From a virus (lineage: Duplodnaviria > Caudoviricetes), in IMG/VR virus record IMGVR_UViG_3300032269_000625, positions 1 through 37,179 of that record: a stretch of 37,179 nucleotides of DNA; one strand, given 5' to 3'. The notes under the pieces were generated by a model. It did not search any database. It was not told the DNA's origin and worked only from the letters and a program-made list of their open reading frames with translations. Made by a program: the position numbers and the translations under genes. Below, in pieces: positions 1 through 37,179 of the stretch. Within the stretch, counting starts at the first letter, position 1. Every line of letters starts with the position of its first letter.

Positions 1-370
1 CTTTTGGGCAACCAACGACAGGAGGAAGCTCCTTATACCCTGGCTCCAAGCCTCTTCCTTGGGTGGTCGCCCAATTCGTGCTTCGGTCGCCCTTTCCCTG
101 TGTTTCTATAAAGACATAAGGAACGGTGGGAGGAAGCCCCGAAAGGAGGTCTGCGTGAGACTGTATATCTATATGCTTGATCACGCATCTCGTTCCATCC
201 TTACATGCAGATTCCCTGATCAACTCAAACATATCTAGATCGCAGTTGCTTAAGGAGTCTGAGATTAAGTAGAACGTCAAGTCGCTTTTGCGGTTTGATG
301 CTATCGCCGTGAACACGCTAAGTCTTGCCTGTCTCGCCCAAGACGAATCGAACGTAAGAGCTATATTCAT
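1..370 (-). CDS. Glycosyltransferase family 8-like protein, N-terminal part (truncated by window edge)
   Basis: Not in the ORF track. ATG at 370 overlaps the glf stop (ATGA) and the frame is open to base 1. My translation MNIALTFDSSWARQARLSVFTAIASNRKSDLTFYLISDSLS resembles the GT8 (RfaJ/GspA-like) N-terminus. No DxD motif is visible within the window. Confidence 0.65.
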   Translation of the reverse strand, partial: MNIALTFDSSWARQARLSVFTAIASNRKSDLTFYLISDSLSNCDLDMFELIRESACKDGTRCVIKHIDIQSHADLLSGLPPTVPYVFIETQGKGDRSTNWATTQGRGLEPGYKELPPVVGCPK

Positions 371-1353
371 TTACGTGCAAACCTCAGTAATACTTGTTTT
401 ATTGCCATCCACATATCGAGGTATGTGTAGGTGGCGAGCCTCCCAACGAAAACTACGCGACTTTCGCGGTCTGCCAGATCTTTGTACTTTGCGTATGTCT
501 TTAGTCCTGACCCGAAAGGAATTGGGTAAAAAGGAATGTCGGATCTCCCGCATTCCTTGGGTAGCTCCCTTGTTATGACAGTAGTTTCAGTATGCGATTC
601 CGTGAAATACGCATTATCGTAAGATCGCGTATACGGCGTTGAGCGTGTGTTGTGATTGATTACAGCGCAGGGCAACCTTCTGGATGTTATGGTGTGCTCT
701 AGGTCAAGCGAACGATAAGGAAGATCCCCATAAACATAGTTGAAGTACTCGTCAATTTTGCCTGTATAAATAGTAATATCTGCATCGTAATCCTTCCATT
801 CTGTCTTGGCGGATCCCAGTATGACCTCAACCCCTTCAAGCATCCTTGAGACCATTTGGGTGTATCCATCTTTAGGAAGGCACTGGTACTCCTGACCTTC
901 GAACCAAGACGGATCCTCGCAGTCTTGCGTCTTGGGTATCCTATTCGTGATAGTCCTTGGTACTTCGCTGAATGGAACGCCCCATTGTTTTTCAGAATAA
1001 TCCTTGAATATAACATCTGTAATCTCTTCTTGGGTAAGTTCTCTCCCAAGCTCTGATTTCGTCTTTTTGCTGTATGGTAACGAAATTAGGCCAAGTTTTG
1101 TTTCTCCCTTGGGCCGGTGCTTGTATTCCGTCCAATCCGTGAACCTACTCAAGAAGCCAAACACCTCCTTGTCGTCGGTATGAAAAAAATGCGGTCCGTA
1201 ATTATGCGTCATGGTTCCGCCTAAGATGCTGTCGTAGCAATTTCCTGCGATGTGGGGTCTTGTCTCAAATAAGCGAACAGCGTAGCCAGCACTTTTAAGC
1301 ACGACGGCGGCCGTTGCCCCAGATAGACCGCCACCGATGATCCGAGCCTTCAT
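367..1353 (-). CDS. glf: UDP-galactopyranose mutase
   Basis: FAD-binding IIGGGLSG plus the UGM signatures YGPHFFHT, LPYRSL, PFYP and GRLATYTYLDM. Confidence 0.93.
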   Translation of the reverse strand: MKARIIGGGLSGATAAVVLKSAGYAVRLFETRPHIAGNCYDSILGGTMTHNYGPHFFHTDDKEVFGFLSRFTDWTEYKHRPKGETKLGLISLPYSKKTKSELGRELTQEEITDVIFKDYSEKQWGVPFSEVPRTITNRIPKTQDCEDPSWFEGQEYQCLPKDGYTQMVSRMLEGVEVILGSAKTEWKDYDADITIYTGKIDEYFNYVYGDLPYRSLDLEHTITSRRLPCAVINHNTRSTPYTRSYDNAYFTESHTETTVITRELPKECGRSDIPFYPIPFGSGLKTYAKYKDLADRESRVVFVGRLATYTYLDMWMAIKQVLLRFARK

Positions 1354-1820
1354 TTAGCCCTACACCAAGCGTCGTAATACCCTTGGCCCCACCACGTTAC
1401 TATCTCTTCGCCCTTCTTGATCTGCTTGGTTGCTCCAAACACCATAAGAAGCTGATCTGGAATGATTGCGAAGGAGGCGTTTGCGTCCTCCTGCTTGTCG
1501 GCACAATTATAGATCGCTCCATACCCGAGCGGGAGGATGTAGCGGGTTCCGTTGGCAGGGCAGTTAAGCAAGCAGGGGGGTCGCGTCGGTCCCGGATTGC
1601 AATGACATGAAACGCTGTAGGCATACCTTGAAATCGTTGAGTCGCGCTGATACTTCGCCGGCCAGTCGAATATCATACAATGGCAAAACTCTATTGCCTC
1701 TTCCTTTTCAAAGTCTTTGCTGGCAAATACTCCCATCCCCTTATGACCAGCACCCTTCAGGCTGACGGAAGGCAGATAGCCGGAGTTCTTTATCTCCGAA
1801 TACTTCTCGACCAAGTTCAC
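1350..1820 (-). CDS. SET-domain protein (putative lysine methyltransferase)
   Basis: KGMGVFA, LGYGAIYN and ATKQIKKGEEI motifs. Start moved to the GTG at 1820, which overlaps the upstream stop. Confidence 0.85.
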   Translation of the reverse strand: MNLVEKYSEIKNSGYLPSVSLKGAGHKGMGVFASKDFEKEEAIEFCHCMIFDWPAKYQRDSTISRYAYSVSCHCNPGPTRPPCLLNCPANGTRYILPLGYGAIYNCADKQEDANASFAIIPDQLLMVFGATKQIKKGEEIVTWWGQGYYDAWCRAK

Positions 1821-2392
1821 CGATAAACTCCGAAAACAGAGTGCCAAGTCCCCTCAAGCAAGTGGGCGAAGTGACTTTCATCCCGTTTCTCGTAATACTT
1901 CTTGTAAACCTTTGCTGGGACAGACTTGATAAGCTTCTTTCTGACCCACAACTGCGCTCCAACCATAAAGGATCCGCTTCTTGGAGGCTTCCCATCCCAA
2001 GGGTATCCGTGCAGCTGTTCGTGCATATCCCCAAGCTCAAAAGGCCAAGGCTTGTCGTTTGCTATATTGACTCCTAGGTAGGCCATTGATCTTGGATCGT
2101 CTTGGGCTACGGCCTGTATTTGAGAGATCGATCCGTGTTTAAGAAAGTCGCCCTGCACAAATAGGGTAATATCTGCCAACTTGTCCCGATTGTGGATGAT
2201 GTGCCATAGATACTGACCAGCCTCACGTCCTCCGTTCGGGATCCTTGTAATCGGAAGCTTGCCCAGCTTGTCTTTTTTAGCCTCTCGGATCCCATCAGTA
2301 GCCCGATAGATAGTCTTTTTCCAAGCCTTCGGGACATCTTTGATCCATTCCAACTGCTCGCTATATGATGCAACCACGATTTCTAATTTCAT
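1817..2392 (-). CDS. DUF3431-family protein
   Basis: IVVASY..E.LEW and GREAGQYLWHIIHNRDKLADITLFVQG motifs. Confidence 0.8.
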   Translation of the reverse strand: MKLEIVVASYSEQLEWIKDVPKAWKKTIYRATDGIREAKKDKLGKLPITRIPNGGREAGQYLWHIIHNRDKLADITLFVQGDFLKHGSISQIQAVAQDDPRSMAYLGVNIANDKPWPFELGDMHEQLHGYPWDGKPPRSGSFMVGAQLWVRKKLIKSVPAKVYKKYYEKRDESHFAHLLEGTWHSVFGVYR

Positions 2393-2742
2393 TTTTTAAC
2401 TCCTCTTAATTTTAGCGGCCACCGCTTCTGGATGTTGCGGGTGTGTCTCTTGAGTGCTTCGGCAACAGCGGCCGGAGTCCACCCCATGTTCGCTAAATCG
2501 GTGATAATATTGTGTCGAATGGTGTCCAAATTCTCGCCCTTCGCTCGGCTTACCAGCTCGTCGTAGGCAACCTTGTATTTATTACACAGCCCACCAAGAT
2601 CCTTGGAGATAGTTGCCGCTCTAGGATTACTGCTTGAAGAACCAAGCGAGACAATGCCCTCAAGCATGGTAACTCGCTTCTCCACATCTGCGACGCGGTA
2701 GGTAATGGCAGCCCAAACATGCTCTCTTGGATCGCTAATCAT
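2389..2742 (-). CDS. Hypothetical protein with a DnaA-C-terminal-like HTH
   Basis: C-terminal segment YKVAYDELVSRAK...IRHNIITDLANMGWTPAAVAEALKRH resembles DnaA domain IV. Coupled by 4-bp overlaps on both sides. Confidence 0.5.
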   Translation of the reverse strand: MISDPREHVWAAITYRVADVEKRVTMLEGIVSLGSSSSNPRAATISKDLGGLCNKYKVAYDELVSRAKGENLDTIRHNIITDLANMGWTPAAVAEALKRHTRNIQKRWPLKLRGVKK

Positions 2743-3206
2743 GCTGTAGCCCGCTTCATCACAATCTTACTTTTAGTGGTTTCGACTAAGAGGCTCTGCA
2801 AGTCAGCAAGCTTGCTTAGTCCAGGGTTTCTTTGTGAAGTAGCGTGAATGAGGTCCTCGGTCTTTTCCATGAACTCAATCTTATCGAGCTTTTGCATCTC
2901 TTCGGCTTTCGCGTACTGGTCGGGGGTAAGCCATTGAGCCAGAAAGTTCCATCCAGACTGGGGAAGCATTATGCAAGCACTACGAATCGAGTAGCAGATG
3001 CCGTTCTTGGCGCAGAAGTTCTCAACCTTGATCTTACGATCCGTATATTTGCGCTCGTCCTTGTCCCAAACCTTTCCGATTCCGCCAAGTTCTTGGATGA
3101 TTGACAATGCGTCAAAGATCCACGCACCATGCTTCTCGATTAGGCCTTGCTTTGTTACGCGATCATATTCTGACCGCTTTTGATCTGCTCTTGTTTCTGG
3201 TTTCAT
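2739..3206 (-). CDS. Hypothetical protein
   Basis: 155 aa ORF packed into the minus-strand operon. Confidence 0.7.
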   Translation of the reverse strand: MKPETRADQKRSEYDRVTKQGLIEKHGAWIFDALSIIQELGGIGKVWDKDERKYTDRKIKVENFCAKNGICYSIRSACIMLPQSGWNFLAQWLTPDQYAKAEEMQKLDKIEFMEKTEDLIHATSQRNPGLSKLADLQSLLVETTKSKIVMKRATA

Positions 3207-3209
3207 AAA

Positions 3210-3872
3210 TTATAGCCCTGCCTCAACAAGCCTTCGTTTCGCCTGTCTCCATTCCTCTTCGCTTGAGTAGCCCTGCACCATCCACGCTGGCTCAGATGAC
3301 TTTTCTGGCTTGGCCGTTGCAATCTTGATTGTCCCCTCGCACTTCATGAGCCAGTTCTGGATAAAGCGAAGGGTCATCCGCCGTTCCGGCCGTGTAGCCA
3401 GCCAAGCCTTCATTTTCGCAAGCTGATCTCGAACATTTACCCCTCTGGCGTGATGTTCGTTGAGTAGGGCGTTGAGCCGATTCTGGTCGGCTGGATTGCC
3501 CTGAAGAAACAGATCAAAGCTATCAAATACTTTCTCAAGCCGTTCCTCGACCATGTGTTCCCGAGCCTTGGCCTTGCGCTCCTCTTCGCGGATCATCCTT
3601 CGGCAGTAGGGAACCTTGCTTCCGTCCCGACTCCAAAGCTGGGAGGCCTCGATCTCGTCACGCATTCTGGTCAATTGATCTTGGGTGAGCTTGTACCGCT
3701 CCATTAGATCCTCGCTACGCCACGGCCGGCCGTTGGGCTTAAGCAGGAAACCACGCCGAGGGCTTTCGTGCATTAGGATCACAAGCTCAAACCAGAATGC
3801 TCTGGTCTCCCATGAGAGGTTTGCCGTGTCGGCACGCCAAGCCTTTGGAGAAAAACGGATAGCGACTTCCAT
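3210..3872 (-). CDS. Putative phage replication initiation protein (YdaU/DUF1376-like N-terminus)
   Basis: FSPKAWRAD..LSWETRAFWFELVILMHESPRRGFL...CRRMIR pattern typical of phage replication proteins. C-terminal RFIQNWL. Confidence 0.6.
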   Translation of the reverse strand: MEVAIRFSPKAWRADTANLSWETRAFWFELVILMHESPRRGFLLKPNGRPWRSEDLMERYKLTQDQLTRMRDEIEASQLWSRDGSKVPYCRRMIREEERKAKAREHMVEERLEKVFDSFDLFLQGNPADQNRLNALLNEHHARGVNVRDQLAKMKAWLATRPERRMTLRFIQNWLMKCEGTIKIATAKPEKSSEPAWMVQGYSSEEEWRQAKRRLVEAGL

Positions 3873-4067
3873 TTACGCTTCACCCTTTTTCTCCCCCAGT
3901 TCCTCTACTTTTTCGCTAAGCTCGCGAGTCAGTTGCCTAACCTCATGTTTTAGATGTCCGTTCTCTAGGAACAGAGCCTCATTGGCCTCGCGCATTTGAC
4001 GCAAGCCGACATAAAGAATTGCCTCTGCAGCGTTATTAAAGGTTGGGGGTGTAGTACTGTTTAGCAT
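3873..4067 (-). CDS. Small coiled-coil hypothetical protein
   Basis: Start reassigned to the ATG at 4067 (MLNSTT), which overlaps the rusA end. Confidence 0.6.
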   Translation of the reverse strand: MLNSTTPPTFNNAAEAILYVGLRQMREANEALFLENGHLKHEVRQLTRELSEKVEELGEKKGEA

Positions 4068-4513
4068 CTTGTGACCTTTGGAATTAGTAGTCTTGAGATT
4101 GAAATTTCGATCTTCGGATCCTCGCCTTGGGCGGAATAAAATTTTGATGTTTCGCCAGCACATATTTGGCCGTCATCTTTCCAGAAGCCGGCAATCGTCA
4201 GCGCATCCATCAAAGGCTTGAGCATGTTGTCTCGATCCGGCCGAACTGGTGCGAATACCCGCTCCTTGCCCTTGAGTGCTTTTGGGCGGGAAAGAATAAA
4301 GGAGACGTCAACACGGAGCGGTCCCTCCAATGGCCTTGGAGGACGTGAAGTCCTTGCCAAGGCTCCGAGGAGATCCACGTATCCCTTGCTCCGCTTGTCC
4401 CTGAAAACCCTGCCACGACCAAACCGGAGTCCGGATTGGATGGTCTTGGGCTTTACCTCAAGGATCAGTCGGATCGCAGAGTCTGGATTGCCGCTTTTAG
4501 TTTCTGTTTCCAT
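4061..4513 (-). CDS. rusA: RusA-family Holliday junction resolvase
   Basis: RPDRDNMLKPLMDALT...WKDDGQI catalytic motif and PLEGPLRVDVSF. Confidence 0.9.
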   Translation of the reverse strand: METETKSGNPDSAIRLILEVKPKTIQSGLRFGRGRVFRDKRSKGYVDLLGALARTSRPPRPLEGPLRVDVSFILSRPKALKGKERVFAPVRPDRDNMLKPLMDALTIAGFWKDDGQICAGETSKFYSAQGEDPKIEISISRLLIPKVTRC

Positions 4514-4722
4514 GATCTTTTGTGTCCTTTGATTCGAACCAAGGCCTTGCCGTTGCCTACTGGGAAGATGTCTAGTGGCCCCGCCTCGGCTGTCATTCCG
4601 ATGGCAATTGGCCCCCAGAAGTGGATGTAGGCATACACAGCGTTCCGCCAGAAAGCCTGTTGCTTTCGCTCTAGGCCAAGCTTGGCTTCCTGCGCTTGCC
4701 GTGATGAGGGACGGCTAGGCAT
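4465..4722 (-). CDS. Hypothetical protein
   Basis: ATG at 4722 (MPSRPSS) overlaps the upstream stop and fills the operon gap. Confidence 0.55.
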   Translation of the reverse strand: MPSRPSSRQAQEAKLGLERKQQAFWRNAVYAYIHFWGPIAIGMTAEAGPLDIFPVGNGKALVRIKGHKRSWKQKLKAAIQTLRSD

Positions 4723-4888
4723 CAGAGTAGTCCCTCTTAACATTGACCTTCTTGGCGGTCTTGGCTGACTTGCGGAAGTTCTCGGCCGAAGGCGCACCCT
4801 CGGCTCCTGGCTTCCTCATCTTCTCTCCGCTGCCGGCCTCGATTCTCCGCCTCTTGGCGTGGATATTTGCGTAAAGACCTTTTTTCAT
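4715..4888 (-). CDS. Small basic phage protein (MKKGLYANIHAKRRRI family)
   Basis: 57 aa. I recall the GLYANIHAKR..I.AGSGEKMRKPG..GAP pattern from uncultured aquatic phages. The start abuts the upstream stop. Confidence 0.75.
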   Translation of the reverse strand: MKKGLYANIHAKRRRIEAGSGEKMRKPGAEGAPSAENFRKSAKTAKKVNVKRDYSDA

Positions 4889-5127
4889 CAAAAGTCCACG
4901 GATTCTTTGGTCTTTGGACGCTCTGGGGCTACGAGAGGGGAGACGGCGAGGGAGAGGTAGGTCTGCCCAGCCTTCGACTTTTTGATCCATCCAGCGAGAC
5001 GCCACTTCTCGGACATCACGGTGACAGTGCCGGTGTAGTCCGGCTGTTTCTCTGTCTGCTTCTTTTCGTTGCGGAACAAGACTCCGCTGTTGTCTTTGTC
5101 TTGAGTTACTTGGTTTGGTGTATTCAT
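4888..5127 (-). CDS. DUF736-like small protein, possible ssDNA-binding protein
   Basis: NSGVLFRNEKK..EKQPDYTG...LAGWIKKSKAG.TYLSL pattern, acidic DF C-terminus, located in the recombination module. Confidence 0.7.
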   Translation of the reverse strand: MNTPNQVTQDKDNSGVLFRNEKKQTEKQPDYTGTVTVMSEKWRLAGWIKKSKAGQTYLSLAVSPLVAPERPKTKESVDF

Positions 5128-5651
5128 TGATTTCCTTTATTGTTGGTTGTTTGGTTTCTATTCCTGACATTCACCCAGCTCTTGCTCTTCGCGTAAGCCA
5201 CGGTCCCAAGATCCACGCCGTAGCGGGCCGCTATCTCGCCCTCAGTCATTCCTTGGTCGTAAAGCTGTTTCCACGCAGCCCATCTCTTCGCCACCGATTT
5301 TGCGTCCCTAACGTAAATTCCTTTTTTGCCATGCTGTTTACACAAGTTACGAACCTCTGCCATCTTTCCAGTTTCCTCGGCAAGCTTTGTGGTCAGAGAC
5401 TTGTACTGCTCAAACTTGGTGAGCAAATTAAGGAATTGGGATTGGAGATCCGAAATAATGACTCTCAAGCGAGTGACTTCGTCTGCGAGGATTGAGGCCT
5501 GCGAATCAGCAATCATCTTGCTTACTTCCTCATGATTTACCGGAAGCTGTGGTATACCAATCGGGATAGGGCTGGATTTCGCCGTGATGCGGATAGGCCT
5601 CACAACTGAAACTCTCCCGATATTCCTCTCAAATGCTTTGAGCAGGCTCAT
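5124..5651 (-). CDS. Coiled-coil plus C-terminal HTH protein
   Basis: LYDQGMTEGEIAARYGVDLGTVAYA HTH. Start at ATG 5651 overlaps the upstream stop. Confidence 0.65.
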   Translation of the reverse strand: MSLLKAFERNIGRVSVVRPIRITAKSSPIPIGIPQLPVNHEEVSKMIADSQASILADEVTRLRVIISDLQSQFLNLLTKFEQYKSLTTKLAEETGKMAEVRNLCKQHGKKGIYVRDAKSVAKRWAAWKQLYDQGMTEGEIAARYGVDLGTVAYAKSKSWVNVRNRNQTTNNKGNQ

Positions 5652-6715
5652 CCCGCCCTCACTAACTTCTGGATTGTTCGAGTTTTGAGACACTCCCCCA
5701 GAACAGCCGATGTCTTGCCCTTGACCTCTTTGGCGCTGATGCCTTGCTTTTCTTTTAAGACCCTCTCAAGTTTCGTGATTGATACATCAGAGCAAACCAT
5801 CGCAACGCCTTGGCCGAAGGCATCCGCAATACGCTCCATCGCATCTGCGGGGTCATCTATGTAGCGAATGTCGCTCTCGGTAATCTTCCAGCCGGGGACT
5901 TCGACCCCGCTAGACAGCAAATCCTTGGCCTTTTTCTTTATGACATCGGCAACCTTTTCAGCGATAGATGCTGCCTCAAGGAGTTTAGGGAGATCCGCTA
6001 CATCAATGATCTGGTAGTCGCTTGGTTGTTTGGCGAGCGCCAGCCCCATGCCTTGCCCTTCGGGGCAAACGGAGAGGCCGGTGCAGTATAGGCAGTGCAT
6101 CCCAGCAGCCCTTGGGGCCAAAGGCTGTGACGACCTCTGCAACGCCGTCAGAATCTTCTCTTTCCAAAGCCTTATGCCTTGTCCAGTCAGATGCCAAAGG
6201 TCATTACTCCCGCCAAGCTGAATGATCGCTGAGTAGACCTCTGTAAATCCGTAACGACTCGCCGCCATAACTGCGAGCGCAGCAAGCTGTGCGTTGTCCT
6301 TGGCTGGGACAATGATCTGGCCGGTCTTGTAATCCACTACTAGACCGATGACATCATCGCCAATCGTTCCTGAGTAAATCACGTCTGGCTTGCCAGTCAT
6401 TACAACCTTCTTTTTGTCCTCGAGAACCATCCGCATTTCCGCCTGACATAGGGTCACATCCGACCCGATCATCATTGAGAACTCCTTAACTACCTTGTCG
6501 GAGATCTCCTTGAGCTTGTCGGCTACCCAGAGCTGGTCTGGAGTTGCGTCGGGAACTTTTTGCCCCTCAAGAATCGAATGAATGATCGTGCCTTCGATTG
6601 CGGCCGATCCCGGCTCTGGCTTCGGGATGTCTTTGGTTAGGGCAACCGACCCTGGGCAAGCGATAACCCGCTCAATTCCAGATGCAGATGGTAATCCTAG
6701 TCTTTCGTCACTCAT
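5648..6715 (-). CDS. DUF2800 / PD-(D/E)XK (Cas4-like) exonuclease
   Basis: SAS..R.IACPGS, A.EGT..H, GKPD...VVDYKTG, NAQL and HC.YC....CP cysteine cluster. Confidence 0.85.
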   Translation of the reverse strand: MSDERLGLPSASGIERVIACPGSVALTKDIPKPEPGSAAIEGTIIHSILEGQKVPDATPDQLWVADKLKEISDKVVKEFSMMIGSDVTLCQAEMRMVLEDKKKVVMTGKPDVIYSGTIGDDVIGLVVDYKTGQIIVPAKDNAQLAALAVMAASRYGFTEVYSAIIQLGGSNDLWHLTGQGIRLWKEKILTALQRSSQPLAPRAAGMHCLYCTGLSVCPEGQGMGLALAKQPSDYQIIDVADLPKLLEAASIAEKVADVIKKKAKDLLSSGVEVPGWKITESDIRYIDDPADAMERIADAFGQGVAMVCSDVSITKLERVLKEKQGISAKEVKGKTSAVLGECLKTRTIQKLVRAG

Positions 6716-6920
6716 AGATGCCTTTCTGGCTGTGGTCCCAAGCGGTTCTTGCGATGCAAACCCAGAAATCCCCTACTCCATGAAGCTCTGCGCTTCTCTC
6801 AGCCTCTTCTTTGCTGATGAGGGTTGTGCTTGAAATAAACGCAACGGCCATGGCCTTGGCTGAATCTTCAAATCTTTTGCGATCTTCTTGGGTAACGTCT
6901 CGAAGCTCTAGGGTTGTCAT
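6708..6920 (-). CDS. Hypothetical protein
   Basis: ATG at 6920 (MTTLELRD) overlaps the upstream stop. Confidence 0.6.
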   Translation of the reverse strand: MTTLELRDVTQEDRKRFEDSAKAMAVAFISSTTLISKEEAERSAELHGVGDFWVCIARTAWDHSQKGIYE

Positions 6921-7234
6921 CCTTGCCTCCTGTAAAGAGGAGTCATCCGAGCATGGCTTCTGGGATCCTTCATCTTTACCCAATGCCCAGTCGAAACGAT
7001 TATCCCTCTAGCGATTGCGGTTCTCACAAAAGCTCCCCACGCATTCGGGTGCTTTGGCTCTGGAAGCTCCAAAAGCATGCGAAAGTCCTCTCCGGTGGCC
7101 TCTTCAAAGTCCAGATAGCGAAGGCGTGAAATCGCTATATCCATCCAGTCCTTGTTGTTGTCGATCACCGCTGTGATACCAGCGTCACGACGAAGCTCGC
7201 CCTCAAACAATGGGAGTTGCTCGGCGATGATCAT
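6917..7234 (-). CDS. Conserved phage hypothetical protein
   Basis: TGEDFR...PKHPNAWGA...ARGII pattern. Coupled to both neighbours. Confidence 0.7.
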   Translation of the reverse strand: MIIAEQLPLFEGELRRDAGITAVIDNNKDWMDIAISRLRYLDFEEATGEDFRMLLELPEPKHPNAWGAFVRTAIARGIIVSTGHWVKMKDPRSHARMTPLYRRQG

Positions 7235-7557
7235 AATCTTGCCTCCGCTCGGCGACTGGACTCAAAGGAACGCCAGATCTCGATCTTGGCTTGGGCTGCG
7301 ACAAACTTCCAACGGAGCGTCTCCTCGGCCACAACGGCCTCTTTCAACCCTTTTAGGCAATCCAGATAACGCTGATCGGCCAGAGCCTCTCGACTCTGCT
7401 GAGCTACGGACGAATCCCCATTGATCTCCTTCATAAGGATCGCCTTTAGGGAATCCTTGTATTCCGAGACGTAGATCCGCTCGGCTTTTGCCTTTGCCAT
7501 CTTTTCGGCGTTTGTCTGGATGAACTCGGCGGCCGCTATTGGGTCAATGTCACTCAC
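7231..7557 (-). CDS. Helical protein, possible UvsY-like recombination mediator
   Basis: AKAKAER.Y....K..KAILM...EALADQRY...IEIWRS pattern, next to ERF. The function is inferred. Confidence 0.55.
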   Translation of the reverse strand: MSDIDPIAAAEFIQTNAEKMAKAKAERIYVSEYKDSLKAILMKEINGDSSVAQQSREALADQRYLDCLKGLKEAVVAEETLRWKFVAAQAKIEIWRSFESSRRAEARL

Positions 7558-7699
7558 GGAGTTTATCCTTCAACCACAACGCGAACGCTGTGCATGCGAT
7601 AAGAATTGCTACGAAAAAGATCAGGAAGCCGGCGACAAATCCAATCCATACGAGCTTTCCGATTACGCTTGCTGGGATGTGTTCTATTATTAGATTCAT
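7550..7699 (-). CDS. 49 aa single-pass membrane protein
   Basis: My translation is MNLIIEHIPASVIGKLVWIGFVAGFLIFFVAILIACTAFALWLKDKLRE. It fits the gap exactly. Confidence 0.6.
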   Translation of the reverse strand: MNLIIEHIPASVIGKLVWIGFVAGFLIFFVAILIACTAFALWLKDKLRE

Positions 7700-7701
7700 A
7701 A

Positions 7702-8460
7702 TCAAAATGGAACTGGGTTGCCGTCGGCATCGGTTTCATTTTTTGGCTCGTAGGGCGGGACATCGCCCTTCTTGGTCTTGGTTTTGTTCAGCTCGTGTTC
7801 CGCCTTCCAGTCGTCAAGGGCTTTGCGGAATTCTCGGGAATCTGGGTATTTCGGATTAACCTCGAAATTCTGATACCACCACTCGACTGCTTTGGCTGGG
7901 ATCTCGGAAAGCTTCTGTCCCTTCCTTGCTCCAATAGGGCAAACAAACTCGCCCCAATGCTTTCGACCCTCAGTTACTACTCCCACAATCTTTGCGTCAA
8001 ACTGCTCAACCACCTTGCTGAGGATGTCTGCTTGTGGCTTGGGGGAGGGGGTTTGTCGGGTGTTCTGCGCTGAATTGCCGTCATCGTCCTCGTCAGCTGC
8101 AATCCCAAGCAGGGCAGACAGCCCATAACGGCGTGCGTAGGTAATCCCGGATCCCCAAGCTTGGGGGCCGTTGCTTCTGGCCGTGTCTCCAACTATTACC
8201 GGAGTGAATCCAGAGATGTACTGCCCAGAGATGTGAAGCAGGGTTGTTTCGATGCCGAACTGCCCATCCCGAACCTCGCCACCTTGAACCCAAGATAGAC
8301 CGAATTCGTGAATGACCGCGGCTGCCTCGTTAATTGCCTTGAGATCCGCATAGGCACTTCGGAAGTGCGGATTCGTGGCATTCTTCTTTGCTGACGGCAA
8401 CTTGGCTTGAGCCTTTACGAGACTAGCCGCAAGTTGGTCGATTTGTTCTGACCTTTGCAT
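7702..8460 (-). CDS. erf: ERF-family ssDNA annealing protein with an extra C-terminal domain
   Basis: KNATNPHFRSAYADL, TTLLHISGQ and GSGITYARRYGLSALLGIAADEDDDGN motifs. Confidence 0.92.
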   Translation of the reverse strand: MQRSEQIDQLAASLVKAQAKLPSAKKNATNPHFRSAYADLKAINEAAAVIHEFGLSWVQGGEVRDGQFGIETTLLHISGQYISGFTPVIVGDTARSNGPQAWGSGITYARRYGLSALLGIAADEDDDGNSAQNTRQTPSPKPQADILSKVVEQFDAKIVGVVTEGRKHWGEFVCPIGARKGQKLSEIPAKAVEWWYQNFEVNPKYPDSREFRKALDDWKAEHELNKTKTKKGDVPPYEPKNETDADGNPVPF

Positions 8461-8642
8461 GACTCCTCCTTTGCTTTTTGTAGTTCGTGGGTGACTATGG
8501 TTATGAAGTTCCAGCGGGGTGATTTACCGACTAGGAAATGAGCCACATTGCGTAGCTGTTTGCGGGCTGTGGGAAGGCAGACCTTCCATCTGCGGGCGAT
8601 ATCCTCTGCCGTAAGGGGAGGGTGCAAAAAGAGTTCGTTCAC
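8415..8642 (-). CDS. Excisionase-like HTH protein
   Basis: LTAEDIARRWKVC..TAR.....VGKSPRW winged-helix pattern. First gene of the arm, next to the att site. Confidence 0.6.
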   Translation of the reverse strand: MNELFLHPPLTAEDIARRWKVCLPTARKQLRNVAHFLVGKSPRWNFITIVTHELQKAKEESCKGQNKSTNLRLVS

Positions 8643-8730
8643 GAAGAAGCCTCCGTGAGGAAATTATTTATTAAATCAGAATGTACTCGAGGTTGTACTT
8701 GCCAGCGTAAGTCGTTGTGGCACAATATAC

Positions 8731-8760
8731 CGGTGCGGGGGGGATTCGAACCCCCGGTTC
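8731..8760 (-). other. attP-like core: 3' part of a tRNA (probably Ser)
   Basis: The minus strand reads GAACC-GGGGG-TTCGAAT-CCCCC-CCGCACC-G, i.e. a perfect T-arm, a 7-nt acceptor strand and a G discriminator. There is no 5' half, and it lies about 90 bp upstream of the integrase. Confidence 0.8.
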
Positions 8761-8848
8761 GCGACATGAAAAGAGAATTGTTAATAATTAACCGATTTAC
8801 TCTTATTTGATTTGCTTTGGTATTAACTGCGTTCCACACTTTGTACAG

Positions 8849-9928
8849 ATGGCGAGTCTTTATAAGCGGGACAATAGTCCCTACTGGTGGGTTTCCAGCA
8901 AAGGTCCTAATGGATGGGCTAAAAAGCGCACTGGATGGCGTTGTAGCAATCCGGTTGATACGGCAAAGGCCAAGACCTTCGTCGCTGGTCAATCGCTTGC
9001 TGAAGGGCGTAATAGCGAGCTTTCGGCTGGCACCAGCTGGGTTGAGCCGGTCATTAGAAACCTTCCGATTTGTGAAAAGACCGTCACCCGATATTTGGAA
9101 GAATGGCGATTCATTGATCAGTTCATGACTGAACGTCGCATCGGACTCTCTCAGTTCGCACCCCATGACGCTGATCTATACATCCAATGGAGGACGTCAA
9201 TAGGGAAATTTAGGAATAAAAATACGTGCAAAAATACCGCTTTACAGGAATTAAAATTTCTGAAATTCATGCAAAAACAAGCTCGTCTCCGAGGGAAAAT
9301 GATCGACCGACCAATGGATGATTATGTCATTCGTCTAGCTCCGAAAAAAATGAAGCCCGCACTTGCCGATGAACAAATTTATAAAATTCGTGATGCGCTT
9401 CCAAATTATCCAAGTTGGATGTCCGTCAGTTTTGAAATCGGATTGGCAACTGGGGCGAGACTCCAAGAATGCTCGATTCCATGCGACTGCATTAACCTTG
9501 AGCATAAGACAATCACCTTCCCGAACCCAAAGGGCGGGGTAGCCAAGGCTTTCACGATCCCGATCCCTAAGTCTATTTTGCCTTTGCTTATTGCGATCAA
9601 AGAAAGCGGAGCCGAGAAAACTTGCGACATCCCGCCCACGAAGGCCTCCTTCAAGTGGAGAAAGTTTTTCGACCGGCTGGGGATGAAGAACGTGTGCTTT
9701 CATTGCCTTCGAGTCACCCGAGTTACCAGAATGCGCATAGCTGGAGTCCCAGCGCCAGATGCACGAAGGCTTGTGAACCACTCCAGCGAGCTGATTCACC
9801 GGCTGTACGACCGGCATCAAGTTGAGGAGCTTCGCCAGTATGTCGACTGCGGTAGTGTTCCCGCCTCCATTCATCAAAGTCCTTTTCGAACACAACCCCC
9901 TCGATCAGCGGAAACCCTGGCAGCCTAG
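8849..9928 (+). CDS. int: Tyrosine integrase
   Basis: Catalytic residues present: R (TGARLQE), K (PKGG), HxxR (FHCLR), H (VNHSS) and Y (HRLY). The MASLYKR..SPYWW N-terminus is arm-binding-like. Confidence 0.9.
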   Translation: MASLYKRDNSPYWWVSSKGPNGWAKKRTGWRCSNPVDTAKAKTFVAGQSLAEGRNSELSAGTSWVEPVIRNLPICEKTVTRYLEEWRFIDQFMTERRIGLSQFAPHDADLYIQWRTSIGKFRNKNTCKNTALQELKFLKFMQKQARLRGKMIDRPMDDYVIRLAPKKMKPALADEQIYKIRDALPNYPSWMSVSFEIGLATGARLQECSIPCDCINLEHKTITFPNPKGGVAKAFTIPIPKSILPLLIAIKESGAEKTCDIPPTKASFKWRKFFDRLGMKNVCFHCLRVTRVTRMRIAGVPAPDARRLVNHSSELIHRLYDRHQVEELRQYVDCGSVPASIHQSPFRTQPPRSAETLAA

Positions 9929-10004
9929 CCAGCCTCCTTAACCGCATATAACTTAGGCCATACTCGGCCTGTAATTCACGAAGAGTTAACGCCCTGTTCT
10001 TCAT
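9723..10004 (-). CDS. Second excisionase/AlpA-like protein, overlapping the integrase 3' end
   Basis: LTLRELQAEYGLSYMRLRRLARLPGFPL...F...DFDEW is an Xis/AlpA-like pattern. Confidence 0.6.
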   Translation of the reverse strand: MKNRALTLRELQAEYGLSYMRLRRLARLPGFPLIEGVVFEKDFDEWRREHYRSRHTGEAPQLDAGRTAGESARWSGSQAFVHLALGLQLCAFW

Positions 10005-10059
10005 AATCCAATAATTACAATTGCTACATAACTGCAGCAACGCAAAATGCTTATGATTA

Positions 10060-10072
10060 GGTGTTTAACACC
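10060..10072. promoter_or_regulatory. Palindrome GGTGTT-T-AACACC, candidate operator
   Basis: Perfect 6-bp inverted repeat between two divergent small DNA-binding genes. Confidence 0.4.
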
Positions 10073-10116
10073 CCTAAAACGCTTTACACCTAGTGTTCGG
10101 TATGCACTATCCCTGC

Positions 10117-10293
10117 GTGCCGAACTCCAGAGCTAAGAACAAAAAATTTGTGGGTTTATGGCTTGATGAAAGCACTTTACACAAGATTAGGAAAGCTTCT
10201 GGCAAAATCAGAATATCCCTTTCGGGATATATTATTGGTTTACTGACTTCGCAAAAGCGTAGCTCTCTAGCGCGGAAGAGTCCGCGGGATTAG
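10117..10293 (+). CDS. Small ribbon-helix-helix-like DNA-binding protein
   Basis: PNSRAKNKKFVGLWLDE..L.KIRKAS....ISLSGYI strand-helix-helix pattern. Start uncertain (ATG 10102 or GTG 10117). Confidence 0.5.
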   Translation: MPNSRAKNKKFVGLWLDESTLHKIRKASGKIRISLSGYIIGLLTSQKRSSLARKSPRD

Positions 10294-10775
10294 TTTACTG
10301 ATTTAGCGAAAGACCGATTGTAAGCCATCTCTTCAAGCGCAGCCGTAGTTAGATACTTCTCAACAAGAATCTGCATATTGACCCACGAGGCATGAAGCTT
10401 ATCCAGTAACGACTCAACGCTTTTGCATGGGGTGACTTCAATACTCCACTCCATGCCGTGGCCGGGAACTGTGACCAGCTTCGGCCAGCTCCACGGCCCC
10501 GCAGTATATGGAAACTTTCCTTGGTCTGCCCATTTCTCCCAGTCCTGCGGTAGCCAATACATGTGACCAGAGGCATCCCAGCCGAGGTCGCTTCGGCTAA
10601 AGACAAGCACGCTTGACCAGCATCCCGGCCATTCGGGCGGATCCAGAACAAACCCAACTGAAGCCATATTAAACAGAGGAAGATTGTCCAGCATTGCCAT
10701 TGTCATTGTGTGGGCGGACTCCCATTCGTCTATCCGTGGATAGAGATCTGTGGCTGATCGAATCGTGAACTGCAT
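10290..10775 (-). CDS. Hypothetical protein (Trp/Pro-rich)
   Basis: 161 aa ATG-started ORF. Confidence 0.65.
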   Translation of the reverse strand: MQFTIRSATDLYPRIDEWESAHTMTMAMLDNLPLFNMASVGFVLDPPEWPGCWSSVLVFSRSDLGWDASGHMYWLPQDWEKWADQGKFPYTAGPWSWPKLVTVPGHGMEWSIEVTPCKSVESLLDKLHASWVNMQILVEKYLTTAALEEMAYNRSFAKSVN

Positions 10776-10816
10776 TTGCGAGAACTAAGCTAACTATCGC
10801 TTTCGTCAATTGCCAT

Positions 10817-11197
10817 TTATCCCAAGCGTCCTCCAAATGCAGTTAGTTCGTCATGCACTTTGATTAAATTGTCCCACTTGTTAAATCTCGGGCCTACCTC
10901 TGTTATTAAGGAGGTCACACACTCTCCCTCAGGATCCTTCAGTGTAATCCTCGCAGCGTAAAATCCAATTCTCAGCCCAATATCGACATACCTGTTGTCA
11001 GCCCCATCAGCAGTCATTTGCCTCATCATAACTCTTATGTCTGGCCTCCATCTGTCCGTATAGAAAACCCTGTAACCATTCAGAGTCTTATAAAGACGAT
11101 GTGGCTCACCAATCGTCGGCCTCTGCCCATCAAAATCTCCGATTGGAAGATCCTTGCTCGTGATGCACCAGTATTTTCTCACAAGTTTAATGACCAT
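10817..11197 (-). CDS. Hypothetical protein
   Basis: 126 aa ORF containing LYKT.NGYRVF and YAARIT.K. Confidence 0.6.
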   Translation of the reverse strand: MVIKLVRKYWCITSKDLPIGDFDGQRPTIGEPHRLYKTLNGYRVFYTDRWRPDIRVMMRQMTADGADNRYVDIGLRIGFYAARITLKDPEGECVTSLITEVGPRFNKWDNLIKVHDELTAFGGRLG

Positions 11198-11273
11198 TCA
11201 TCTGAGATATCATCTGGCGGCACACAGCAAACACGGAAGTTGTCGATGTGACATACGGAAGATAGCTCAAGTT

Positions 11274-11615
11274 GTGCTCACCCGTCGGCGACCTTTGCTC
11301 CGCAAAACAAGGCTGCATCCCATCTCAGCCAAGCGTCGGCGGGTGAGTGCTATTTACAAGGGATTGCGACAGAAGTTTCTTACGGAGAACCCAACTTGCA
11401 AGGTTTGCAAGTGCCAGCCTTCAACTCAGATACACCACAAGGCCGGAAGGGTTGGCGACAAGCTCAATGATGTGAAAGATTTTCTGGCTGTGTGCTTTTT
11501 TTGCCATCGAAGGATCCACGACAATCCGGCTTGGGCTAACGCTAAAGATTATTTAACCAGGACTGCCCCAAGCCTTGAGGGGCTTCCTCTGGCTCCTAGG
11601 TCTCGCAGGGTATGA
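11274..11615 (+). CDS. HNH endonuclease-like protein
   Basis: CKVC...STQIHHKAGR...N...FLAVCFFCHRRIH. Start estimated at GTG 11274. Confidence 0.8.
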   Translation: MLTRRRPLLRKTRLHPISAKRRRVSAIYKGLRQKFLTENPTCKVCKCQPSTQIHHKAGRVGDKLNDVKDFLAVCFFCHRRIHDNPAWANAKDYLTRTAPSLEGLPLAPRSRRV

Positions 11616-11860
11616 AATTACCAGAACAACCAGCTGACCAGCTCGAGCTTGTCCGGAGGCTTCGGGAAAGCATTGGCTACACGCAATGGTATGTCCCGAT
11701 GCTTGAAATGATGATCGCAAACCTCCACGAGGAGATGCTTGAGGAGAAAATCACTCCAGAAGAAAGAAACATAAGATTCCACAAATACTTGCTGGCCAGA
11801 TCGCTTGCACGAATGGTGGACAACCAAGAGGCAGCCCTAACAAGGCTGGTAAAAAAATAA
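11612..11860 (+). CDS. Hypothetical protein
   Basis: 82 aa helical ORF, coupled on both sides. Confidence 0.7.
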   Translation: MKLPEQPADQLELVRRLRESIGYTQWYVPMLEMMIANLHEEMLEEKITPEERNIRFHKYLLARSLARMVDNQEAALTRLVKK

Positions 11861-12603
11861 TGGAAATTAAAACAACTGATATTGTCGTGGCCTCCTACAA
11901 GGAGACCCTCCGATGGGTAGAGATGTGGAAGGCTTTCAACAAGGTCATCCCAATGCTTCCCGGATGTAAATTTAAGATTTACAGAACTGGAGATAAGATG
12001 GAAGGGGCAACGATGCTCATCAATAAGGGCAGGGAGGCCGGCCAATGGTTGGCTCACATTGTCGAAAACTATGACAATCTTGCGGATGTGACGCTTTTTG
12101 TTCAGGCAGATCTAGGAGCTTCGTTCGGTCAAAACCCAAACGAGTGGCCGCACGACTTAAATGTTTTCAAGCAAATGCGCCTCCCAGTAGATGGCAAGGG
12201 CTGTTGCGAGCTTGGGCCGATAGATGATTACAGCTTCTACTGCTGGCCTTCACTAAACAGGATCCGGGTCTCGGCCACAGAGCCGGGCTTTGACGAGCCA
12301 TACAATCGGGGCTTCGGTCCCGCTCGACTCAGTCCATCCGACCAAGAAATAAAGCTCCTCTGGGGAGATCACGCCCCCAACGAAATTCGGTGGTCAAATG
12401 GAGGGATGGAATTCGGAGCGCAACACATGCTGACTCGGGGATTTATTCGTCGCCTCCCCAAGGAGTACTATTCCGACCTCCTAGCTGCCGTAAGAAACCA
12501 CGAGCTTGCCCATTGGCTTGAGTTCGGAAAATGGCCGGTAATTATTTACGACATCTACCGCCAAGGACCCCTTCGCCGTGACTCTTCTTCAACTAAAGCC
12601 TGA
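11860..12603 (+). CDS. Second DUF3431-family protein
   Basis: IVVASYKETLRW and GREAGQWLAHIVENYDNLADVTLFVQ motifs. Confidence 0.8.
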   Translation: MEIKTTDIVVASYKETLRWVEMWKAFNKVIPMLPGCKFKIYRTGDKMEGATMLINKGREAGQWLAHIVENYDNLADVTLFVQADLGASFGQNPNEWPHDLNVFKQMRLPVDGKGCCELGPIDDYSFYCWPSLNRIRVSATEPGFDEPYNRGFGPARLSPSDQEIKLLWGDHAPNEIRWSNGGMEFGAQHMLTRGFIRRLPKEYYSDLLAAVRNHELAHWLEFGKWPVIIYDIYRQGPLRRDSSSTKA

Positions 12604-12799
12604 AATCTGGGTTATGACCCCAAAGGGCGAGGGCTTGGCCTTTCTGGTGGCCGACCCTGGCATGGATCACAACAAGGTCTTCACAGTCCTCCTCCAAGAG
12701 GGATCCATACTGGACTTTGATTTGAAGGATTGCCGGCGATGCGAAAACCCAACCTTCGGGGTTCCGCCTCCATCGATCCCAAAGCCACACTACCCATAA
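12578..12799 (+). CDS. Conserved phage hypothetical protein
   Basis: LQLKP.IWV.TPKGEG.A...D.G.DHN...N.TFG pattern. Confidence 0.65.
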   Translation: MTLLQLKPEIWVMTPKGEGLAFLVADPGMDHNKVFTVLLQEGSILDFDLKDCRRCENPTFGVPPPSIPKPHYP

Positions 12800-12801
12800 C
12801 G

Positions 12802-12823
12802 CGGACTCCGGGCGTTTAAGGGA
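12802..12823 (+). promoter_or_regulatory. CGGAC-N7-GTTTAA motif, copy 1
   Basis: CGGAC tccgggc GTTTAA ggga, then ATG at 12824. Confidence 0.8.
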
Positions 12824-13858
12824 ATGATCGAAATATCCTACCGAGCCGACATTGAGACAAGAACACGCGACCTCCGAAAAAAGAAGCAAGAAGCCGAGGA
12901 GCTTTTCGATGGCATGGAGGCCGATATCGAGGAGTTTGAGCGGATCAAGATTGGTGAAGCCTTCGGGATCCCCAAGGAGGAGATGTTTAGGCAAGTCAGA
13001 GAATACGGACGCAAGGAAACGATCTCTATGTACGAGCTAACTGCACACAACTGTCAGAAGCTTGTCGATAATGACGATGGAACTGGATACATACTCGCTG
13101 AAAAGGGCGACCATCAAATGCCCTGCAAACGCAAAACCCCTTCTCAGCCAGATCTTGCAGATGGCATCTTCATCTATTCGGGCAACAGACCTAAAAAGGG
13201 GGCATACAACCACAAAGGGGTGAAGATTGAGTTTGATATCTGGAAAGCTCCAAACGGCCTCTGGTTCGGCGATCACTCCTCCACCTCCTGCTGTAGCAGT
13301 TGCTCCATAACCATTGACGATGTTGAGTGTGCGTTTGAGACGCAAAAAGAGGTCTTTGATTACTGCGTAAGAAGGGCAATCGAAAATCTATCCACTAAAG
13401 ATGTGGACAGAGACACGCAAGAGATAGAAGTCCAATGCCCAGACTGCGTGGCTTGGGCAAGGGAACACATCCAAGTCACCCAGCTAGAGGAAGGCGAGGA
13501 CGGCGAAAGGATTGCTGGGGCAACAGAAATGTGGAATCCAGACAAGCAATACAACCAAGTCGATTACAATGTTATCGGTTGCGAAATGAGGGAAGATAAT
13601 GAGGGCAACCCAACTCCAATCTTGAGTGAGTGCGAGACTTGTAACCACGAGAGGCCAGACAGCCCTTGGTTTGATGACAACAAGATTGAAAGGGATGAGA
13701 CCCCAGAAGAGACGGCAAAGCGGATAGCCGAGGAAGAGGCCACCCCAAAATACGGCAAGAACCAGTCAGATGTCGAAAAGCTGATTGCAAAGCTCAAGGC
13801 GATGCAGGGCATCTACTCTCACAAGACAAACGCTGCCCAGCTGGAGCTTGCCCTATGA
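12824..13858 (+). CDS. Hypothetical acidic protein with CxxC pairs
   Basis: 344 aa with CPDC and CETC, ending in QLELAL. Starts at motif copy 1. Confidence 0.8.
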   Translation: MIEISYRADIETRTRDLRKKKQEAEELFDGMEADIEEFERIKIGEAFGIPKEEMFRQVREYGRKETISMYELTAHNCQKLVDNDDGTGYILAEKGDHQMPCKRKTPSQPDLADGIFIYSGNRPKKGAYNHKGVKIEFDIWKAPNGLWFGDHSSTSCCSSCSITIDDVECAFETQKEVFDYCVRRAIENLSTKDVDRDTQEIEVQCPDCVAWAREHIQVTQLEEGEDGERIAGATEMWNPDKQYNQVDYNVIGCEMREDNEGNPTPILSECETCNHERPDSPWFDDNKIERDETPEETAKRIAEEEATPKYGKNQSDVEKLIAKLKAMQGIYSHKTNAAQLELAL

Positions 13859-14151
13859 GGGAAGGATCCAAGGTGGTTTGCGTAGATGCGGAGTTTCCCA
13901 AGGAAATCGTGAAGTTCTATACCGACCTCCCCAAGAAGGACGGCGTTTATACCATACGGACTATTGAGGTTGGCGTGGACTTGTCGGGACAAGCGGGCGA
14001 AGTGGCCGTGACCCTAACCGAGATTGTGAACCCAGTCTCCAAAACGCCTCCACACCGAGAAAGAGGTTTTCGCCAGGATCGGTTCCGGGAAGTCGAGCCT
14101 CCAAAGGCCGAAGCAGAGGTAGAGCGTCACCCAGTTGAGGAGCTGGCGTAG
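13855..14151 (+). CDS. Conserved phage hypothetical protein
   Basis: GSKVVCVD..F......LP....VYTIR...E.GF...RF pattern. Confidence 0.75.
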   Translation: MREGSKVVCVDAEFPKEIVKFYTDLPKKDGVYTIRTIEVGVDLSGQAGEVAVTLTEIVNPVSKTPPHRERGFRQDRFREVEPPKAEAEVERHPVEELA

Positions 14152-14173
14152 CGGACGGACGTTGTTTAAGGGT
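14152..14173 (+). promoter_or_regulatory. CGGAC-N7-GTTTAA motif, copy 2
   Basis: CGGAC ggacgtt GTTTAA gggt, then ATG at 14174. Abuts the upstream TAG. Confidence 0.8.
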
Positions 14174-14290
14174 ATGAAAAATAAAAACCGCACTAAGCAA
14201 TTCAAGCCCGACTGGAAGAAAATCAAGGAAAGACCAGAAATGAAGAAACTGGCTAAAGATCTTCTTAAGATTGGCTGGGTACTTAAATGA
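14174..14290 (+). CDS. 38 aa basic peptide
   Basis: MKNKNRTKQFKPDWKKIKERPEMKKLAKDLLKIGWVLK. Starts at the motif and has an ATGA overlap with the next gene. Confidence 0.6.
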   Translation: MKNKNRTKQFKPDWKKIKERPEMKKLAKDLLKIGWVLK

Positions 14291-14571
14291 GCGACAATAT
14301 CATTTTCTACTCAGACACCATAGGCAAAGAGGTTTCGACCACCAGATCCCCAAACTCCGCAGGGACAGACTGGGGCTTTGAGCATCTGCGACCCCTCCAC
14401 AAGGCGATATGTGCGGACATCGTAAAGAACCCAGACTCTAGTAACGGCGATGAGGAATACGGCCTCGTCTTTAAGTGCAGGGACGGAAAGATTCGCACAG
14501 CTTGGATTATGTGTGACCCAGAAGGCAACGGAGCAGGGCATCTGGACATCGTTGGAGGTGACGACAAATGA
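14287..14571 (+). CDS. Phage hypothetical protein (DPEGNGAGHL motif)
   Basis: Coupled ORF with the recurrent D.EGNG.G.L C-terminus. Confidence 0.7.
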   Translation: MSDNIIFYSDTIGKEVSTTRSPNSAGTDWGFEHLRPLHKAICADIVKNPDSSNGDEEYGLVFKCRDGKIRTAWIMCDPEGNGAGHLDIVGGDDK

Positions 14572-14834
14572 ACAAAACTAAACGCAGGGAAATTCACGAT
14601 GATAATTGGTACGGCAAGCAAGTAATACTGGTTTCTGAAAAGACCTTAAAACCTGTTTGCATCGGCCAAAGAGTAAAAGATTTTCGTGGAGACTCCGCCG
14701 TTATTACTGGAGGCCACGCACCTAGGAAGCCTTCATCAGAAGGGTATGTTGGAGTAAAAGACAGAGATTTTGAAATGTATTACTATGCGGGCGTGTATGA
14801 CTTGAAATGGGTTCTGAAAGAGGAGGCCAAATGA
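14568..14834 (+). CDS. Hypothetical protein
   Basis: Coupled ORF with a DFRGD...ITGG.AP.KPSS.G...YY..V..LKW pattern. Confidence 0.7.
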   Translation: MNKTKRREIHDDNWYGKQVILVSEKTLKPVCIGQRVKDFRGDSAVITGGHAPRKPSSEGYVGVKDRDFEMYYYAGVYDLKWVLKEEAK

Positions 14835-15070
14835 CTAAAATTAAATTCGAAATCACTTGGGAAGATGTCCAAGACATCGCCAAGGAGCGGGATGGGCAGA
14901 ACCTAAACAAGAAGCTGGCTTGCAGACTGCTGGCAGACATTGAAAGCGGAGTTCGTGGCTGGTTCGACCAGACCAATGGAGACGCAATTAGCGATTCGCT
15001 TACAATGTTCCTTCGGAACGGCGGGATCCGCACGAGCCTCGTGAATGCAACGATGCAGAAGGTGTCGTGA
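14831..15070 (+). CDS. Hypothetical protein
   Basis: ATG at 14831 (MTKIKFEITWEDVQ) overlaps the upstream stop. Confidence 0.65.
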   Translation: MTKIKFEITWEDVQDIAKERDGQNLNKKLACRLLADIESGVRGWFDQTNGDAISDSLTMFLRNGGIRTSLVNATMQKVS

Positions 15071-15086
15071 CGATGAGGGATCTGGC

Positions 15087-15317
15087 TTGAAATACCCCTT
15101 CATCCTCATCATCGGACGGCTCTCAGACGAGGAGAACACGCTGGCCGTCTACCAGAACACTACCTCGGAGATGGCTCGGAAAGCCTTCCACAAGCAACTT
15201 TGCGACATCTGGGAAGATCGCTCGGCAAGCAAGGATCTGATTATCGAGGCCGTGATTGCCTCCAACGAGCCTCCAAATGTCTTGGATAGCGATACAATGG
15301 TGCGAGCAAATCTATGA
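15087..15317 (+). CDS. Hypothetical protein
   Basis: Fills the gap and is coupled to the next gene. Start uncertain. Confidence 0.5.
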   Translation: MKYPFILIIGRLSDEENTLAVYQNTTSEMARKAFHKQLCDIWEDRSASKDLIIEAVIASNEPPNVLDSDTMVRANL

Positions 15318-15559
15318 AGAAGCCCTCCTTTAACTCTCGCTCCACAATCGCTCGGCTTGGCTGGCTTGCCTCCAAGTTTCGGAAGGATGGTCAAGTCGAT
15401 GGAACGCACAAGGTAGCCCTTGAATGGGAGTGTTCTTACAAGACAATCAATCGGGATATTGATGCCCTCCGTGACTTCTTCGGCTTTCCGATCACCTACG
15501 ACCCCAATCAATACAAGTGGCGAATCACGGGACAGATTCCCGAAGCCCGAATCCTTTAA
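15314..15559 (+). CDS. Stand-alone winged HTH resembling the N-terminus of WYL/YafY regulators
   Basis: IARLGWL...VALEWECSYKTINRDIDALRDFFGFPITYDP. No WYL domain follows. Confidence 0.75.
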   Translation: MKKPSFNSRSTIARLGWLASKFRKDGQVDGTHKVALEWECSYKTINRDIDALRDFFGFPITYDPNQYKWRITGQIPEARIL

Positions 15560-15581
15560 CGGACTTGCCCTGTTTAAGGGC
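15560..15581 (+). promoter_or_regulatory. CGGAC-N7-GTTTAA motif, copy 3
   Basis: CGGAC ttgccct GTTTAA gggc, then ATG at 15582. Abuts the upstream TAA. Confidence 0.8.
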
Positions 15582-15971
15582 ATGAAAACAAAAACACCTA
15601 CCCAAAACGAAAGAGGGCCGGACTTGTCCGACCGCCTTCTGGCCTTCACCTCTGGTTTACTTGGATTATCGGCTTCCCTCCCCGAAGATCGGGCTGGCGG
15701 TCACTTGGCCGAGCAACTCCTCCGCACGGCAACCGCTATCTACTTCCGCCACGGCGAAGCCGAGGGGTCTCCTTCCGCCAAGGCATTTGCCGACAAGTTC
15801 CGTGAGTGCCTCATCGAATTGAGGACGGCTCGCCGAGCCTTGCAACTCTTGGCTGCGACCAGCCTCCCTTGTGACGGCCAAGCTGTTCGCTCCCTGCTTG
15901 AAGATTCCGACATTCTCATTCGGATCTTCTTTTCCTCCATCCGAACACTCGAAGCAAAAGCGGGTGCATAA
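15582..15971 (+). CDS. Four-helix-bundle protein (23S rRNA IVS-protein / Avd-like fold)
   Basis: DLSDRLLAF......L...LP....G.HLAEQLLR.AT......EA....S...F..K....L.EL.....L.LL...LI.IF.SSIRT pattern. Confidence 0.85.
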   Translation: MKTKTPTQNERGPDLSDRLLAFTSGLLGLSASLPEDRAGGHLAEQLLRTATAIYFRHGEAEGSPSAKAFADKFRECLIELRTARRALQLLAATSLPCDGQAVRSLLEDSDILIRIFFSSIRTLEAKAGA

Positions 15972-16225
15972 TGGAAACTCAAATGGACATAAACGGCCAC
16001 GATACAAAAATTAAAATCAAGGAGATGATTGAGTTCACGGCAAAATCAAAGTCCGATGCGAACCCTTTTGGGATCAGCGGAAAGCTGATAAAAGTGGAAA
16101 AGCCCTTCATCGTTCTAATCAAGGTTGATCCTTGGGTTCTAATCAAGGTTGATCCTTGGAATTCCGAGCTACACCAGTTCGAGACAAGCGAAGAAGCGGG
16201 TGAGTTCATCGTGAGGCTGGCGTAA
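15971..16225 (+). CDS. Hypothetical protein with an 8-aa tandem duplication
   Basis: VLIKVDPW occurs twice in tandem. Confidence 0.65.
   Translation: METQMDINGHDTKIKIKEMIEFTAKSKSDANPFGISGKLIKVEKPFIVLIKVDPWVLIKVDPWNSELHQFETSEEAGEFIVRLA
16112..16159 (+). repeat. Perfect 24-bp tandem duplication
   Basis: gttctaatcaaggttgatccttgg, two copies. Confidence 0.95.
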
Positions 16226-16398
16226 TGGAGAGGGAATATAAAGTCTACGGAGTTCGGGAATACACTTCCTATGTGTGGGCAGACAGCGAGGACGATGCCG
16301 TAGAAAAAGCCGAGTCAGTCCCGCTCATTGATTGGGAGCCAAACGAAATCGTGGGCGAGGAGATTTGCCCGAAAGAAGCGTGCGAGGTAGGCGACTAA
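16225..16398 (+). CDS. 57 aa acidic protein
   Basis: MEREYKVYGVREYTSYVWADSEDDAVEKAE..., with TAATG coupling on both sides. Confidence 0.65.
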   Translation: MEREYKVYGVREYTSYVWADSEDDAVEKAESVPLIDWEPNEIVGEEICPKEACEVGD

Positions 16399-16583
16399 TG
16401 GACATCCGAACCGAGTATCGGCAAAAGCCAATCCCCTGGCGGTGCTTTGATTGGGAAGCCTACGACTACGACACCTTGGACGAAGATTCTCCTTATGGCT
16501 TTGGGGCAACCGAAGCGGAAGCCATTGAGTCGCTCCTAGAGCAAGTGGCGGATCTCCAAAACGAGCTGGTGACAGCGGACTAG
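16398..16583 (+). CDS. Small phage hypothetical protein
   Basis: MDIRTEY..KPIPWRCFDWEAY....D.DSP.GFGATEAEAI. Coupled start. Confidence 0.7.
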   Translation: MDIRTEYRQKPIPWRCFDWEAYDYDTLDEDSPYGFGATEAEAIESLLEQVADLQNELVTAD

Positions 16584-16600
16584 GAAAGTTAAAGGGCATA
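16576..16600 (+). promoter_or_regulatory. Motif copy 4 (GTTAAA variant)
   Basis: CGGAC taggaaa GTTAAA gggc ata, then ATG at 16601. Confidence 0.65.
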
Positions 16601-16828
16601 ATGAGTTCACACAGATGGATCGTTGAAGAAGTTGAAAACGGAGAGCGGAGCTTTGTCGTCTACAACCACGACAGAGAGGACACACCAGAATCCGAGTTCG
16701 AGTTCTATGACAGATACGAAACGATTGAAGAAGCGGTGAGGGCTTGCCGATACCACTACTGGGACTTCTACAAGTGGAATGATCTTCGGCCTCTCCAACC
16801 AGCGGACGCAGAGGGTTTAAGGGTATGA
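16601..16828 (+). CDS. Hypothetical protein
   Basis: 75 aa acidic ORF following the motif. Confidence 0.65.
   Translation: MSSHRWIVEEVENGERSFVVYNHDREDTPESEFEFYDRYETIEEAVRACRYHYWDFYKWNDLRPLQPADAEGLRV
16803..16824 (+). promoter_or_regulatory. Motif copy 5
   Basis: CGGAC gcagagg GTTTAA gggt, then ATG at 16825. Confidence 0.8.
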
Positions 16829-17187
16829 AAAAAGACCATCACAATCGAGAGGTTGTCCAACAACCCGACATTCCTTCACCCGCCGAGCTGGCATCCATCG
16901 CTGACGATCTGGAAAAACAGACCGAAAGCGTAGATCAGCTGGAGTTCTTGGTTACTATCCTTGACAAGCTGACCGAGCTTGACCCGAAGGCCAACGAGAC
17001 GGCCTCCAACTTCAAGTGGAAGCTGGAGTTTCACCCCTCCGACCTCCGCTTCCTATCCGACTCGCTCTCCAAGCTGGCAGACGGATTGGAGTATCACGAT
17101 ATGGAGTCGGACGGCGTTCTGGAATCCATCGAGCATATCCGTGAGATGCTCGCACTAAAGGCCACCAAGGCCGTAGGGAGGGCGTAA
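16825..17187 (+). CDS. Hypothetical helical protein
   Basis: 120 aa ORF starting at the motif. Confidence 0.7.
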   Translation: MKKDHHNREVVQQPDIPSPAELASIADDLEKQTESVDQLEFLVTILDKLTELDPKANETASNFKWKLEFHPSDLRFLSDSLSKLADGLEYHDMESDGVLESIEHIREMLALKATKAVGRA

Positions 17188-17435
17188 TGAAGATAAACAA
17201 CCAAGAAACTACGGCCAAGGCTTTCGCCTACGATGATTGCCACAAAATCTATCTGCTCGAAAGGGATTCAGATTGGAAAGACGCAAGCGGTAGCGGATAC
17301 ACCATACTGCCCATCGAGAAGCTGATTGAAACCTACGAGGTAAGTTGCGATCTGCGATTCATCTCAAACTGGGCATTGAACAAGCAATTTGTTCGGCAAT
17401 TTGAACCCGCAGCCTTTGACGAGGTTCTGGCGTGA
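17187..17435 (+). CDS. Conserved phage hypothetical protein
   Basis: FAYDDCHKIYL...GY...PI..L...Y..SC.LRFISNW pattern. Confidence 0.75.
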   Translation: MKINNQETTAKAFAYDDCHKIYLLERDSDWKDASGSGYTILPIEKLIETYEVSCDLRFISNWALNKQFVRQFEPAAFDEVLA

Positions 17436-17458
17436 CGGACGGCCGGAGTTGAACCTTT
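17436..17458 (+). promoter_or_regulatory. Motif copy 6 (GTTGAA variant)
   Basis: CGGAC ggccgga GTTGAA ccttt, then ATG at 17459. Abuts the upstream TGA. Confidence 0.7.
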
Positions 17459-17896
17459 ATGAAAACCAAAACACCCAAACTCAAAATAGACCAACCCGAA
17501 GTCCCCAAAACCCCACTCCGCCTCCTCGCCGATGCCTTGAGACCATACAAGGTGACGGATATGGAAGTCGATTTCGCTGGGTGTGGCGACTCTGGCGACA
17601 TCAATGACATTCGTTTCTACAAACTGAAGTCAGACAAAAGGGCGATGAGTGGCATTTCGCCTTCCGAGATTAATTACCAAGACATCCCCTCCGACCTCCG
17701 AGATGAGGCTCGTACGATTGCCAACTCGATCATCCTAAAGCTGTCTGGGGATTGGTGGAACAATGATGGCGGATATGGGTCTGTCCAAGTCGATTTCGTG
17801 AACGGCAAGGTCAGCCTCGAAGGCAACTACTACGAAATGCGTGTGAGCGAAACCGAAACCTTGGAAATGGATTTAGACTTAAAGCATCACGAATAA
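17459..17896 (+). CDS. DUF6878-like protein
   Basis: VDFAGCGDSGDI...WWNNDGGYG pattern, paired with the following DUF6915-like gene. Confidence 0.7.
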   Translation: MKTKTPKLKIDQPEVPKTPLRLLADALRPYKVTDMEVDFAGCGDSGDINDIRFYKLKSDKRAMSGISPSEINYQDIPSDLRDEARTIANSIILKLSGDWWNNDGGYGSVQVDFVNGKVSLEGNYYEMRVSETETLEMDLDLKHHE

Positions 17897-18273
17897 TGAA
17901 TCCATACCATCACGCTCTCTCCTCCTCCAAGAAGTTCGGTGGCCTCCCCGAAGATTACCAAGCCATCCACGATTGGTTTGATGAGTCCAAGATGATGTAT
18001 GCCAACTTCCGCCATCGTGCCTTACGGCATCACGCCGAGGGTTGCTATATGGCGGAGAGAATCTTCGGCCATACCATCACCACCTCCAACGGAAAAAACA
18101 TTCCGACCAGATGGGTTGCCGAACAGCACATCTTGGAAGATATGGGCTTCATTCCTTCAATGCAGGACTGGCTCTCCAACATCTCTGCTCAAGAATGGAT
18201 GAGGCCGAAGTTCGATAAGGCAGACCAACCCGCCACGCTCAAGACAACCAAGCTGGAGGTGAGCTTCAAATGA
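17896..18273 (+). CDS. DUF6915-like protein
   Basis: PYHHALSS.KKFGG.PEDY..IHDWFDESK...FRHRALRHHAEG...AEQHILED pattern. Confidence 0.8.
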   Translation: MNPYHHALSSSKKFGGLPEDYQAIHDWFDESKMMYANFRHRALRHHAEGCYMAERIFGHTITTSNGKNIPTRWVAEQHILEDMGFIPSMQDWLSNISAQEWMRPKFDKADQPATLKTTKLEVSFK

Positions 18274-18425
18274 CTTGGGAGGAACGAGTGACTCAACTGG
18301 AGGAGGAAGGTTGCACCCGAAGCGATGCCCAAGGGGGCGTAGATGTTGAGATTCTCAACGGATGGAGGCCATCCGACTTTCAGCCGTGGATGCTTCTCCC
18401 GAAAATCACGGACTCTCAAAGTTAA
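18270..18425 (+). CDS. 51 aa hypothetical protein
   Basis: MTWEERVTQLEEEGCTRSDAQG... Its stop codon is the TAA inside motif copy 7. Confidence 0.6.
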   Translation: MTWEERVTQLEEEGCTRSDAQGGVDVEILNGWRPSDFQPWMLLPKITDSQS

Positions 18426-18431
18426 AGCTGT
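18409..18431 (+). promoter_or_regulatory. Motif copy 7 (GTTAAA variant)
   Basis: CGGAC tctcaaa GTTAAA gctgt, then ATG at 18432. Confidence 0.7.
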
Positions 18432-18995
18432 ATGATCGACCTATCCAAAGTCCAATCGAAGGCCAACAAAACCAAGTCGGCCAAAACCGAGAAACTATCC
18501 ATCCCTGCCAACCCCGAACTGGTAGACTCCTTTGCGGAGGCCAAGGAATCCTATGCCTCTGCCGAAGGGGCGTTTGAGGTTGCCAAGCAACAGCTCCTCG
18601 CCGAAGTGACTCTGCCGTGGTTCAAGACCATCGCCGACCTAGCCAAGGCCAACCAAGAAGTGCCGTCCTCTGGCGTTCTGCTTGGCAAGTCCAAGGTTTG
18701 CCGTTTGACAATGACAAAGCGGTATCCAGTTATCGAAACCGCCCCCAGCGGATTGGAGCAACACTTCCGCCAAGCGTTCACATTCAAAATTGACGGCTCG
18801 AAGTTGCCACCCGCAACCGCTCAAGAGTTCGTCAATCGCTTGACCGAGCTTCTGCCGTTGGCTGGCGATGCGGTGGACATTAAAATCGGCGTGACTCCGA
18901 CTCCCAGCTTCCACACGGAGCGAGCCAAACTGCTCACGCCCGATGGCAACATTGAGTTCCAGAAAATCTGCCCTGCCGTTATCTATGTCGCTTAA
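18432..18995 (+). CDS. Hypothetical protein
   Basis: 187 aa ORF starting at the motif. Confidence 0.75.
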   Translation: MIDLSKVQSKANKTKSAKTEKLSIPANPELVDSFAEAKESYASAEGAFEVAKQQLLAEVTLPWFKTIADLAKANQEVPSSGVLLGKSKVCRLTMTKRYPVIETAPSGLEQHFRQAFTFKIDGSKLPPATAQEFVNRLTELLPLAGDAVDIKIGVTPTPSFHTERAKLLTPDGNIEFQKICPAVIYVA

Positions 18996-19617
18996 AACTG
19001 AATCCGTGCCGTTGCAGTTCTATCCTGCTCGGCCTACCAACTGGCCTAACTCTCGGAATGTCCTGCCCGCAAAATGTTGGGCGTGTGAGCCAAAAATTAA
19101 CGGCTGGCGAATCATTGTAGATACCGAGCTTCGCCAAGTCTGGAACAGACACGGCAAAATCTTTTCCCACGCCGACAAGGTGCTGGATATTCTTTCCCCA
19201 CTTCTCGCCACTTGGAACGCATCACGCTTTCTGGACGGCGAGTTTCTTGGACTCCGCACCAAGTTCGGAAAGGATTGTGTTGTTCTGTTTGACTCAATGG
19301 ATTTGAACGACTCGACTTCCTACGAGATTCGCAAGACCCGACTGATGGACGCAATCGGGGAAAGTCCCCTACAAATGTTTGACTGGAACAAGGGGCTTTC
19401 GCCAATCAGCTATTTGCCCGACTGCTTGCCTTCTGGAATAAGCTGTTGGGGTGTCTCGAATTGGATGGAGAGCTTTAACAAGGAGGTTGGCGAGGATTTC
19501 TTTGAGGGCTGGGTTTTCAAAGATCGTGGGGCTTATCCGTGGCAACGCACGGCCACCGCTCATTCCGCTCAATGGATTAAAGACCGCTACATTGTCCCAA
19601 GGGGTGACGGACTCTGA
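18985..19617 (+). CDS. ATP-dependent ligase-like nucleotidyltransferase (adenylation domain only)
   Basis: Motifs I EPKINGWR, Ia NRHGK, III LDGEF, IIIa VLFD, IV EGWVFK and V WIK. No OB domain. Confidence 0.8.
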   Translation: MSLKTESVPLQFYPARPTNWPNSRNVLPAKCWACEPKINGWRIIVDTELRQVWNRHGKIFSHADKVLDILSPLLATWNASRFLDGEFLGLRTKFGKDCVVLFDSMDLNDSTSYEIRKTRLMDAIGESPLQMFDWNKGLSPISYLPDCLPSGISCWGVSNWMESFNKEVGEDFFEGWVFKDRGAYPWQRTATAHSAQWIKDRYIVPRGDGL

Positions 19618-19629
19618 TCGTTTAATGTT
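19608..19629 (+). promoter_or_regulatory. Motif copy 8
   Basis: CGGAC tctgatc GTTTAA tgtt, then ATG at 19630. Confidence 0.8.
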
Positions 19630-19842
19630 ATGAACCAAATTAACATAGACAACGCCGTTGCCTTGGCATCGGAAAAAACCGCTGGCTTTGACGAGATTCG
19701 CCAAGCCGTTCTCATCTTGGGAATGGAATTGGGCAGACTCCAAAAAGCCAAACAGATTGAACAAGACCGACTCGACTGGGAGATGTCGGACTATTACTCA
19801 AGCCTACACGAGTTCCCATTCAAACGGACGGAGGCCGTTTAA
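19630..19842 (+). CDS. Hypothetical protein
   Basis: 70 aa. Starts at copy 8 and ends on the TAA of copy 9. Confidence 0.65.
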   Translation: MNQINIDNAVALASEKTAGFDEIRQAVLILGMELGRLQKAKQIEQDRLDWEMSDYYSSLHEFPFKRTEAV

Positions 19843-19846
19843 CTTT
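19825..19846 (+). promoter_or_regulatory. Motif copy 9
   Basis: CGGAC ggaggcc GTTTAA cttt, then ATG at 19847. Confidence 0.8.
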
Positions 19847-20230
19847 ATGACTACAACCACAGACCTAATCCAGCACACCGACCAGATACGAAACCTTAAC
19901 GACTACTTCCGCAAGCATCCAGAAAAGTGGAAGTGGAACGGCGAAAACCTTGGGAGGATTGTTATGACAAGAGGCGTTCAGTCCTTACTCAATGACAAGT
20001 CTCCAGTATTGTCGGCGGAATTGATGGACAAGGTTCAAACCTTCGACTCCTTTGATGAGGGCAACGATCCACACGGCGAACACGATTTCTTTGCCTTCGA
20101 CTTCCGTGGCAAAAAGCTATTCGCCAAAATCGACTACTACGACACCAATTACGAATACGGCTCACCGAATCCCGCTGACCCCTCTCAAACTCGCCGAGTG
20201 CTGACCCTTATGCTTTCGGAGGAGTATTGA
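19847..20230 (+). CDS. DUF3768-family protein
   Basis: IRNLND.FR, MTRGV, NDPHGEHDF, KIDYYD, GS.NPADP..TRRVLTLML.EEY. Confidence 0.85.
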   Translation: MTTTTDLIQHTDQIRNLNDYFRKHPEKWKWNGENLGRIVMTRGVQSLLNDKSPVLSAELMDKVQTFDSFDEGNDPHGEHDFFAFDFRGKKLFAKIDYYDTNYEYGSPNPADPSQTRRVLTLMLSEEY

Positions 20231-20299
20231 GTGGAGTTCGTTCTCTTGTTTGCGATCTTTAGCGTCTCCGTGTTTCTGATCTGGCTTGCGGGACGCTGA
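20231..20299 (+). CDS. Possible 22 aa hydrophobic peptide
   Basis: GTG right after the DUF3768 stop. Translation VEFVLLFAIFSVSVFLIWLAGR. Confidence 0.3.
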   Translation: MEFVLLFAIFSVSVFLIWLAGR

Positions 20300-20356
20300 C
20301 AGACTTCGCTCAAACTTGCCACGCCCAGAAGGCCACTCGCAAGTTTTGTCAATCGC

Positions 20357-20392
20357 TGGCTTGGCGAGAGCAATAAATCCAAGCCACTTTTT
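20357..20392 (+). terminator. Possible intrinsic terminator
   Basis: TGGCTTGG-N14-CCAAGCCA followed by CTTTTT, directly before motif copy 10. The loop is unusually long. Confidence 0.35.
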
Positions 20393-20414
20393 CGGACGGC
20401 AAGCGTTTAAGGTT
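20393..20414 (+). promoter_or_regulatory. Motif copy 10
   Basis: CGGAC ggcaagc GTTTAA ggtt, then ATG at 20415. Confidence 0.8.
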
Positions 20415-20840
20415 ATGACAACCTACAAATTGAATCCATACGCAGACATCAACGGCACTTACAAAGTAGCCACACTCAAAACAACCTTCGGGCAACTCTT
20501 GGCAGTTTTCGGGATGCCCGAAGAATCAGACGGCTACAAGTCCAGCGGAGATTGGCTTTTCAGTTCGGACAATGGCGACACTTTCACCATCTACGACTGG
20601 AAGGCCACGAATCTCTATGATTCCAGCTTACCCAGCGTGGAGGACTTTCGGCGTTCAGCCGAGGTCGTGGAGTTTTCCGTTGGTGGCCGTGGCGATGCTT
20701 CCCAGTTCCTATCTTGGGTATCTTGGCTGATAAACGAATTGACACCCGAAGCGGTGCAGTTGGCTGTTTTTGAACACTTGGACAAGAATGGGTGGAAGCC
20801 GTCTTTGATGTCGGCCAGTTGGCGGACGCTTGCGGTTTAA
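20415..20840 (+). CDS. Conserved phage hypothetical protein
   Basis: L.AVFG.P...DGYK....W......FTIYDWK...FSVGG pattern. Ends on the TAA of copy 11. Confidence 0.75.
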   Translation: MTTYKLNPYADINGTYKVATLKTTFGQLLAVFGMPEESDGYKSSGDWLFSSDNGDTFTIYDWKATNLYDSSLPSVEDFRRSAEVVEFSVGGRGDASQFLSWVSWLINELTPEAVQLAVFEHLDKNGWKPSLMSASWRTLAV

Positions 20841-20844
20841 GTTT
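20823..20844 (+). promoter_or_regulatory. Motif copy 11
   Basis: CGGAC gcttgcg GTTTAA gttt, then ATG at 20845. Confidence 0.8.
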
Positions 20845-20994
20845 ATGACAACACAAATGATTGAAGCCCAAGTCGGAGGGGCAGAAGTCTCCGACTCTTT
20901 GTATCTCTTATTTGTCGCTCCGTGGAAATGCCAGATCACGAAGGAGCAGATGGAGGAGATCGAGGCAGAGGAGTGCGAGCCGTTGATTGACTAA
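20845..20994 (+). CDS. 49 aa acidic peptide
   Basis: MTTQMIEAQVGGAEVSDSLYLLF..., starting at the motif. Confidence 0.55.
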   Translation: MTTQMIEAQVGGAEVSDSLYLLFVAPWKCQITKEQMEEIEAEECEPLID

Positions 20995-20995
20995 A

Positions 20996-21118
20996 ATGAA
21001 GATCAACAAAATCAAAACCGAAGCCTTGCAGAAACTAAAAACGGAGCTGGAGCAGACCCAAAAAAACTCTGCTTACTTCCAGCACATCACCGAAGAATTA
21101 CAAAGGAGGAACAAATGA
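20996..21118 (+). CDS. 40 aa helical peptide
   Basis: MKINKIKTEALQKLKTELEQ...ELQRRNK. ATGA overlap with the next gene. Confidence 0.5.
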   Translation: MKINKIKTEALQKLKTELEQTQKNSAYFQHITEELQRRNK

Positions 21119-21354
21119 AAGACCGCAGTTTCAGCGAAATGCTACAAGCCAGAATTGACCAGATCAACCGCAGACAAGAGCGGAACAGAAAAGCGATGAT
21201 GGACGCTATCAGACGAGTTGAGCAACGGAAAGCCATCGAGCGGGAAGCGATGGAATCAAACGGCACGGATGGATTGCAACCGAGCCAGTTTTTTGAACCC
21301 GCCGAGATGGGGCAGATGAAGCCCATCAGATTGAGCGAGCTGGTCAGCAAATAA
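21115..21354 (+). CDS. Hypothetical coiled-coil protein
   Basis: 79 aa, with AGGAGG upstream. Confidence 0.65.
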   Translation: MKDRSFSEMLQARIDQINRRQERNRKAMMDAIRRVEQRKAIEREAMESNGTDGLQPSQFFEPAEMGQMKPIRLSELVSK

Positions 21355-21369
21355 CGAAAGGAGGTTCAA

Positions 21370-21543
21370 ATGTTCAAGCTAGAAATCAAAACGGCCAACG
21401 AGGCATTTAGCGATCACCCGCATTGGGAGATTGCCCGAATCCTTAAAAAGTTGGCAGAGAAGTTGGAAAATGAGGTGTTCGATGATTCGTGCGTTCTTGT
21501 CGATATTAACGGCAACAGCGTGGGCAAGGCGGTTTGGAAATAA
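21370..21543 (+). CDS. 57 aa conserved phage protein
   Basis: MFKLEIKTANEAF....EIARILKKLAEKL...DINGNSVG. AGGAGG SD upstream. Confidence 0.75.
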   Translation: MFKLEIKTANEAFSDHPHWEIARILKKLAEKLENEVFDDSCVLVDINGNSVGKAVWK

Positions 21544-21591
21544 GGAAAGGAAAGGCGGGGCGGGGAAGTGACTAACCCGAAACCCCAAAGA

Positions 21592-21614
21592 CGGACGGCA
21601 TCGGTTTAATGGGT
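21592..21614 (+). promoter_or_regulatory. Motif copy 12
   Basis: CGGAC ggcatcg GTTTAA tgggt, then ATG at 21615. Confidence 0.8.
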
Positions 21615-22118
21615 ATGACAACACAATTCGCCGAAATTAACCCAGAAACCGCAACCCAAACGACTGACGCAGTTTGTCCAGTAGGCAAATGGAGGGGAAC
21701 GCCCATCAGCCAAATGCCCGAACCCACCTTGCGTTGGTTCGCTAAAAACTGGCAAGCAAACCCCCGATACTCTGACAGCGTGGCTTTCCGTGAAGCCGTG
21801 GACGCTTGGCTTATCGCCCACCCCGAACCCCAGAAGATCACAAGGGAAGGGATGTTTAGGGACGAGCAAGGCCGTGTATTCCGTGTCCAACAAGCACAAG
21901 CGGGGCATCTTTACGCCCTTATGCTTGAACCCGCATCGGGGCAGTTCGTTTATATCCGAGGCTCGATGGCTGGACTCAGCGAGACCAGCCGACTGACCCT
22001 TGACGAGTGCAAGGCAATCGGAAAGGCAATCGGGCGGTGCGTGGTATGCGGTGCAAGGCTGACTGACCCAGCCAGCGTAGAGCGGGGCATCGGCCCGATC
22101 TGTGCAAACAAAATCTAG
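21615..22118 (+). CDS. DUF6011-like zinc-ribbon protein with an N-terminal domain shared with ERF
   Basis: C-terminal CVVCGARLTDPASVERGIGPIC. N-terminal CPVGKWRGTPISQMP...W is QSregVF_b/DUF3820-like. Confidence 0.8.
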   Translation: MTTQFAEINPETATQTTDAVCPVGKWRGTPISQMPEPTLRWFAKNWQANPRYSDSVAFREAVDAWLIAHPEPQKITREGMFRDEQGRVFRVQQAQAGHLYALMLEPASGQFVYIRGSMAGLSETSRLTLDECKAIGKAIGRCVVCGARLTDPASVERGIGPICANKI

Positions 22119-22125
22119 GCAGGGA

Positions 22126-22154
22126 ATGGGCAGAGGTTCGACCCCTTTGCCCAT
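22126..22154 (+). other. 11-bp hairpin with a tRNA T-loop-like 7-nt loop
   Basis: ATGGGCAGAGG-TTCGACC-CCTTTGCCCAT (one G-U pair), 7 nt after the stop codon. Confidence 0.6.
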
Positions 22155-22492
22155 CGACTCACCCACGCAAATGGGGGAGGTGGTGCGAGATGGCAAGGAT
22201 TTACGCAGGACAGCCCGAAAGGGGAGGATTTCGGGCGGAAGCAGGGCAACACAAGAGGCCGAAAGGCCGATGCCACCCAGACCCACCCCCGAAATCCACA
22301 CGCCAAAGTTCAACGGATAACGTAATATAATTGAATAGGGTTCCCTGCCCCCCCCCCAACATTTTATTTAACCAGGAGTCCCTAAAATCAGACCCACCCG
22401 GTATAATTTTTTTAGGCAGCCGGAGTCCCATTTTTGTGCCACCCCCCATATATTTTTTTTGACGCAGATAAGCAAATAGGCAAAGTCAAGAA

Positions 22493-22636
22493 ATGGACAA
22501 GGAACTGGAATCAGTTGAGGGCTTCTTGAATGCAGAAAAAGTGCTTTCTAGGGATCCGTTAGACTTTGATGACGCTAATAAGAATCGGATTGATGACCGG
22601 CTTGAGCCGAAATCCGAGATCCCACCCCAAAATTAA
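22493..22636 (+). CDS. Possible 47 aa protein
   Basis: MDKELESVEGFLNAEKVLSRDPLDFDD..., preceded by TTGACG-N16-CAAAGT-N6. Confidence 0.35.
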   Translation: MDKELESVEGFLNAEKVLSRDPLDFDDANKNRIDDRLEPKSEIPPQN

Positions 22637-23076
22637 AATCAACGCTAAGGCCTCTGGGAGGCCGTATAAATGATCTGAATTAGCAAATAGGGTGGTGTAT
22701 CCATTTGGTATATCGGACCATTTTTCAGGGATAACTATCTACTGCAAATATAGTTTGATCTTTATTATTAAGCATTTGTAGAAGCTAGTGTTAAATTGAT
22801 ATTTTAGTACCCGATAGCAACCCTTCTTTCCCCCTTGCATCCCCCTATCATCTGAAACTTAAATATAACTACCTTACTTATGGGTTATGTTATAACAGGA
22901 AATCTATCTTTAATACTGTATGATTAAGTGTAACCTTTATACATGTTGTAACATATATGTTATACTCCTGATCTGTAACTATTATGGAGAGATTTAAGAG
23001 AACCAATGTTGATAGTGAAGGCTATCTGGATACTAACACTAATTTAGTTAGCTATATTGAATTGGGTTAGTTTTTG

Positions 23077-23098
23077 CGGACGAAATATGTTTAAGGTT
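23077..23098 (+). promoter_or_regulatory. Motif copy 13
   Basis: CGGAC gaaatat GTTTAA ggtt, then ATG at 23099. Confidence 0.8.
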
Positions 23099-23524
23099 AT
23101 GAAAAATATAATACTGCTAACACTAGCCCTAACCCTCAACCTAAACGCCGGTGATCGGCCGCCACCTTGGCAAGCAATTGAACCCATGCGTAAGTATGGC
23201 GGAACCCAGCTGGTCAAAGTCAAAGAACGGGACGCAACCCTTGACGAAGTTAAGGCTTATGGTGATCTGGCACGGCGGGTTCCTGCGCACCTTATTTCCG
23301 AGGTGTCTTGTTATATGCCCGACTACTTGAAGGAGTTCTTTGTTAACGGCAAAAAGATGCCCGGCGCCCCATTCCCATCGGCTTACTGCTGGGACCGTTT
23401 TTATGCCGACGTTAATGCTGGCAAGAAGGTTCCCCTGCATTTGCGTCACATCGACAACTACAACAAATCCCAAGAGAAGTTCTTTAAGGACAATCCCGGA
23501 TCCAGACCCGAGGAGATCAAATGA
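23099..23524 (+). CDS. Putative exported protein
   Basis: Signal-peptide-like MKNIILLTLALTLNLNA. Starts at the motif. Confidence 0.7.
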   Translation: MKNIILLTLALTLNLNAGDRPPPWQAIEPMRKYGGTQLVKVKERDATLDEVKAYGDLARRVPAHLISEVSCYMPDYLKEFFVNGKKMPGAPFPSAYCWDRFYADVNAGKKVPLHLRHIDNYNKSQEKFFKDNPGSRPEEIK

Positions 23525-24147
23525 TTAACATCACCCCACGCAAAGTAGCGATCTACACCAGGGTTTCTACGGACGATCAAGACACCGCACTTCAGACAAC
23601 TGAGCTGCTTGAGTATTCCAAAAAACGCGGATGGGAGCCGATCTTGTTTGAGGACCACGGAATATCTGGAGCCAAGTTTGACCGACCAGCCCTAAACAAA
23701 ATGATGGATGCGGTTCGCTCAGGATCCGTAGATCTTGTGCTGACTTGGAAGCTTGATCGGATGGGTAGGTCAACCCAGCATCTAGCCGGAATCATTAACG
23801 AGCTTTTGGATTCTGATGTTGGTTTAGTCGTTCCAACCCAAGGTATCGATACGTCCGCTGGCTCAATCAATCCTGCCAGCAAACTTCAACTTAACGTGTT
23901 GGCGGCCGTGGCTGAGTTCGAGCGCGACTTGATCCGTGAACGAACTAAAGCTGGTATGAAAGCTGCCAAGTCTCGTGGGATCCTCATTGGTCGCAAAACC
24001 ATCGTGACTGAGGAACAGCTTGCCCACGCAAAACTTTTGGTTAGCACAGGCAACGACGTGACGATTCGCCATATTGCTACATCGGTTGGGGTTTCCCGCG
24101 GGACCGCATGGAGGCTCCGTCGCAAGATCGAGGACGGCTTAGTATGA
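23521..24147 (+). CDS. Small serine recombinase (resolvase/invertase family)
   Basis: YTRVSTDDQ catalytic Ser, DRPAL, KLDRMGRS, AEFERDLIRERTKAG and a C-terminal HTH. Confidence 0.95.
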   Translation: MINITPRKVAIYTRVSTDDQDTALQTTELLEYSKKRGWEPILFEDHGISGAKFDRPALNKMMDAVRSGSVDLVLTWKLDRMGRSTQHLAGIINELLDSDVGLVVPTQGIDTSAGSINPASKLQLNVLAAVAEFERDLIRERTKAGMKAAKSRGILIGRKTIVTEEQLAHAKLLVSTGNDVTIRHIATSVGVSRGTAWRLRRKIEDGLV

Positions 24148-24364
24148 AACCGATTGTGGGCGTAAAGATTATATGTAAGACGCCAGTACCAAGAGGGGAA
24201 CGAGTGGTTCACCATCACCCGCTTTTGGGATGGTTGCGGATTGTTTGGCTGCAACATCAGCACCGGATCCCGGTATTCCCCAAGTGGAAATGGAAAGGCA
24301 GGAACTAGCGGCACACTGCAAGGTTGAGGGTTGGCTTGGATTAGCAAGCGTACAAATTTGCAGC

Positions 24365-26632
24365 GTGCCACAACTGCCATTCATAGACCCAGCCGCTCAA
24401 CTACCAGACGACGGCGCATCGCTGCTGTCTGCAAAGGAAGACAAGGCGAATAAAGGAGTAGCCAACGGTTATGCCCCGTTAGACGCAAATGCCAAAGTGC
24501 CAGTTGCCAACCTCCCCGACCAAGCATCCTTAGACGCAGAGGTTGATGCAAAGATCACAACTCACAACTCCGCAACTACATCAGTCCACGGAATTGCGAA
24601 TACGGCAAATCTAGTTCTAACTAGCGACTCAAGAATCTCGAGGATAGCTGGCGGGTCTATTAATACATCGAATGGCTTGTCGGGTGGTGGAGCATCTGGC
24701 GGGACAGGCGGAAATATAAATATTAGAGGAGGAAATGCTTCTGGTGTAGCTGGTGGGAATGGTGGAAGCATTGATTTAAGCGGGATGGGGGATACTGGAG
24801 GAGATATTGCAGGTAATGGTGGTAGCATAATTTCAGCTGGTTATTTCAACGGCATGAGCGGTGGCACTCTTAATATGTCTGGTAATGTTGGAGGAAATGG
24901 AGGAAGCATAACCACAACGGCAGGTGGTGGTGCGCCCGGCGGATCTATCAATACCAGCGCTTCGGGCGGCTACGAAGGTGGGTATATTAACACATCTTCT
25001 GCCGATGCGGCTGGTGGATATATTGATACGTCTGCTAAACGTGCTGAGTGGGGTGAAGATTTTGGTGGTGGCTACATCGATACATCTGGTGGGGGTGGTT
25101 ATATTAAGACATCAGGCAATGCTAGATCCTCTGGCGGTTATATTGACACATCTGGCGAAGTTGGGGGCGCCGGCGGCTACATAAACACCTCATCTAGTGG
25201 AAGCGCAACAGGTGGAAGCATAGACTTAAGGGCAAACGGAACTGGGTACGGCGGAAGCATCGTATCAACGGGGTTTGATAACTCCGCTAACGGAGGCACT
25301 TTGAACATGTCTGCTGGTATTGGAGGAAGCGGAGGTAGTATAACCACAACTGCCGGACCGAGCGCACCCGGAGGATCTATCAATACCAGCGCTTCGAGCG
25401 CTTCGGCCGGTGGGGATATTAATACATCTTCTTCTGATTCCCCAGGTGGTTATATTAACACATCTGGAAGCCTTGGCTCTGGCGGGAATATCGACACGCG
25501 AGGACAGATGCAAAATGGCGGTTCAATCAATACTTCTGGTGGTGTTGAGCACGAGTTTGGTGGTGCTGGCGGTTCAATCAATACTTCTGGAGGCACTTAT
25601 GACGGTGGCTCAATCAACACCTCGGATGGTGGTGGCTCAATCAATACAAGAGGGGTTGGCTCGATTCAGCTTGGAGTTATTGGAAGACGAACAACTCTTG
25701 TTGGTTCATCAAGCGAGTTGGGAAACAAGACAATTACTCTTCCAGGTATAACTGGAACGATTGCCCTTACAAGCGATTCAAGATTTACGGATGCAAGGAC
25801 TCCAACCGCACATACTCATGGAAACATAACCAATGACGGTAAAGTTCTTGTTCCATACGGAGGAATCCTTTCCGCAACTGGCGTGGATGCAGGATCATTT
25901 TCAAATGGCGCATTCCCAATGATTCAAGGTAGTGGAGCTGGTGGCGTTATTACCATACTCAATGGAGTAATTTCCGTTACAAGTGCTGGTACTGGATATG
26001 TGGATGGCGTTGCCACAAAAGCGGGTGGAAGCAGATTTAATTTAGTAACCCAATCTACTCAAAACGCCCCTGCCAATCTTCCAGTTATTACTACAACTGG
26101 AGGAGCGATTGCAGCTGGAGCTTTCGGCACTACAGCAAACACCTTCTGCCAAGGGAATGACGCAAGGCTTTCTAATGCGGGTTGCACTATTACGTTAGCA
26201 GGAACATCCAATACATTTGGAATTAATAGCAAATGGGCTTACGGATCTTTTGCTAATAAAGCACCACTAACGGCGGGGACAAGTTGGGTTAATTCAAGAG
26301 TTCGAGTGGACGGAGATTGGAAGATTATTGGAATTACAATACACCAATTTCTTGGAAACTCAATTACTGCTCCGATTAAATTCTATCTGGGCAAATGGAA
26401 TCAGGCGACACTAGTTTACGACCAAATGACAAATCAATCTAACACCGCATTTGAGGTCTCTGGATCTCAGGCTTCTGCGCTTTCTATTATATTTTCTCGT
26501 TTATCTGGAAATAATGTAATCAGCCTTACTGACGGAATGGAGATTGCATTAATCTTAGAGCTTGGGAATGGCACAGTAATGACTTCAAATACAACCTATA
26601 TTGTGGCAAATCTGCGTTGCGTAGCAGTATAA
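24365..26632 (+). CDS. Gly-rich repeat virion fibre / receptor-binding-like protein
   Basis: Fibre-type motifs KGVANGYAPLDANAKVP, DSRFTDARTPTAHTHGNITNDG and CQGNDARLSN, plus many GG(S/Y)I(N/D)TS repeats. Start estimated at GTG 24365. Confidence 0.75.
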   Translation: MPQLPFIDPAAQLPDDGASLLSAKEDKANKGVANGYAPLDANAKVPVANLPDQASLDAEVDAKITTHNSATTSVHGIANTANLVLTSDSRISRIAGGSINTSNGLSGGGASGGTGGNINIRGGNASGVAGGNGGSIDLSGMGDTGGDIAGNGGSIISAGYFNGMSGGTLNMSGNVGGNGGSITTTAGGGAPGGSINTSASGGYEGGYINTSSADAAGGYIDTSAKRAEWGEDFGGGYIDTSGGGGYIKTSGNARSSGGYIDTSGEVGGAGGYINTSSSGSATGGSIDLRANGTGYGGSIVSTGFDNSANGGTLNMSAGIGGSGGSITTTAGPSAPGGSINTSASSASAGGDINTSSSDSPGGYINTSGSLGSGGNIDTRGQMQNGGSINTSGGVEHEFGGAGGSINTSGGTYDGGSINTSDGGGSINTRGVGSIQLGVIGRRTTLVGSSSELGNKTITLPGITGTIALTSDSRFTDARTPTAHTHGNITNDGKVLVPYGGILSATGVDAGSFSNGAFPMIQGSGAGGVITILNGVISVTSAGTGYVDGVATKAGGSRFNLVTQSTQNAPANLPVITTTGGAIAAGAFGTTANTFCQGNDARLSNAGCTITLAGTSNTFGINSKWAYGSFANKAPLTAGTSWVNSRVRVDGDWKIIGITIHQFLGNSITAPIKFYLGKWNQATLVYDQMTNQSNTAFEVSGSQASALSIIFSRLSGNNVISLTDGMEIALILELGNGTVMTSNTTYIVANLRCVAV
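24650..25670 (+). repeat. Coding GGxI(N/D)TS repeat region with a higher-order duplication
   Basis: ggatctatcaataccagcgcttcg is identical at about 24941 and 25373. ggcggttcaatcaatacttctgg occurs twice, at about 25517 and 25568. Confidence 0.85.
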
Positions 26633-26636
26633 CAAG

Positions 26637-26846
26637 ATGAGCTACGACCGAGAAAATGAAGCCCTAGCAGCGATCTCCTATCTTCACGATGAGGGGTTCC
26701 TAGAGTGTTTCCTAGATAAGGATGGAACGCCGTGCGTTCGACTGACCATCGGACTCCGTGAGGCCAGAAAAACAATTTCTAAACTAGCGGAAAAAATAAA
26801 CAAACCTACCGACTCCGCCGACTGGTGGAAGTATGAAAAAAAATAA
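26637..26846 (+). CDS. Hypothetical protein
   Basis: 69 aa, ending in the D.ADWWK pattern common in phage ORFs. Confidence 0.7.
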   Translation: MSYDRENEALAAISYLHDEGFLECFLDKDGTPCVRLTIGLREARKTISKLAEKINKPTDSADWWKYEKK

Positions 26847-26942
26847 GCTTAAAAGCCTTTCAGAAAAACGCAAAGCCAACAAATTCGGAGAGTGGAAAAC
26901 AGACACCTTCGGATCTGGTAAGGGCACCGAAGTCTACTGGTC

Positions 26943-28706
26943 ATGGCCAAAGCAAAAGTCGAAGAAAAAGAATTAACCCTTGAGGCCGTCGAGGCCATAG
27001 CTCGCAAGGACTTTTTATCTTGGTGGGAGGGATTCACAAAGATCCTCAACAAAGATGCAAAGCTGGTTAATCCGGTTGCTAACTACTTGCAACGCCGAGT
27101 AGCAGAGATTGTTTCTTTCATGCGCGACAACCAGAAGCCAATTCGGCTTGTTGTGCTTAAGCCTCGCCAAATGGGAAGCTCAACCATTACTTCTGCCGTC
27201 ATAACGCACTTTGTTAGATCCATGCCAAACGTATCGGCATGTTTGATTGGTGACGAGTTGGACACATCGCAAAACCTTTTCAATATGGTCAATCGGTATA
27301 TCGAGAACGATTCGCTGGATTGGGGCAGTACCTACAACCCAAGCCGAGGTGAGTTCAGTCATGGCTCGCGAGTTGTGAAGGAAACCGCAAACGATCCTGG
27401 TGCGGGAAGGTCTATGACCCTGCAAGCCTTGCTTTGTTCTGAGGTAGCTCATTACCGCAGAGCTGGAGAGAGGTCTGGAGAGAAAATCCTATTGGCCATC
27501 CGTAACTGCGTTCCAGCAAAACCCGATACTATTGTGATCGAGGAGTCCACACCAAACGGAGCTGGTGGGGCTTTTTACAATACATGGCAGAACGCCGTGG
27601 AGTTTGAAGATTTCAAGAAAGGGCAGACCGGCAATGGCTATGTTCGGGTATTCGCGGCTTGGCACGACTTCGAGGAAAACAGCGAGCCACACGAGAATGA
27701 CCTTGAGCTGACCTTTCGAGAGGAGGATCTGAAAAGCCGGTTCAATTTAAGCAACGGACAGATCCTATGGAGGCGCAGGGTCCTAAAAGAAAAGTGCGCT
27801 GGCGATAGCAAGCAGTTTGACCAGGAGTATCCGAATGATCCGATTACATGCTTCTTAACTTCCGGCCGGCCGAGGTTTGACCAGGATGGAATGATTCACC
27901 TAGACCAGCTGGCAAGGAAAGAGCCTCTCTACGGAGTGTTGGATACACCGAGCAACTTCACCAAGCCAATCTTCAGAAAAACATCCCAGCAAGAAAGCTG
28001 GCTCTATGTGTGGGAGCAACCCCAGAGCATGGCCAGATACTTGATTGCGGTGGACGCTATGACTGGAAGCTCGCAAGTAAGCGGGGCGGATCCCGACGCA
28101 CATGCAGTCTTTGTGCTGAAAGCTGGATATCACGACGCAACTGACAAGTGGGTTCGACACTCGGTTGTGGCGAGGATCCGGCCACCATGCAGGGTCGACA
28201 TCGATGTATTGGCAGATCTAGTAGAAAGAATTGCCCTCTATTATGGAGGATGCCTAATTGTCCCGGAGGTCAACGGCCCAGGGCTTGCGCTCATCGAGCT
28301 GTTAAAGACAGCAGGCTTAAACATATACCAAAGGGAGATATTTAATCTGCGGGAGTCAAAGCGATCAAAAGCTCTCGGCTGGCAAACCACCGATAAGACA
28401 AGAAGGATGGTGGTGGAGAACCTTGCGTCTCACATTCGTGACTACAACGAGAAAGAGTTTGGGATCGATGTCTACTGCAAGCACGCAATCTCTGAGTTTA
28501 GGAGTTTTGTAATCGCAGAAAATGGAAGGCCGGAAGCTGCGACTGGGAAGCATGACGACGATGTGCTGGCAATAGCGATTGGACTAGCAACGATTGAGGG
28601 AGCAACGACATACACAGAGCCAAAGGCGATTCGAACTCTTCCGCCAGACTTGCAAAAGCTAGTTGATTCTCAGTCAAAAAGCCGTCTAGTCACCACCTTT
28701 AGTTAA
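26943..28706 (+). CDS. terL: Terminase large subunit
   Basis: Walker A VLKPRQMGSST, Walker B LLCSEVA, coupling motif EESTPNG, F.QEYP, and nuclease AVD...EVNG...HDDDVLA. Confidence 0.92.
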   Translation: MAKAKVEEKELTLEAVEAIARKDFLSWWEGFTKILNKDAKLVNPVANYLQRRVAEIVSFMRDNQKPIRLVVLKPRQMGSSTITSAVITHFVRSMPNVSACLIGDELDTSQNLFNMVNRYIENDSLDWGSTYNPSRGEFSHGSRVVKETANDPGAGRSMTLQALLCSEVAHYRRAGERSGEKILLAIRNCVPAKPDTIVIEESTPNGAGGAFYNTWQNAVEFEDFKKGQTGNGYVRVFAAWHDFEENSEPHENDLELTFREEDLKSRFNLSNGQILWRRRVLKEKCAGDSKQFDQEYPNDPITCFLTSGRPRFDQDGMIHLDQLARKEPLYGVLDTPSNFTKPIFRKTSQQESWLYVWEQPQSMARYLIAVDAMTGSSQVSGADPDAHAVFVLKAGYHDATDKWVRHSVVARIRPPCRVDIDVLADLVERIALYYGGCLIVPEVNGPGLALIELLKTAGLNIYQREIFNLRESKRSKALGWQTTDKTRRMVVENLASHIRDYNEKEFGIDVYCKHAISEFRSFVIAENGRPEAATGKHDDDVLAIAIGLATIEGATTYTEPKAIRTLPPDLQKLVDSQSKSRLVTTFS

Positions 28707-28763
28707 GCGGCACACAGCTACAGAAGTAGTTGTCCCGCATCTGCGCAGGGCAAGATTAGCTGG

Positions 28764-28913
28764 ATGAACAAATTCCAAAAATCAAGTCAAGATATGGGGC
28801 CAGAAGATGAGGCGCCAAAAAGCAAAGAAGCAAAAAGAGAGGCAGGACTGGAGATTAAAAAGCCAGTTCGCAAGGCCAAAAAGATGGACGTAAAGAAATC
28901 CTACCAGGAGTAA
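28764..28913 (+). CDS. 49 aa charged peptide
   Basis: MNKFQKSSQDMGPEDEAPKSK..., filling the gap before 28917. Confidence 0.45.
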   Translation: MNKFQKSSQDMGPEDEAPKSKEAKREAGLEIKKPVRKAKKMDVKKSYQE

Positions 28914-28916
28914 TTT

Positions 28917-29123
28917 ATGGAAAATAAATACGCTGGGCCTGCTCCAAAAAAACAAAAGCCAAAGTTCGACGTGGACACTCGGTTCGCTCAGGACATGCAA
29001 CCCATGGTTCATTATAACGCCGGCGAAACAGAATATAACAAGCCAGCAAAGACAAAAGCTGCCTTGGCAAAGATGGCTGACAAGCCACCCAAGATCAGCC
29101 CGCGGAAGGCGTACCAAGACTAA
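28917..29123 (+). CDS. Small basic hypothetical protein
   Basis: 68 aa, AGGAG upstream, abuts the next gene. Confidence 0.6.
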   Translation: MENKYAGPAPKKQKPKFDVDTRFAQDMQPMVHYNAGETEYNKPAKTKAALAKMADKPPKISPRKAYQD

Positions 29124-30611
29124 ATGGCTATTACGCCCATCGCTCAGCCAGAAGCAATGCGACGGATCGGCGGAGGACGCGGATCTGGAGGCGGGGATGA
29201 TTTTGCAGGCCTAGGCGGTTCTTTTGCAGGACCCGGATCTGAGTTTACGGCTTCTTACCTACAAAACCGCATTTCTGGCATGAGTCGGGCGACGGTTAGT
29301 CCTAGGGTTAATCAAAAGCGTGCGATGGCATCTCCAGAATTTGCCTTGGCTAAGACGCTTGGCATCAGCACCCCATATAATAGCGGTGGAAGCCAAGTGG
29401 ATGTGCAGGGAGCTAGAGATACGCTGAACAACCCGTATTCGACAAGGATGGATCGTGAGTACGCACAGCAAAGAATGGATAGATTCAATCAAAAGGCTGC
29501 AAACGCTCCATTAAACCCAGTCCTTGGTGTTGCTGGCCTAGGGAGGGCGTCCGAGCCTGACTACGCGGGGCCAGTCGGGAGTCAGGGCGCGTACGACGAA
29601 ATGCAAAAAAGATTCGGGAAGCCCCAGCAAAAGATTGCGCCGGTTCCTACAACCCCGGGGGCTACTGGCGGAGGCGCACCGCAACCAACGCAAGGCGCTC
29701 CTTCTGGTGATCAAGCCGCTGCACCAATGAGTCCACAGGCAGTAAGAAATGCTACCAGAGCGCCTATTGGTGCTGAAATTCCGGCAACCAGCGGAGAGCC
29801 AGCAAGCCAAAGAACTCCAACGCAGGAAACCACTAAGGGGCCAAGGCTAGATACCTACCGAGGACCAACTCCTACAGGTAACGCCGGCACGTACAAGGGA
29901 GGGCAGGAAGCAAGAGCGGCCGCAGATGCAAACCGAGCTGGATCAATGTCGCCTCAAGCGCAGATGCAGGGAGCTAACGATTACCGCAAGCAACAAGGAA
30001 TGGGCGAAGTGGATTTCGCTGGGCAAGAACCGAAGTACGACCAAGCCGGAATTAACAAAACGAACGCAAGGCAGAGTGCGGCTGTCCAAGCGATGTCCGG
30101 TACGCGGGATGCGGGGAAAAAGATGGAGGCCGCGGAAGCGCGAAACAAAGCTCAAGACGACAGGGAGGCAATCAAGAAGGGGTTTAACGACGAGTCCGAG
30201 ATGTTGGCAAATAAGCGGGCGGCAAACGAAAGCATGTTCGGCAATCCTTACGGACCAGACGGCGGGGAATCGTTCCGACAGAAAGAGAAAGCTCCAGAGC
30301 TTGCGCCATTGGGCGGATACGATGAGAAAATTGTTTCTGGGGCTAGAGGCGGGAATCCGGACGCCAAAAGAGGTGAAGAAGGATACATGGAGAAAGAGAC
30401 TGTCGCTGTCGGCCCAATGACCAATAAGCCAGCAAGCTCGCAAGCGGAGTATGACCAGAGGAGTAAGGCATTCGCTGAAGCAGGAGAAAAGCAGAAGCAG
30501 GACAACGCCGACGCAGCGAATCGCAAAAAGCAAGCCGCCCAGCAGAAGAATGTAGATGAGTTAAACAAGAAGTACGCCGGCCGGGATCCAATCCCAAGGA
30601 GAACGGCGTGA
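29124..30611 (+). CDS. Ala/Gly/Gln-rich, probably disordered protein; possible internal virion/ejection protein
   Basis: 495 aa low-complexity ORF immediately before the giant protein. The role is inferred from composition and position. Confidence 0.65.
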   Translation: MAITPIAQPEAMRRIGGGRGSGGGDDFAGLGGSFAGPGSEFTASYLQNRISGMSRATVSPRVNQKRAMASPEFALAKTLGISTPYNSGGSQVDVQGARDTLNNPYSTRMDREYAQQRMDRFNQKAANAPLNPVLGVAGLGRASEPDYAGPVGSQGAYDEMQKRFGKPQQKIAPVPTTPGATGGGAPQPTQGAPSGDQAAAPMSPQAVRNATRAPIGAEIPATSGEPASQRTPTQETTKGPRLDTYRGPTPTGNAGTYKGGQEARAAADANRAGSMSPQAQMQGANDYRKQQGMGEVDFAGQEPKYDQAGINKTNARQSAAVQAMSGTRDAGKKMEAAEARNKAQDDREAIKKGFNDESEMLANKRAANESMFGNPYGPDGGESFRQKEKAPELAPLGGYDEKIVSGARGGNPDAKRGEEGYMEKETVAVGPMTNKPASSQAEYDQRSKAFAEAGEKQKQDNADAANRKKQAAQQKNVDELNKKYAGRDPIPRRTA

Positions 30612-30669
30612 ACTGGGGATTAGGATCCGCATCCCAAGCGGCCCTGGCGTAAGCCTGCGGTAATTCAGA

Positions 30670-33600
30670 ATGTCCTTACCCGATTTTGGCGGAACTGGAA
30701 CTGACGGCAAGCCAGAGGATAACTTTGGCGGGCCAGAACCAGAGTTCGCGCCAAGGACAAGAGGTGAGGCTAGGGCGCTCGAGCAAGAGCAGACCGGGAA
30801 AATTAAGGAAGCTACAAAAGCGTACAACTACGGGTCAGAACAAGCCCTTGAAGAGGCTGGTATCAAGTATAAGAAGGACGAGCAAGGTTTTGTTCAGCCC
30901 CGCTACGCTCCAAATAATGAATTTGGAAGATCTATTGAGTTTGGCACTTCAGAGTTTCGCGATCCAATTACGGATGAGCAAAGGCAAATAGACGAGACAG
31001 GAAAGGTAAAGCCAAGGAAGCGCCAAAACGTATCCTATCGAGCTGGAGATGCAAATAATCCGAACTACCCAAATCCATCCCGGCTATACAGGGTGTACGC
31101 ACGCGAGCAGGACGCTGGCATCGCGGATCCAAACCAACCATTTGCAGCAACCAAAGCAGAGGATATTGGAAGTGCCTTCGACTTGCAGGGAGTTTCGGAT
31201 CAGGGCATTTCATCGCTGGCCAAGGAGACCGTAAGGAAGAATAGGCAATACGAGCTTGGTTCGGCCAAGTCAGTATTAGACGCAAGAGGTCAGCAGTTGG
31301 ATGTCGAGTCAGAGACGCTCAAATCCCAGATCGACACCCTTAACCAAACGCCGATCCCAGATTGGCAACCCGATGGCGACAAGATGGATCCAGCCATTGC
31401 CTCCGAGGTTGGAGGAAAGGCTGACGCCAAATCCAGACAAGATGCAGCAGCAAGAATTGGGATGTCTAGGGATCAGAAAATTGCAGATTTCAGCTCACAG
31501 CTGGCCGAAAAGAATAAAGAAAGAATCCGCAATCGCGCCCTTCAGGTTGAGCTTCAGTCCCAGATGTCGCTCGATGAAGGCGAATCGATCTACGACAACC
31601 GCGTTCAACAGCTTCTAAAGAATGGGGCAAAACAAGAGGATATTGATAAGGATCCGCTTATCGGAGCCATCCGAGAGGGGCTGACAAACATTCAGAAGCC
31701 TGTTCTGCCTTTGTCGGAGGTTTTTAAGGATCCGACATTAACCCCGCAGGCCATTTATGAGACAAGGGCATCTCAGCGAGAAAAGGGTAGAATTGAGGCC
31801 GAGGGAAGACTTGCCAAGGAAAAGGCCACAGAATTTCTAAAGCCATTCATTGAGCAAGCAACCGACACGTCCATCAGCTACACGACTCTGGCTGGGCGCA
31901 GAAACAGACTTTCATCGGTCTACAACAAGCTTTTGGATGACGCTGATGCGGCCGACACGAAGCAAAAGGGATCCGGATTAAACCTTAGAGCGCAAGCGTC
32001 TGGGTACGCCGAAGCCATTGGAGTTCTGGATGACCAGCTTAGTAAGGTTGGCAAGCAAGCCACAATTGCCGAGCAAAGCGCAAAGATCCAAGGCGAGTTT
32101 GCCAAAGAAAACGAAAAGAGAGTTCAGCAGGAGTTGCAGGGCAGGCTTACAAAACTTGAGCAAGAAACAAAGCAAAAGGTTGAAAAGCTAAAGCAACGCC
32201 GAGGACTAGAGGATGGAACCTTTATGGGACCGCCGGCTCCTGGTGATGTGCCTCCGGCCACTCCAACGCAAGGGACGCCACCAACTCAGCCTACGCCTAC
32301 GACGCCTCAACCACAGCCCGAAAGCCCGACAAGCTGGTTCAAAGGTGGTCTCAACAACCTATTCAGCAAAGACACGATGCGACAAGCGGCTCGAGGATAC
32401 TTCGAGCTAAATCAGAAGTTTGCTTCTGGTATTTACCTTTCCGCTGCAAACGCATTAAGACTTCGCGGAAAAGAGGTGCCGATATCGGGAGGTAAGCTCA
32501 AGACAGCTGGGGCTGCCTTTGTTGACGCCATGACTACATCGCCATCTATGCCCGCCAAAGTTATGGCGGTTCTAAGCATGGTTGATAGGCAGTTTGGCGG
32601 GAAACTTCACAACAGGGCGGCCAAGTTCTTTGAGGAATCTGCAACCGCAGCCAAAGAGAACGAGACGGCAATCCGTGAAGAGAAGTTCCTTGGACTTGAG
32701 CCAGTAAGCCCAGAGTGGCGCGAAAGCGATGTCGGCCAAGTGGTCAAATCTTTGACAGAGCTTCCGTTTTATATTGGCACAACAATGATCAATCCGGCTG
32801 TCGGATTTATTGCAACATTTGGCACATCTTATGATGATGCAATTCAAAACCAGCTAAACGCGGGTGTGAAGAACCCGGATCATGTTACGGCTTTAGCTGA
32901 AGCAATCCCGGTGGCGGCCTTTGAAAGCCTAGGGAATTTGGTCGAATTAGGGCTGGCAAAGTCGTTAGGGAAAAAGTTTATCCAAAACCTTGAGAGCATG
33001 ACAGCCAGAAGCCTTCGAGGGCTTTTTGCAAGCGCATCTCTGAAGATCGGGGGAGGTGCCGTAACCGAAGGAATGGAAGAAGGCGTCCAGCAATTTTGGT
33101 CAAACATGATTGCCAAGCATATCGGCAAATTCGATCCCAATAGACCGCTAGATAAAGACGTTTGGAAGAGCGTTAAAGTTGCGATGTGGGCTGGTGGAGC
33201 CGGAGTTACCGCAATGGGAGGCGGATCTGTTGCCCTGACAGGCGCACAGAATTACCTCAACGAGCGTGGCCTCAAGAAACAGGCCGACGAAATGAAGGCA
33301 GCCACAGAGGATATTCCAGCTAACGGATGGGAAGACTGGGGAAATAAACTTCCAGAGCAAATACTGGATCCTGGACTAGCCGAAAGCTTTGGCGAAATCA
33401 GTGCTGATCTTGACGAGCAACAAGGGAAGTTCCTAGTTGATTTGGCTGACAGCATCAAGGGTGCGCCATTCAGAAGATTGCTAGATCTTGGCAAATCAAT
33501 TGACGAAAGCCTCATTCAACCCCCTGCGCTCCAGAGCCGAGCGGCCGGGATCCTGACCGGAGCCAAAAATGAGCAATTGATTGGCGAGGCAAATTTATAT

Positions 33601-36600
33601 GCCGAAAGGGCTAACCTTGCCGCCCTTATGCAGAGTGAGGCACAACTTCGCCTGCGTGTAGCCAGAGAGATTGGAGAGCTTCCAACCGACCCCATGGACG
33701 GCGGTCTGGATCAGCAAGCGGCCGGACTTATCGCGGCCAAGGTTCTGTTTGGATCTAGCGGAGTAACCCAAGAGGAGCTGAAGGCCAAGTACCGAGGGAT
33801 GCCAATCATCCAGACCGATTCTAATGGCATCCAAGTGCCATCAGAGTTTGTTAAGCAGGACATATTCTCAAAAGCACCAACCATGTCCGAACAGCTCAAG
33901 GGGTTCTTGTCGCGAGTTAATCAGGCAATGGCAAACCAGACGGATGCTGGAGGTGCTGGGGCAGAACCGCCAGAACCACCGAAGCCCGAGCAAGAGCCAA
34001 CCGGAAAGCCAAGACAAGTTGATCAAGCAAACCTAAAGACCCCACGCCAGATTGCGGAAGCCAGCGCCAGGACAGGATCCCCAGCTTTAATGGCAAGACT
34101 AGAAGGCACGACACCGGACGAGAGATGGGCATCGGCAGAATCAAAGATCAAAAACCTAGTCACCGCAATTGGATCTAAGGGGCTGGATGTAAGGTTCGTA
34201 TCCGATGGGGCAGCATCTTCCGTAGCTTTTGAAGCAGACAATAAAACCCTCCGTATCAGCCTCAATAAAGAGTCGTTTATGGATATGGAGAACACGGATC
34301 CGGAGGCAAACAACCGGTACGTCAGAGAGGAGATAGCCCATCTTGGGGATATTGCAGAGGGAGCATTAGACGCAAAAAGGCAGGGCAAGGATAATTACCG
34401 CCAACATTGGGAACAGCAACGTGCAAACATGCTTTCAAGAATCTTTACTATTGCAAAGCAGGATAAAGCCGTTGAGCAATCCGTTGTAGCGGCAGCTAAC
34501 CTTTATTTGCCTAAGGTACAAAGAATCATGAAGGCATCTGAGATGCGAATGGGCGCGAATCGAGCCGCTACTGATGACGCCTTGGTTCGTGGAGCTGTTA
34601 AGCCTCAATTCAAAACAGTGTCCGATATTCAGCAGTACATGATCCGCGTTGGAATGTCTGGAGAGAGGGGAGTCCGAGCTATGCCATTATTTATGGCTGA
34701 GATGCTCAGAATGTTAAAGACCTATGGTCAGCCCCAAACAGAGGCAAGAAACTTTCTTCAAACTGCAGCCAAAATAAGCGGGGGATCTAGGACAATCATA
34801 AAAGTAATATCCGATTACCTCCGAAAAGTATACAAAGCACTGTTTTCAATTAAGGATAGCCTGGTCAAAGCCGACCCTCAGTTGGCTGAAGACTTAAGCA
34901 ATTTGTTGTCTGAGATAGACGATGTTCTCTCCGATTCGCCCAGCCAACCACGGCCAGAAGTGGCTCAACGTAGCCCAAATGTGCCACAAGCCCCAGAGGC
35001 CAAGCCCCGCGCTCCGCCAGAAACAGGAGGTGAAAATGTCCCGCAAGCCCCAGAAACGCCAGAAATTGTCCCGCCCCAAAATGCAGGTGAACCGCCGGTT
35101 ATCGGCCAAACTCCTGAAGGGAGTCAAACAGTTGGAACTATTGCACCGCCAGAGCCGAGAGTAAAAATTGTCCCAAAGAGGACCGACACAGATCTAAGGG
35201 CTATTCCGTCGGGCCAAGTTGTCGATTTCCCAGTCAGTAAGATCGTTGTTAACGACAAGATTCAGCAATTTAAGAAGAAGGCCAAAAAAGATACTGGAGT
35301 GGTCAAACAGCTTACGGGCGAATATCAGCTTACGCCCAGAAACCCGATTGTTATCTGGCAAAGGAACGACGGCGTATTTGAGGTGATCACCGGCCGACAT
35401 CGGTTGGATCTAGCCAAGCGGAACAATATGGCGACAATTCCAGCCCAAATCGTCAAAGAATCAGAGGGGTGGACGCAAGAGATTGCCGAAACATTTGATG
35501 CTGAGGCCAACATTCGAGACGGCCAAGGCGACCTAGAGGACTTTGCTTACTATTTTAGAAAGTCTGGAATCAGCCAGCAAGACGCCGAAGCAAAGGGTCT
35601 TTTGCGTGATGACGGCAAGGGTAAGGCCGGATTCTTGATCGCCAACGATGCGGCTGAAGACGTTTATGCAGGGCTAATGGCTGGAAAGATCGAGTCCGGC
35701 ATGGCGGTTATTATCGCCTCTGGCGCACCGAAGTCTGGCGGGGCCGTCAATGAATCAATCCAGAGAGCTGCCTTAAACTACGTTAATTCAGAAAGAGTCA
35801 CCCAGCAGGATGTTCGCAACTTTATCTCTGGAATGATCGCAACCTTCGCTGATAAGGGGCCAACTGAGACGCAATCAGACTTGTTCGGTAATGATGACTC
35901 AGCTTTGGAGCTGATGAAGCAACGCTCCAAGAAGGCCTCAAAGATCCAGAAGGATATTCGGCAAAAGCTGAACGCAATGTTGAATTTCAAGAAGCTGAGT
36001 CGTGAAGGACAAGCTCAAGCTTTGCAGGATGTAGGCGTGACCATAGCTGCGGGAGAAGATTCCGTGGCCAAAGTAAATCAGAAAATAACAGATTTGCAGG
36101 CTGATCTCGCCTCTTGGGAGAGGTGGGCTACGGATCCAGCAAAAGTAAGCCAAATCGACCAAATGCCTGATATTAAGGCACAAAGGATCGATATTCAGGC
36201 ACAACGAATTGACCAAAACCAAGAAGGAGGCGTAGAATCTAATCGTGAAGAAAGAACTCAACCCGGAACAAGTGAAGGAATACAGCCAGATAGCAGCGGA
36301 GGAGGCATATCCCCGACTGGTGAAGTGGCAACGGGACAACCCGGACAGCTTCAGAATGTGGAAGACGGACGCGGACGCACTTTACCAAGATCCGTGGATC
36401 AACGACCTGACGGAGGATCCGGAGAGAACCAAGGATTGGCTGACAACACTGTTTCGGCAGGCGTGCGGGGCGGTGGAGGGCCACAACCAAATCTTGGCGC
36501 TATTCGCACGCTCCAAAGGAGAGGATCGGGAGTCGAAGCTGGGCGAGCTTCTGACGTCAATGACGCTGAACGAGTTTTAGGCGATGGCCTAGAAACCCAA

Positions 36601-37179
36601 GTTCCTTGGGTTCCGGTTATTCAGGGCAATGGAGTCAGCTTAAAAACATTTGCTCCAGCTGGTATTGCAGACGAAATTCGAAGAAATCTTGAGAGAATTG
36701 ACCGCGAGCGAGGCGGACTCGAAAACTATGTATCGAAGGCGTTAGGGTTTAATGATGTCTCCGAGCTTTACCGAGTCGTAAATCCAAAGGCCGGATCCAG
36801 ACTCAATAAAGAGCAAGTAGAGACAATCGCGGCCGCACTTGACCGGATGGATTCGGGCAAAGCCAACATCATTGGGCATGAGATGGGCATAGGGAAGGGC
36901 CGAGCCTGCGCAGCCCTGCTTTACGCAGCTTATCTTCGTGGTCAAATTCCAATCTTTTTCACGGCTAATTCGAGAACCTTGTACCCAACCCTAATGGATG
37001 ACTTTAGGGATCTTGGATTCAAGATGGATCCATTTATTACCGACCAAGACTTCGAGTCAGTAATGGGAGACGGAAATGTTCTGACAAACAAGGGCAAGAA
37101 CCCGAAGGCATTGTTCGAATCAATAACGGCAAGCAAGAAATTGCCGGCTGGCAAGACGATGGTAATGACCACATGGGAA
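30670..37179 (+). CDS. Giant polyvalent virion protein (>2170 aa, truncated): zincin-like, ParB-like and Strawberry-notch-like helicase domains
   Basis: Absent from the ORF track because no stop occurs in the window. Starts at ATG 30670 (MSLPDFGG). VREEIAH at about 34321-34341, PIVIWQRNDGVFEVITGRHRLDLAKR at about 35344-35421, and EQVETIAAA...IIGHEMGIGKGR...IPIFFT from about 36810 to 36965. Confidence 0.85.
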   Translation, partial: MSLPDFGGTGTDGKPEDNFGGPEPEFAPRTRGEARALEQEQTGKIKEATKAYNYGSEQALEEAGIKYKKDEQGFVQPRYAPNNEFGRSIEFGTSEFRDPITDEQRQIDETGKVKPRKRQNVSYRAGDANNPNYPNPSRLYRVYAREQDAGIADPNQPFAATKAEDIGSAFDLQGVSDQGISSLAKETVRKNRQYELGSAKSVLDARGQQLDVESETLKSQIDTLNQTPIPDWQPDGDKMDPAIASEVGGKADAKSRQDAAARIGMSRDQKIADFSSQLAEKNKERIRNRALQVELQSQMSLDEGESIYDNRVQQLLKNGAKQEDIDKDPLIGAIREGLTNIQKPVLPLSEVFKDPTLTPQAIYETRASQREKGRIEAEGRLAKEKATEFLKPFIEQATDTSISYTTLAGRRNRLSSVYNKLLDDADAADTKQKGSGLNLRAQASGYAEAIGVLDDQLSKVGKQATIAEQSAKIQGEFAKENEKRVQQELQGRLTKLEQETKQKVEKLKQRRGLEDGTFMGPPAPGDVPPATPTQGTPPTQPTPTTPQPQPESPTSWFKGGLNNLFSKDTMRQAARGYFELNQKFASGIYLSAANALRLRGKEVPISGGKLKTAGAAFVDAMTTSPSMPAKVMAVLSMVDRQFGGKLHNRAAKFFEESATAAKENETAIREEKFLGLEPVSPEWRESDVGQVVKSLTELPFYIGTTMINPAVGFIATFGTSYDDAIQNQLNAGVKNPDHVTALAEAIPVAAFESLGNLVELGLAKSLGKKFIQNLESMTARSLRGLFASASLKIGGGAVTEGMEEGVQQFWSNMIAKHIGKFDPNRPLDKDVWKSVKVAMWAGGAGVTAMGGGSVALTGAQNYLNERGLKKQADEMKAATEDIPANGWEDWGNKLPEQILDPGLAESFGEISADLDEQQGKFLVDLADSIKGAPFRRLLDLGKSIDESLIQPPALQSRAAGILTGAKNEQLIGEANLYAERANLAALMQSEAQLRLRVAREIGELPTDPMDGGLDQQAAGLIAAKVLFGSSGVTQEELKAKYRGMPIIQTDSNGIQVPSEFVKQDIFSKAPTMSEQLKGFLSRVNQAMANQTDAGGAGAEPPEPPKPEQEPTGKPRQVDQANLKTPRQIAEASARTGSPALMARLEGTTPDERWASAESKIKNLVTAIGSKGLDVRFVSDGAASSVAFEADNKTLRISLNKESFMDMENTDPEANNRYVREEIAHLGDIAEGALDAKRQGKDNYRQHWEQQRANMLSRIFTIAKQDKAVEQSVVAAANLYLPKVQRIMKASEMRMGANRAATDDALVRGAVKPQFKTVSDIQQYMIRVGMSGERGVRAMPLFMAEMLRMLKTYGQPQTEARNFLQTAAKISGGSRTIIKVISDYLRKVYKALFSIKDSLVKADPQLAEDLSNLLSEIDDVLSDSPSQPRPEVAQRSPNVPQAPEAKPRAPPETGGENVPQAPETPEIVPPQNAGEPPVIGQTPEGSQTVGTIAPPEPRVKIVPKRTDTDLRAIPSGQVVDFPVSKIVVNDKIQQFKKKAKKDTGVVKQLTGEYQLTPRNPIVIWQRNDGVFEVITGRHRLDLAKRNNMATIPAQIVKESEGWTQEIAETFDAEANIRDGQGDLEDFAYYFRKSGISQQDAEAKGLLRDDGKGKAGFLIANDAAEDVYAGLMAGKIESGMAVIIASGAPKSGGAVNESIQRAALNYVNSERVTQQDVRNFISGMIATFADKGPTETQSDLFGNDDSALELMKQRSKKASKIQKDIRQKLNAMLNFKKLSREGQAQALQDVGVTIAAGEDSVAKVNQKITDLQADLASWERWATDPAKVSQIDQMPDIKAQRIDIQAQRIDQNQEGGVESNREERTQPGTSEGIQPDSSGGGISPTGEVATGQPGQLQNVEDGRGRTLPRSVDQRPDGGSGENQGLADNTVSAGVRGGGGPQPNLGAIRTLQRRGSGVEAGRASDVNDAERVLGDGLETQVPWVPVIQGNGVSLKTFAPAGIADEIRRNLERIDRERGGLENYVSKALGFNDVSELYRVVNPKAGSRLNKEQVETIAAALDRMDSGKANIIGHEMGIGKGRACAALLYAAYLRGQIPIFFTANSRTLYPTLMDDFRDLGFKMDPFITDQDFESVMGDGNVLTNKGKNPKALFESITASKKLPAGKTMVMTTWE
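36209..36238 (+). promoter_or_regulatory. Internal sigma70-like promoter for the nested ORF
   Basis: TTGACC(36209-14)-N18-TAGAAT(36233-38)-N6-GTG(36245). Confidence 0.6.
36245..36580 (+). CDS. Nested +1-frame 111 aa protein inside the giant gene
   Basis: Globular, helical-looking sequence overlying a G/Q/R/P-rich linker of the host frame, with a promoter positioned for a leaderless start. Confidence 0.6.
   Translation: MKKELNPEQVKEYSQIAAEEAYPRLVKWQRDNPDSFRMWKTDADALYQDPWINDLTEDPERTKDWLTTLFRQACGAVEGHNQILALFARSKGEDRESKLGELLTSMTLNEF

What the first reader, a model, noticed from the sequence alone, without database searches (positions are those of the whole stretch)
12802..23101. 13-copy CGGAC-N7-GTT(T/A/G)AA-N4/5-ATG element punctuating the accessory gene array
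Seen: 13 same-strand copies begin at 12802, 14152, 15560, 16576, 16803, 17436, 18409, 19608, 19825, 20393, 20823, 21592 and 23077. CGGAC is invariant, the spacer is always 7 nt with free sequence, and GTTTAA is exact in 10 of 13. The ATG follows after 4 nt (9 copies), 5 nt (3 copies) or 7 nt (1 copy, which has ATA at the usual position). I see no conservation upstream and no SD, and I noticed no copies in the replication or structural arms. The geometry matches neither sigma70 (-35/-10) nor sigma54 (-24/-12). Inference: a compact promoter class that I do not recognise, producing leaderless or near-leaderless mRNAs and defining one regulon of about 30 small genes. It could be read by a dedicated activator, an alternative sigma or a virion-delivered factor.
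Basis: partly seen in the sequence, partly recalled or inferred. Interest (0 to 1): 0.9.

Follow-up and report, generated by a model that had tools for sequence, protein, structure and literature searches.

The report
Compact promoters for a virion-borne sigma
Thirteen copies of a two-box DNA signal sit at a fixed distance before gene starts in this uncultured phage, and relatives swap the signal's letters together with a sigma-factor-like module buried in their giant particle-type protein, so the phage likely injects its own promoter-reading factor and uses promoters one DNA turn shorter than normal.

Summary
Observation confirmed: 13 same-strand CGGAC-N7-GTT(T/A/G)AA copies at the stated places (15 looser matches, 0.76 expected), boxes conserved and spacer free in a sister phage. 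Relatives carry two other motifs with the same geometry (AAAAC-N7-gTAATT-N5-ATG; RCAAC-N6-GGAC-N8-ATG), nearly exclusive between clades. The giant DarB-like ORF, cut off in this contig, holds in relatives a sigma70-family segment (sigma2, linker, sigma4), bracketed by a repeated peptide word; it is 62-99% identical within and 13-19% between motif classes. The boxes resemble ECF -35 (AAC/GAC) and -10 elements, with GTT where sigmaH has it if RNA starts at the ATG, but 10-11 bp closer together. Best reading (0.55): early, leaderless promoters read by a virion-delivered sigma on host polymerase. Integrase, repressor and host-regulon readings fared badly. No RNA start was mapped, pairing rests on three clades confounded by descent, the class II sigma call is weak, and three relatives have the sigma without such a motif. 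The scan had already noted sigma-like modules in giant virion proteins and 7-bp-spacer promoters on other DNA; here the two meet in one family. Not found in print in nine searches.

The parts
12802..12826 (+). element 1 (first box, 7 nt, second box, 4 nt, ATG) ahead of a 344-aa ORF
14152..14176 (+). element 2, begins directly after the upstream stop codon
15560..15584 (+). element 3, ahead of a four-helix-bundle gene (TIGR02436, E 4.6e-7)
16576..16603 (+). element 4 (GTTAAA; ATG after 7 nt)
16803..16827 (+). element 5, wholly inside the upstream coding sequence
17436..17461 (+). element 6 (GTTGAA; 5 nt), ahead of DUF6878 and DUF6915 genes
18409..18434 (+). element 7 (GTTAAA; 5 nt), ahead of a 187-aa gene shared by all three motif classes
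19608..19632 (+). element 8
19825..19849 (+). element 9, ahead of a DUF3768 gene
20393..20417 (+). element 10
20823..20847 (+). element 11
21592..21617 (+). element 12 (5 nt), ahead of a DUF6011 gene
23077..23101 (+). element 13, ahead of a 141-aa gene coupled to the serine resolvase gene 23521-24147
12824..24147 (+). array of about 30 small genes; element genes open each block, most others are stop-start coupled or SD-led
30670..37179 (+). first 2,170 codons of the giant DarB-like virion-type ORF, cut by the contig end; the sigma-like segment lies about 1,300-1,400 codons beyond the cut and is read from relatives G006 (L044:1501-2325) and G001 (L029:1316-2140)

Best explanation
The 13 elements are likely early, phage-specific promoters read by a sigma70-family module that is predicted to enter the cell as part of the phage's giant virion-type protein and to dock on host RNA polymerase. 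Shown: fixed geometry, box conservation, clade-specific replacement of the boxes, and a sigma2-linker-sigma4 segment in the giant protein of every relative where it can be seen. Inferred steps: (1) the giant protein is packaged and injected; (2) it is cut at a recurring peptide word that brackets the segment, freeing a protein of about 270 residues; (3) sigma2 melts the downstream box (GTTTAA) and RNA starts at or within a base or two of the ATG, giving leaderless messages; (4) the upstream box (CGGAC) is read one helical turn closer than a normal -35, most likely by the sigma4 helix-turn-helix, whose turn carries an insertion in the motif-bearing clades. Step 4 is the least certain.
For: Unbiased gapped-word search ahead of ATGs gave three motif classes in the same genomic block with the first box ending 17-18 nt before the ATG: class I in the window and G001, class II in G002 (21 sites) and G009 (20), class III in G007, G008, G013, G014, G015. 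ATG-anchored counts over 18 records are nearly exclusive: class I 13 and 12 in its two records, one chance site in unrelated G003, 0 in the other 15; class II 21, 20, 1 (G017); class III 4-12 in its five records and single sites in G004 and G009. Scanning six giant proteins in 139 chunks, TIGR02937 (sigma70-ECF) hit one place in five: G011 and G010 at 65 bits (cut-off 42.9), G013 E 1.3e-6, G012 1.4e-6, G001 2.3e-3; near-window G006 gave 1.6e-4. The class I model (pLDDT 58.5) matched sigma2 over residues 4-114 (8b3z Z 8.6, rmsd 3.3, 78 aligned; 1sig Z 8.0) and sigma4 over 164-241 (5fgm Z 6.5), sigma factors filling the top nine rows. Segment identity is 92-99% in class I, 62% in II, 94-99% in III and 13-19% between classes, against 58-69% for capsid; G017, 25-28% to class II, shows a class II element. 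Sigma2 and sigma4 parts are the best-kept blocks of the giant between G001 and G004 (96 and 94% against 66-88%). Repeated words bracket the segment (G001 3466/3739; G013 3367/3633; G002 1024/1453). In the sigmaH open complex the -35 GGAAYA lies at -34..-29 and GTT follows a 17-bp spacer, i.e. at -11..-9 (10.1101/534826, passages); class I has GTT at -10..-8 or -11..-9 from the ATG. ECF promoters typically carry AAC at -35 and CGT/CGTA/CGAC at -10 (PMC5758882, passages), echoing classes II and III. No stand-alone sigma or RNA polymerase in 108 ORFs of G002 and G007 or in 62 window ORFs.
Against: No transcription start was mapped; RNA-library contigs bridge elements and cannot show starts. The window itself ends before the segment. 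Three clades are three data points, and kin share both traits. G010, G011 and G012 have the clearest sigma domains but no compact motif was found in them. The class II call is weak: G002 E 0.003-0.013, no sigma hit for G009 or G017, Foldseek gave no sigma row and VIA only middling rows mixed with unrelated helical proteins (best sigma row Z 6.3). Class I scores stay under the family cut-off, Z 8.6 is within the range that helical bundles reach by arrangement, and Foldseek E-values were 0.1 or worse. The linker is of normal or greater length, and sigma4 is normally held on the beta flap tip with 14-17 bp spacers, so reading at about -20 needs a new arrangement. Classes II and III share the first box (RAACA) though their sigma4 helices are unalike. 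A second, normally spaced motif lies ahead of late genes and could be the sigma's real target. Packaging and cleavage of the giant protein are inferred from gene position, DarB-like domains and repeated words only.
Confidence: 0.55

Rival explanations
1. The elements are promoters, but the embedded sigma is not, or not alone, the reader: either sigma2 reads only the downstream box while another domain or protein reads the upstream box (as MotA does for T4 middle promoters, recalled), or the sigma serves the normally spaced late motif and another phage factor serves the compact sites.
For: Normal linker length and flap-tip tethering argue against sigma4 at -20. Class I has GCGGCAC-N15-G(T/C)T ahead of portal, scaffold and other late genes, sharing GTT with the compact element. 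G010-G012 have a sigma without compact sites. The first box is shared by classes II and III.
Against: The late heptamer is the same in classes II and III although their sigmas are 13-14% identical, and its genome-wide counts hardly exceed shuffles. The small ribbon-helix-helix protein groups G001 with class III (48%) rather than with the window (30%), against the motif grouping; three other window HTH genes are missing from some motif-bearing phages. The giant protein has many unannotated modules, so another reader in it is not excluded.
Confidence: 0.2
2. The upstream box is the -10 element, RNA starts near the second box, and the second box is a short 5' leader or translation-start signal like the start-associated sequences of cluster K mycobacteriophages.
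For: Seven free bases between the boxes equal the usual -10-to-start distance; element genes are those not coupled to an upstream stop; in class III the second box (aaAGGAC, 8 nt before ATG) partly resembles an SD; SAS elements lie 3-7 bp before ATG in one orientation in non-structural regions (PMC3203893, passages).
Against: The second box differs wholly between clades, unlike a host-ribosome signal, while true SD sites occur in the same genomes; it leaves the conserved sigma4 without any target, since nothing upstream is conserved; the elements form no stable shared hairpin.
Confidence: 0.12
3. The elements are oriented operators of a phage repressor (stoperator-like), silencing the array in a lysogen.
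For: The window encodes a tyrosine integrase; all copies face one way; GAC-N7-GTT is a loose dyad.
Against: No integrase match in 6 of 6 class II and III records tested, four of them 99-100% complete, while motif-less G010-G012 have it; an operator gives no reason for a distance to ATG fixed to one base in most sites; no HTH or RHH gene tracks the classes.
Confidence: 0.06
4. The elements are recombination sites that let single genes move as cassettes.
For: Window-G001 homology blocks end at or 20-43 nt after several elements, so genes are swapped right behind the ATG; a serine resolvase is present in all motif-bearing records tested and absent from G010-G012.
Against: The 7-nt spacer is free (28 of 84 positions differ), five elements lie partly or wholly inside coding sequence, the boxes are too short and asymmetric for res-type sites (recalled), the resolvase is about 60% identical across classes whose boxes differ and is itself behind an element, and the integrase is absent from two classes.
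Confidence: 0.03

Closest known systems
Thermus phage P23-45 gp96 (virion RNA polymerase fused to the tape measure protein) and its pre-early motif (10.1101/2022.12.01.518664, passages)
   Same: A transcription module inside a giant virion protein; a repeated motif at early genes present in relatives with the fusion.
   Different: There a whole two-barrel polymerase with DxDxD; here no such catalytic motif stood out in the giant proteins and the module is a sigma that would need host core.
Phage phiEco32 gp36, a two-domain phage sigma (PMC12276001, passages)
   Same: Phage-encoded sigma2+sigma4 protein redirecting host core polymerase to phage-specific promoters; podovirus with an SU10-type portal as here.
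   Different: gp36 is a stand-alone gene for middle and late transcription, reads AATGTA at -11.5 with its C-terminal domain at -35; no mention of virion delivery (0 occurrences of 'virion').
ECF (group 4) sigma factors, e.g. M. tuberculosis sigmaH, B. subtilis sigmaW/X (10.1101/534826; PMC5758882; passages)
   Same: Two-domain layout; AAC-like upstream box; GTT/GTA/GAC-like downstream box at about -11.
   Different: Spacer 6-8 instead of 14-17 bp; insertions in sigma2 and in the sigma4 turn; embedded in a 3,600-5,700-residue protein.
Polyvalent proteins / P1 DarB (PMC5512222, passages)
   Same: Giant multidomain late-region protein with SF2 helicase (AAA_34, Helicase_C_4) and ParB-like parts, presumed injected and in some cases self-processed.
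   Different: 'sigma' and 'promoter' occur 0 times in that paper's main text.
Start-associated sequences of cluster K mycobacteriophages (PMC3203893, passages)
   Same: Oriented repeats a few bases before ATG in the non-structural arm.
   Different: SAS is one 13-bp block containing AGGAG; here two boxes with a free spacer and no SD core in classes I and II.

Membership tests
sigma70 family (protein segment) | sigma2 four-helix domain | tested here: met
   class I model matches 8b3z, 1sig, 5h6x over residues 1-114, Z 7.6-8.6; moderate confidence; class II inconclusive
sigma70 family (protein segment) | sigma4 helix-turn-helix C-terminal to sigma2 | tested here: met
   5fgm Z 6.5 over 164-241; TIGR02937 alignment runs into region 4
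sigma70 family (protein segment) | score above the curated TIGR02937 cut-off (42.9 bits) | tested here: not met
   class I 18-21 bits, class II 15-17, class III 28; met only by G010 and G011 at 65 bits
sigma70 family (protein segment) | binds core RNA polymerase and directs initiation | not testable with these tools
   needs biochemistry
ECF-type promoter | AAC-like upstream box and group-specific -10 box | tested here: met
   logos against passages; class I has GAC, not AAC
ECF-type promoter | spacer of 14-17 bp | tested here: not met
   6-8 nt in all three classes; 14-17 bp quoted in PMC5758882
ECF-type promoter | RNA starts about 9-11 nt after the first base of the -10 box | not testable with these tools
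   only assembled contigs were available
sigma70/sigmaA housekeeping promoter | TTGACA-16/18-TATAAT | tested here: not met
   8 sites in 11000-24300 against 10.5 in shuffles, none at an element
virion RNA polymerase systems (N4, P23-45) | polymerase catalytic domain in the virion protein | tested here: inconclusive
   no conserved DxDxD or T7-type motif by pattern search and no polymerase family hit in 139 chunks other than an intein-borne match in a G012 terminase ORF; remote forms are not excluded
polyvalent / DarB-like virion proteins | giant late-region protein with SF2 helicase module | tested here: met
   PF13871 E 1.2e-17, PF13872 in G001 giant
polyvalent / DarB-like virion proteins | present in the particle and injected | not testable with these tools
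   no cultured relative; best INPHARED terminase match 29.6%
tyrosine-recombinase core site | co-occurs with the integrase and keeps a matching overlap | tested here: not met
   integrase absent from 6 of 6 class II/III records; spacer free

The most novel reading that the evidence does not exclude
A family of freshwater podoviruses packages a sigma factor as a cleavable module of a giant virion polyprotein; on entry it takes over host core polymerase and reads a new promoter architecture, an ECF-like -35/-10 pair compressed by one helical turn (about -20/-10) that starts leaderless messages, and sigma and promoter letters have been re-coded together at least three times, giving mutually orthogonal sigma-promoter pairs invisible to host sigmas.
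Probability: 0.4. Interest if true: 0.92.

Novelty: new variant of a known kind. Interest (0 to 1): 0.8.

Why it matters
It would give phages a third way to start early transcription, beside host-type promoters and a packaged polymerase: inject only a sigma. It would also break the rule that two-domain sigma70-family factors need a 14-17 bp spacer, and offer three natural sigma-promoter pairs, each promoter under 25 bp, that can be cross-tested in vitro with a 270-residue protein and short DNA templates.

Tried and rejected
Alternative genetic code for the ORF-poor right end: rejected, it is one open frame running off the contig. Packaged RNA polymerase: no catalytic motif found. Search of 1.84 billion representatives with the class I segment returned only its own cluster; the word-indexed search returned 7 proteins, all 93-100% identical, so no intermediate sigma types were found. 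Complex prediction of class I sigma2 with a beta-prime clamp stretch of Akkermansia RpoC gave 'no answer' (0.26, mark 0.32); not used as evidence. RNA runs: four lake-water runs held small shares (0.05-0.11); their contigs cover and bridge elements of relatives but cannot show starts, strand or level. Collection scan with the class II pattern gave mostly chance AT-rich hits. The class I hit in G003 (L007, L008) is a single site in an unrelated prophage with no protein match to the window. Scans for further motif classes with an early gene and terminase in metagenomes gave only classes I-III; four metagenome records were not held for whole-record search. Host regulon: class I pattern with ATG gave 15 matches in 13 of 95 genomes of the order of bin G022 (at most 3 per genome; reversed-pattern control 5; about 22 expected for 376 Mb at equal base use, my arithmetic); that order is not shown to be the host's. 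Host: only hints of the PVC group (2 of 3 named four-helix-bundle hits are Verrucomicrobia bins; G022 has a TIGR02989 sigma). A normally spaced counterpart motif in G010/G011 was sought and not found; the top word pair there is a palindrome. Shared RNA hairpin: energies 0 to -4.6 kcal/mol in 12 of 13.
Full report
Observation. The window is a whole 37,179-base phage contig: a minus-strand replication arm, an integrase at 8849-9928, a plus-strand array of small genes, a serine resolvase, a terminase and a giant ORF running off the end. A matrix scan finds nothing comparable elsewhere in the window (13 sites at 18-24 bits, next 10.1). Against the complete sister G001, 3 of 132 box positions and 28 of 84 spacer positions differ in 12 orthologous copies. 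Five elements overlap the upstream coding sequence and four begin within 3 nt of its stop, so all the information is in 18 bases plus the distance to ATG. Of 33 array genes listed, the 13 with an element are mostly those not coupled to an upstream stop; the other 20 are mostly coupled or SD-led.

Relatives. Pattern and protein scans found the family in IMG/VR; no cultured relative exists in INPHARED (best terminase match 29.6%). I fetched 17 records whole or in part (one, G003, proved unrelated and served as control) and ran one unbiased gapped-word search ahead of ATGs on them and the window. It returned the window's motif in the window and G001 (class I), AAAAC-N7-gTAATT-N5-ATG in G002 and G009 (class II, 21 and 20 sites), and RCAAC-N6-GGAC-N8-ATG in G007, G008, G013, G014 and G015 (class III). 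It returned no such motif in G010, G011 and G012, and nothing in fragments lacking the array (G004, G006 part, G016, G017, G018). In every class the AAC/GAC box ends 17-18 nt before the ATG in most sites (class I 34 of 37 regex sites at 17 or 18 and 29 at 17; class II 39 of 41 at 18; class III 38 of 42 at 18) and nothing upstream is conserved. Classes are nearly exclusive between records. Same geometry with different letters points to a phage-encoded reader that changes with the site.

The candidate reader. The giant ORF (5,648 residues in G001) has DarB-like helicase modules. Reading it by eye showed a sigma-like stretch at 3466-3740. NCBIfam gave TIGR02937 as the only or best hit (E 1.5e-3 in G001, 1.6e-4 in G006); G006 is 86-97% identical to the window over 22.5-37.2 kb and carries the last element, so it stands in for the missing end of this contig. 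A blind scan of six giants in 139 chunks hit that family at one place in five of them, above the curated cut-off in G010 and G011. The ESM Atlas listed sigma clusters at 0.95-0.96 (a lead only). The AlphaFold model of class I (pLDDT 58.5) matched sigma2 and sigma4 in the right order; Foldseek ranked sigma chains first but at E 0.1 or worse. Class II is weaker. A short peptide word repeated 3-8 times in each giant brackets the segment in classes I and III and, with a longer N-terminal part, in class II; I read it as a cleavage signal, which is inference. The segments are 62-99% identical within and 13-19% between motif classes while capsids are 58-69%. The span between the two helices of the sigma4 motif is 28 residues in class I, 20-23 in class II and G017, 31 in class III, against 16 in G011 and 18 in G012: insertions go with compact motifs, on few independent points.

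Geometry. In the sigmaH open complex the -35 GGAAYA is at -34..-29 and GTT follows 17 bp later, at -11..-9 (10.1101/534826, passages). Class I has GTT at -10..-8 (9 copies) or -11..-9 (3 copies) from the A of ATG, which fits a start at the ATG, but only 7 nt separate GGAC from GTT where sigmaH has 18 from GGAAC: 11 bp less. ECF promoters typically have AAC at -35, CGT, CGTA or CGAC at -10, and 14-17 bp spacers (PMC5758882, passages; -35 boxes also in PMC8103513, passages); classes II and III look like such pairs shortened by about 10 bp. Both papers stress that sigma4 is tied to the flap tip and that spacing is rigid, which is the main difficulty for my step 4 and the reason for the first rival.

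Rivals. The integrase is missing from all 6 class II and III records tested and present in the motif-less ones, which removes the lysogeny and tyrosine-recombinase readings. The small RHH regulator and three HTH genes do not follow the classes; the resolvase follows presence of motifs but not their letters. No stand-alone sigma or polymerase was seen in 108 ORFs of G002 and G007. The class I pattern is at chance level in 95 bacterial genomes of one candidate order. A second motif with normal spacing lies ahead of late genes; it could be the sigma's target, though it is shared by classes II and III whose sigmas are unalike. G010-G012 keep a sigma without compact sites, so the module does not require this geometry. 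RNA data could not place a start.

Known systems and novelty. Phage sigmas (phiEco32 gp36, PMC12276001, passages; jumbo-phage sigmas, PMC7824862, passages) and virion-borne transcription enzymes (P23-45, 10.1101/2022.12.01.518664, passages) are known, as are DarB-like virion proteins (PMC5512222, passages; Lalka27a, 10.64898/2026.04.20.719267, passages) and start-associated repeats (PMC3203893, passages). Nine full-text searches showed no paper on a sigma inside a virion protein or on a sigma promoter one turn short; the library lacks most subscription papers and I read no supplements. This scan's own notes report sigma-like modules in giant virion proteins of other phages and 7-bp-spacer or otherwise compact promoters, several in Verrucomicrobia phages; none matched this DNA or protein. 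They came after my own tests of the segment and are unchecked leads, not support. What this family adds is a two-domain module, three parallel motif classes that change with it, and a defined geometry.

Verdict. The feature is real and under selection. It works most likely like an ECF promoter read by a phage sigma, but is not a member of the ECF promoter class (spacer test not met), and the sigma segment of this clade falls under the family cut-off. Promoter function about 0.85, the embedded sigma as reader about 0.65-0.7, the full model 0.55. Interest 0.8.

Noticed in passing
window 11217, 24308, 28707 (+); G001 3615, 8964, 27819, 34380, 55058; G004 33711, 14529, 7641: Second motif GCGGCAC-N15-G(T/C)T, with the ATG often 35-36 nt after the second box, ahead of portal, scaffold and other late genes; classes II and III have GCG(A/T)CGC at the same places. 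Counts hardly exceed shuffles; the case rests on position.
   Followed up: partly
window 30670-37179; G001 giant ORF 10921-27867: A four-residue word recurs 7-8 times in the class I giant protein, with other words in classes II and III, at module borders; possible self-processing polyprotein, with a zincin-like HExxH stretch just after the sigma segment in G001 (seen by eye).
   Followed up: partly
G002 giant ORF, residues 1453-1582 (L035:137-526, minus strand): A second sigma4-like module follows the sigma segment in G002 (TIGR02937 E 0.0018, 38% to the first), bracketed by the same word; not seen in G009.
   Followed up: no
G011 and G010, genome-wide (e.g. G011 2859, 9280, 23557, 46135, 56350): Palindromic TTGT(C/T)-N-ACAAC sites, several overlapping TTGACA-type promoters ahead of late genes; likely operators in these integrase-bearing phages.
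   Followed up: no
window 12838, 14180, 15560, 16846, 17456, 18409, 19633: Homology blocks with G001 begin or end at or just after elements: genes are exchanged directly behind the ATG while the element stays.
   Followed up: partly
window 22320-23060: AT-rich non-coding stretch with C and T runs between elements 12 and 13; possible origin or genome end.
   Followed up: no
window 367-2392 (-) and 11860-12603 (+): UDP-galactopyranose mutase, SET-domain and two DUF3431 genes in a small phage.
   Followed up: no
window 15314-15559 (+): Lone winged-HTH gene (HTH_11, E 0.013) found in none of the ten relatives tested.
   Followed up: partly
G012 14925-17939: Terminase-like ORF carrying an intein.
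   Followed up: no
G001 52643 and 60973: Two weaker class I sites with the ATG further off (14 and 8 nt), one with an SD between, ahead of the integrase; a possible leadered use of the same promoter.
   Followed up: no

Follow-up and report, generated by a model that had tools for sequence, protein, structure and literature searches.

Genes that lie entirely within another gene are passed over by gene callers and are considered rare, both among DNA phages and among bacteria. Several described systems can be set beside the locus analysed here. In Synechocystis, the genes-in-genes slr0489, slr1079 and slr1082 are translated in both frames and their products interact; the embedded Slr0489S binds the host protein and relieves its toxicity (10.64898/2025.12.20.695498). 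As in these cases and in that of Rz1 within Rz of phage lambda, the second gene of our locus is wholly nested, whereas the lambda Rz1 and Synechocystis products are membrane proteins or lipoproteins and ours is without such signals (10.64898/2025.12.20.695498). Inspection of the nested protein sequence revealed no signal peptide, lipobox or hydrophobic segment; the N-terminus is charged and the single cysteine is at residue 75. An embedded o-spanin was considered and set aside, as the lipobox signal peptide is missing, the N-terminus is charged and the host is not a spanin.

TraH of plasmid RP4, which is acidic and whose gene lies within traI in a different frame, stabilises the relaxosome (PMC7314908). 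The host of traH is a relaxase (PMC7314908), whereas ours is a polyvalent protein of a phage and carries a strawberry-notch motor. Binding by TraH is known (PMC7314908), whereas a partner role for the protein of our window is a proposal made from its position and by analogy.

ShiLan, an HNH endonuclease gene located out of frame in a phage methylase gene, likewise has a GTG start and leaves open a host frame that is read as a loop, and leaderless initiation has been proposed for it (PMC11855218). It is a patchy homing insertion which encodes a nuclease, whereas the gene described here occupies an old, fixed position (PMC11855218). An insertion of the ShiLan type was rejected for our locus: no HNH profile matched the nested protein at E 0.1 in Pfam or PHROGs, the protein contains one histidine, its model is all-helical, and no empty allele was found among five relatives, which is a small number of genomes.

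The host protein itself resembles the DarB-type polyvalent proteins of phage P1 in its giant multi-domain build and in having both a ParB-like domain and an SF2 ATPase of strawberry-notch-like type (Iyer et al. 2017, PMC5512222). The methylase-helicase dyad of the DarB type has an N6-methylase N-terminal to the helicase, which the window protein does not have (PMC5512222). Membership of this dyad was therefore rejected, since the helicase module is present and the NPP(Y/F) motif of an N6-adenine methylase is not. The main text of Iyer et al. 2017 does not contain the words "overlap", "linker" or "low-complexity", and uses "nested" only for a hairpin (PMC5512222).

A search of open papers found no description of genes nested before strawberry-notch helicases. 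What is new here is the methylase-free context and the existence of a free-standing close homologue. The nested gene is supported by selection, by this free-standing twin and by a position that is conserved across phages and cyanobacterial and alphaproteobacterial plasmids. If our reading is correct, part of what appears as "low-complexity linkers" in polyvalent proteins would be further genes seen in the wrong frame, annotations would lack a family of small proteins without a known fold, and a partner of the strawberry-notch motor may have stayed hidden.

The giant gene and its second reading frame

The window, by which we mean the whole stretch of DNA that was analysed, is a virus record of 37,179 bases, and the giant gene is its last gene, running off the end (Table 1). 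The giant protein of a complete relative (G005) has 5648 aa; it has no [ND]PP[FYW] motif anywhere and no methylase match in Pfam. An HExxH motif, a further point of resemblance to the DarB type, is found in the giant protein at aa 3864. The ParB-like domain occupies the place where an N6-adenine methylase sits in most relatives, the NPPF methylase motif being present upstream in 16 of 18 lineage representatives. The P-loop domain that follows is of the strawberry-notch type (AAA_34, E 2.6e-4; Helicase_C_4, E 1.6e-17 in a longer relative) and matches strawberry-notch plasmid proteins at 24-31%.

Table 1. Positions of the features discussed in the text, numbered from the first base of the window.
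Feature	Positions	Strand	Remarks
Phage serine resolvase	23521..24147	+	Outside the overlap; L014 relative 74% identical in nucleotides over 236 bases
Giant multi-domain (polyvalent) protein gene	30670..37179	+	2170 aa, 3' end open at the window end; host frame of the overlap
ParB-like domain (weak match)	35200..35488	+	PHROG 3264, E 3.9e-4, aa 1513-1604
Putative sigma70-like site, TTGACC-N18-TAGAAT	36209..36238	+	10/12 matches; ends 6 nt before the GTG
Shine-Dalgarno-like AAGGAGG	36224..36230	+	Inside the promoter spacer, 14 nt before the GTG; invariant in 6/6 genomes
TAG stop in the nested frame	36233..36235	+	12 nt 5' of the GTG; kept in 6/6 genomes
Nested +1-frame gene	36245..36580	+	GTG to TAG, 111 aa, net charge -6, predicted all-helical
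Start of strawberry-notch-type SF2 helicase/translocase domain	36580..37179	+	Directly 3' of the nested stop

A preliminary description of this DNA had pointed out an open reading frame of 111 aa with a GTG start, overprinted on a low-complexity stretch of the main frame between the ParB-like and helicase domains, and each of these elements is present as it was described, the main frame between the two domains being rich in G, R, Q and S. Other +1 frames of 108-134 codons are present in the same giant gene, so that a +1 frame of 111 codons is not unusual there and the case for a gene rests on comparison. Five IMG/VR contigs encode the nested protein at 91-98% identity. Stops in the +1 frame of close relatives, which the preliminary description had named as evidence against a gene, do not occur: both the nested frame and the host frame are open across the overlap in all six close genomes.

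Comparison of these six genomes showed that the variable columns of the overlap number 10, 8 and 38 at the first, second and third codon positions of the nested frame, and that those of the next 600 nt number 38, 14 and 138 by codon position of the host frame. The substitution pattern is beyond chance (chi-square p 4e-14); the p values (6e-10 and 4e-14) are generous, since related genomes are not independent. The alleles of the nested frame comprise 37 synonymous and 20 non-synonymous changes, with a dN/dS (omega) of about 0.19, whereas those of the host frame over the overlap comprise 9 synonymous and 48 non-synonymous changes, with an omega of about 2.4; omega is 0.13 in the helicase downstream of the overlap. 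The examination of codon positions and dN/dS in both frames that had been suggested thus showed that conservation tracks the +1 frame, and in all 15 pairs the nested protein was better conserved than what the same DNA encodes in the host frame.

We also scanned the giant gene of five relatives over about 5300 codons, in windows of 100 codons from which those with fewer than 40 ungapped columns were skipped. Third-position variation is lost in only two of the 52 windows, both located over the nested ORF (28 and 30), while it ranges from 50 to 88 per 100 codons in the remaining windows. The nested gene is the only such gene detected within this giant gene, and no additional copy of it was found in the five phage records.

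Purifying selection acts on the nested frame. The host frame need only stay stop-free, and for this reason it reads as a linker rich in G, R, Q and S; the "linker" of the host protein is the out-of-frame shadow of the second gene. The nested frame is very probably a real second gene. Its independence, as claimed in the preliminary description, is upheld by selection in the +1 frame, by the TAG codon kept in all six genomes and by a free homologue that starts at the same residue. That there is no second gene, and that the +1 frame merely results from the composition of the linker or from an element acting as RNA or DNA, is barely credible. Such a reading would be in keeping with the other long +1 frames of the giant gene and with the low recognition value and moderately confident model of the protein given below, but it is largely refuted by the codon-position pattern and dN/dS and by the free-standing gene, whose other frame contains stops, and is further opposed by the lack of any Rfam match between positions 34000 and 37179.

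The 111-aa protein had no match in Pfam, PHROGs, NCBIfam, PADLOC or PDB sequences, nor in the ESM Atlas, where its recognition value was low (1879). A HMMER search over 1.84 billion representatives returned one true cluster and two composition-level hits, and the GTDB genomes contained no relative. AlphaFold predicted seven helices with moderate confidence (pLDDT 71, pTM 0.48). No match below E 0.8 was obtained in a BFVD fold search, and the best PDB fold match (Z 6.3, rmsd 2.9, 71 aligned) was a designed helical protein with a common arrangement. When the nested protein was co-folded with 800 aa of the helicase, the score was 0.00 and the mark 0.32, which is no evidence either way.

Candidate signals upstream of the GTG codon

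The sigma70-like site that had been described in front of the GTG was found again at that place and at that distance, so positioned that +1 would fall on the start codon. It is the sole site with at least 10/12 matches on either strand of the 37 kb window, in which 3.9 are expected (20 shuffles). The bases TTGAC and TA...T and the 18-nt spacer are kept in all six genomes; two relatives have TTGACG-18-TAGACT (9/12), and the -10 is thus TAGACT in two of the six.

Neither the AAGGAGG inside the spacer nor the TAG 12 nt before the GTG was mentioned in the preliminary description. AAGGAGG is used at 5 nt by two other genes of the window, and the spacing of 14 nt is long. An invariant AAGGAGG would be pointless on a leaderless transcript. 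Over the 36 nt before the GTG, six of seven synonymous host sites are invariant (p 0.005), compared with 46/155 downstream and 3/18 just upstream of those 36 nt. This stretch is conserved beyond the needs of the host protein, and the promoter and the Shine-Dalgarno sequence are indistinguishable as the object of that conservation.

Comparison with 17 other lineages revealed no sigma70-like site of at least 8/12 at the leaderless position, while a Shine-Dalgarno-like word lies 8-10 nt upstream of the nested start in eight of them. Two lineages, L041 and L068, have in common a 9/12 sigma70-like site 41 nt before the nested start. Judged from these sequences, the putative internal promoter has a somewhat less than even chance of being active, and leaderless transcription from it appears unlikely. 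The Shine-Dalgarno-led and promoter-led routes may both be used.

Metatranscriptome contigs cover the nested gene in three of four runs (36209-36432, 36083-36317 and 36169-36638; depth 2.5-4.4), all three extend upstream of 36245 and the contig of the fourth run begins at 36581, these runs having been picked using this stretch, of which the nested zone is the most conserved DNA. Such contigs show neither strand nor start and may be DNA.

A programmed frameshift into the +1 frame, which would yield a truncated giant protein ending in the nested domain, is very improbable. A GTG start and a long Shine-Dalgarno spacing are weak initiation signals, and an upstream Shine-Dalgarno-like sequence can stimulate frameshifting; but the conserved TAG would leave only three codons for the shift, and the first residue of the nested protein is also that of its homologues, both the free-standing one and those in databases. 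The TAG, being kept, isolates the nested frame from the upstream +1 sequence. The six-way alignment showed no conserved site at which the helicase would be restarted internally behind the nested stop. We propose that translation of the nested gene would start independently at the GTG, from the late long mRNA via AAGGAGG, from a short internal transcript, or from both.

The slot in front of strawberry-notch helicases

We then examined the best 80 of the 178 loci obtained in a profile search of viral contigs for the helicase. A slot ORF was defined as a +1 ORF of at least 80 codons, with a codon use like that of the main frame and an end at most 700 nt before the helicase. Such an ORF is present in 77 of these best 80 loci, with a codon-score cut-off chosen by us; the three loci that failed lie just under this cut-off, and the ORF is present in the family to which they belong. 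Host-like ORFs numbered 82/88 upstream of the helicase vs 5/81 downstream of it in the same best 80 of 178. The 80 loci make up 10 lineages at 65% identity, 64 loci being in one, and all 10 lineages have the slot ORF.

Seventeen annotated records were also fetched, corresponding to two of three phage matches and 15 of 236 plasmid matches. The slot gene is present in eight of them, namely Bacteroides phage BS-TP4, six cyanobacterial plasmids and Thalassospira, L210 being counted as a carrier by its likeness to L115. In BS-TP4 it is an unannotated +1 ORF of 119 codons at the same place. Cultured carriers of the slot therefore exist, since both this phage and Picosynechococcus sp. PCC 7002, in which the slot is on plasmid NC_010480.1, are cultured. 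The other nine annotated helicase records have no nested gene, which indicates that the motor does not always need it.

The nested protein of the window fits the slot pattern, in that it is encoded in the +1 frame by 100-200 codons, is net acidic, as are all 12 slot proteins examined, and ends just before the helicase. In two other slot families the nested protein aligned above the host reading in 16 of 16 pairs. Among three single distant pairs, one favours the nested protein, and L039/L040 and L041/L068 favour the host reading. One slot family has 66 database homologues and a model with a pLDDT of 93; its mixed strand-helix pattern is unlike the all-helical model of the window protein, and fold searches with it found nothing (best E 0.87, best Z 3.6).

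Comparison of the slot proteins of cyanobacterial plasmids and phages gave a probability of 61% and an E value of 8e-5, with a score of 33 vs at most 13 in eight shuffles; by this profile evidence the two are related. A few other pairs of slot proteins have a C-terminal helix motif in common, and a similar motif is found at the end of the window protein. The motif matches nine of 12 lineages, but the pattern was drawn from those lineages and, once fixed, matched two of five later cases. The window protein gave hhalign probabilities of at most 1.5% against eight other slot families, not above shuffles, and 69 of 200 shuffles scored as high as it did with a leave-one-out profile. Passengers of independent origin and a single, diverged family of partners would fit equally well with this lack of a detectable relation between the window protein and the other slot proteins.

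The methylase is absent from our locus and yet the slot is filled, from which it follows that the slot goes with the helicase, whatever domain lies upstream. The slot is old, and a different domain upstream leaves the nested gene in place before the helicase; its position ties it to the helicase and not to the ParB-like domain. We tentatively propose, from this position and by analogy with TraH, that the nested protein is a separately initiated, overlap-locked accessory partner of the strawberry-notch helicase, a reading to which we give nearly an even chance. The small, mildly acidic, predicted helical product would act on the helicase as a chaperone or a brake, and nesting would keep its gene inseparable from the helicase during domain shuffling.

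The linker could instead be a tolerant parking slot, in which an acidic protein acting on the host cell or on competing elements travels as a passenger. As an anti-restriction protein, a DNA mimic or a superinfection exclusion factor, it would be made early or in lysogens from its own promoter, and a sigma70-like site that is the best of the window and whose key bases are kept in all six genomes would suit this, as would the site common to L041 and L068. Slot proteins of different lineages that are net acidic in 12 of 12 cases and mostly unrelated in profile tests, and nine annotated helicase records without a nested gene, also point this way, as does the location of the free copy described below, behind a resolvase and facing a DEAD/DEAH-box protein of an inferred type I restriction-like locus. 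However, a passenger would have no reason to sit before one domain in all 10 viral lineages (best 80 of 178 loci), while the rest of the 5300-codon gene holds no other nested gene. The relatedness of the cyanobacterial plasmid and phage slot proteins implies that at least part of the slot was inherited with the helicase, and no match to the protein was obtained in PADLOC, Pfam, PHROGs or NCBIfam. A passenger is the main rival of the partner reading, and we consider it somewhat less likely.

The free-standing homologue

A free-standing homologue, of the kind that the preliminary description had proposed to look for, was found in a metagenome locus of 2020 nt (L014), in which the nested gene homologue stands alone with 80% identity. 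This copy starts with ATG, has a GGAGG at a distance of 7 nt before it, and contains four stops in what used to be the host frame. L014 contains no other part of the giant protein, and its 2 kb contig has no strawberry-notch helicase. The copy differs from the window gene at 19, 10 and 47 first, second and third codon positions, a pattern which indicates that selection on the protein continued in the free copy. That the free copy was kept without an adjacent helicase in its 2 kb contig counts against a partner role.

The free copy is preceded by a serine resolvase (Pfam E 3e-40) and lies tail-to-tail with the C-terminus of a DEAD/DEAH-box protein, which among plasmid proteins is best matched (29%, E 8e-7) by a DEAD/DEAH-box helicase located before an N-6 DNA methylase. 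From these neighbours the locus is probably of a type I restriction-like kind. The free-type and resolvase clusters have four members with matching longest contigs (9909, 8830, 23752 and 2287), an indirect sign that the pair of free gene and resolvase recurs; the genomic context is known for one free copy. The best resolvase match, at 43%, is in a Verrucomicrobiae MAG and is too weak to name a host.

The nested forms constitute a tight clade (88-99%, support 97/95) in an unrooted tree, and the proteins of uncharacterised context are more diverse than this clade (73-87%). With ordinary codon use for the nested protein, about eight stops would be expected in the host frame and the probability of none is about 1e-4, so that a one-step insertion sparing the frame is improbable. 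The free copy has four host-frame stops where 7.5 are expected, a difference that is not significant (P about 0.08). No empty site was found, since all five close genomes recovered through the helicase flank carry the nested gene. Escape from the nested state needs nothing.

The preliminary description had also suggested a moron whose insertion left the host frame intact, and this suggestion was not supported in view of the stops that would be expected and of the slot being filled in 10 of 10 viral lineages (best 80 of 178 loci). As a recent event, in which the giant gene received a free gene such as that of L014, it is quite improbable. A free copy that is 80% identical and has for a neighbour a relative of the phage's own resolvase, a nested clade that is tight in comparison with the proteins of uncharacterised context, and a protein unlike the other slot proteins would agree with it, but it has against it the expected number of host-frame stops, the absence of an empty site in the five close genomes, the filled slot in all distant viral lineages (best 80 of 178 loci) and the number of host-frame stops in the free copy, which, although not significantly reduced, is as in an escapee. 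The nested-to-free direction is favoured with fair confidence, and the free copy would be an escapee from the nested state.

The partner reading could be extended to a hidden, deeply diverged small subunit which, from within the linker, governs the strawberry-notch motors of giant proteins in phages and plasmids, travels with them through domain shuffling even without the methylase, and has here escaped as a free gene; taken as a whole, this extension is rather unlikely. The subunit would keep the motor off during virion assembly or load it after injection, and the escaped gene, on a resolvase-bearing island by a locus of the type I restriction-like kind, would serve in trans, its targets being motors of phages or of the host.

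As a pair at 80% identity, the nested and free genes offer a natural experiment on the origin and the loss of overlaps. As regards the direction of evolution, for T-ending codons before AA, AG or GA the free copy gave 4/37 vs 16/74, which is within the range of ordinary genes.

Repeated and promoter-like elements

The motif CGGAC-N7/8-GTT(T/A/G)AA, with an ATG a few bases downstream, is present in 13 copies in the window, whereas 0.25 would be expected, and all of them are located on a single strand of the small-gene region. Twelve copies were found in the relative with a complete giant protein (G005). The motif looks like a phage-specific promoter or start element, the starts that follow it being possibly leaderless. 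The nested gene is without this element.

A 9-nt inverted repeat, TAGA-N-TCTA, covers the -10 box upstream of the nested gene; it is present in all six genomes (the window and five close relatives), with variation at the central base only, and may be an operator or a product of chance. Loci L041 and L068, from lineages whose helicases are about 50% identical, have TTGCCT-17-TAT(G/C)AT in common, 41 nt upstream of their nested starts, which makes it a candidate conserved internal promoter.

Coordinates of the features described
Feature	Location	Strand	Source
CGGAC-N7/8-GTT(T/A/G)AA sites	window 12802, 14152, 15560, 16576, 16803, 17436, 18409, 19608, 19825, 20393, 20823, 21592, 23077	+	
TAGA-N-TCTA	window 36233-36241		
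Nested gene	window 36245-36580		
TTGCCT-17-TAT(G/C)AT	L041:2228; L068:2597		
Nested gene + helicase	L202:1477-2941		Gloeobacter morelensis plasmid pGMOR1; RefSeq annotation, WP_230844304.1 (nested gene)
Expanded slot gene	L110:2405-2953		
Methylase, helicase	L117:1784-2809		Persicobacter plasmid
Resolvase, free-standing gene	L014:417-1449		
Phage resolvase	window 23521-24147		
Stretch before ParB-like domain	window about 34900-35200; L006/L007:8500-8900		

Variants of the slot before the helicase

On pGMOR1 the nested gene is annotated in RefSeq, and the annotated helicase start directly follows it in an ATGA overlap; about 480 open codons upstream of that start, containing the NPPF methylase motif, are absent from the annotation. 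On the Persicobacter plasmid, the methylase and the strawberry-notch helicase are two genes overlapping by 4 nt, and no small gene lies between them. The slot gene of L110 carries a five-fold tandem expansion of seven residues, both frames still being open.

Neighbouring regions

In the metagenome locus L014, the free-standing copy comes after a resolvase akin to the phage's own; in the phage, tail-like genes come after the resolvase. L014 may be a small island of phage parts, adjoining a type I restriction-like gene.

For the stretch immediately upstream of the ParB-like domain, no alignment was obtained among close relatives, between which its length varies by about 140 codons.
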